A DNA stretch of 54,211 bases, counting the filler, from Diploschistes diacapsis (taxonomy: Eukaryota): assembly GCA_023645945.1 (NCBI GenBank). It is 4 parts of 4 records of this genome, joined end to end, with 100 filler letters (N's around TTAATTAATTAA, not from the genome) between each part and the next. Parts side by side here need not be neighbours in the genome. Positions count along the whole stretch, not along the records: positions 27,164 to 40,637 come from JALAIB010000658.1; 3 more parts are not named here. One strand, written 5' to 3'. Below, piece after piece: positions 1 through 54,211 of this stretch. The first letter of the stretch is position 1; every line of letters starts with the position of its first letter. The notes under the pieces were generated by a model that searched no databases, was not told where the DNA came from, and saw nothing but the letters and a program-made list of their open reading frames with translations. Both the position numbers and the translations under genes were made by a program.

Positions 1-810
1 CTCCGCCTCCGTCTCAGCACCCTTCCCCCTACCCCTCTTCTTAAGCCCGCGCTCCGGCAGCGCCTGATCCAGGCCCTTCACTCCGCTCTTCTCTCCCTCG
101 GCACCCCCGGCTCCCGCAGCTGCACCGGCGCCATTCCCGAACCTCTTCTGCCGCTCCAGCGCCTTCGCCGCATCGTCCGCCACCGCGCTCGTGCCCGCGG
201 TCCCGAAGCGCTCCGCGCGCTTGCGCCGCTTCTCGAGTTCGGCGTCCGGGTTCGAGAGCGGGAGGTTCGAGGCGAAGGAGACGGGAGCGGGGGCGGGTTC
301 TTCGGCTCCTTTCTTCTCGTATGCATCGGCGTCGGCGTCGGCCTCTGCTGCACCTGATGCATCTGCCAGTGTTGAGGCCGGTGCCTCCTGCGCTGCGGCC
401 GTGTCGGAGGCGGGGTCGGGCGGCGAAACAACGTTCAGGTCGGAGGTCTGCGAGGGGTCGGTGGCGATGGCTTGGTTGGGCACGGCTTGCGGGTTGGGGG
501 GTTGGCCTTTGCCGCCGGCTGCGAGGGCCGCGGCGCTGGATGGATTGCTTGCGTCTTCGGGACGGGGGACGGGGTTGGTTGTGGCAGCATCGGCAGTGGT
601 GGCAATGTCGGTTGGGGTCGACGGTTCGGCTGAGGCGGGTCGTGAGCTTTCTTGTGCCGCTCCTTGTCTTCCCTCCTCCACAGCGTCGGAGTCGAGGAGC
701 CGCTTCACTAGGTCGGCTTTTTTGCCCGTGTGCACGAGATTGCGCCCCTTGAGGAGGGCCGCGAGCTCGTCGTTTTTCTTCTGCTTGTATTCGGCCTCGG
801 TTGGAGCCAT
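1..810 (-). CDS. SAP-domain / Tho1(SARNP, mlo1)-like nuclear RNA-binding protein, 3' end runs off the contig
   Basis: Not in the ORF track because it has no stop. Read by hand from ATG at 810: MAPTEAEYKQKKNDELAALLKGRNLVHTGKKADLVKRLLDSD (SAP motif), a low-complexity linker, then ELEKRRKRAERFG...KALERQKRFG and KGLDQALPER, the repeated R-A-x-R-F-G motif of the Tho1/MOS11 C-terminal region. Open for 270 codons to base 1. Confidence 0.85.
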   Translation of the reverse strand, partial: MAPTEAEYKQKKNDELAALLKGRNLVHTGKKADLVKRLLDSDAVEEGRQGAAQESSRPASAEPSTPTDIATTADAATTNPVPRPEDASNPSSAAALAAGGKGQPPNPQAVPNQAIATDPSQTSDLNVVSPPDPASDTAAAQEAPASTLADASGAAEADADADAYEKKGAEEPAPAPVSFASNLPLSNPDAELEKRRKRAERFGTAGTSAVADDAAKALERQKRFGNGAGAAAGAGGAEGEKSGVKGLDQALPERGLKKRGRGKGAETEAE

Positions 811-1462
811 GCCGGCGGCTAGATCGACGGGATTTCTAGAGAGGCCACAGGACTAGTGGGATTTGTAGGGGTATGGATTGTGGTCTAGTAATGCTGCGAA
901 GGATTATAGTTGTTGCGGGATTGGAGCTTAACGAGTAGGGATGCGCGTAGAGGCGTAAAGTTCTGTGGATGGAAATGGTCGCAAATGGATACTTAGATCT
1001 GGTTACAAGAGCAGATTGCTGATGTTCGGAGGAGGTATGTCAATGCAAATATCAGCGCACTTGCATGAGCGCGTTTAATTTCGTGGAGGCGATTTTCCTT
1101 CTTGGGTGGACCTCGATCCGGCTTAGCCTTTAATATTATATTACTACTTCAAAGAAACCGGTGGCCCTAACCACATTTTTCATCCGCACGCGGACCGTGG
1201 AACGAATACACCTATTACAGTCACGTTCCAAAAGTAATGAGCCCTGCCCCAAAACATATCAAGATTTATGCATACCGCGAGGCTCCCAGTTCACCGATGA
1301 AAAATTATAAAGGCGAGAAAAAGACAAGGAGCATAGAGGGAGCTCCGTATACTGCGGTGACCTTAGCAATCGTGCAGAAGTGATTCGACTCTTTCATTTC
1401 AAACACATTTCGCCGAACCGAATCACTCTTGCTTTAGTAGGCCCGTGGCTCAAGGCCGAAGG

Positions 1463-2227
1463 CTATGGACCTCCATCCTCGACTAACCAATTCATCCATT
1501 CATCTCTCGGTGAGGTTGAACCCTGCTTTGCAGCCGGACTTTTTGGGGACCCTGGAAAGAAGGGGTTCAAGGCTCCTTGTTTTTTGTGCGGAGACTTTGG
1601 TGACCTAGGCGAGGCGGGTTTTGAGAGGAGCGCCGAGAAGGGGCCTAGTTGCCCGGGATCGCCCTGCTGGTGACCACCGTGACCCATATCATTACTGCTG
1701 CTGGCAGCTTTTGCCTGTGCCATTTTTGCTGCCTTGATCGCCTTCACCTTGCTGTAGTATTTTGCATTCTTCGCCTTTTTAGCTGCCTTGTATCCTTCAG
1801 GGTCGGTTCTCTTTCTTTTCTCCGTGGACCTTTTGACGGCTTCCCTGAATTTTGCTCCATCTTTCTTGTACACTTTCTCTCGCCATTTTCTCATGTACTT
1901 CGCCTGAGCTGCTTTGTACCGCTCGGGGTCTTCTTTTTTTCTTTGGTCTCGGTATCTTTTTGCCCTTTCCGCTTTTTTTTTATGGTCAGGTTTTTGTGCA
2001 TGCAATTCCGTTCGACGTTCAATCTGGGATAACCCGGGTTTCCTTCTTTTTGTCCGACGTGTTAGTGTATTCTGTGAATCGGTTGATGGGCGGTTGGCAT
2101 GGTATAGCTGAAGCTTATTGACTGGTTTCTTTTCGATTACTTTGATATCAGAAATATAGTGTTTGCTCGATCGAGCGTTGACGAGTACGGTGAAGAAACA
2201 GAAGAAAAGGATAATAAAACGCCGCAT
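1463..2227 (-). CDS. Orphan secreted Lys/Arg-rich repeat protein (effector-like), 254 aa
   Basis: Single-exon ORF. It has an N-terminal signal-peptide-like segment (MRRFIILFFCFFTVLVNA), a very basic core with repeated DPE-x-YKAA units, SP-rich motifs and an acidic/aromatic end (DEWMNWLVED). No family recognised. Confidence 0.7.
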   Translation of the reverse strand: MRRFIILFFCFFTVLVNARSSKHYISDIKVIEKKPVNKLQLYHANRPSTDSQNTLTRRTKRRKPGLSQIERRTELHAQKPDHKKKAERAKRYRDQRKKEDPERYKAAQAKYMRKWREKVYKKDGAKFREAVKRSTEKRKRTDPEGYKAAKKAKNAKYYSKVKAIKAAKMAQAKAASSSNDMGHGGHQQGDPGQLGPFSALLSKPASPRSPKSPHKKQGALNPFFPGSPKSPAAKQGSTSPRDEWMNWLVEDGGP

Positions 2228-3040
2228 GTTAAAAATAAGTAGATGGTATATTATCTGAAAGATGTAGACTGCATGTGAGGAGAGTAATCGCTAGTAATAG
2301 GTTGTTATAGGGATGCCTCGTTCCCTTTTCTGCAGCTACTTTCATCATGGATTCAGAGTCCCAGCTCCATTTTGTAATCGACGGTGAGAAGGTTAAGTAT
2401 TATAAGCGACAGTTATCGTCTACAGTAAGCCTTGGAGAGCAAAGACTGGCCGCCCACTTGCGCGGCAGTCCAATGCTCGAATACAAGCAATAATTCGTGC
2501 GCTTACTTTTTGTCTGAAATGCACCCACACTTATTTGGGACACAAATATTCTTCATTCCGGGCTTGGCAACCTGGCCTTATCCTAAAGTGCCTGGTTCAA
2601 TTCCCTCCAACTTCACTTTTTTTTGGTAGGTCTACTACTTTTAGATGGATACAAGGTGGATCTGTCATAACAACTGGGTGTGAGTGTTAGACTATTGGCC
2701 AGCCAATAGAGTAAGTCAACCCGATTACCTATGCACCTAGCCTCTATCGAAATCGTTCATAGGCAAAGCAATTGCAGCGGCTCTCGCTCGCCTCTTAAAT
2801 CAGATATTCCCGAAGCCTTTATATACAAAAGATGGTAAGAACCAAAGCAGTTGACCATTTGTTTCGGTGGTTTCCGTAATGGCCACATCCAGGTGGACTT
2901 GGATCAGAAGGCGTTCTCAGCTGAAACGCGATAACTAGTAGAACTAGTATAAATTTTGGCAGCCCACCATTCAAATCACATGATCGAAACGGCACCGAAA
3001 GAACACGACGCTAGTATTTAATCTAGTAATCTAGTATATA

Positions 3041-3063
3041 GTGTGTGTGTGTGTGTGTGTGTG
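3041..3063. repeat. (GT)11 microsatellite
   Basis: Perfect GT dinucleotide run, seen directly. Confidence 0.95.
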
Positions 3064-3296
3064 GAGAGAGAACTAGCCTATTACATATTACACCGCTACC
3101 AAGGTATGGGTTATTCTTAGAAACATAATGGACCCTGCGTAGAGAGAATGGCTGCTGTCACTGTCAGCCAAATTCCGCAAGCTGCCCATTGGAGCGAGAT
3201 CGCAGTTCAGACCCCCGAGGCTCTGTGGTAGTGGTGGTGGCGGTGGTGGCATAGCTGGGGGCACAGCTGGGGGCATACATTACAACGATACAAACA

Positions 3297-3336
3297 CTAA
3301 CCCCTAAACCCGCAAACCCGTAAACCCGTAAACCCG
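3297..3336. repeat. Short degenerate tandem repeat (TAAACCCG-like, about 4-5 units)
   Basis: ctaacccc-taaacccg-caaacccg-taaacccg-taaacccg. Confidence 0.75.
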
Positions 3337-4647
3337 GCTAGCCTAGGCCAAACAAAACGCCAACGCACCTTAACGGCTGAGGAGTTTGAAGCGCTGTGAT
3401 TTTTTTTCCCACAACTCTCTTTTCCCCGCTAGCGAATCTTGCTTCCTCTCCTTCAACAAATCGCAGCCTCGTCCAGCCATCACACAAGCACCTCCTCCAT
3501 GCGAATAGTCCTTCTTTCATCCCGTTCCTGTTCTCTGACTCGCTGGAAATGCCAACGTTCCCGTATCTGAAATGTCTCGTCATTTCTTCGTTCCGACCGG
3601 GAGAAATCCATCGTGCCGTTTGCTAGGTCCTATCATCATCTGTTCTCCCCCCAGTTCCCAGCTTTCTTCTACAGAACTGCAGCCATGAACTTGTGAGAGC
3701 CTATCGCTAGCTGGAACCCTCTCGAAGCTTCAAGATTAGTGTACCAGGTCCAAGCGGTGGCACCTGAGGAGGTAGATCTCGCAGGCTCTTGACACGCGCT
3801 GTCTCAATTAGGGTCCCCCGCCAATCCTGAGTCCAAGGAGGCAGACGAAAGAGGCAAGGCAGTGTGGCAACTATGTGATCTTTGGCTGTCAGAGTCACCT
3901 ATCGCAGCACGGGCGTATCTGTACGAGCAGTCACTCCAGAAACGATTGCAGAGCCGGATCGTTCTCACTCTCAATGATGTTCCAATACCATCCACCAAAC
4001 AACTCTCTATTCCGAGCTTCTGTTTCCTTCCTACCGCCGTCCTTGCTTTCTATCGCCAAGCATGTATGATATGTGGAGACCGTGCACAGGCCGATTTCCT
4101 TTTCCTCTTCAGACCGTCCTTCTCAACTTATCCGAATTGTCTTTTGCTGTTTTTCAGCTTGCGAGTCCGCTGCGTCGTACTTTGCATATATTTTCCCCAC
4201 TGGTTTCAAGGCAAAACTGCCCACATTTGCTGCTCGGGTACCCATTTTATGCACGTTCGCGTCAAAGCTTCTAGCTGGGACCCATCGGTCGAGGCCGACG
4301 GGCCAGTGGCGGTGCGACCCAAAAGTCATCAACGCTTCCCTCTGAAAAGTACACACATATTTCCATATCTCGCACACACTCCATAACATTTCCCCCAAAG
4401 ACTTCTATTTATGTACAATATTATTATTTTTGTACCTTGCACACTGTCGTGAGCATATGGGTCATGTCATTTCCGCTTTTGGACGACCTGCGCAAGACAT
4501 CACTTGGCTTAGCCTAATTTCACCTTTGGCTGGCAGGAACTGACTGTGGAACATTCAGATCCTACACTGGCTTGACGCCGAAAACACTTCCGATTTGATT
4601 CTTAAGCCTCATGTTCTATCCCTCCAGAAAAGATCACGTGATGCATC

Positions 4648-7600
4648 ATGGCCCCGAGACTTTTGCATCCTTCGCGGCCCTCCAAGGGCAATGATCAGAA
4701 GCAGGCCGAGAAGCAAACAAAGTTGTCCAAGCGAGCCTCGGTCTCAGCAGCGCCTGCCACACTCTCGAAGATACCATTACAGTCGCCTTCGTGGTCACGA
4801 TCCTCCAACAATAAGACGAAGAAGCCCAATGTTCATCCAACGGGACTAACAAGCGAGCCAAGATCCCAGATAACTACCTGTAAAGAGCGGGGGGAGCTTC
4901 CGGGCGGAAAGAGAACTAGCCAGCTGGTTTCTGATGTTGCTTTTAGTTTGGATGCTGAGACTGGCGGTCACAGTCCTGTGACTACAATGCAGGCCCCGTC
5001 AGAGCACCGCCTACGGCGAAGACTCTCTTCGCAAGATCAGAGGCCTAAATATACCAGCTTAGAACCTTCAGAGCACTCGAGCACCGTCCAATCGCAGCGA
5101 ATAACTGCACCCGAAACATCTACAGATGCTTCTCCAGATGCTTACCCTGGGTCTGTGCTTGGCATCAGCCTCCCTACGCTATCACCACCTGTTAAAGAAG
5201 GCCAGAGCCAGAGCCTACCTCAAATGCCTCCTGAACTCGCCCACCTGCACTCTCAAGCGGGAACTTCTAGACCTTTATATCACCTTTTTCCGACATCAAC
5301 ACCGGATCTGAAGCCACCCACACCAAATTTCGCGCGGAGCAACAGCGCCTCGACCCGCCACTCGGAGTCACGCAGCCCTTGGAGCACAGCTTCAACCACC
5401 ACATCTGACTCTTCCCACTCTCCAGCAAACTCCCAGATTTCCAAGTTCGCTACCAGAACCAGACTAGGCAGCCCAAAGACGAGCCGACCGCCGGTACCAC
5501 ACCGAAAGCTAGCAGGACAAGGGCGTGATGAGGAAGGCGCGTTGGAGAGCAAAGGACTACCAGCGGTTCGGGAATCAATGATCTCCTCATCTTCATCTTC
5601 CACGATGAGGAATGCCGAGCGAACAACAGAGGCGAGCCAAGTGGCGAAAAAGAATATTCTTTGGTCTCCGACGCCCCCAATGCGGATTTCTTCAAAGACA
5701 AACCAACATACCAAAAACTCAGCCTCTAATTTGGCCCGTCAGACTCCTGAATCGTCCATCCTGTTACTACCAGAGCCACCACAGATAGAAATGGTACAGC
5801 ACAGTAAAGTGCGATCAAAATCGTCTGCCTCGAACATCGGCCAATCAAAGGTCCCACCACCTCGTCCAAGCCGAGAGGGTATGCCGACTCTGGAAAGCTC
5901 AAAGCCTTCTCCGGTCATCCAGAGTAACCTGCCATGCTTAGCAACCGCTGGTTACAAGCGACGTGATTCCACTTCTAGAGAGCAACTCGGCTCACCAAGC
6001 AAAGCACATGATACTTGCGCCTTGGATGCTATCACGACTTCTCGCCCTCCGCCTGTCACCTCTGACGCTTCGAGGAACAGGTTACGGATCCCTACTGCGA
6101 CAAAGGAAGCGAAAGCAACTGGCCCACACCTTTACTCTCGTAAATCGTCAAGAAGCCGAGAGCGTACTGGTTCACGGTCAAACTTGGAACAGCAAATCAA
6201 ACGAGAACCGAGTCCCTTGTTCACGAGTCCGAGCAAATCGCTAAGCAGATTTGGTCTCTTTTCGACGAAATCCAAATCGCCTTTAGAATCTAGCACTAGC
6301 CAGGCCACGGACAAGTCAGCGCGGAAAGGCCCCGCTGCAGGTACAGGACATGAAGGGTATGGCAGGTACGCCCGTCGAGGCCGTAGCGGTAGCACGAGCA
6401 CGGCTGCAAGTCGCGGAAGGTCAACCAGCACGGATCGCACGTCGAGCAGTGCAACCAGACCTGCCTCCAGCCGCAAGAGCAGTTTCACCAGCAATGACGG
6501 CAAAGCAGAACTCGATGACTTTCTCAAAGCCCGACTTGAGCCAGTTTTCATTGGCGGTGGCGGAAGGATCAGAGATGATCGCAATAGCAGTCTCGGTCTG
6601 TATCAGATGGAGAACAACCAAAGCTCGAGTGTTAGTGTCGAAAGCATTGCTGCGCCCGTTCGGGCTCCTCCCTCACAAGCATCATATCCACCAAGCAGCA
6701 ACGCATCATCCGATAATCTCTCCGCAGACTACCCATCTCGCCCTTTCTATCCGACCACATTGGACTCCACGCCTGATCTTCGACCCGGCCTGGCGCATCG
6801 ACGTTCCCTACATCGTCTGCAGCTGTTTGGCGAAGCCCCACCAGTGCGCATCCCGGCTCCAATTAACACTAGGGTCTTGGCCGATTCCCCAGCGCTTGAC
6901 ACATACGACTCAACGTTGTCTTCGTTACCTCAGACAGACACCAGCCTGCCGCTCACAGACGATGTCTCGGAGGGCCACGAGGGGAACTGGCTCAACCCAA
7001 AGAAGAAGGTTCAGGAAGACACCAAAACGAGGAAGTGGAACATCTTCCATCGTCCACAGCGCAGTTCAGAAAGAGCACCGGAAGCACTCGGCTCCAACGA
7101 TAGTTGGGCGGATCTGCCAAAGTCCGTGGCAGCGTTTGGAGATCCCAGGCCCATTGCTCATTACGCGATAGTCGATGGGTTCGACTCCGAAGGGTCTGAA
7201 AACCTTGAGGACGCCTTGCGCAATATCGAGGAAAACTTGAAGTTCGACAGCGAAGAAAAGTTCACACTACCTGATTTTGCACCGCAACCGCGCGAACCTT
7301 CAATGTTGCTCCCATCTCCTCCAAAGTTCCCATCAGCATTCGAGCCTTTTCCCACTCCTATCTCACTCGTGCAAGCAGACCTTCAGCTTTCTTCAGAGCT
7401 GTCACCGAGTCCTGAGCCCCGGAACCCTCCAGGAAGAATCCCAAGATTGCAGCAAATTGGTCGAATACCTCAAGTTGTATCCAAGCGCGATCGCAATTTT
7501 CGGCCCTCGCCACAGTCTTTTTCCCGCCCGTTCGCTCCTCGTGGTATTCCAGACCTAGTGCCGAAAGCCGAGTCAAGCCGAGAGCCAGCAATTCCGGCTT

Positions 7601-9312
7601 CTACCCCAATCTCGGCAGATGACCATCCCATTCTAGGTCTCAAGGTTGATGCAATTCCTCCGGCTCTCTTTTCGACGGAGCTTCACCACCACGCAGGCGT
7701 GGTTCCAGTGAATGGTATGCTGCATAATCTCGACGGCGAACATGAGTTTTTGCGCTTCTCTCGCAGACAAGACTCAGATGTCTCGGGAACTAACAGCTCT
7801 GGGATTTTAGATCTGACCCCGGTAACAGCAACGTTGCCCACGCCTGATGCCGTGCTCAGCGACGACGAGGTATGGGACGAATTCGACGATCTGCTTGACA
7901 TTATCGCATCTCCTAGCTCTACTGCGCCTGATACCCCCGGACTGCCGAAGTATCCGGATTCTTGTTTCGGTCCCAACCATTTTCCAACACAACCTAAAAT
8001 AGGAACGGGATCCAATGCCCCAAACGACTTCACTCTGCCGGAAGCAGCCCAGGCAGCAGCTCACCAAACATACAAGCCAGTTCTTCCGCCACGTCCTAGC
8101 TTCCTGGATCCTCCATCTGACCGTGACCAGCTTTCCAGTCCCATGTCTCTCTCCGACTTGTACGCGGGATACGGCAGTCGACCCAATGCTGCAGGATCGG
8201 TTGTTCGCAACAGCAACGCATCGACCACATCGGGCAGCCGGTACAGCGAGCAGACTATCATCTCAGAACCAGCTTCGCCCAACATTGACGATGCTCGCAC
8301 AAAGCGCGTAACCCAGGTCTTAGCTGAAAAGACCTACAACGCTTCTTCGGACAGCCTACGATTCTCTTCCTTGATGGCTTCCCGATGGCTTTCCTTCGAC
8401 CGTGTGCTTTTTTCTCCCGTCCAAGCCGAACTCCGCAGCAGTCGTCAGGATCGCATACTTGTCGTAGACGGCCTTGAGAACGATGACTGGTCAACATACT
8501 GCGCTTTGACATATCCAGAAGCTAATGTCTACAACCTCTGCACTTCATCTGCCCTCTGGCTTGGGCGGCCTACCGAGGTTTCCAATGCGGACAAGTGGAT
8601 GGCGCCAACCAATCATCGCCGCATTTCGTACGCCAACCTCTCGGCACCCTTTCCATTCCCAAAGGGCTTTTTCACGGCGGTCGTCTTCCGTTTTCCTGCT
8701 GCAAACACCGAGCATGCCTACCGAAACGCGGTTTCTGAGTGCAAGCGTGTACTGCGTCCCGGTGGCTATGTCGAGCTTACGATCCTCGACATGGATATGG
8801 TCAGCATGGGCAACCATGTTAGCCGTGCGATCCGCAACCTCAAAGTTCGTATGCAAGCTGCTCTACCAGACATCAGCTTGAGCCCCGCGAGCGACAATGT
8901 CATGAAACTTCTCGGTCGAAAAGGGTTTGAAAATATCTCCCGCTGTGTCGTTGGCGTTCCGGTCACTGGGGCTGTGTCGGACTCTCGCGCAGGATCATTC
9001 AATGATCCTCGGTCGACTGCGGCGCCAGATCGAGAAGCCGAGACTGGCGCACAGCTGTCCCTAGGTGCACTGCTGGCTGGACAAGCACAGAATGCGGACC
9101 TTCACTATCCCGTTACCAAAATGGTTGCTCGCGTAGCCCGGTGGTGGTGGTCGAAATGCTACGAGAAAAGCGTCCTAGGAGAGTCGCGCGAGAGCATGTG
9201 GAGTGACAAGCAGCTTCTTAGAGAATGCGAGAATAGAGAGACTGGCTTGAGGCTGGTAATCTGCTACGCGCAAAAGCCGATCGGCGCAAGACGCCGGACG
9301 GTCAGCGTTTGA
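4648..9312 (+). CDS. Large Ser/Pro-rich protein with a C-terminal class I SAM-methyltransferase-like domain (1554 aa)
   Basis: Uninterrupted 4.6-kb ORF. The N-terminal ~1230 aa are low complexity. The C-terminus carries RWLSFDRVLFSP, ILVVDGL, FPFPKGFFTAVVFRFP and ECKRVLRPGGYVEL, typical of the conserved filamentous-fungal Methyltransf_11-like family. Confidence 0.85.
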   Translation: MAPRLLHPSRPSKGNDQKQAEKQTKLSKRASVSAAPATLSKIPLQSPSWSRSSNNKTKKPNVHPTGLTSEPRSQITTCKERGELPGGKRTSQLVSDVAFSLDAETGGHSPVTTMQAPSEHRLRRRLSSQDQRPKYTSLEPSEHSSTVQSQRITAPETSTDASPDAYPGSVLGISLPTLSPPVKEGQSQSLPQMPPELAHLHSQAGTSRPLYHLFPTSTPDLKPPTPNFARSNSASTRHSESRSPWSTASTTTSDSSHSPANSQISKFATRTRLGSPKTSRPPVPHRKLAGQGRDEEGALESKGLPAVRESMISSSSSSTMRNAERTTEASQVAKKNILWSPTPPMRISSKTNQHTKNSASNLARQTPESSILLLPEPPQIEMVQHSKVRSKSSASNIGQSKVPPPRPSREGMPTLESSKPSPVIQSNLPCLATAGYKRRDSTSREQLGSPSKAHDTCALDAITTSRPPPVTSDASRNRLRIPTATKEAKATGPHLYSRKSSRSRERTGSRSNLEQQIKREPSPLFTSPSKSLSRFGLFSTKSKSPLESSTSQATDKSARKGPAAGTGHEGYGRYARRGRSGSTSTAASRGRSTSTDRTSSSATRPASSRKSSFTSNDGKAELDDFLKARLEPVFIGGGGRIRDDRNSSLGLYQMENNQSSSVSVESIAAPVRAPPSQASYPPSSNASSDNLSADYPSRPFYPTTLDSTPDLRPGLAHRRSLHRLQLFGEAPPVRIPAPINTRVLADSPALDTYDSTLSSLPQTDTSLPLTDDVSEGHEGNWLNPKKKVQEDTKTRKWNIFHRPQRSSERAPEALGSNDSWADLPKSVAAFGDPRPIAHYAIVDGFDSEGSENLEDALRNIEENLKFDSEEKFTLPDFAPQPREPSMLLPSPPKFPSAFEPFPTPISLVQADLQLSSELSPSPEPRNPPGRIPRLQQIGRIPQVVSKRDRNFRPSPQSFSRPFAPRGIPDLVPKAESSREPAIPASTPISADDHPILGLKVDAIPPALFSTELHHHAGVVPVNGMLHNLDGEHEFLRFSRRQDSDVSGTNSSGILDLTPVTATLPTPDAVLSDDEVWDEFDDLLDIIASPSSTAPDTPGLPKYPDSCFGPNHFPTQPKIGTGSNAPNDFTLPEAAQAAAHQTYKPVLPPRPSFLDPPSDRDQLSSPMSLSDLYAGYGSRPNAAGSVVRNSNASTTSGSRYSEQTIISEPASPNIDDARTKRVTQVLAEKTYNASSDSLRFSSLMASRWLSFDRVLFSPVQAELRSSRQDRILVVDGLENDDWSTYCALTYPEANVYNLCTSSALWLGRPTEVSNADKWMAPTNHRRISYANLSAPFPFPKGFFTAVVFRFPAANTEHAYRNAVSECKRVLRPGGYVELTILDMDMVSMGNHVSRAIRNLKVRMQAALPDISLSPASDNVMKLLGRKGFENISRCVVGVPVTGAVSDSRAGSFNDPRSTAAPDREAETGAQLSLGALLAGQAQNADLHYPVTKMVARVARWWWSKCYEKSVLGESRESMWSDKQLLRECENRETGLRLVICYAQKPIGARRRTVSV

Positions 9313-10024
9313 GGCAATACTCTTGAAGGGGGAAAATTACCCTCCTGGTCAACTGTCCGATTCTAACTAATTTGCCTATTAACCCCTTTTCCCGGGAGCG
9401 TTCAAGCGATGCACTATAATTTCCACCATTCAATAATCTATACAACGCCGGCAGGTCCAGGCTCCACCCGACTTCTCTCGTCACCGACGCCCACATAGGT
9501 TTCTATAATACTTTTTTTAATCACCATCACGAAAGAGAAGCGGCCGCAAGCCAGTGTGTTTGAACATCCTGTACGATGAACTGTGAGATGATGTTTTATT
9601 GTTGGACGGTTACGATGATGTACGGTGCACCAAGGCAATGATGCTCTACTGAGACGATGAATGACAGGATATCTCGAGATGGAACGCAAGAGAATGGTGA
9701 TATATGAAGCCATGTTTATTGGCTAAGGGGTTGCTATTTGAGGCAGATATGGATCTTGGCGCTCAGAAGTAGATAGCACACTGTAGCATTAATGCTAGAA
9801 TAGTGGCTGGAAATAATGACTTTCGATCATACAGGTAAACAATCATGAGTGATATTGTAGAGCTGAGCACAACGGAGTAGCACAACTTGGCACAACTTTA
9901 TGCCCAAATTGTGCTCATCTGAAATCTTATTCTGCTCATAACTTAGTTCTATCCTCCACGCCTCTTCAACATCAAGTCCCACGTTCCACCACACAAGAAG
10001 CAAAGCAGCAAAAGCCCGAATGTA

Positions 10025-12066
10025 ATGTCCAGGCTCTTCACGCCTGGCACGCCACAATTTCAGCATGTAGCTAACCGCCGCCTTTGGGCGCCATCGGTGC
10101 CATCTCCCAAACGTACAGCACGAACCTTCCCAACATCTCTCCGTGCGACTTCCTCCTCTTCTTCCCCGACGGCTTATTCAGCTCCTCCGTCACCCCGGTA
10201 CAAGCACGTCATCCGTCGCGTGAGGGCACGAGAAGCCCACGAAGTTGCATCAAGCAACTTAGAGCAGGGAGGCTATGTCGAGGAGGAACAGGATGGCAAG
10301 AATGAGGGCCTGGGTACTGGGAACGTTGGCCCGAGGACTGTGAAAGTTAGGGTTCAAGGGCAGGAGGGCAAGGGCCTGAGGCAACGTAGGAGAGATGTGA
10401 TTCATTCGAAGCAGCCGGAAGTTGTGGGAAGACCCAGGAAAGACGTTGAAAGTGACACTCGAGGTACCTTTGTGAACAAACCCTCACGCCGTATTATGCT
10501 TAGTGGTTCGCGCAACACTAAGACAACGACAGACGTATCCTCAGCACGGAGTCGCTTTTGTCCTAGCCTTCGTACATCGTCTGCTCTGCAGTCGGTCGAT
10601 CGAGTACAAAAAAGTCCGGCAAGTCATGCCACTGCAAGGTTCCCTGGTTCCCCAAGAATGGAACGCAATCGCCTGAATAATGCCGTTGATGCAGTTCGAC
10701 GGCGGGAAAGATGGCGAAAACGTGAAGAACAGGCAGCTCTGAAAGCAAAAATACTCAACATGAAAGCAGCCACGACGGACGATTCTCCGAAAGGCATGTT
10801 TGACATGCTCCAGAGGCTTGGGAATCAGATGCCGGAAGGCAGCGAACACGCAGGCCTTGACAGCGACGGGTCATCCGATTGGAAGGATATGCCACTATCT
10901 CCCCTTATGCATTTACGGCTTATCCAAGCTCGAGAGAAATTTCATGCCCGGAAACCTCTACCAAGTAAAGACCCTACCGCGTTTGAAGCGATATTACAAA
11001 GAAACCCTTATGGTATGTATCGGTTTCATCAGAGGGGTTTCCGCTCACGTCTTGCTAGCTCACCTTCTTACTGCCCCTATAAGGGCTTGTCGACTAACGG
11101 GCGCGCGTTTACCGCTTACTTTCCTCACAAACTTCATGCTTCTCAGGCATCCTGAAAGTGGGAAACTTTGGCAATTGCCGTCCTCATACCGTCCTTCGCG
11201 TACAGAGCTTAGTTTTATTGACAAAGCAGGCACGGACAGATCAGAGGCCGAGAGCTCCGAAATTTTACAGGCATCCGAATCCAATGGGGAGGAACCGAAC
11301 GAATTGATTATTGAGCCAAGCGAAAGAAGTGTTGACGACTCTGCGGCGCCGAAGAAGCCCTCGCCTCAGACTACAGCAGAGGTGAGTAAAGCCGGTGGAC
11401 ACGCAAGGCTAGGGTCAAAGGTAGAGGTACCTAAGGTGGGAAGGCTTTCGGGAGCTTACATGTTGGCCACCCACGCGGCAATAGACACAGTCTCTAAACT
11501 TAAACCCATGAAGTTGGCCTCGACCTATCCAATGCGATGGAAAGAGAAGTTTGGCCCAACGCTAATCAAGAATGGGCATTGGAGGGAGGACATGGGCTTC
11601 TTCATTCGGACGCTGATTCAGAACAAAGTCAAACGCTTGTTGGCCTATATCTCACATCTAGATAAAGGCTACGTCTTACCTTTCAGTACGCAGAGAATGG
11701 CGGAAACCGCCGAGGGAGAGAAGTGGTCCAGACCGTTCAAGCCCGGCATGGCAGTACTGTGGCTCGGTTCCGATAAGAAACAGAGAACGACGCCGGACCA
11801 CTTCCGCGACTTCGTCAGCGCTCTAGTTAATCGCCACAATTGTTCCGTCCAGAGCTTGACCCCATCCCACAGCTGCCTTCTCCTGCACAGCGATAAGGGG
11901 CAGTTGCTGGCCGTCTACAATCTTCGTCTTCTGCTGGGTGATGCTGGAATCGCCTGGCTGCGCGAGCGTGGCCCTGCATTCCTGGAGCCGGCGGTTCAAG
12001 TCGCGGGCAAGGCAAACACGGCCGAGACGGTTGGGTGGCTCTATCGTCTTGGGGGCTATAGGTTTG

Positions 12067-12101
<35 letters not shown>

Positions 12102-12236
12102 CAGGAGATGTCTCTGCCATCGGAACAAGGAGTAGCTCCTGAGAAGTACAAGGACCCAGGCTCAGCAGCTTTGGAGGGTGGAGAGGAGGGGACTGGAAAT
12201 GAAGCAGTATTACGGCTTTTGGGGGACGAGAATTAA
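10025..12236 (+). CDS. Conserved fungal hypothetical protein, probably mitochondrial (2 exons)
   Basis: ORFs 10025..11155 and 10800..12236 join through a GT-AG intron at 11013-11058, giving LSPLMH...LQRNPY|AHLLTAPIRACRLTGARLPLTFL...HPESGKLW, a motif string I recognise from Pezizomycotina hypothetical proteins. The Arg/Ser-rich N-terminus resembles a presequence. Confidence 0.7.
12072..12098 (+). repeat. (CAG)9 coding microsatellite (poly-Gln)
   Basis: Perfect CAG run in frame near the C-terminus of the 10025-12236 gene. Confidence 0.9.
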
Positions 12237-12485
12237 CTGTATATTGGAAGGATATAGAGGTGCTTCAGTCTGTACATAGTAGGGATTTAATCTAAAGCTT
12301 ACCGAAGAAAGACAGCGAGCAAAAAAGTAGTTGAGATCCGCGTCAGGCGCCCCTTTCGCTAGGTAGATGCGGTTTCCCGATTTAGCTAGCTTAGCAAGTT
12401 GGACCGGGAGCTACGAGCTTTCTTTCCCTACGGCACCCAATACCACGCTCTTTCTCCCTTCTCCCTCCCCCAACGTCTTCCGACG

Positions 12486-13488
12486 ATGATGAATCCCTCA
12501 CTCTCCCCTCTATGCTCGTCTTGCGCACGCGCATTCTTCCGCCAAGCTTCAGCTTCGCGGTCGCCAATACACAGCCACAGCCGCCGGCGCTTCTCTCACC
12601 TGCACCTCCCCAAGATTGTCGCTCCGCAGACGCAGCCGCAAGCGCAAGCGGTGCCCTCGCGACAGCAGCTGGACTCGGAACGGCCGAGAGGATGGACGCC
12701 GACGCCGTTTGTGACTGAGTCGATGGTATGCTAGGAGCGCCGAGACGGATTGCCGTGATTTTTCTTAAAGAGGAGATGTGCTGATGGATTGGATCAGGGC
12801 GGCGGATGGCATACCTGTACGAAATTGACTTCCCCCTCGACGTTTCATTTGATTCCGCAAGATACCTATAACACACCTCCCCATCCGGCCCGGTCTTTCC
12901 CCCGTCCAAACCTTCCATCCATCGAACGCTAACCCCTCCTTTCCTTCCCTCGCCCCACAACAGACGACATCTTCTCCCGCCTCCTCCGCGAACGCATCGT
13001 CTCGCTTTCCGGCCCCGTCGACGACGCCCTCTCCTCCTCCATCGTCGCCCAGCTCCTCTTCCTCGAGGCCGACTCGCCGCACAAGCCCATATCCCTCTAC
13101 ATCAACACCCCCGGCGGCGCCGTCACCGCGGGCCTCGCCATCTACGACACGATGACCTACATCGCCTCGCCCGTCAGCACCATCTGCGTCGGCCAGGCCG
13201 CCAGCATGGGCAGCTTGCTGCTGGCCGGCGGAGAGCCGGGCCAGCGATACTGCCTGCGGCACTCGAGCGTCATGGTGCACCAGCCCAGCGGCGGCTATTT
13301 CGGGCAGGCCAGCGACATCGCCATCCATGCCAGGGAGATATTGAGGGTGAGGGGCGAGCTGAACGAGATCTACAGGGTTTGTTTGGGCAGGGGCCTGGGG
13401 AGGGAGGTGGGCATCGAGGAGGTGGAGAGGTTGATGGAGAGGGATTATTTCATGGGGGCGGCGGAGGCGAAGGAGAGGGGGATTGTGG
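12486..13488 (+). CDS. clpP: Mitochondrial ATP-dependent Clp protease proteolytic subunit, 3' truncated by the contig end
   Basis: Exons 12486-12725, 12798-12816 and 12964->13488 give a presequence, then [28 protein letters not shown]...[20 protein letters not shown]...[11 protein letters not shown] (catalytic Ser)...MVHQPSGG (catalytic His)...MERDYFM. Confidence 0.95.
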
Positions 13489-13588
13489 NNNNNNNNNNNN
13501 NNNNNNNNNNNNNNNNNNNNNNNNNNNNNNNNTTAATTAATTAANNNNNNNNNNNNNNNNNNNNNNNNNNNNNNNNNNNNNNNNNNNN
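13489..13588. other. Artificial contig spacer N44-TTAATTAATTAA-N44
   Basis: Exactly 100 bp; the linker has stops in all six frames; identical at three places. Confidence 0.98.
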
Positions 13589-14405
13589 CGTTATTATAAT
13601 ATAACGTTATTTATATTAATAAATAATTTTTTTAAGATTCTTATTAACGTTTAAATAGATGTTTATATTATTAAAAACGTTCGCGCCGCGTAAAAGAACG
13701 TCGGTATCGAGTTTTTCGATTTTTTTAAATCGATTTTTAAGGTTTTTAATATCGTCGACGATCCTTTTAACGTTTTTAAAGCTCGTTATATCTTGTTTAC
13801 GACGTCTCGAACCTTCCGAAAAATAGATTTTTTAAAAAACTCGATTTTAGATTTCCGATAAGAGCTTGATATATCCCGAAGTTTTCTTAAAATAATTAAA
13901 ACGGTTAAAAAGGCTTATACGGAACTTACGCTTCTAGCGATAAAAAATAAAAAACTTAAAAAGGTCTCGACATATTATTAGAAGCGTAAGCGTATTATTA
14001 TAATTATAAAAGATATGTTTTTGACCTTTATAAAAACTATTAACGCGTATTAGGCGAAACAAAAAGTATTTTACGAGATAGATAAGCAGGAGAGGCAGAA
14101 GCAGGCAAGAAAGGAAAGGTTGGTAGTGTTTCAGGCTGCTGGGATGTATAAGAATAAGAAGATGGTCCCGAAAGGAAGGTTGGTTATCTTGGAGAAGCTT
14201 CCTGGTACCAGCGTCGTCGACGCTGGCGATTAGACATGATTAGATGACTCTATAGGGTCAGATATAACTACTATTCGATCTACAGGGCCTTAAATTGATT
14301 ACTTTTGGAGATATTTCATTTTAAATATTTATTATTGTAGTTTTGTTATTGTATCACGTGCACGGGTACTAGGGTCTGCACGGGTACTAGGGTCACGACT
14401 CTACG
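13589..14405 (+). mobile_element. RIP-mutated Fot1/pogo-type DNA transposon, 3' part and right end
   Basis: Very AT/TpA-rich. 13676-13720 reads NVRAA*KNVGIEFFD, matching the N-x-x-A-x-W-x-x-x-G-I-x-P-F-D/N motif that follows the DDE_1 domain, with TGG->TAA and C->T changes. An 18-bp tandem duplication (TGCACGGGTACTAGGGTC x2, 14359-14394) lies near the end, as in Fot1-family TIRs. Confidence 0.65.
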
Positions 14406-14427
14406 CGTCATCATATCTGATCAGGTC

Positions 14428-16480
14428 ACTGTTGCGAGTACTCCTTCGTGCTTGATTACTCGGTGGAGTTTTATATTTGAGCACTGCGCCCCGATCATAC
14501 TCTTTACAAACAAAGCACGATAGGAAAATGCGTGGCCTGTTTCAGCTTAGCCTATAGCTGCTGCGGGTGATGCTTTTGATGACGCGGAGGGCATTCACTA
14601 CGCCCAACAAGCATTGGTCAATCCACAATTGCACGAAGGTTTTGTCGTAGTTGGACCAAGATCGGAAGGCTACATCTCAATACCACCGAACAGGAGAAGG
14701 AAGAAGAGCTATATTTGGCAGAGAGGCGTTGGCCAGACTATCACGGGCGTCAGGAACGAAAAAGTATTTCTGGCTCTGCCGCCGTTGCTATATCGATTCA
14801 ACAAAACAATCCCTCTTACTCCTTCCTGCCAAATCAACAACGCCTGCCATAAGGCATCTAAAGAGTCGACAGAATTATGACGATCAAGTCAGACGACATG
14901 AGACGGCAAACTGCGAGCGTAAAATTGAAGGCGATGATATTCGGGAGGTGCTCAAGAGGATACAGGATAACAGACAAAGCCGCTTCGAGATTGATGGCTG
15001 GCGGCGTACATATCTACGCTGAATTGTCTTGGACAACCAGTCTCTGCGTAATGCAATTTCAAATCACATGAAGGATCTGATTACGTTCCAGCATTCGACT
15101 ATCAACGAGCTCTAACCTTCCAATCATGCGACAGCAATAATATCGTCGATTATTACAAGGAGTCAACGTCGAGTATCGCGGGAGCGTTGGTTAGGGCTCG
15201 GAGCTCGATATCAATCAATTTTGATGGCTGGCTAGCTGATAACCATCTGGATATGCTTGGTATCACAGCGCACCACTTGGACGAGGGACTCAATATCAAG
15301 AGTGTGCTCATTGGACTGAAGCTAATGTTTGGTGCTTACGACAGGGCTTCGATCGCAGAGATCCTGCTGGCGACAATGCGTGAGTTCAAGACCGTCGATC
15401 GGATCGGATACTTCACAGCAGATAGTGCTACAAACAACGACTCGGCGTTACATGAGCTCGCGAAAGAGATCGGCATCCGACCATTAGAGCAGCGCATACG
15501 TTTCAATGCACATGTCATGAACCTGGCCACAAAGGCGGTGGGTGCTCTATGCAACGGACAGCGACTGTCTGATGGACGCCACCATGTCTGCTTGTGATAC
15601 GGATGGTTTGGCCTAGATAATCATACCGATGCCATCAAATCAAGGTCTGACATCTAGCAATGACCAGGTCAGACTTGCAGCCTGGCGGAAGAAGGGCGCC
15701 TTTGATAAATGCCATAACATCGTCCTTCATGCTCGCAGCTCACAGAAACGGCGCAAATACTTCGAGTCAAAGCAGCGGGAGCTAGGCGATCGTCGGATCT
15801 ATCAGCCAGTCATGAATGGAGGCATCAAGTGGAACTCTGATCTCGACATGATCGAGCGTGTCTTATGCCTCAAAGATGCCATACAATTGTACCAAGACCA
15901 TCATACAAATGATACCAGCGAGGCACTTGATGCAAGAGACTGCCTTAACGCCAATGCTTGGCGGGAGCCGAGTGAGCTACAAGACTTGCCCCGCCATTGA
16001 AAGATGTGTCTCTTATGAGCCAGGCTGGAGGTGCGGATGGCAGCAATGGAGCGCTCTGGCACATGTTGAGCACGACCGAGTGGTTGTTGGACAAATTCGA
16101 GCAGCTCAGGCGTTAACCTCTGAGTCGGAACATGCTTGCATGCGTCAATCTGGGCTGGAAACAGCTGAAGACACACTACGAGCTCAGTGATGCACCGCCA
16201 GCGTACAGTTTTTCTTTGTTCCTGCACGTCAGCTATAAGACGGTGTGGTTCGCGAAGAACTGGGGCAACCGGCGAGAATGGGCAAGAATGGATAGACGTT
16301 GTTCAGCAGAAAATCAACTCGGCATGACTCGTTGGTGGACGCAGGACTTTATGCGCCTTAGAAGAGCATACACACACAGGAGGAACTCGGCAGATCCTGC
16401 GGAAGGGCTGCACGCCAGTCAGAAGAGCTTGAGAGGCTTGCCGCGACCGCATCAAGGGAGTACAATGATACCATAAGCGA
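14428..16480 (+). mobile_element. Degenerate hAT-family transposon (transposase pseudogene)
   Basis: Fragments in shifting frames: WLCRRCY...STTPAIRHLK (BED finger), SINFDGW...MLGITAHHLD, IGYFTADSATNND, RIRFNAHVMNLA (decayed CxxH), AWRKKGAFDKCHNIV, GIKWNSDLDMIER (TRWNS-like), VNLGWKQLKTHY. Multiple stops and frameshifts. Boundaries approximate. Confidence 0.88.
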
Positions 16481-16559
16481 CGAAGACAGCACTGGGAGGA
16501 CTTTCTGGCAGACGAGTCAAACATCTGGACAGCCTCGCTTTATTTAAAGCCAGATCGTG

Positions 16560-18100
16560 GAATTGCATCGCATCCCATAAGATACCCTCACTGGTCACGG
16601 TAGACAGACAACAGACATCACGCGACGAAGGGTTGAGCGATGAGACACTGAAGACCTTCTTTCCATCGTTGCCGGAATCGGTTGAGCCCGAATTATCATT
16701 CTCCCCCCATCGTCCTTGCGACCTCCCGCCTCTGAAGAATAATGAGGTTAAGCGTGCGATCAGGGCAATGTCACAACTCGAAGCAGTAGGTGGAGATGGG
16801 CTAGCTGCAATCGTGCGAATCAAGATCCGGCTAGTAGTACCACAATATGTTCTTCGACTCTTTTAGGACTCCATAGACCAAGATATGTTAGAATCATCGC
16901 ACTTCGCAAGCCAGGCAAAGAGGATTATAGTACGACAAAAGCTTGGCGACCAATCTCGTTGCTGTCAACTCGGGGCAAAGTACTGGAAGCCGTCATAGCT
17001 GGAAGACTTTCCTACATCATGGAGCAGTACGGTCTCATACCTTCCAGTCAGTTTGGTGCAAGAAATGGCAGTTCGGGGGAAACAAGCCTTGCACTTAGTG
17101 TAGGAACACGTATACGAAGCATGGAGACATAAAAACACTGAATGGTAAGCTTCGATCTGAAGGGAGCATACAATGAGGTGTGCAAGGAGAGACTGCTACA
17201 GTGTATGGCTGCCTGTCAGATACCACCGGCTTTACTAGAATGAATAGACGCGTTCTGCTCAGACCAAGCGACAATGGTCGTCATCAATAGCAAGACCATA
17301 CCGTAGAGAGAGCTACCTCAGGCCAGTCTATCATAAGGCTCACCACTGTCACTGATGCTGTTTCTCTTCTTCCACACAGATCCGGTGCAATGACCAGCAG
17401 ACGTAAACGGGGGTGCCGTCGCTGATGTGGACGACTACAACGTCCGGGTGATTGGCAAAGATGCATTTGAAAATACTGTCAAGCTCGAAGGTGTCGTATA
17501 GGAAGCTTTACAGTAGGCTCATCGAAGTGGTGCTACTTTCAACCAGACAAACCGGTGATGATACACTTCGCAAGATGGCGGGAGGGGGGCCCACCTCGAA
17601 CATCACGACGTAGGAGGGTATCTTATCCAGCCTTGGAACTGGATGAAGATTCTTGGTGTGATGGTGGATGAATGATTGCGATAAAAACAGTACATTGCTC
17701 GTGCAGCTAACAAGAGGCTGAAGAACCTATCGCTTTGTACCGCAAGAGAACTTTTCAGTACCACATTCGTGCCAACTGTATGGAGTCGATGGGGAGATGC
17801 TTCAGTGTATCTAAGAGGAAGATCAAATCACCGCACAATCGACGACAGAGAAGTGGATGCTGCTGTCAGCTGGACGTCAGACATGGCAGCTGTCAATGCT
17901 ATAACCCGCTTCGTCATATGCAGCAGACCGCTCGTGGCAGACTTTATAGGGGCAGGAGCGACATCTTCATAAGCCGGCGAACATATCACGACCACCAATC
18001 TGGATTGAAACCATCACTTTCTAGAGAAGAGCTAAATGCCTCCAGGTCTCGCTTTTGCACTACCAGCGACTTCAAGAGATGCAGAACACTTTTGGATATA
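16560..18100 (+). mobile_element. Degenerate Tad1-like LINE (non-LTR retrotransposon) reverse transcriptase remnant
   Basis: Hand translation: LPPLKNNEVKRAI...AVGGDGLAAIV; RKPGKEDYSTTKAWRPISLLSTRGKVLEAVIAGRLSY (about 16905-17015); QFGAR; SFDLKGAYNEV; ADVDDYN (YxDD-equivalent, about 17420-17440); MKILGVMVD. Disrupted by stops. Boundaries approximate. Confidence 0.88.
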
Positions 18101-19449
18101 CACCACAGGAACGATCTGCGATGTTAGACGTCTTGCAAATTGTCCTGGAAAGTATTAGGATAAAAATTCATATTAAGTTACAGAACAGAGTGCCAATAGT
18201 ATAGGAGCTCAGACTAAGATTTCCGGATCATCGTCACCATTGTAACTTTATCTTCGGGCGTATTGGTTGCCTTCAAGCTGCAGTAGCCTTATGGGCGTAA
18301 TAACATAGCCAGCGAGCGGCGAACAGCTAGCATTCACCATGTATGTAAGCATGCAGGAAGTCCTTCAGCAATTCTCTGCCTTCAACCCAATCGGTACAGC
18401 TACTCATTCATCTAGCAATATAGAGTCGCTCCTTACAAGCTTAATCCACTCCTGAAGATAGACACCACGGTCGTGGCATTACCACCACCAGAGTCACGGT
18501 GGTTCCTCTAAGCACGTAATCGTATATGTTCCGTAGTTTTACTGACTAGCTCAAGAGCACAAAGAATTAATTTGAAAACTAACTACTGATGTCCTGAGAC
18601 ATGTTTCATTGTACATCCCGTCGTCTAGTGCCTAACTTAAAAGGTCGAAGACCACTCTGACTAGAATCACGGCAGGTCTAGTACCTCCGTTGAGCTGCAA
18701 GGGAATAAGTTTGGTTTGACTGGTTATCCCAGATCGGAGGGGTATATATTCTCTCTCATCGCCCTCTGCTCGAGCTGCTAATCCTGCGTAAAAAGCCTTT
18801 ATTGTAAGCTTCGCGAACAAATAATACGTTCCGAGCAGAGATAGACCTGATCTGCAAGTCGTCGTCGTCACCATCGTAAATGGGTTCGCGAATAAATAAA
18901 TCGTTGTCGTACCCGTTACTTTCCTTCGAGGTGGACGTTAATGTAGATAGAACCACAAGTAGGAGCGGAAGAGAAAGATGGATGGCTTTATTTGTTTCGA
19001 AATCGAGATATGGAGGGCATTGATTATTCCTTTCGATACATCTTCCTTGATTCGGTCAGTAAGTAACAAGTAATCAGTAAGCATTTGTAGCTGGTTGTTT
19101 ACTTCCTTGTTGTTCACGAGAATCCTTACGATATCGAGTTTGGCCTCCAGCGCTCCGAATACGTCAGGTCAGATCAAGGGCTCGATCTATCTGTATGTCC
19201 ACCAACATAAAGCAATCTGATCTGATCTGACCTATTCAGACCTAACTATATTTATGCCAATACCTGACAGGCTTCTTAGAAAATTTCCACAGTCGGTGCA
19301 CATCCACACTTGGAACCACACTTTCCAAAACGAGTGTTACTCAACTTTTAGCAACGGCATCTCACGCAATGTTTAATTGTATGCATGTATAAATTAGACT
19401 GCTGTGTTTTTAGATAGATAGGCTTATATAGTACGGATTATATTATCAG

Positions 19450-20130
19450 CTTCTCAGACGCATGGGTCGCGTGGTGGTGCGTCCTCGTACATGGATAGTT
19501 ATCCAGAAGAAGCAGCCACCTTTGCTGCGCCATAATAGTCCTAGAATGCGACCCGATCTTCTTCTTTCGAGTCTTTGATTGTTCCTGTCCGAAGAAACTC
19601 CCTCAGGTGTCCTACATCAAGTCTAGCAATGATGAGCTCGTCAGGACTTTCGACCAGCAGGTGATAGAGCTGTTTGATGATGACTACCTTTGCGGATACA
19701 TGTTGAGAACGAAGCGTCTCACCACAGTAGCCCATCATGAAGCCCCTCTGCGTTCATATTGTATATATTTCCCAAAAAATCATCCCATGTTCTTCGATCT
19801 TCTCGCCTAGGATCTTCAAGTACTACTCGTATCTTACCCCAGAATCGGTCTTATGACGAGTCAGCTCGATTTTCAAGAGAGATAGACTGTCAAGGGTCTT
19901 CCTGCCTCTCTTCAGCCATCTTGCAGGCAGTTGAGGCCTCCATATCGGACATTGGTGACGCATTTCACGAGCTGAAGCTCTTGCTCGTTGTTGAGTGCTT
20001 GCTGGCTTTTGATTTTCTCCTTCATCGAGGCGGTTTTACCTTTGACGCGGTCGTTCAAGGTCCGCCGTTTGACTTGGCATCTTCTACATATTCGACTACA
20101 TCAGTAGCTTTAGACTCCCCCACTCCTCAT
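19450..20130 (-). mobile_element. Second pogo/Fot1-type transposase relic (N-terminal HTH/CENP-B part and start of DDE)
   Basis: Minus strand reads RRTLNDRVKGK...SQQALNNEQELQLVKCV and later LGEKIEEHGM..GNIYNMN..GFMMG (the NIYNMDExGF motif), with frameshifts. Confidence 0.7.
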
Positions 20131-20424
20131 ACAGCAGCATATAAGGAACTCATGTTATTGTAACATATCATATATCGTAACTAATGTTTGATAACTACAT
20201 CTGTGCTGGTTACGGCGAAATGCCGGGTTTGCCAAAAAAATTCACATCGTGCTACAATAAATACTGGTCAATAATCCATGAAGAGCAGATTGAGATAATC
20301 ACTATCCAAGTGCAAGTGATCATTGACATGACATTACTGAAGCATTGATCAAATTTTCTTCTTTTAACACTATGCTGATTCCTCGTCCAAGCAACCGGTC
20401 TAGTCTAGACAAACACCGAAGGAA

Positions 20425-21948
20425 CTACTTGAGAATCCAGTGCTGTCGAGGGCTGCCGTTCCAACCCTGCTGAACCAGTGTGGCACCATTGTTGGTGCTA
20501 GAGATACCATCCAAAACCTTACCACTAGCCTTGTTCCAGATCTTGTAAGTGCCGTCCGACTGCTGATCAATCCACCAGCGCTGATTGGACTCCCGGGTTG
20601 GTTGCCATTGTACCATGGTAAGATTTTCTCCATCGCTTCCACCAGGACAGTCTAGCGATTGCCAGGTTGCAAGGTTGATGATGTTCCAAGAAGCATCCGA
20701 ATTTTGGGTGAACAGCCAGCGCTGATTTTGACTGTTGTTCAGCCCCCACTGTATAACAATATTGCCGTTCCCGTATGCACCGGCACTATCGATCGCCATG
20801 CCAGTCATTTGGTTGGTGACCACGTGTATGCCTCCAATCTCATTTGGTAAGGCAGCAGGCGTGAACTGGAGCCATGCCATCGCGCCAACGAACTTGTTCG
20901 GCTGCAGCGTATCATCAGCTGGCGTACGCTGATCCCATGCGTTCCATGTGATGCCAAGGTCGGTCCGTTGATTCTGTAGAATGGCGTCTGCGTTTTGGAC
21001 CATCCAAGAATGATATGTGTCCCACAGTCGGTTGTCTCGCACAAAGTGCCCAACGCCACGTGCCGTCTCGTCTGCCCAAGTGTTGAGATAGCCTGCGGCA
21101 TTGCTGAAGATGCCATTGACGGTCAGAGTGCGTCGAGCATAATCAATAGCCCGCTTAGCGTCATTATAGAATGCCACTTCCCCGGTAATCTCGTAGATCA
21201 GGTTAGCAAAGTCTAAAAATGTTCCCTGGTTATACGCCGTCGCCGAGGTATCGACGTGCCCGCTCTCATCAATTCCAGAATTTATCTGGCCTGTACCTGA
21301 GTTATAGAGATGGTTCCAGACCCAGTCGTAAATATTTCGGCACTTGGTCAGATAATTTTCGTCGTGCGTGCTCTGGTAGATCATGCATGCGACCTTCCCT
21401 AGGCTATCGTTCGAGAGAGCTTCCTTGGTCGGCTGTCGGGGAGGGTCCTCCTTGTCCGCATACTCGGGGTTTTCTTCCCAGATTCCCCCGTCATTGTATT
21501 TGGTATCCCACCCGCGACCGAATGCGTAGTCGAACCCATATTTGGCCTGGTTGAGAAAGGTTGTGTTTCCTGTGATCTGATAGCCACGAATGAGTGCCAG
21601 CGTGAACCAGCCAATATCATCGTTCCATCCATCCCAATTCCACGGCGGAGGAGTGTTCTTCAACCAGGTCGTCAGTAGGTCGTTGACGAGACTTTTCTTC
21701 TCAGGATCGCCGGTACGTTCATATGCATCTTCGGCTCCAAGAATATCGAGCGACCCGGCCCATGTTCCGTCTGGCTCCTGCTTATCCAATGCTTGCTTGT
21801 AAAAGACATCACTGCCAGATCTTATCAGGAACGCTTTGTTGAAGCTATCATACATGGCTTCCGCGTCACCATCTCCGACGGCGACTACAATCTGGGTCAT
21901 GGCGACAAAAAGTCCTAGTATGATGGCCAGTCGTGCCGGAAGCTCCAT
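20425..21948 (-). CDS. Secreted glycoside hydrolase family 76 (alpha-1,6-mannanase-like) with C-terminal ricin-B/CBM13 lectin domain, 507 aa
   Basis: Signal peptide; WNDDIGW (adjacent catalytic Asp pair of GH76); GGIWE, KEALSN, AYNQGTFL. The C-terminal ~135 aa carry QxW repeats (IQWG, NQRW, VQWQ, NQRW, RQHW). No introns and no GPI-type tail. Confidence 0.92.
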   Translation of the reverse strand: MELPARLAIILGLFVAMTQIVVAVGDGDAEAMYDSFNKAFLIRSGSDVFYKQALDKQEPDGTWAGSLDILGAEDAYERTGDPEKKSLVNDLLTTWLKNTPPPWNWDGWNDDIGWFTLALIRGYQITGNTTFLNQAKYGFDYAFGRGWDTKYNDGGIWEENPEYADKEDPPRQPTKEALSNDSLGKVACMIYQSTHDENYLTKCRNIYDWVWNHLYNSGTGQINSGIDESGHVDTSATAYNQGTFLDFANLIYEITGEVAFYNDAKRAIDYARRTLTVNGIFSNAAGYLNTWADETARGVGHFVRDNRLWDTYHSWMVQNADAILQNQRTDLGITWNAWDQRTPADDTLQPNKFVGAMAWLQFTPAALPNEIGGIHVVTNQMTGMAIDSAGAYGNGNIVIQWGLNNSQNQRWLFTQNSDASWNIINLATWQSLDCPGGSDGENLTMVQWQPTRESNQRWWIDQQSDGTYKIWNKASGKVLDGISSTNNGATLVQQGWNGSPRQHWILK

Positions 21949-22376
21949 GACAAGTGATTGTTGATCGGTGATGGAGGTATGAGAGCAGATATTTGGTGCC
22001 GTTCGGAGTACTTCGGAGGAGAGAGCTTGATGGAGGGTTTGTATCCACGACTGGACGATACTTGGAGAATAGTGAGCGCACCACTAGCCTTTTGGATTGA
22101 TTTCAGCTGCTAGTATGCACTCCGAGTCACTAGGTCGATGCAAATTTCCGATCCATCTGAACAGGCTAGGTACCGTGCTTGACGTCCCAAGGTTATCGAT
22201 TCTCCTTGTCTGGGATCGCCTGTGGTCAAGATTACTTACAAATTCCAACACATCCGACCAGTGACTATAGCTCGAAACTAGGATTACGCGCGAGTCATGA
22301 ATTTATGGCTTCGGGATTTTTTCGTAACCAGTAATCAGTGCTCAGTACTCAAAATTCAATAATCAATAAACAGTAA

Positions 22377-22982
22377 GGCCCTGTTTGGCGGCCACGTAGA
22401 GCTGCTCTACGGTAGAGCGCATCTACATAGAGGCAGCTCTACGTGGCGCGTTTGGCAGCCAGCCCCACCACGCTGGCGCTTACCATCCTCGGCCTAGTAA
22501 TCCAACCTCGGCCTAGTAGTTTAACCTCGGCCGAGCCTTTCAGCCTTCCCAGCCTTCTCTGCGCATACGTGATGGTATCTTTACGATGCCTCTCGCAGGC
22601 GTAGTATTTATTGTAATACTGAGTTGCGTATAGTTGCGCAGCATCAGCGAGCAAAACGACGGTTATCCTACTCTTATTTTCGTAATATCTGGATTAAAAA
22701 TCGTCCATTTTAGCCAGATGGGAGGGGGAAATGGGTGGCGGAGGCGGCGGCGACAGGGTTTCTGTCCATTTTGAATCAATTCGTAGAGTGCTGTGAGAGC
22801 TCTCGAGCTCTCACAGCACTCTACGAAGATTTTGGTGGTCGTAGAGCGCGTAGACGCTCTACGACGTCTACGTAGACGCTCTACGAAAAGGGGCGTTTGG
22901 TGGGAGCGTAGAGTGTCATGTGACCTCGTACAAGCTACGTAGAGGCTCTACGCATGCTCTACGCTGACCACCAAACAGGGCC
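22377..22982. mobile_element. PIF/Harbinger-type non-autonomous element (Tourist-like MITE), 606 bp
   Basis: Perfect 12-bp TIR GGCCCTGTTTGG...CCAAACAGGGCC that extends imperfectly to about 26 bp; TAA on both sides (22374-22376 and 22983-22985) as a 3-bp TSD; many internal CGTAGAG/CTCTACG motifs. Confidence 0.9.
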
Positions 22983-23124
22983 TAAATATCCCACGATAGA
23001 AAATGCTAGGCTTAAATTCTCGGGTCTTCTGAATGTAGCCGCAAGAGACTTGTTGAAATTCCGCCATATCCGTTACTAGTCGCAGGCTATTATTCCCTTT
23101 CGGAAGTCTTCCTTAGTTCTGCTT

Positions 23125-26100
23125 TCAGCCCAATTTATTTATAGCATTCCTTCTTGCACTCCAGTCCCGCTGTATACGACTTATTCTTGATGTTGCAAGG
23201 ACCATACAAAAGACAGCCCGTATCGAAGGGTGCTTCTTTCGAGCAGGTTGCTGTGGATTGACTCCTATATCATCTAGAATACGCAAATCTGCAGTATTGC
23301 TGCTCAATGTCAGTTAATGTCACATAAGATTCGATGATGGTCTTACCAGGCTTGGAACATGTTCATCTGCATTAGCAAGAATGTTTTCCCGTAGGTTAGC
23401 GCATCACGGAAGCCTTGTTCTCGCTTCAATCTGGCTCTGAGATACTCTATCTGCTTCGCCAAACATCTTATTTCTGCCGCATGTTTCTTGTCCCTCGGTT
23501 GCGAGTTCTTTTGCGCGCCATAAACTGCGCGCTCTTCGCGCATAGCCGTGTCTTGGGAATTGAAAGTTGATTTTCGCTCAGCGATTGTACGTTGATCCTC
23601 GTCGAACTTTTGCCGCTGCTTCACCAGTTCATCGACCTTCCTTTTGTAGCAGACTTGTAGGGAGTTCAGCTCCTTTGTTAATTCAGATGATTTCTGTTGG
23701 TAGTTGTTTCGTTCGCGGCGCAGCCGTTGAACCTGAGTTCTCGGATCTTTTTGATGTTCAAAAGTGGCATCGGTGCGCGCTTTGGAGTCTATTGTTCTGC
23801 AAGATAGGTCCTCGGCCTCAAACTTCGCAGACTTGATCATCTTATAAAGGTCTCGTCCCTCATTCGTCATAATATGGTCAGCCGCTTGACTGTCATGGAT
23901 GGTCTTCAGATCCTTCTCGAGTTGTTCGATCCGCGTGCGAAGGTGATGCATCGCTTGCTCCGAACTCTGCCGGCATCGCTGATGGTTGTCGCATTCTGCT
24001 TGGATGCTATGAATCTTTGCTTCAAGTCGATCGCGAACCCTCTCGGATTCGTCACCTTTGTTACGTACGAGCTCTTTAAATTCGGCCTCTATTCGGTAGG
24101 TCTTGAGTTCCAGCTCCTTGTAGCGAGCTCGAACTTTGCTGAGCTCGTTCTGAGCCTCCCGAAGCTTGCTCTGCAACCTAGTAGCCTCATCGGCTAAGCT
24201 TTTGTCTGTTTCTTTTCTGCCAGGCTCAAGACGCATGACCTGATTTTCGAGATACTCTACCTGATTTTGCAGTTCAATTCGCTGTTCCTGTTCGGTTTGT
24301 ACCCTTCTCCGCAACACAACAATTTCAGCCTCAGCCGCCTGGCGACTCTCTTCCATTCGACCCAACTTTTTATTAGTTGAGAGAAGCTCTAAGCGATAAT
24401 AGTCCGTTTCCTGTCTGTACTTGGAAATTTCTTTCTTGACACAATTTGCGTTATCCTCCAAAGCATTTTGCAGGATTTCAAGCTCGTCCTCTAGGCCTTG
24501 AGTCTTCCCTTGAGCCACCTGCTGCTTCCGTACATTGTCAGCCGCATCTTCCTGTGCTTTGAGCAACTGCATTTTCAGACTGGAAAGCGCGCTTGTCTTT
24601 TCTGCGACCTCAACTTCCAGCTGGCGAGTCTGTTGCATCGTGGCGTTCTTTTCGACCTGAGCTTGTTCGCGGGAGTGTTCCCACAATTTTCTCTGGCTTT
24701 CAAACTGGGTGCGCTCCGATTCTAAAATACTCTGTAGCTTGAAAACTTTTCCAGACACATTATCATTGTTGTTGTTTTCTTGTTGCAGTAATCGCTCCTT
24801 TTTCAGTGAGTGTTCTTTTTCTTGCTCGAGCTCACCACGCATTTCGGCAAACATAGCCTGTGAGCTTGCCAAAGCCACCTGCAGGCCGTCCGATTCAAGA
24901 GTAAGAGCATCATGACGCGTTTGAAGTAATTCTTTCTCGTCAGCTTTCTCTTGCAACTGGAGGACAAGTCCTCGGAGTTGGTTTTCGCATGCAACTTTCG
25001 CTTGAGAGATGTCCAGGTTTTCTTGATGAAGAAGGTCATTTTTAGAGACCAAAGCTTGACGATGGGCCTCACCGTCATCACTCGAAGATTTCAAGGCCTT
25101 ATCTAGGTTAGCTACCTCATTCACCTTGTCCTTGAGTTTCATTTGCATGTCTCTATGATTTTTCTTAAGCTCGGTCACGGTCTGCTCAGCTTTCACGACC
25201 CTATCCTCCAGATCAGACTTTAGCTTTTCAGTGTCTGATAGCTTGAGAGCTATTACGTCGTTGGCCTAGCAGCATTAACGTAGTCCCTTTACTAAAAATA
25301 CGATACGAACCTCAGCCAATCCCTTAATTGTTTTCTCCCTCTCGCGCTCTGTCTGCGAGTGTTCCTGTATCATTCTCTGCATTCGATCCTCGGATGCCCT
25401 TACGTCATTTCGAAGCTTCTCCATGGTATCCTGGAGATACTCGTAGTCCTCTATCCCACCATTAGCATCACGGAGTTCATGTTCTAGTCCTTGAAATTTT
25501 TCGAGCCGCAATTCGCGCAGGTCCTAAATATTAAATTAGCTGCATGAGCCAGATGTATTGCCTTTCAAGCCTACGTTTCCGTCTTTTTGTGCATCAATCA
25601 TTCGATCCTTCTCTCTCAGGTCGGCCTCAAGATCTTCAATATTTTCCTGCAATTCTTGCACTGTTCGCAGAGTAGGCGCCGAGGCTGATGCATCACGTAA
25701 TTCGGAAACCTCAGCTTCTTTTGTCCGTAGAAGTGCTTGAAGTGCCTTCAAATCGCCCTGAAGTCGTTGATTTGCGGACTCTTTTTCACTCCTGGCTTTG
25801 CCGTCGAGTAATTGTTGCCTCAGATTTTCCGCATCCCGTGCGGATGCATTCAGCTGTTTCCTCACTTTTGCAAGGTCCCGCTGCATAGTCACTTTATCGA
25901 CTCTGAGATCCGTGTTTTCCTTCAAGACATTTTGATTTATGTTCGGATCGGATTTTTTCAAGAGGTCTTCGAGAAAGTGTATCTTTAGTTTCAACCCAAA
26001 ATTTTCCTTTTCCGTCTTGGTAATGATCTGGGGTTAATTAGCTTCTGTCAAGTAGTATGCTCAAGAGACATGCATTTTCCTGCTCGCGTAACGTCATTAG

Positions 26101-26622
26101 GTTGCGCTGTTCATCTAGAATTCGGTCGCCACTTGCCAGTGGCAGGACAGCTACAGGAGTGCACTGAGTGCTACTACTGGCAACATTCGATAGAGGATAT
26201 TGTTCAGCACGGACACCCAGGTCGCTCTCAGTATCGCTGTTGAGAAGTTCCGAGCTATCTGGAGGCATTAGATCTGGACTGTCTCGAGGTGCATAGTCGT
26301 TCCTAAGGAAGGCTGGTGTTTGAGGCACGAGTGCAGTCTGCTTCCCATGGAGCACCGCCTTCTTGGTCACACTCTTTAGTAAAGGAGTAAATTCGCCAGA
26401 CCCTCGATTCCCAGCGAAGTTGGGTCGCTGGGCCAAATTGTTGCGAGAACCAACGGTTTTGAGGTAGTTGTGACTCTTATTTCTACTTTGCGAAAAAATT
26501 TCGTTGCGTCTCTTCTTTGGAGAATGAAATGACATTTCCATAGACAGATCATCGATACCAGTACCGTTTCCAACAAAAGTTGCACCCACCGGATCAGTAT
26601 GCGGGCTCTCAACAAATGCCAT
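23125..26622 (-). CDS. pcp1: Spindle pole body pericentrin-like protein (CM1/Cnn_1N + coiled coil + PACT), about 1102 aa, 5 exons
   Basis: Exons 26622-26074, 26027-25575, 25523-25311, 25265-23347, 23299-23125. CM1 motif TLREQEN|IITKTEKENFGLKLKIHFLED; long coiled coil; PACT region LAKQIEYLRARLKREQGFRDALTYGKTFLLMQMNMFQAC-NTADLRIL...SIRAVFCMVLATSRI. Confidence 0.88.
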
Positions 26623-26875
26623 GATTGATAATTATGACTGATTATTAGGGCATAGCAAGTCTCTTTAATCGGTCAGAATAAAATGTCGATATTGTGTGTT
26701 GAAGGAAGTCGCTGGCATGGGGAACGTGTAAGTAAACAAAGATTAAGCGAGAGAAGCTACAAGAGGTCAACTTCAATATCTTGGCTTATCCCCCGCAGTA
26801 TCTTTTAACCCCGTTATTGTTTACAGAGCGCTCGTGCCTAGTGATTCAAATAACCGCAATTCCTACCCTTATATA

Positions 26876-27063
26876 CAGTATTAGGCCAAAAGTAGTTAGG
26901 TACACCATAAGCGGCAGTAAATAAACAGTCAACTCTTGCTATTATTCTTACAATTATGCCTCCCCAACGCCGTTTGAAGCCATTCCAGCGTTCTGAGCTC
27001 CTCGGCGCTCTCTATAATAGCAATACTCTTAAAAATACCGCCCAAAATCTTAATATTCCCTAT
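26876..27063 (+). mobile_element. Left end of a Tc1/mariner element, truncated by the contig end
   Basis: TA|CAGTATTAGGCCAAAAGT (Tc1-like terminus after a TA target) followed by ATG at 26956: MPPQRRLKPFQRSELLGALYNSNTLKNTAQNLNIPY, resembling a transposase N-terminal HTH; TpA-rich. Confidence 0.65.
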
Positions 27064-27163
27064 NNNNNNNNNNNNNNNNNNNNNNNNNNNNNNNNNNNNN
27101 NNNNNNNTTAATTAATTAANNNNNNNNNNNNNNNNNNNNNNNNNNNNNNNNNNNNNNNNNNNN
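27064..27163. other. Artificial contig spacer N44-TTAATTAATTAA-N44
   Basis: Identical to the spacer at 13489-13588. Confidence 0.98.
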
Positions 27164-27169
27164 CCCCAG

Positions 27170-27991
27170 TCCTACGTCATCTGCGAACCCGCCGCCGCAA
27201 GCGTCATCAAAACCTACTCCCCCAACCTGATGGTTTCGCCCCTGATGCGCGAGTCCAAGACCCCATACCCACAAGACCCCAGCGAGCCGACCGCCGACCA
27301 CGTCGCCAGCACGATCGTCGACCTGCTCGCGCGCCTGCACGTGCTGGTCATTGGCCCGGGCCTCGGGCGCGACGAGCTCATGCAAGCGACATGCAAGAAG
27401 GTCATCACCGCCGCGCGCGAGCGGCAAATCCCGACCGTCATGGACGCGGACGCGCTGATGATCGTCAACGCGGAGCCCAGCTTCGTGAAAGGGTGGAAGG
27501 AGGTAATCCTGACGCCGAACGTCGTCGAGTTCCAGCGCCTGGCGGCCGCGGTCGGCGTGGACGTCGGCGGCGTGCCGAGGGAGGAGGCGTGCAAGCACGT
27601 TAGCCAGGCGCTGGGCGGCGTGTGCATCATCCAGAAGGGCGACGTGGATTATATTTCGGATGGGGAGAGGACGATGACTTGTGACCTGCAGGGCGGGAAG
27701 AAGAGGAGTGGAGGCCAGGGCGATACGCTGACGGGGAGCGTGGGCACGTTCTTGTGCTGGCGCAGGGCGTATTTGGATAAGCTGTGGGAGACGGAGGGGA
27801 ATATGGGGGAGGATGAATTGGTGATGCTGAGTGCGTGGGGAGGGGCGGCGATCACGAGGGAGTGTAGTCGGCTGGCGTTTGCGGAGAAGGGGAGGAGTTT
27901 GCAGGCGAGCGATGTAGGGGATAATGTGCCCAGGGCGTTTGAGGCGCTCATTGGGGAGAGGGAGGTTGGGGGTGAAGGGGCCAGGTTGTAA
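27170..27991 (+). CDS. NNR2: ATP-dependent (S)-NAD(P)H-hydrate dehydratase (YjeF C-terminal/CARKD family), last exon; 5' part missing
   Basis: After acceptor ccccag: [22 protein letters not shown], then [45 protein letters not shown], all hallmark motifs of the family. Confidence 0.95.
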
Positions 27992-29075
27992 AGAGGTGTG
28001 GATGGATGTGGTTGCGTCGAGGAGATGGGGCGAATATAGTGCCGCTCACATGGGCGATGTTTAGGGCGCCGTGGTACATAGAAAGAACTCGGATAATGCC
28101 GCTAGATTAGATACTTTGAGGTCTATCTCATACAAACCGCAACGAGCTCCTATATCGTCCCTACGTTACTTGCCAATAGCCCTTGCTTCATGTGCATGGT
28201 TCTGTCCACATCCTGTCCCAAAAACATAACATACTAATATCCTCAGTTCCAGCACACCCATTCTGTCCGTGTTCCTTAATCTCGCAAATTCATTTCACAT
28301 TACATTCGCTACCAAGTTGATCCCAAGTCTTACCTAGAAGCTAGACGCAAACCCCTCATTCTTCCAATAGTAGTCCAGTGACGTAAAACACTGTCACCAC
28401 TTCATCTCAAAGGGGAGGCATTAGAGCAGTACTAGTTACAGCGGGAGTGACCCTGCTACCTAGGTAGCCACCACCTCTACGCTTTTACGCCTCTAGACCT
28501 CTATCCCATACCCAACGCCGTGAAGGGCTGCAAGGAGTGGATGGAACGAAAATGGTGGGCAGAGCTGGAGAAGGCAGGTGCAAGAGAGTGTGGCCTGTGG
28601 GTAGCTGGAGATAGTGTCGGGCACCTTTTCGGACGCTCTTTCCATCGAAGGCCCCATTGACATTCCAAGCAAGCACCATTCTCATCCGCAAAAAAACGGA
28701 GAGAATGGAGGAGGAGCTGGTAGTGCTGGCATGTTGGATGGAGCGTGGGGAGGCGGGAAGAAGGGAGAAGGGAGGCATAGGGTGGTAAGGGGGAGGAGTA
28801 GGTAGAAGGGGGTGATGGCATGCGAGTAGCTGGCATTTTGTGCGGTAGTAGTATGTGAAATTGTGTAGCTGGCCCTTATATTATGTTCACTGGCCTGGTA
28901 CATATGTATATCCGAGGATCGCTCTGCAGGAAATCCATATTGTTGATCATTCGTCTTCCTTCTAGATCTTTATTTATCACATACAACATATATATGTAGA
29001 GAAAAAACTCTGGGTTCCCAGAGTCCCAAGGCCTGAAAGGGAGTATTTAATATTCGAAGCTGCAGCGTAACCATC

Positions 29076-31190
29076 TTAGCCTAGGATAACGTCTAGCAAT
29101 TCCGAAATGCTCGCCAGCGTAAGCTTCTGTCCTTCCTCGCGAGCCAGCGACACCGCACATGACGCTGCATTCTTGATCTGGCGTCCGTTCAGCGGCCGCT
29201 TCGCCAGTACTTCAACGTCATCGTCAGTGAGAGCCAATAGCGTGGTATTCTGAGCAATCACGTCCAGGAAGTTCTTCCAGATGATGGTGCGCTTGGCTTC
29301 ATCGAGATCGGGGTAGTGGAGGGTGAAGTGGATCCGGCTTTGAAAAGCAGGGTCTATTTCCTCCTTCCGATTCGTGGTTAGGATGAGGACACCCTGAAAG
29401 TATTCGAGCCGGCGCAGAAAGATGCTCACGAGCGTGTCCTGTTCCACGCTCTTGCCGCGAACTGAGAGGAAGACGTCTGCTTCGTCGATTAGTAGCACGC
29501 AAGCCCAACGCCGAGTGATTTCGAGAATCGTTTGTAATCTCGTATCGACTTTTTCGGGGTCAGCGCCTAGCTCGCCTCCGCTCGCTATGTACAAGGGACG
29601 GTGTGTAACCTCTGCGACGACCTCGGCGGTTAGCGTCTTGCCAACACCAGGGCTTCCGGTTAAGAGTCCGACCATTCCTTTCCCTTTATTTTCAATGATA
29701 TCGTCGAATTCTGTCTCGTTATTCCGGTGGGCTTTGACGAGGCCATGGATAATCCGGCGGCGAGTGTCGGCAATTGCCAGCTTCGAAAAAGCGTCCTCGT
29801 TCCATGCGATATCTATAAGGTCTGCGACTTTCAGCTGAACCCATTGCTTTCGTGGGAAGGAAAAGCCATTGAGCCAGTAGGCACAGACAAGATAGTGATC
29901 ATCGTTGAGATTGTCATAACGATTGATCGCATCGGCAGAGTAAACGTAGGGTTTGTTGAGCTCGTTCATGTTTGCATAGATTTTGAACGCTTGCGGATCC
30001 ACCATCACCCTACCCTTTGCCTGTCCAGTTGTCAGCAGAGAGAAGCCACGAGGGAAAAATTACGCTGCATACTGTGACCTTGACTACTTTATCAGTTCCA
30101 TCAATCAAAGTCTCTAACTTCGTGGCTGTAAAGGCCGTGTATTCCTGACAAACGGAATCTTGCACAAGACCTATAAACCTGCGGCCACGAGAGATCAGCC
30201 TCTTGCGAACTTCGTGCTGTTCCGGATGATAGTCAAAAGGATAGACCGGAAGACTATTTATCTTTCTGGCTCCTTCGTACTGATCGATCACTAAAGACAA
30301 ACCTCCCCAACCAAAGTCGTCGCCGTCATGGTTGATAAGGTTGCCGGTGACTGCAAGAAATTGACTCCCGTTTTGCCGTTGTTCATACTTAGGAACAGAT
30401 TTCAGGAACATGGCTTGTTCCTGCGCTAGAGGGCCATGACGTGGAGCGAATAATAGCTGCTTGGGGGGAAATAGAACCCAGAGAAGGTCCCACGTGATCT
30501 CCGCGTGTTCAAGCAAGGAGTTCAAGTCTAGCATTCTTGACCCAAAGTCCTCATCCACAAAGCGAAGCGCCGTTCCGATATCGTTCACAAGACCCTGGGA
30601 CGGAGTCTGCTTCTGCTTCTCTTGCTCTTTTCGAGCCATTAGACGTGGTCGTGCGTGGAAGAACAACTGCGGGTCAGCCTGAATTGCATAAGCCATCCAT
30701 CAATAGAGAGATGTAATACAGGACTTCGGAAGCCTGAAGTACTCCAGGAAGTGCACTGGCCTTACCATTGGCGGCGATTTGTTTAGAGATAAGCCTTCAA
30801 CGCCCTGAAAAATGTCTCGCATCAAAGTACTGAGTGGTTCCGACTTGATGTCCACTTCGGTACTGGTGACCATGCCTTGTTTGCTGATAATGCGTCGAAC
30901 GACCAGTGCCGTCTTGCCAAAACGATCAGGCCTCGCTTTGGGCTTGGTTGTTTTGACGAAGTGAACCTGCCGATCTTTCCTTGACTCTTGTTGGCTTCCG
31001 AGCTTCATAAGAGGCATATTCAGAGAGATTACCTGCTATAGCTATAAATGCGTTAGCTGTACCATCTACGTAGAGCTTATCTGAGGACTTACATCTGATC
31101 CACTCGTAGCAAACTCTGCGCCTTGTTACCTAGGTCAGTCATCACCCTATTGACTCCTGGGTTGGGAGCGTCTTCCTGCTCATTTTCCAT
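29076..31190 (-). CDS. Fungal AAA+ ATPase (single AAA module with a long N-terminal region, DUF7025-like family), about 5 exons
   Basis: ATG at 31190. ORF pieces 30700-31017, 30010-30696 and 29076-30008 join through GT-AG introns (PPM|ADPQLFFH; KVT|AKGRVMVD). Walker A GSPGVGKT, Walker B LLIDEAD, sensor-1 LTTNR, Arg finger DPAFQSR, sensor-2 LNGRQIKN; family motifs ITWDLLWVLF and KINSLPVYP. Confidence 0.9.
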
Positions 31191-31521
31191 CGTCTTGATC
31201 GTGAACCCAGTAGGCGGTGAACGCGAGTTAGACTGTCAAGCACTACTGCGAGATTTAGACGTCTCGATTTTGCACGCGATCGCGAGATATTTCTGAGACG
31301 GCAAGTTCAAACTGAGAACTTGAGGTACATTAGAAGTGATCTTCTAGTATTCTCGCAGCAATTTTGACCAAAGACCAGGCTCGATCATAGCAGTAACTGG
31401 TGCCAACGCCAGCGTTGCTAGCCTTGCAAGCCTGATGAGCTGGCAAGTTCTTAGAGACGCTCATGCGTCCAATAACTAGATTCAGCTCCTCACTAGCAGT
31501 CCCCAACTTTTATTCAAGGAT

Positions 31522-34500
31522 ATGCCGTCCAATGATCACTTTCTGCTCATGATTGATGACACGGCGAGGCTGTGTAAGCAGCAGAAGCACTGCATAAAGG
31601 TCAATATACCCAGCGATTTGGCCTGGGGTTAGCTCTGCAGTCCTGCAAAGAAAAATTCAACTCTGCATACTGAATGCTGAGATAGATACCTATTCTATCC
31701 GGAGATTTATAAGGCATCAAAACTTCCAGAGTTGAAGGTTGCTCGTAACGATAACGGCGATATCAGCCTTACGAGGCAGTATGTCATTGGGAAGACGTGT
31801 GTATGGGATTTCCATTGCACTTGAACAGGGAACAGACTTATTGACCATGGCTTCAGTACTTTTGAAAACTCGTCAGATAAGACGAAGACGCAGACAGCTG
31901 CATCCCCCTTCGGACGAGCACTGGACGAATATGTGCGGACGAGAGACAAGAAGAGCAAGCTCCCTCAGTTTATTGCAGACCTGCAAGAATCAGACGAAAA
32001 CTGGACCAAGAAAGATGTCCAAAATGCCATTGTTCGCCTCGAGCGCGAGAACTCAGATCAAAAGAGTGTGAAGATAGTGAGATCTGTACTTAAGCCAGTC
32101 ATCTCCTTGCTTTCCGACTACTCCTCGGTGATTGATACACTTGCTCAAGCAGATCCCATGCCAACGTCTGTCATCTGGGGTTGCCTCCGTGCCGTTATCA
32201 ATGTAGGTCTAGTTCTCCGGTGATGACGCTTCCCTGTTTTCTATGTGCATAGGCCCCAGGCGGAATGGTGGAGGCCATCTCCTTACCTTTATGATGACAT
32301 CGGACGCATTCAAGCGCTACTAATTTGAGCTACTTGTCATGATAATGCGGATGCAGTCTGTATAAAGGTCATGAAACCACTTCGTGTATTTGTATAGTAA
32401 TCACTAGCTTGACTGGAAACTACGAGCACGAGCACGGAAGCAACTTTATGTATTTGGTTTTCTGGAGTGTCCCCCTCCAATATCATGGAGTATGTCAATC
32501 AGCCCAGAATCTTGGACTTGAATTTGAGCGAGATCTTCCAACACGTTGCTATAATCCAACATGGCTAGCGCTGCGTTCAGTTTTGGAGGCCCCTTGCTGA
32601 CATGCTATGACAGAGTTCGAGTCGTTTTCTCCACCTATACGATGAGATACCGAAGCAATTGGAAGCTCTTCAGGTCCACCTGTCCCGGCTCACTGAGTTT
32701 GAGGAGCTGTTTGGTGAATCAAGCAATATGCAGCTTCTCTTAGAAAAGTCGTACATCAACATTATCCGCTTTTGGTATCAAGTGGAAAAGGAGTGCAAGA
32801 GGTGCAGTTAGTTTTGCCATAATACATGTTGAGGTCGCATGTAATATCATTGCTAACGGCTATTAGTCGCTGTTCGTGCGCTCAGGTCTCTTGGCTCCTT
32901 TGACACATCGAAGCTTGACAGTATTGTATCAGAGATCGGAAAAGATGCAACTTATGTTGCTGCTTTGGTGCCGATTGTGCAAGAACGTATTAATCGAGGT
33001 GAGCGTGAAGATGCCGCAGAGGAGCGTCGTTTGGCAGGCTCAGCTCGAGATCAGCAAGCTGCCATGTTTGAGATCTTTCTCGAAGAGCGAAAGGGTTAAT
33101 GGGCACTTTCCAAACCTTCATATCACAGTCTATCATATTAATCTTCACCAGGAAATCACCTTAAAAATGTTCGGAACTGGCTGCAATGCGGATTTATGCC
33201 CCTTAACGAAAGTAACTCGAGGCACCAACATGAAAATGCTAGCCACCGAAGCCCTGATACGTGTCTCTGGCTTCCAATTCATGAAGTTTTCTCACGATGG
33301 ATCGGCAATGCTCACAATACTAAACTTTGGCTGAGAGCTGCCCCGGGGATTGGCAAATCTGTCCTATGTTCCTATGCTATCGATCACGTATCTGCGCTGC
33401 GACCGGAGTTTTGTTGCATCTACCAGTACTACTCTTTTGATGAAGAATTCACGCCACTTCAGGTTTACCGCCATCTCGCTGCGCAGCTGGTCGATCGCTT
33501 GTGGGCACAAAATCAGGAGATACCGGAAGAGATCCATTGTTATACACAACAAAGCGCCTCATGTTCAAATTACGAGAATGCAAAAACAGTGCTTCAGATG
33601 CTCATTGCCAAGTTCCCAGGGACTTACATTTTCTTGGACGGGCTGGATGAAGAGTGCGAGAACGAGCAGCGGTGGCGTGGGCTGCTGGAAGTCTTGCAAT
33701 TCCTTAATGGTCTTCCATCAGTTCGGCTTTGGTGTAGCTCCCAAGACCGGGCTCGTTTGCACTCCGTTCTAGAGGGCTTTGCTCTGATTGAGATGTCCAA
33801 GGACCTCAACAACGCTGACATTGAGCTTTGTTTGTCCAGAAGAATTTCGGAACTTGACGCGCTAGAGCTTGACGAAGGCTACAGAAGGCTGATCCTTGGT
33901 GACCTGCTTGGCAAGGCCGATGGCTGCTTTCTCTGGGCTTCGTTGATGTTAGATTCAATCGCAGATGCTCATACCCTGAACCATGTCCAACAAGAAATCC
34001 AAGGAGAGCTTCCTGAAGGTTATGAGCAGTACTATGCTCGAAAACTCAAAAGTATTAAGGAAGGCGACAAAGGTCTGGCCTGGTAAGTCCCGTCATGTCG
34101 TTGATTCACCTGTCTGTATTCTGATTGGGCACAGTATTTTGCTTGCTTGTATCGTGCATGCGAGACGACCTTTGCGTCTTGATGAGCTTAGCGAAGCCGC
34201 AGCTGCGGCTTGCGTGGAGGACAAAAGTGGCATCGATAAGTCTCAAAAGCTGTTCAAAAGCAAGATTTTGAAACTTTGTGAGCCACTTATCCAAGTTCAG
34301 AAAATCGGGGGAACTGCATCGAATTCTGTGTGTACCCTTACACACTCGTCGGTTCAGAAGTTTCTGCTGAAGCATCCCGATATCCTGTCATCGCGTAGTG
34401 CTCCACAACGCTCTAGATATCTATTGACAGAAGAAGTTATGGGCAACGTCTGTCTAAGATACTTGTGGCAACCAACATATCGAAAGCTCCTGACGAAAAC

Positions 34501-37271
34501 GAGTGATGCATATCTCGACCTTAACGGCACTGATCTTATGGAACAACATCTTCTGCCATACGCTGCGAAATACTGGGATAAGCATCTCGACAGTGTTTCT
34601 GGACATCGCGCTTCAGGTGGTTGCGAGGACCCAGAATCGTTCTGTAACCGTGTAATGAGGTTCATACAATCAAGTCAGTTTGTGACTTGTTTGCAGGCAC
34701 AAAGTCTATTGGTAGAAGGTACAGCCACATCACTGCCTACTGAGGTTCAAGCTAATACCATCTATGCAGGGCAATTTCAGTTCTGGTTAAGTGCCAATCA
34801 CACATACTTAGGACCACACATTAAGCGCGTCTTCCCGCAATGGTTTGCTGGAGAATGTCACCCACTCCTTGCTCAAGATTATCAATTCCTCATTGGAGAG
34901 TGGGGAGAACTTCTTGATACGATAACTAGCTCACGAGGACCCTTTCCCGGTGAAATAGATCGGTGCTTGTGGAAGGCTCTAGGACCTAATCATTTCCTTC
35001 GAAAGGCAGCGTCTCGTTATGAAAGCTTTATGCTCTCAGAGGGACATGAAGCAGGCGACCCACTACCTCGACGATATTATGACGCGGTGAATGAAGCAGG
35101 TGACCAAATGCTGATCCTGAAACTTGAAAATCTGTAGGTACTATCATAAACGAAGTTAATGATATTTGAAGCTTTTTCGGGTCCCAGCTGCATATCATTG
35201 CTAACCAATATACAGGCAGGCGAACGATTCGGAATTACAGTTCGAATGTCAGTCATGGAGGCTGGACGGGCAAAATCCAGGATGTGCCAAAACCGAAAGA
35301 CTCAATATAGTACGCTCTGCTTGGCGTCTTTACGAGTATCCCCTTCTTGAGAAAGTACCGGGCAGATCTTTACCTATCGATGCGACGCCGGATCTTCAAC
35401 ATCTCAGAATCGGCTCTCAAATCTTTGCGAAGTCCCTTCGAGGCGCGTATAAAAATCTTCCTCTTCGTGATTCGGGGCTGTACATTGAAGATATTGCAAG
35501 CCAGGGCCGCTACTTGGCAGTTTCACGACGTAATGAAATCACGGAAAAAGATCTTTACGCATACCAAAATGAAGCGGAAGCAGATACAGGGAGAGACTAT
35601 GCCGAATATCTTGTCCTAAGGCTCGAAGAATACCTTCGGGCAAAACAAGGGACTACCGTATCGTCCGCTGCAACAACGCAATCAGAAGAGTCGTCCCAGC
35701 CTGCTCCATCATCACGCACATCTCTATCGCGTCACTCGGAAAAGGAAGTCCAGGAACAGATTGCTGAAACTCAGGTTACTGATGGCGTAGAGTCTGAAGA
35801 CTTGTCCGATTCACATGTAGAGGAAGAACTAGTAGAGTCTGAGGCGGCTGAGAACGAGAGTCTGAACCTGGAAGACTCGCTGACAGAATCCGATGTGAAC
35901 TCTGCTGAAATGTCGTGGAGCGAAGCTTCAACACAGGCAATCTCGGAAATTGATGAGGATTACTGGAATGACTGGGAAAGCAAAGACCCAGAGTTGGAAG
36001 ATTTCAATGATTCGAATGCATCTGACCCTTCGGAATCCGAGGTTGAAATTAAGAGCGAAAGCTCGGAGACTATTTCAAGTGCCGACGATATCGAGATATC
36101 TGGCGCTAACATCAGTCTGCATTATCGGAAACAAATTGGTAGAGAAGAAGAAGTCTATCAGGACGACGACAGTTATGAAGAACGAGCGTCAGACGGTTTG
36201 GAAAGTGAATATTCTGGAAGTCACGTTAGCAGTACGGAAGACGAGGAAAGTGGGCCAGAGAACGAACACGGACGTCGGCTAGAGGACCTGCTGCTAGGCA
36301 GACAAAACGCCTCACAGAAAGTCACGCAAAAAATCACCATCCAAGTCTATGACACCGCGGATGGAGCGAAGGCACACCCTTCCATATTCCATTTCACACA
36401 GAACGCAGCTGCTACAATTTATGCCTCGCCACCAATTTTTCACCCCACAAAACCCCTTCTCGTCTGGCCCATCGGCAACAACGAAATCCTTTTCGCAGAC
36501 GTCTCTTCTAACACGTATTTTACCCGTCTCCTCAACTGCACCACATACAATACCTGTCACGTTTTCGTCAAAGCCCACTTCTCTCCCGACGGTACTTGCC
36601 TGCACTTCGCAGCTCTAGAAGCCAGCCAAATCGACACTGGGTTCGGCCCAGAGTCCACGAAACCTAACATTAGGCTCAATCTTCAGGTAACTACACATCG
36701 GCTATCAAACCGGAAGACAACGCGTGCCCCACCGCGTCTCGTTTTTCGCACTAACCTTCCCCTCGGCAAAGTCTCGCGCCTCAATGTGTCCAGCTTACCC
36801 TATACTCTCACATGGCGCGCCAACGATCTATACCTGACGACACGATCCAACATCCTCCAGGTGATCCGAATCCCGCTCTTTCCTCTCGTATCGGGCGTCA
36901 ATTCAGTCCCAATTTGCTACACGCAATCGCCAGTTTTCCTCCCGCGCACGACGCTGTCGCGGAACGTATACTATTTCCCACCCGCCAACAGAACCGAGAA
37001 GGGAAGCAAAAACAAGCGGGACAAAGCAATGGCGATCATCGGCAGCCATAGTTCGATGCCGTCTCAGAGACTTGTTGTGCCAAGGGTTCAGGTATCGCCT
37101 CCCATAGGCGTACTTTTGGATGAGGAGCGCGATCTCGGCGGGTGGCAGTGCAAGACGAACTCCAAATGGAACGAAGATGCAGGGGCAACCAAGGGCGCGG
37201 GAAGATTGCAAGCCAGGTTCGAGGCATTTGATCTGAGGGAGGATTGCGATATTATACCTTATCTATTTTGA
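31522..37271 (+). CDS. NACHT/STAND (NLR-like) protein: helical N-terminal domain, NPHP3-type NACHT, winged helix, and non-canonical C-terminus with a long acidic insert; multi-exon, 5' end uncertain
   Basis: Spliced by eye: VIDTLAQADPMPTSVIWGCLRAVIN|SSSRFLHLYDEI...SYINIIRFW (Goodbye/DUF7708-like); RSPDTCLWL; Walker A LWLRAAPGIGKS (33337-33360); Walker B IFLDGLDEE; KADGCFLWASL; ARRPLRLDELSEA; HSSVQKFL; LLPYAAKYWDKHL. An open frame runs from about 35217 into ORF 35514..37271. The start codon could not be fixed; 31522 is the nearest candidate. Confidence 0.85.
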
Positions 37272-37817
37272 TGGGATGATACAGAACTCTTAAAGCCAAC
37301 TTGTCGGCAGCACCTTTAGGCTATCTATCTTGATGATGTGAGCATTACTTGAGCGCAGCGATGTGTCTGGGGACGAATGAATAATGATGATATTGGTCTT
37401 TTTGAGTACTGGCTCAACGCTTGTAATGGCTTGTAATGGTCTGTAATGGCTACGCTCACATGGAGTAGCTATGCAGTCGGCTTCTGTGTCTCTGGGCAAT
37501 CACTAAAAGAATATGCTTAGATATGCGTATACAGACCGATTACCAGATTGAGAATCTCAGGGGTATAGTGATGACTAAGCAAGTAGCAAGCAAACATTGC
37601 AAAATGATGACATCGTTTAGCCTCGGTCCATATGATTTTGTTATGGGATGTGCAATTAATTCAGTGCAGCAAGACGGCCTTGTCCGAATCCTAGGTTCGT
37701 GAATCTCGACGTTACTTGTGCTTTCTATTTATCTTCTTGTACCTTATATTCTGACTATATAGTCTTGCTATTTCGACGCCTCTGGCCATAGTGGCCTTGC
37801 AGTCTCCTACTCTCAAG

Positions 37818-39836
37818 ATGTCATTCCTTGGTGGCGCCGAGTGCTCAACAGCCGCAAATCCTCTGGCCCAATTCTCCAAACACACACAAGATGACAAGTC
37901 ATTGCAGAGGGATAGGCTTGTTGGTCGAGGCGGAGGGGGGCACTTTGACAGCATACGCTCTCAGATGCCGACAACCCACAACGACAAGGTTCGTGCAACA
38001 GCGTAGTAGGCGCTTTACGTTTAGCAACATCCAAGAGGAATTAGTTGGCTCATGCAAATACAGATGATGGCCAGCTTTCTGCAGCAACCGAGTCTTCCTC
38101 AACAAGCGCCACAGCCTTTTGCTATGGACCAGATAAGAAGGGACCTTCCAAACTTCACATCAGCGGTGCCGCGGACAGGATCACCATCGTGGGCGGCTGA
38201 ATTCGGCAGCAGCGACCACATCCATATGGACGCTCCCTTCCACCCTGTAAAAAATGCAGCCTCCCCGGGTTTCAGCTCATCAGAATTTCAAAAATTCCAA
38301 CATGCTACCGGGGGTGCACGGATAGCCTCGCCGACGTTCAATGCTTCCACCATGAATGGCTATCAAAGGCCAATGGGCATGAATTACGGAATGGGTATGA
38401 ACGGGATGGGAATGATGGGCAACTACCGACCGATGATGAATATACAACATCAACCCGAGGCCGTGGCGGAGGGCAAAGACAAGGGCCGAATGGTCGAACT
38501 GGATGACAAGAACTGGGAGCAGCAGTTCGCCGAAATGGATGTTGCGCACCAAGATCAAGTCGATGATGCCGCCAACACAGCAATGGAGGAAGAGATGAAT
38601 GGCATAGACAGGTCAGTAGCTTCCCAGACGTTAAACGGCGACTTTGAAAGCATCTGGCAAGGGATCGAAGCTGAAAAACCCGCCAACAGAGACCTAGTCG
38701 CCGAGTTTGAAGACTACTCCAGGCACACAGGCGACTTCGATCCCTGGTCGGGCTTCGACTCGCTGGGGAGCCACGGCGGCTTCCACGACCCGCAGCTTGG
38801 CGACTACCTGTTCGAAGAAGACAACATCTTCCGCGCGACGCAGGACCCCTTCAACGAGGGTCTCAAGATAATGTCCGAAGCAGGAAATCTATCCCTTGCA
38901 GCCCTCGCCTTCGAAGCCGCCGTCCAGCGCGACCCGCAGCACGTGCAAGCATGGACCATGCTCGGCGCCGCACAGGCACAAAACGAAAAGGAAACGCCCG
39001 CCATCCGCGCGCTCGAGCAGGCGCTCAAAGTTGACCCCACGAACCTCGACGCCCTGATGGGCCTCGCCGTCTCGTACACGAACGAGGGCTACGATGCGAC
39101 AGCCTACCGCACGCTAGAGCGCTGGCTAGCAACCAAATACCCGCAGATCATATCCCCGGATAATCTCTCCTCCGCCACTGACGTCGGCTTCACCGACCGC
39201 CTGCTCCTGCACGACAAAGTCAGCAACCTCTTCATTGCCGCTGCCCAGCTGTCGCCGGACGGCGAGCACATGGACCCGGACGTGCAGGTCGGGCTGGGCG
39301 TGCTGTTCTACGGCGCGGAGCAGTACGACAAGGCGGTCGACTGCTTCCAGTCGGCGCTGGCGTCGACGGAGACGGGCACCTCGAACCAGAGGGGTCAGGT
39401 GCATCTGCTGTGGAACAGGCTGGGCGCGACGCTGGCGAACTCGGGCCGCTCCGAGGAGGCGATCGCGGCGTACGAGCGCGCGCTGACGCTGAACGCGAAC
39501 TTCGTGCGGGCGCGGTACAATCTAGGGGTCAGCTGTATCAATATCGGCTGCTACGAGGAGGCGGCGCAGCATCTGCTCGGGGCGCTGAGCATGCACGCTG
39601 TTGTCGAGAGGGAGGGGAGGGGGAGGGTAGAGGAGGTACTGGGGATGGCCGCGGCCAAGGCAGGGGCCGGCAATGTGGACGAGGCCCAGCTCGACCGCCT
39701 GATGAGCATGAACCAGAGCAGCAATCTGTACGAGACGCTGCGGAGGGTGTTTGGGCAGATGGGCAGAAGGGATCTGGCGGAGAGGGTGGTGCCCGGTGTG
39801 GATGTGGGGGTTTTCAGGGGCGAGTTTGAGTTTTGA
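37818..39836 (+). CDS. PEX5: Peroxisomal targeting signal 1 receptor (2 exons)
   Basis: Exon 1 (37818-37988) MSFLGGAECSTAANPLAQFSKH with the conserved N-terminal Cys; intron 37989-38063; WxxxF motifs (WAAEF, WEQQF); TPR block LAFEAAVQ...QAQNEKE...LAVSYTNE...LWNRLGATLANSGRSEEAI...RARYNLGVSCINIG. Confidence 0.97.
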
Positions 39837-40637
39837 GTCGGTGCGGGGTCTGTCGGTGGGCGGGAGGAGCAGCACGGGCCTGGAAAGGTAAAGGGACAGC
39901 GTGAGGCTGTGAAGGAAATGGAAAAGGAAAGGGGGATGGGGAAGAGGGGGGTGAGTACGGAGAGCTGGAGAGGCTGGAAAGGGGAGAGGTGCCAGAGGAT
40001 TTGTGCTTGGCACTTGGCTATTTGATGCGTGGGGAGCCGACATATCTTTATGCGCGCGAGCGCTGGGCGTTGCTGGGCGTTGTTTGCTTGCGGAATTGGG
40101 GGACGGAAACGGGGGTTGGAGATGAGGGATGAGAGCTTGGAGCACGTGTCGTGTGGCATTGGGTGTTAGTGTAACTGTTAGCGCATAGCATCCTTGGATT
40201 GGATGGTGGACGGGGGGTGCAATGGATGTGAAGCGATGTGAAGTGGAGTGAAATCTCCTCTCCATTCGGTGTCCTGTCCCGAGAAAGTAGCGCTATGGTG
40301 CTTGTTGTATCTTGCACAATACGATGCAATGCGTGAAAGAGGCCGTGATACACGTTGGTAGAAGTAATGTACCGAAATATGCCATGACACGAGGTGACGC
40401 TCGTGGACTTCGTCATGGATTATCTGCCCCGACGATGCCCATGCCGTTTGCCGCTGCGAAGGAGTGTTTCCAAATCCCAACCGGGAGCTCCACACTGACA
40501 GCACGCAACACTCTTGAAGCCCGGTCTAGAGCTCCAAGAGTTCCTCTTACTTCCTCCTCCTCCCGAACCTAGCCGCCTGCCCCTTTCCCTTTCCACTCCA
40601 CTTTCCATTACTACTATTCCCCCCCTTCTCCTTCTCC

Positions 40638-40737
40638 NNNNNNNNNNNNNNNNNNNNNNNNNNNNNNNNNNNNNNNNNNNNTTAATTAATTAANNNNNNN
40701 NNNNNNNNNNNNNNNNNNNNNNNNNNNNNNNNNNNNN
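40638..40737. other. Artificial contig spacer N44-TTAATTAATTAA-N44
   Basis: Identical to the other two spacers. Confidence 0.98.
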
Positions 40738-41045
40738 ACTGACAGTTACGTATAGAACCGCTTATAATAGTTCATTTAAATAAAATATTTTTTGGTTGGT
40801 TAAAGCAAATTTTAAAAGATTCCAAAATCCGCTTTTCGAGTCCTTATTTTCAATTCGCTTAAAAAAAATAACTAATAACGTAATCAATGTGCACTTTTTA
40901 TATATGATAGATAATTGATTAAAAGAAATATTCTGAAAATAAAATAAAAATAACGATAAATTTCGAAGAATTATTGAAGATTTAAACTATTTCTTGGCAA
41001 AAGTGGCCGGAATCTGGGGGTGGCCGGAATCCCCGTCAAACACAT
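40738..41045. mobile_element. AT-rich (RIPped) end of a probable Fot1/pogo-type DNA transposon
   Basis: Extreme AT content; 12-bp direct repeat GTGGCCGGAATC (41003-41014 and 41020-41031) followed by CCCGTCAAACACAT|TA, similar to the ...ACGT|TA ends of Fot1-family TIRs. Confidence 0.55.
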
Positions 41046-41048
41046 TAG

Positions 41049-41349
41049 TGTAATAGGGAAACAGTGCTTCGGGGTTCCTGAAAGCATTGTGTTCAGTCTT
41101 TTGGCTCAGTGGGATAGTTGCTACCTATTAGGCACTACCCCCGCTGTTACACTTATCTTCATCTTCATTTCATTTCCTCTGACAATAATTGTGACCTGTA
41201 GGGTCATAGATCTGCCACCTGCTGCCACAGCTACGCACCTATATATAATGTAATAGGGAAACAATGCTTCGGGGTTCCTGAAAGCATTGTGTTCAGTCTT
41301 TTGGCTCAGTGGGATAGTGTTACCTATTAGGCCCTACCCCCGCTGTTCA
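41049..41349. repeat. Two ~102-bp direct repeats with TG...CA ends, separated by 97 bp (TRIM-like or paired solo LTRs)
   Basis: Copy 1 41049-41151 (TGTAATAGGG...CCGCTGTTACA) and copy 2 41249-41349 (TGTAATAGGG...CCGCTGTTCA) differ by only a few substitutions/indels. Confidence 0.85.
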
Positions 41350-41683
41350 ATAATAAAATGGTATTATTGTATTGCAAGACATTCAGCACATATTTCATCA
41401 ATCATTTTTTGCCCATTTAGCTACCCGGCCACCGCCTTCAACAATTAATAACTTACTAACATAATTAGATACAATAAGTGATTGGGACGTGCCAAGGTAG
41501 GAACCTTAGATCGTAACATATTGTTACCCCACATACCTTATTACCCTGTATTTGATAGTGACCTGCTAGTTTAATTCGATAACGTGTTGATAATATTGAA
41601 TACTGACCTTAGCTTCGAAAATAATTCATAACTTATGACTAAGCCAGGATGCCAAGCCTAGAATGAAGAATTATTCGGAATGA

Positions 41684-41760
41684 TGGCAGCAGTAAGACTC
41701 GAACCCACGACCTCCGAAAAAGTCTGCCAGCAATTATCTTCACTATTCGACAATGCCGCC
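41684..41760 (-). pseudogene. Degenerate tRNA-like sequence (tRNA pseudogene or SINE head)
   Basis: Minus strand: acceptor stem GGCGGCA/TGCTGCC plus discriminator A; T arm GTGGG-TTCGAGT-CTTAC with a B box (GGTTCGAGTC); eroded D arm; no clean anticodon arm. Confidence 0.7.
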
Positions 41761-42162
41761 ATTCTTTATTTATATTATTCTTTTAGTTGAATAATTTCTT
41801 TCGAATCGAAATCTTTTACTTTAAGATCAATGCTTACGTCGCTGATTTTGTATCAAGTTTTACAGCGATATTCGTGGACGTGAATATTAAAAGGATTATG
41901 CTAGGGGGCTGGCACTAGAGGCAGCAAAGCTAAGATTCATTGATATAGGATATAAATACACTGTTTTCTTATTTAAAATATCTTAATGGAATCTTAGTTA
42001 AGTAATACTCTAGTTAAATAAGCTTATAAGAAAGCTCAGCTCAACCTCCCTATTACTATCAAAAGAATGTACTAGAGGTATCGGCTATTTTAGGGTCATT
42101 GGGGTGATGCAGCTTCTTCGCTTGGTATAGTTGTGATTGCTTTATTCCTGAGCACGATAGAT

Positions 42163-43968
42163 TCATTTCACTATCGCTCGAACACCTAGTGAGCCTGGTT
42201 TGGGCCGTGGTGCGAAAGCATCGCTGGCACAATCCACTGCTGTCCTTTCTGTTTCGTGGAGCTCGAATTCGAAATTTCGGTATAGGTTGGCCATGATGAT
42301 GTACCTGGATCACGCATTAATCAGGAGGTTGGAGCAATCACTTTAAATGGGACCACGAACATCTCCGCCAGTGCCAGGTTCATTCCAATACAGGCACGAG
42401 TGCCGCGACCGAAGCTGACCATATAACTATTCAATTGCTTCCCATCCGGCGCTAGGGGGCTGCCCAGCCAGCGCTCGGGTCTGAATGTATAGGACTCGGG
42501 AAAGATCTTTTCATCGTGCGAAACCGCATACTGTGGCGGCGGTCAGCTATAGGGTACAAGCAGGTGTAATTCGGATTGAGCTACGTTGTCCATGCTAATC
42601 ACTGTCATGGGAGGTATCACGTAGGCGCCATAAGCAATGTACATATGGTCTGAAATGCGGTGTCCACGCTGCGAGGTTCCGTATGACATTCGACAAGCTG
42701 AGCGACGAGGCACATTATTAGAGTTGCATAGAAAGGGGGACAATGAGGAGCGCTCACATTCCTCGATGCATGCAGCGAGGTACGGAAGTTGTTCCAATTT
42801 CTCTAACGAAGGCATTTCATCCGGGTCAGGGATTGCTTCTTCGAGTTCCTTTCGAAGTCGCTGAAAAATAGCCGGCGTGTTAAGAATGTGAAAGCAGCCA
42901 ACTGAAAGAGCCCATCTCGTGGTTTCAACACCGGCACCAATAATGGTGGTTGCTTCATGCTGCAAGCGGAGTGGCGAAAGTTCCTGAGGAGGAAGATCAG
43001 ACTCCAAAAGTGCCTTGAAAACTGTCTTCCGGCGAGAGTCTTTGCTCTCGAGCTGGGGGTTTTCGAGTATGTGGGAGATTTGGCGGCGCATTTCCTTTCA
43101 AGGTCAGAGATCTCCCCGAACTCTGAGCTAACCTACCTTGTTAAAGCCATTGACTACATTCATGTCCGGATTGAGCTTCGCTAGTAGGTTATCCGGAAGA
43201 GCACTCAGTATCCTAGCAACCCAAGGGAACTGGGTGACAAGGTGCACGTTATCCAGCAAACTATTCATGGCCTCAGCAAAACCGCAATAAAAATCCGGCG
43301 CCTCTAGCCAGTTATAACGATTTTCAAAACAGTAAGCAACGACGGTATCGGCAACGTAACTAGCAAACATCCAGTCAAGTCGTAGAACCTTTCCACTATT
43401 TCTATACTCCCGACTCAAACGGTTACACAATCCTGTCATTTGAAGCTGCATAACAGGCGCAAATTCAGAAATTTTCCGTTTAGAAAAGAATGGATTTAGC
43501 GCCGCACGTCGGTGACGATGTAACTCATGAGATGGAGTTGGGAAGAGCCCGTTGTCGTTACTGAAACGATGCTGCAGATGCTTTGGCTTGTCCCATGGCC
43601 GCGATTGAGAATAAAGCACATGGAAGAATTCGGAGTCCTGAATATGGACCTCATAGGGACTCAGGCGAATGATAGGACCTTGTAAGAACATCAGAGCCCG
43701 ATTTTTGAAAGCGCTTATATATGAAAATACCGTATCTCTGGTGCAATTTGCGATAATGGAACATGAATTGACCCCCTGGCGGCTTGAAAAGATCATAGTA
43801 AGTCTCATACCACTGTGTCAAGGCTGCAAGCCTTGGGCCCGGGATAGTGGCAAGCGGACTAAGAAACAATCGATAAACGCCCAGACCGAGGAAATAGAAT
43901 ATCAAAATGAACGGGACGGCCGTGATCAAAGAAAAATGAAGCAGGTAATCCTGAGATAGCGACTCCAT
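42163..43968 (-). CDS. Cytochrome P450 monooxygenase (trichodiene oxygenase/CYP58-clan-like), multi-exon
   Basis: ATG 43968. N-terminal membrane anchor followed by LSPLATIPGPRLAALTQWYETYYD; YG|PIIRLSPYEVHI; I-helix GAGVETT; spliced ExxR; FRPERWL; heme motif FGRGTRACIGMNLA (about 42375-42415). Last exon YIIMANLYRNFEFEL...GVRAIVK*. Confidence 0.93.
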
Positions 43969-44781
43969 GGCAAAGATGCTGTCTCTAGGTTGAGTTGGAG
44001 ATGAAAGTTTGCCTCTGCTGTCGAAAATCAAGGCAGGCTCTTGAAGGGATGAAATCTAGATCTACAGCCGAAAATGCGAGTGCGGTTGAAGTGCGAAAGT
44101 CACAAAGAGTCTCAATCCATCTCACCCTGATGGGCTCCCTCGTATGCAGACTGATGCTCGGCAGGTGGGCTGCAGTTGTGGACCCCCACAGACTTCTCCC
44201 AAGGTGGTTTTCTATCTGCATGCAGTACTTTTCTAATGGTTGCACTGCACTGCCACGTCGCTAATAGCAGGCCTGAGTATTCCATATCAATGGAAGCTTG
44301 TGATCTTCATAACAGTAAAATGGCGGTGAAGATTGTGTGTAACATTGGTCTTTTGGCGTGATGTTGCATAATGCAAGTCAAGGAAGCTGATGGCAAAGAC
44401 CCACAACTGAATGTTCCGGAAAAAAGTCGAGCATCTGGTTAGCCACATCATCCTGCCTGTGTTCGTACTGGAAGGCTGGGCTCCAGCTACGCTGGAGCAT
44501 TCCATCCGTAGCCCTTGTATTCATCAATCCGCACCAGAAGAGGGTCGGAAGCGCACATCAGCCTTTTTAGTGCTTGGAGCGAGACAGACAAGGACTATTA
44601 GAGGAGAGGAGAGTCATAAAAGAGAAGCAACAGCCGAGTCATCGAAAGCACCCAAAATCAACTCCCAGTTGAGAAAATAAGGCTACCTGATCCTTCTTTT
44701 CTTCAGACTGTACCTCCGCAATTGCGCTTCTAGAACTTAATCGACTTCCAAGTTTTCAAGGCTGGCTAGAAGAACATCGCA

Positions 44782-47700
44782 ATGCACACCGCTGATGGCG
44801 TTCACGGGGTCAACTCGGGAGCCCCTCTGAGCGCTCCCCGGCCTGATAAAGTACCGAAATATGTTCAAGACCCTATTGCCGTGGTAGGGATGGCCTGTCG
44901 TCTGCCTGGGAACAGTAATTCACCGCATGCTCTCTGGAAGTTCCTAGAACAAGGAGGTATTGCAGATAACGAAGCCCCAGCAAGCCGTTTCAACCTCAAA
45001 GGCCACTTCGATGGCTCCAGGCGGCCAAAAACGATGCGGTCCCCAGGAGGGATGTTCTTGGAACACATAGATCCTCAAGAGTTTGACGCTCCTTTCTTCG
45101 GGATCTCTAAAGCCGATGCAATAGCCATGGATCCTCAGCAGCGTCAGTTGCTAGAAGTTGTCTATGAATGCCTCGAAAATGCTGGAGTCACCATGGAAGC
45201 CATTGACGGAGCGCCAATCGGTTGTTTTGTGGGCTCTTATGGCGTAGGTATGTATATATGGGGACATGAACCCTATATCTGTCAGACTTCAGCAAGTTCC
45301 TGGCTTACCATATCGTTAGACTATGCCGACATGCAAGCTCGAGATCCCGAGGACCGGGCTCCGTCGGTGACTATTGGCATAGGTCGGGCAATTTTGAGTA
45401 ACAGAATTAGTCACTTTTTCAACATCAAAGGTCCAAGGTGCGCGCATCTCGTATCTCACTCAATCGAGGAAATAGATCCAGCTGGCTAAGCATTCAAGTA
45501 GTATGACCATTGACACCGCTTGCTCTGGAAGCTTGGTCGCAGTCGATGTTGCATGCAGATATCTGCAAACCCTTGAGATTGACGGCGCTGTGGTGGCAGG
45601 GGGTAATCTATATCTGAGGTGATTTGCTGCTCATTTACATGCCCTGTTTACTCAAAACCTAACATCAGAAAATAGTCCAGAGCACAATCTCGACAGTAAG
45701 TGAAGTCGGATCTAAGTCGGATCTAAGAGAGAGTGGGGCGGGTGTCGGACAAAGTTCGTTCCTTCGCTAACTGGATTAGGCGGAGCTATGAAGGGTGCGT
45801 CGTCGCTTTCGGGTAAATGCCACACCTTCGACGTCAAGGCCGACGGATATATTAAGGCAGAAGGCGTGAACGCTGTCTTGCTCAAGCGATTGAGTGACGC
45901 AATTCGGGACAAGGATGTGTACATCTTTTAGGTCCTTTGTGTGGGCTGACTACAGTGCTAACTTGAAGCTAGAATCCGCGCTGTCATCCGGGGAACTGCG
46001 ACAAACAGCGATGGCCGAACACCAGGAATCGCGAGTCCAAGCGCTGAGGCGCAAGCGGTCGCCATCCGAGCAGCATATGCGAATGCAGGACTGACTGAAT
46101 ATAATGAAACCAAGTACCTGGAATGCCACGGCACCGGGACTCAGGTATATGCCCTACATCATCTCCTGTTTAGTAGGATATTCGTCTGATTCTTAGGTTT
46201 AGGCTGGCGATCTCCAAGAAGTGCAAGGAATTGCATCAGTTTTCTCCCATGCGAGGCCACTCGATGAGCCGCTCATCATCGGATCTGTAAGTAGACCTTA
46301 TCAAAACTGCCAGCTTACGCACCCAGATGCAGTTGATGCTGATACTATATTGCCATGAACGTAGATCAAGAGTAATATTGGACATTCCGAACCGGCCGCC
46401 GGGATTTCGGGCCTGCTGAAAGCCATTCTAATCGTCGAGAATGGTATCATCCCAGGCAATCCTACTTTTATTACGCCTAATCCCAAAAGTATGTGAACCT
46501 TCATCGCGCAGTCGAACGACGGTGATGGTCTCTGACGTTCTATAGTCGATTTCCATAACCTCAGAATTCAGGCAACCAGAACAGCGATACTCTGGCCTAG
46601 GGGGACGATCCGCCGCGCAAGCGTGAACTCTTTCGGCTATGGCGGCTCCAACGCGCATGTGGTGGTGGAGGAGCCAAAGATGCTCGTTCCGGAGTCCGCT
46701 CTGATACATAAATCATCTTATGCGTCGACAGAGAATTTCTTCGATGACGATGACGTCCCAGTCTCACCAAGCCCTCATGTGCTGGTCTTTTCTGCCAATA
46801 AAGAAACTTCGTTGCAATCATATATACGGGCTATTCGCAAGCATTTACTCGACCCGAATGTTAAGATTCAGCTGCCTGATCTTGCGTATACTCTGTCTGA
46901 GCGCAGGACCCGTCACTTCAATCGCGCTTATTTTGTTGCGAGGAACCTGGACCTGGACGAGGCCTCCATCTATTATGGTAAAAAAGGCAATGAGGCTCCC
47001 CGGGTTGGATTCGTTTTCACCGGCCAAGGAGCGCAGTGGGCCCAAATGGGCAAAGAGCTCGTGGACCTGTTTCCTAATGCCAGACTACTCCTTCAGCACT
47101 TCGATGATGTACTGCAGTCTTGCTCTATGCCACCATCGTGGTCTCTTCTAGGTAATGATTATACCACTTCTTCGATGCCACGGCTATGCTAACCTGGCAG
47201 ACGAGCTCACCAAACCCAGAAGCCCTGAGGCTCTTCGACAGCCTGAATTCTCACAACCTCTCGTGACTGCTCTCCAGTTAATTCTACTAGCAATTCTTCG
47301 AGAATGGGGAGTCATGGGAGTGCACGGAGTTGTGGGCCATTCTTCGGGGGAAATAGCAGCGGCATATGCGGCTGGGCTACTGTCTCAGGAGGACGCGATT
47401 ATTGTTGCGTACTACAGAGGCCAGGCCGCTAAAATGTACGGCAGCGGCAACCCTACTGTTGGTATGCTTGCGGTTGGTCTCGGGGCTGATCAAGTCCGAC
47501 CCCACATTCAAGACTTTGAAGAGTCGGTTCAAATCGCTTGCTACAATAGCCCTACCAGCGTGACTTTATCCGGAAAGTTAGAAGATCTAGAGATTATCAA
47601 ATCTCGCCTCAGCGACGAGAGCCACTTTGCGAGACTACTTCAAGTAGACCTAGCCTACCACTCGAAGTTCATGGCAGACATAGGGAAAAAATACAGAGAG

Positions 47701-50700
47701 ATGCTCTCAAAAGATTTCTCAAGCCGGACACGCGATTGTGGAAGCATCAGCATGTTCTCGACCGTCCTCGGCCGTAAGATAGATCAGCCCGCTAACGTTG
47801 AATATTGGGTTGCTAATCTCATGTCTCCTGTCAAGGTAAACAACTCAATCTCAGTGTCACTAGCCCAAAGTAGCTAATGCCCGCTTAGTTTAATGAAGCA
47901 GTACGAGAGATGGTGTCGAACGAAAATGGTATTGATTTCTTGATCGAGATCGGTCCGAGCGGCGCACTGGCGGGACCCCTTTCTCAAATTATCAAGAGCG
48001 CCGGCGCCCATGCCGCAAAGACACAATACTGCTCTTCACTGAAACGGGGCCAGAACTCTGTGAACTCTCTTTTTGAGGTAGCGGGCAGGTTATTTGTTTC
48101 TGGCGGACAAGTGAATTTCTCAAAGGTGAACGCAGTCGGCGATGGCCCAAACCCAGCTCTCATAGTCGATTTACCGAACTACTCTTGGGACCACTCCATC
48201 AAGTACTGGTATGAAAATGACTCTAGTAAAGACTGGCGAAATAGGTTATTCCCTCACCATGACCTAGTTGGGAGCAAAATTCTTGGGACTTCTTGGCATG
48301 CGCCTTCATGGAGACAGATACTACGCCTCGAAAATCTGCCATGGCTTAAAGATCATAAAGTAAGTGCTCCAATTTCGCTTCTAGTTGTACAGTTTCTTAT
48401 GCCTTTAGATGGCTTCAGAGATTATCTTTCCTGGAGCTGGCTTCGTCGCACTTGCGGTAGAGGGGGTTCGGCAGAAACACCTGGCACTCAGCATTCTTGA
48501 GGGAACTAAAGCTATCGAAAGAGCAGCATTTCGAATCCGCGACGTTACCTTCCCCAAGGCTCTTGTTCTCACAGACGGCGAAGAGGGAACTAAAATCATG
48601 TTGAGCTTTGCCCCTGCTGCCAAGGCGCAGAATCTGTGGCACGAATTCAAAATCTTTTCCTTACTCGGCAACGTATGGACTGAGCATTGCCACGGATTGG
48701 TTCGCATTGAGGAAGATAAAGGAGAAAGTAAGTATGATTGGATACTTCTCTAAATACGAAAATCCTGACGACAGTTCAGTTGCTTCTGGAGCTTCTATCG
48801 CTCCACTCATGCATCCTGTGCCAGGACAACTATGGTATAAGGCTATGCATGATGCTGGCTACAACTTTGGACCTTTATTCCAAAGACAGCTTCAGGTGGA
48901 GTCCGTCTCTGGGAAGCGACACAGCCGCTCGACAGTATCGCTGGAGGAAGTGATATCCGAGGCTCCACAATCACAATATCCGATGCATCCTATCAACATT
49001 GATGGCTGTTTTCAGACCTGTGCTCCGTCACTCTGGAATGGGAATAGAAGCTCTGTCAACGCCGTTATGATACCAGCTATAATTGGTGAAATCCTGATCA
49101 CTTCGGCAGCAGCTTCAGCAAGCAAGGGTATTTCGGTGACCACGGCCAGGCACAACAGGTTGGGTCGAATTGAAGAAACCAAGAATTTCATCTCAGAAGC
49201 ATCCGTCTATGACCCTGATACTGGAAACTTACTTTTCCGAATCTCTGGCTTCCGATACCACAAGTTGGAGACAGGTGACAGTCCCTACGCGAAGCATACT
49301 TATAGTTGTCTTCGTTGGAAACCAGATATCACTCACCTAACACAGGAAGGCCTTGACAGCCTTCTGAAAACCTCGGCTGGCCCCAATGATGCTCAAGACG
49401 GGGTTCCTGGAGCCGTACAGGATGTTCTCGACTTATTTGCGCATAAGCAGCCTTCCCTTAAGGTCTTGGAGCTGAACATGATTCCAGGCGACGGAAAGGC
49501 TCTTTGGCTGCAAGCCAGTCCGTCTGATAAATCTGTTCGGGCTGCGTGTTCTCGTTATGCATATGTATCAATCGATGCCGCTTCTTTGATTAAAGTGCAA
49601 GAGAAGCACGAAACTTCGCCAAATCATGAATTCTTGGTGGTAGACATGGCGAGATCCATGGGTCCCTTCTCCGCTAATGATCCAGTGTTTGACCTCGCCA
49701 TCGTTCGCGTACCGTCGTCCACACCGCACTTTGCGAGTATCGTGGATAACGCTCGTACGCTATTGCGGCCCCGTGGCCAGATCATGACTATTTTGCACAG
49801 ACCAACTTCGATAGATGTGAACGGCGTTGCAGTTCATTTGGGAGTACAAATGACCAATGAGCATCTGCAGTCCAAGCAACATCCCGCAAATGGTCTTATA
49901 GTCCATACCGAAGATGGCACATCAAAAACGTCGAAGCAGCATAAGGAGCATTCGGAAAATGATATCCAGTTCCATACAAAGAATGGTACCACACATGCTG
50001 CTATACAATCTACAACACCCATTCCCAACGGTGTCAATGGCAATACTCATCATGAACCAGCACTGGAGCCAGCCAATACGCCCACTAATGGTACTAAGCA
50101 TACTCCATTACAATCCGAAACGCCTTTTATCAACAGCAATGGTAACGCCCACCAAGTACCAGCACCAGCGCCAGTATATGACACCATCAATGGGATCAAC
50201 GGTAACATAAGAGATGGCACCATTTGCGCGACTTTGAAAGCCCTTGCCAACGACACCAGCGGCAATGCCCTGAATGAATCACCCCCAGAACCAACGAACG
50301 GTGTTGTCAACTGCGATACTAGTCTGATGGAGGGGAGTATTGCAACTACTAGGCTGGAAAGCGCCAGTGTCAACGGCGATTGTTATGAGGAGCTAAAATC
50401 CCGTGGAGTGAAAACGAACTGCATAGCAGAAGCAAGGTCTCAGAATTACTTCAACGGCGGGGTGCATACAAATATACGGCACCTTCAATTTGCAGTATCG
50501 CAATGCTTTGAATCATTGACACTCTCGATTCTCGTCGATGACACCTTCCGTGAATCGGACAAAGTCGTCAGTGTGATTCACTTCAGTCCGCTTTTACCAG
50601 CAGCTCTTGATGTCATCGAACGACTTACAAACTTTGGATGGAGTGTCTCCTGTTATCCCGCTTATTCTGCTTTAGCTGAATCTAAAGCCGCTCGAATAGT

Positions 50701-53360
50701 CGTCCTAGACGAGCTTTCAACAGCATTGTTTCCAAATATGCAAGATGAAGGCTGGAAGGCCCTCAGGGACCTGACTCTGCTTGGAAAGCGAATCCTCTGG
50801 GTTACGAAAGGATCCCAGATGAAAGTCACCGATCCCGATAGAGCAATGGTTTTCGGGCTTGGACGTACGGTTCGTGCAGAAGATCCCAGCGTGAGCATAA
50901 CTTGCTTAGATGTTGAGAACGAATCTGGTCCTCAAACGTCTGCAGCCATTGATGGTTTGCTGAAGTCCCTTGATGGCCAGTCACCAAAGACTCGCATCGA
51001 AAATGAATACGTTGAAAGAAATGGAATCATTTACATCAGTCGCATACAACCTGATCATATTGTCAACACTGCTGAAAAGGGAAACGTCAGTGAAGAATCG
51101 TTTATGGAACGATCTCTCCACGACTGTGAAACACTAATTCGCGTGAGGTGCGAACGCTTGGGTCATGTTGATTCCCTAATCTACGCCGAAGTTGCGACGG
51201 AGGAACTACCCATCGGAGATAATTGTATCGAGGTTGAAATCGCTACGGCGGGATTGAATTTCAAAGACATTGCAGTAACCATGGGCATCGTTCCTGAAAA
51301 CCAATACCTCCTAGGACTGGAAGGAGCGGGCACCATTAGGCGACTTGGTAAAGCCGTTGATTCTTACAGCATTGGGCAGCGCGTCCTCGTCTTCGAAAAA
51401 GGCACATTTGCGAACAGAATCGAGGCTACCACGGAGCGTGTCCATGCGATTCCGGACTCGATGACCTTTGAGGAAGCAGCGACTCTTGCCAGCGTATACC
51501 TCACGTCCTTGTATAGCATCTTTGATCTGGCAAATACTCAGAAAGGTCAGAGCGTTTTGATTCATTCAGCTTCGGGCGGACTTGGGATCGCTTGCATTCA
51601 GATCTGCCAGTACATCGGAGCGGAGATATTTGTTACCGTAGGTACTAAGAAGAAACGACAATTTATTAAAGATACCTTCAGAATCCCCGACGACCACATT
51701 TTCAATTCTCGCACGACTGCTTTTGCTCCAGAAATAATGCGGTTGACAGAGGGCTACGGTATTGACGTTATCTTAAACTCGCTCACGGGCGATCTTCTTG
51801 ACGCGTCGTGGCGATGTATCGCCGAGGGAGGCACCATGGTGGAATTAGGCAAAAAAGATATGCTCGATCGTAAGAGCTTAGCGATGGAACCCTTCGGGCG
51901 GAACGCATCTTACAGGTGTTTCGACATGGCTCACAAACACGTCTCGGATACACTGATTGCTCGACTCTTGGCCCAGCTGTTTGATCTACTTGATAATGGC
52001 CATGTCAGACCCATCGATCCGATCCAAACGTTCCCTTTTGAAGAGATTCAGTCTGCTTTCCGATACATGCGCGGAGCAAATCATATTGGCAAAGTTGTTA
52101 TCTCTAATCATGGCAATAATGACATTAAAGTCTCTGTTCGTCCTGCCCCCACAATACTAAGGTTAAAGCACGATGCGTCATACCTCCTCGTTGGGGGGTT
52201 GAAAGGTCTCTGTGGAAGTCTAGCGATCGATCTGGCCCGTTCAGGAGCCAGAAACCTCGTCGTAATTTCGCGTAGCGGATATGGGGATGCAAGATCGCAA
52301 GGTATCTTGGAAAACATTTATTCTGAAGGCTGCAAAGTAGACCTTGTCCAAGGAGACGTCTGTTCTTTATATGATGTCAGAAAAGCTTTCAAAACAGCGA
52401 GCTTACCCGTCAAAGGAGTAATTCAGGGCGCAATGGTTCTGAAGGTAGATAATCTAATCTAAACGAGCAATCAGTGACTAACCTGGCTAGGACAAATTAT
52501 TTACCTCCATGACTATTGAAGAATATACGCAGGCCGTTCAGCCCAAGGTTCAAGGCACATGGAATCTCCATAATGTTGCCCTAGAAGAGGATTTGCAGTT
52601 GGACTTCTTCACCATGCTCTCAAGTGTTTCTGGCGTGGTCGGTCAAAAAGGGCAAGCGAACTACGCTGCAGCCAATGCATTCCTCGACTCTTTTGCATCT
52701 TACCGACGCAGCCAAGATCTAGCAGCCTGCTCAGTAGACTTGGGCGCAATCGACGATGTTGGTTATATGAGTGAGCACAAAGATATCCTTGCGACACTTG
52801 AGTCCGCAGCTTGGACGCCTATCAATGAAGCGCTTTTCCTGAGAATCGTCCGGGTTTCTATCCTACAACAGGTTGATACAATCAACCATGAGAGCGTTTC
52901 TCAGATGGTAACCAGTATTGCCGTTCCGCAGATGAAGGATTCTTACTTGATGGCTGATGCCCGCTTTAGCGGGCTCTGCTTCGGTTTCGGTAGCGAACTC
53001 GGGAGCAAATCCGATGGCAAGAGCAAGGCGATTCAGTCTTTCATGACGATGATCAAGGCCGGCGCTGTCACGTCAGGCCAGGGAAGCGTGGTTCAGGCTG
53101 CCGTTGAGATCTTGAACCATCAGTTCATCACGATTCTGCGACTCAGCGAACCAATGGAGCCGGCCAAACCACTGAGCTCGTACGGACTGGATTCGCTGGC
53201 TGCCGTCGAACTCCGTAACTGGGTTCGCACAGAGCTCGGAGTAGACATTACTGTCTTGGATATCACAAATGCGCCGAGCCTAGTCTCGCTCGCAGAGAAA
53301 GTTGTTAGTAGATTGGCAGCAGAAACAAACACAGACGGTACACAGAAGGAGCAGAATTGA
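44782..53360 (+). CDS. Iterative highly reducing type I polyketide synthase KS-AT-DH-(pseudo-MT)-ER-KR-ACP, many introns
   Basis: [173 protein letters not shown]. No TE or R domain. Confidence 0.96.
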
Positions 53361-53559
53361 TATTAGCCGTATTGGAAGCAGGCTTAGATGGTTGTCTTCT
53401 TTAAAGAGTCATAGACAGATAGAGCGCTTGGAAACCAATAAAAACTCATCTACCAGGCATTTGTTCGTCTGAGTAATCCAGTCAACGTACAAGACTCAAG
53501 ATAACTCCCTTGATAAACATCACGAAAAAATTTTCAGGCAAAAAGCTACGCTGTGCGCG

Positions 53560-54110
53560 AAACTGACAAAACCGGCGACCGATAATGCAGCGCCAAAACT
53601 TTTAACAAAACGTAACGAAACCAATAAAATATTATGATCCGAGATTCTCACCCAAGCACGTTTTAATATCAAATGTTTAGATAAATATAATTAATTAGTT
53701 ATATATGATGAAACGTTAGTATCACCGATCTATTCAATGGGAATGGTCTTACTTTTAATAATAACGTTTATCGTCGTTGTACAAATAATTTAATGTGTGG
53801 TTATGGGGCCTCGTACGGAACAGACTTAGTTTAAAAGCTCGTTTAAAATTTAGAAATTAAATTAAATATGGAAGCGCTCGATCTAGCGTAATTATATTAT
53901 AATGTAGTGTTCTGCTTGGTGGTGTGTTCCGTTTTGTGGTGAAATGTTGAGCAGACAGGCCGAAGGCATGGCTGAGAATTCAACTGAATTCCAGACGGAA
54001 GTTTAGTTTAATTGAACTCTAAGGTTCAGTTCAGCTGAACTTTTAAGATTTTAATTAAATCGATCGGGAATAATATTAATAATAAATGTTGAGTAGGCAG
54101 ACGGTGTTAT
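53560..54110. repeat. AT-rich, probably RIPped repeat remnant with degenerate GTTCAGCTGAAC-type motifs
   Basis: TpA-rich, no ORFs in the track; related palindromic motifs clustered at about 53976-54042. Family not identifiable. Confidence 0.4.
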
Positions 54111-54211
54111 GATCTCTATCTCTACAATGTAGACACGAGGTATTGATCAAGGTGGGTTTGGTCTCGTATAGAAGAGGAGTGCAAGTAAGAGAAAAAGGTA
54201 GAGCAGTTATA

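What the first reader, a model, noticed from the sequence alone, without database searches (positions are those of the whole stretch)
29076..37271. Head-to-head AAA+ ATPase / NACHT (NLR-like) gene pair between two housekeeping genes: candidate two-component fungal immune module
Seen: two apparently intact P-loop genes point away from each other with only a few hundred bp between their 5' ends (ATG 31190 vs about 31522). They lie between NNR2 and PEX5 on one contig and lack the strong C/G third-position bias of those neighbours. Established: fungal NACHT proteins are NLR-type nonself receptors that are often encoded next to their effector (e.g. nwd2/het-S), plant NLRs form head-to-head pairs, and AAA+ ATPases are partners in bacterial systems such as IetAS. 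Inference: the two genes share a promoter and act together, the AAA+ hexamer remodelling or being triggered by the NLR. I know of no described fungal NLR/AAA+ pair, but cannot search the literature.
Basis: partly seen in the sequence, partly recalled or inferred. Interest (0 to 1): 0.75.

Follow-up and report, generated by a model that had tools for sequence, protein, structure and literature searches.

The report
Ancient fungal NLR–AAA motor gene pair
Two back-to-back fungal genes, an immune-receptor-like protein and an ATP-driven motor protein, have stayed neighbours and share one family tree across very distant fungi, so they very probably work as one unit that appears to be undescribed.

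Summary
Confirmed and extended. The window holds two intact, divergent genes: a 623-aa DUF7025 AAA+ ATPase and a 1573-aa NLR-like protein (Goodbye-like DUF7708 head, intact NACHT, a Pfam-invisible beta-propeller with a 200-aa acidic insert). The NLR start is probably 31781, not 31522. The pairing is conserved: in 24 of 24 annotated genomes where both relatives were seen they share a contig length, and 14 have consecutive gene IDs. In 16 of 18 informative metagenome loci they are head-to-head. Trees of 28 pairs have no supported conflict. Flanks are not conserved, and alleles within A. niger and B. cinerea are nearly identical, which argues against a polymorphic het locus. This genome has two more DUF7025-AAA genes opposite short, P-loop-dead DUF7708-NACHT genes. 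Ten literature searches found no description. Most likely the AAA binds and remodels the NLR's N-terminal half; binding, co-expression and an immune role are all untested.

The parts
29076..31190 (-). AAA+ ATPase gene, 5 exons (31190-31093, 31041-31033, 30979-30766, 30678-30073, 30020-29076), 623 aa: N-terminal region with DUF7025, classic-clade AAA domain, AAA_lid_13
   Evidence: up to 61% identity to named fungal proteins
30223..30525 (-). DUF7025 (PF22942)
   Evidence: E 2e-24
29634..29657 (-). AAA Walker A, intact; Walker B at 29475-29495, sensor-1 and one arginine-finger Arg also present; pore-loop 1 lacks the aromatic residues of p97 D2
31191..31780 (.). 590-bp divergent intergenic region (putative bidirectional promoter, not shown)
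   Evidence: gene models; no 8-mer shared by more than 4 of 11 upstream stretches compared
31781..37271 (+). NLR-like gene, 8 exons, 1573 aa: DUF7708/Goodbye-like head, NACHT (NPHP3_N type), helical and winged-helix region, beta-propeller with acidic insert, conserved C-terminal tail
31857..33094 (+). N-terminal helical head and linker (exons 2-4): DUF7708; weak Goodbye match in homologues
   Evidence: E 7e-4 on one exon; P0145: DUF7708 E 1e-11; Goodbye E 8e-5, below cut-off
33334..33360 (+). NACHT Walker A, intact; Walker B at 33631-33651
35216..37271 (+). Last exon: one beta-propeller with no Pfam hit, split by a disordered insert
   Evidence: AlphaFold2 model pTM 0.67; Foldseek hits are WD40-type propellers; VIA-align Z 14.8, rmsd 4.3, 267 aligned to Sec12 4h5i, with many propellers tied
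35655..36260 (+). About 200-aa D/E/S-rich disordered insert (51% D+E+S) holding two conserved Trp-containing motifs at about 35901-35930 and 35952-35975
37227..37268 (+). Conserved acidic-hydrophobic C-terminal tail, low confidence in the single-exon model
27164..27991 (+). Flank: NAD(P)H-hydrate dehydratase, 5' part cut by the contig start; not part of the module
   Evidence: no match in any of 32 metagenome loci
38025..39836 (+).
   Evidence: no match in any of 32 metagenome loci

Best explanation
The two genes encode a dedicated two-protein module. The NLR-like protein is a STAND switch: beta-propeller as putative sensor, intact NACHT, and a Goodbye/MLKL-like helical head as putative output. 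The DUF7025 AAA+ ATPase is its private remodeller: as a hexamer it binds the N-terminal half of the partner and uses ATP to change its state, either releasing the head or taking an active oligomer apart. Shown: anatomy, conserved head-to-head linkage, shared phylogeny. Inferred: co-transcription, binding, the site of contact, the direction of control, and a defence or cell-death output. I put a functional partnership of some kind at about 0.9, and this specific mechanism at 0.4.
For: Linkage: 14 genomes with consecutive gene IDs and 10 more with equal longest-contig length; 16 of 18 informative metagenome loci are divergent pairs. Co-history: 21 pairs r=0.985, 10 shared strong splits, 0 conflicts; 28 pairs r=0.95, all 15 strong AAA splits also in the NACHT tree. 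Both trees reject the same three taxonomic groupings. Contact site: two other loci of this genome set a DUF7025-AAA opposite a short DUF7708+NPHP3_N gene with a degenerate Walker A and no sensor, so head plus NTPase core is what the partners share, and the NACHT can lose its own switch beside an AAA. The AAA is closest to p97/NVL/FtsH-type remodellers. Goodbye-like heads share the MLKL four-helix core (PMC9815663, passages).
Against: No binding, expression or phenotype data. Two of 18 informative loci lack the AAA upstream (L038, L060). The AAA lacks the aromatic pore-loop residues of p97 D2, so ordinary substrate threading is doubtful. [quoted passage not shown] The AAAs of the second pair type lie outside the 63-row clade of this AAA on long branches, so the two pairings may be convergent and work differently. 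The most striking conserved non-core motifs (acidic insert, C-terminal tail) lie in the C-terminal half and could be the real docking sites. Low allelic diversity is unlike many immune loci.
Confidence: 0.4

Rival explanations
1. The AAA is the output. The activated NLR oligomer recruits or switches on the AAA hexamer, which then remodels a third target; the NLR is a sensor and adaptor, as NWD2 is for HET-S.
For: Same linkage and tree evidence. Fungal STAND genes are often adjacent to their effector, sometimes divergently (PMC3321046, passages). The AAA keeps all catalytic motifs. The propeller exon was found only in this architecture: 43 of 43 long relatives match the family profile along most of their length.
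Against: The NLR already carries a Goodbye-like head. No shared terminal motif is evident in the alignments (inspection, not a formal test). None of the 43 long relatives is fused to the AAA, whereas known STAND/effector couples also occur as all-in-one proteins.
Confidence: 0.25
2. A conserved non-immune complex: the STAND protein and the AAA share a cellular or developmental job (for example protein or organelle quality control), and linkage reflects co-regulation.
For: One member of this NLR family in this genome, fixed architecture over deep time, near-identical alleles within species, no visible tandem repeats in the propeller.
Against: The location is mobile: none of 32 loci shares the window's flanks. 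Both trees split Helotiales, Dothideomycetes and Aspergillus in the same way, which points to duplication, loss or transfer as a cassette, more typical of accessory or defence genes.
Confidence: 0.2
3. Guard and guardee: the AAA is a bait or essential target watched by the propeller, and its loss or modification triggers the NLR; in its extreme form an allorecognition locus.
For: Adjacent receptor and ligand genes are a known het-locus layout (recalled). The propeller and tail are well conserved.
Against: Nine A. niger AAA sequences are 98-100% identical and three A. niger/welwitschiae NLRs 97-98%. Nine B. cinerea NLRs are 98.9-100% identical, though these were drawn from one 90% cluster of 24. 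The second pair type has no sensor.
Confidence: 0.1
4. Linkage without function: two genes that happen to be inherited together.
For: Linked genes share trees by descent. Two informative loci lack the AAA, and no interaction is shown.
Against: Adjacency persists across five ascomycete classes and basidiomycete-like loci while flanks change. In this 29-Mb genome, 3 of 8 loci of this AAA family face a DUF7708-NACHT gene.
Confidence: 0.05

Closest known systems
Podospora nwd2/het-S and related fungal STAND/effector gene pairs (PMC3321046, passages read)
   Same: A STAND gene immediately adjacent to a partner gene, in some species divergent; conserved across fungi.
   Different: There the partner is a HeLo, sesA/B, Goodbye or PNP effector coupled by a shared amyloid motif, and the STAND lacks its own effector. 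Here the partner is a catalytically intact AAA+ motor and the STAND has its own Goodbye-like head.
Fungal Goodbye-like/NACHT NLRs (PMC4986451 and PMC9815663, passages read)
   Same: Tripartite layout: Goodbye-like/DUF7708 head, NACHT, superstructure-forming C-terminus.
   Different: The propeller has no WD40 Pfam hit and carries a 200-aa acidic insert and a conserved tail; the architecture is fixed across phyla; a dedicated neighbouring AAA is not mentioned in the passages seen.
Head-to-head NLR pairs of plants and Sordariales (PMC12258605, passages read)
   Same: Divergent orientation with a short shared upstream region.
   Different: Those are NLR-NLR pairs (13 of 225 two-gene clusters in Sordariales). 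Here the second gene is a classic-clade AAA, not a STAND.
Bacterial defence systems with classic AAA partners: IetA and CBASS Trip13 (PADLOC profiles; structure 6p8v; their functions are recalled)
   Same: A classic-clade AAA ATPase encoded next to an immune-type protein that it is thought to control.
   Different: The matches cover only the AAA core (E 1e-14 to 1e-6), at the level of p97 and FtsH matches. No S8 protease, HORMA or cyclase partner is present.
MoxR-vWA ternary conflict systems with iSTAND, FtsH-type AAA or beta-propeller components (PMC7159879, passages read)
   Same: AAA chaperone, STAND and propeller elements predicted to control assembly of an effector complex.
   Different: Prokaryotic, built on MoxR plus vWA, and themselves computational predictions; no MoxR or vWA here.

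Membership tests
Fungal NLR (NACHT-type STAND) | Central NACHT with Walker A and B | tested here: met
   NPHP3_N E 4e-24 over cut-off, NACHT E 1e-4 below cut-off; the GK[ST] motif is present in 43 of 44 aligned relatives, the other has a gap there
Fungal NLR (NACHT-type STAND) | N-terminal effector or signalling domain | tested here: met
   DUF7708 over cut-off in P0145, P0157 and P0161; Goodbye below cut-off
Fungal NLR (NACHT-type STAND) | C-terminal superstructure-forming domain (WD40, ANK, TPR) | tested here: met
   Met by predicted fold only: beta-propeller; no Pfam repeat hit
Fungal NLR (NACHT-type STAND) | Ligand-triggered oligomerisation and nonself response | not testable with these tools
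   needs experiments
Classic-clade AAA+ ATPase | Walker A/B, sensor-1, arginine finger, helical lid | tested here: met
   PF00004 and PF23232; invariant columns; Z 19.4, rmsd 3.2, 232 aligned to p97/CDC48 6hd3
Classic-clade AAA+ ATPase | Aromatic pore-loop 1 of threading unfoldases | tested here: not met
   The alignment to p97 shows no aromatic residue opposite the D2 loop, and p97 D1 also lacks one; the role of that loop is recalled
nwd2/het-S-type amyloid NLR/effector pairs | Adjacent, often divergent partner gene | tested here: met
nwd2/het-S-type amyloid NLR/effector pairs | Shared amyloid motif at NLR N-terminus and partner C-terminus | tested here: inconclusive
   No amyloid-motif Pfam hit, and the AAA ends with its lid; no motif grammar was run
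nwd2/het-S-type amyloid NLR/effector pairs | Partner is a HeLo, sesA/B, Goodbye or PNP effector | tested here: not met
   Partner is DUF7025-AAA-lid
het/vic allorecognition loci | Deeply divergent alleles within species | tested here: not met
   A. niger 97-100% and B. cinerea 98.9-100%; limited to the sequences retrieved, B. cinerea ones from one 90% cluster
Plant-type paired NLRs | Both genes are NLRs (sensor and helper) | tested here: not met
   The second gene is a classic AAA
IetAS | AAA gene paired with an S8 protease | tested here: not met
   Only an AAA-core match to IetA; the partner has no PADLOC match and is a NACHT protein

The most novel reading that the evidence does not exclude
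A new mode of NLR control: an ancient fungal cassette, older than the split of Asco- and Basidiomycota or moved between them, in which a dedicated AAA+ motor physically arms or disarms a Goodbye/MLKL-headed NLR. The recurrence of DUF7025-AAA genes beside both full-length and switch-dead DUF7708-NACHT genes would mean that the large, functionless DUF7025 family consists largely of private NLR remodellers, and that an external motor can replace the NLR's own nucleotide switch.
Probability: 0.35. Interest if true: 0.88.

Novelty: new variant of a known kind. Interest (0 to 1): 0.72.

Why it matters
Most fungal NLRs have no known partner or output, and how any NLR oligomer is armed or taken apart is an open question. 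This pair names a candidate partner for one conserved NLR family and a candidate job for the DUF7025 AAA family. Both genes exist intact in laboratory-tractable Aspergillus species, so binding and epistasis can be tested directly. It also shows that an NLR C-terminus without annotation can be a full beta-propeller that Pfam-based NLR surveys miss.

Tried and rejected
1) Start at ATG 31522: that frame stops after about 36 codons and homologues align from 31781. 2) GC3 as a sign of foreign origin: other window genes are alike; RIP indices are unremarkable. 3) Many A. niger AAA clusters looked like divergent alleles but were annotation variants at 98-100%. 4) My first own-genome control (no NACHT near 7 other AAA loci) was wrong: the family profile missed two divergent DUF7708 genes, found later. 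Three other DUF7708 loci have no such AAA in the stretches fetched. 5) Expression: no RNA holder listed. 6) No co-fold result was obtained, so binding is open. 7) The fold of the AAA's N-terminal 300 residues was not identified: the AAA domain filled both structure lists and the Atlas returned only DUF7025 clusters. 8) No solved structure matches the NLR by sequence; Atlas hits for its C-terminus were all under 0.9. 9) No shared promoter word. 10) Of 80 loci from prokaryote-labelled contigs, none has this NACHT family. 11) NNR2-PEX5 synteny without the insert could not be tested, as no fungal relatives are held. 12) Paper searches gave no description of the pair; two searches returned nothing. 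The library lacks most subscription papers and no supplements were read, so tables of NLR neighbours could mention it.
Full report
Observation. The window is a fungal scaffold with N-gaps; the finding lies on one contig, G000:C3983. The best DNA holder is labelled lichen metagenome and may be the source of the DNA. Spliced models give a 623-aa minus-strand protein and a 1573-aa plus-strand protein, each with a single terminal stop. Intron positions were chosen to fit homologues and are not confirmed by RNA. In a second strain, the listed indels within the genes fall in predicted introns or are in frame; 12 of 35 were shown. The NLR start is more likely 31781 than 31522. GC3 is lower than in the two flanking genes but typical of the window.

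Anatomy. The AAA has DUF7025, AAA and AAA_lid_13 domains. A model of its closest homologue P0021 has mean pLDDT 88.5 and matches p97, NVL and FtsH. Catalytic motifs are invariant or nearly so in 87 aligned relatives, but pore-loop 1 has no aromatic residue. The partner has DUF7708 and NPHP3_N/NACHT matches with intact Walker motifs across the family. Its last exon has no Pfam hit, yet folds into one beta-propeller interrupted by about 200 disordered residues (Z 14.8 to Sec12 with many propellers tied). Two Trp-containing motifs in the insert and the extreme C-terminal tail are conserved. A search of all 50%-identity representatives gave 95 hits at E up to 1e-30; the 43 newly listed ones of 1100 aa or more all match the family profile, and none contains the AAA.

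Linkage in annotated genomes. I searched with the NLR's last exon (15 hits), with an alignment (45 hits) and with the AAA exon (best 120 of 1219 listed). Four species showed consecutive locus tags directly (Talaromyces atroroseus, Aspergillus brasiliensis, Clarireedia jacksonii, Bogoriella megaspora). Ten further NLR representatives were looked up without knowing their names. Four belonged to organisms also in the AAA list: Teloschistes exilis and Hymenoscyphus fraxineus have consecutive tags, and two Xylariaceae have equal contig lengths. The other six, five of them Agaricomycetes, could not be tested. Seven more species have equal longest-contig lengths only. In total 24 of 24 same-strain cases agree, 14 by consecutive ID, spanning five ascomycete classes (class assignments recalled). 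Many named NLR or AAA hits had no same-strain partner in the truncated lists and are untested, not negative. One strain (Phaeosphaeriaceae PMI808) has a second AAA on another contig with no partner seen.

Orientation. Of 32 metagenome loci, 18 hold the NLR's 5' end and at least 2 kb upstream. Sixteen carry the AAA on the opposite strand, with 608-1213 bp between aligned starts in the ten distinct ones measured; six and two of the 16 are near-copies of one another. L038 has an F-box-like frame (my reading) upstream instead, and L060 has no AAA in 2.3 kb. The remaining 14 are too short to inform. No locus carries the window's flanking genes.

Shared history. For 21 pairs the tree distances correlate at r=0.985, with 10 shared strong splits and no conflict. 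For 28 pairs including ten loci, r=0.95 and all 15 strong AAA splits recur in the NLR tree (FastTree). Linked genes share trees by descent, so this alone is weak. More telling, both trees reject monophyly of Aspergillus, Helotiales and Dothideomycetes (AU p below 0.001). I named these groups after seeing the trees and used a simple model, so the p-values are optimistic; the pattern suggests duplication, loss or transfer of both genes together, direction unknown. Paired loci L032 and L052 nest among Agaricomycete NLRs, as do L038 and L051, where no AAA was seen upstream, so the pair reaches basidiomycete-like lineages and is sometimes broken there.

A second pair type. Earlier notes of this scan (unchecked AI notes) describe short, P-loop-less NACHT-like genes opposite AAA genes. 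Testing this here, two other AAA loci of G000 (C3916, and C935 with a beta-lactamase-like gene between) face a DUF7708+NPHP3_N gene with a degenerate Walker A that ends after the NTPase core. So 3 of 8 loci of this AAA family are paired, and 3 of 6 DUF7708 loci seen; both searches score only top candidates. Those two AAAs fall outside the clade of the window's AAA.

Against an allorecognition locus. Nine A. niger AAAs are 98-100% identical, three A. niger/welwitschiae NLRs 97-98%, and nine B. cinerea NLRs 98.9-100% (9 of a 24-member cluster).

Mechanism. A functional partnership is very likely (about 0.9). The part common to both pair types is the head plus NTPase core, and one type has lost its own switch beside an AAA, so I favour the AAA acting on the NLR's N-terminal half (0.4). 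The rivals are the AAA as downstream effector (0.25), a non-immune complex (0.2), a guard arrangement (0.1) and no functional link (0.05). None of binding, co-expression or immune function was shown.

Literature. Passages were read in PMC12258605, PMC10907252, PMC7159879, PMC3689799, PMC13449251, PMC9815663, PMC3321046, PMC7982415 and PMC4986451; none of these passages mentions a fungal NLR/AAA gene pair. Ten searches found none; other papers were seen only as listings, and supplements were not read. The functions of IetA and Trip13 are recalled. Verdict: a real, ancient, apparently undescribed module; a new variant of the NLR-plus-adjacent-partner theme, with a fair chance of being a new mechanism.

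Noticed in passing
G000:C3916 (L152:789-6207) and G000:C935 (L150:2622-9339, L151): Two more DUF7025-AAA genes face short DUF7708+NPHP3_N genes with degenerate Walker A and no sensor; at C935 a beta-lactamase-family gene lies between them.
   Followed up: partly
L063:5374-7104, L064:4657-6789, L070:5404-7233: Prokaryote-labelled contigs encode full-length relatives of this AAA family (37-42% over the best segment) in phage-like or plasmid surroundings (my reading of the ORFs), without a NACHT neighbour; L064 is titled a Pseudomonas plasmid.
   Followed up: partly
L065, L066, L067, L072: Contigs of bacterial MAGs carry interrupted, fungal-like copies of the AAA; probably eukaryotic contamination of those bins.
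   Followed up: no
P0005/P0038 and P0141/P0042: The Penicillium pair nests inside Aspergillus in both trees, suggesting transfer or hidden paralogy of the whole cassette.
   Followed up: partly
L056:44-4136: Two inverted partial copies of the NLR's 3' half on one short contig; an assembly artefact or an inverted duplication.
   Followed up: no
window 4642-9312 (+): 1556-codon open frame with only a weak methyltransferase match below cut-off.
   Followed up: no
window 16752-17132 (+): Reverse-transcriptase fragment among short frames; probably a decayed retroelement.
   Followed up: no
window 20425-22083 (-): Glycoside hydrolase 76 fused to a ricin-type beta-trefoil lectin domain.
   Followed up: no
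window 23343-26631 (-): Coiled-coil gene with a centrosomin N-terminal motif.
   Followed up: no
window 42543-53360: Cytochrome P450 divergent from a highly reducing polyketide synthase: a secondary-metabolite cluster.
   Followed up: no
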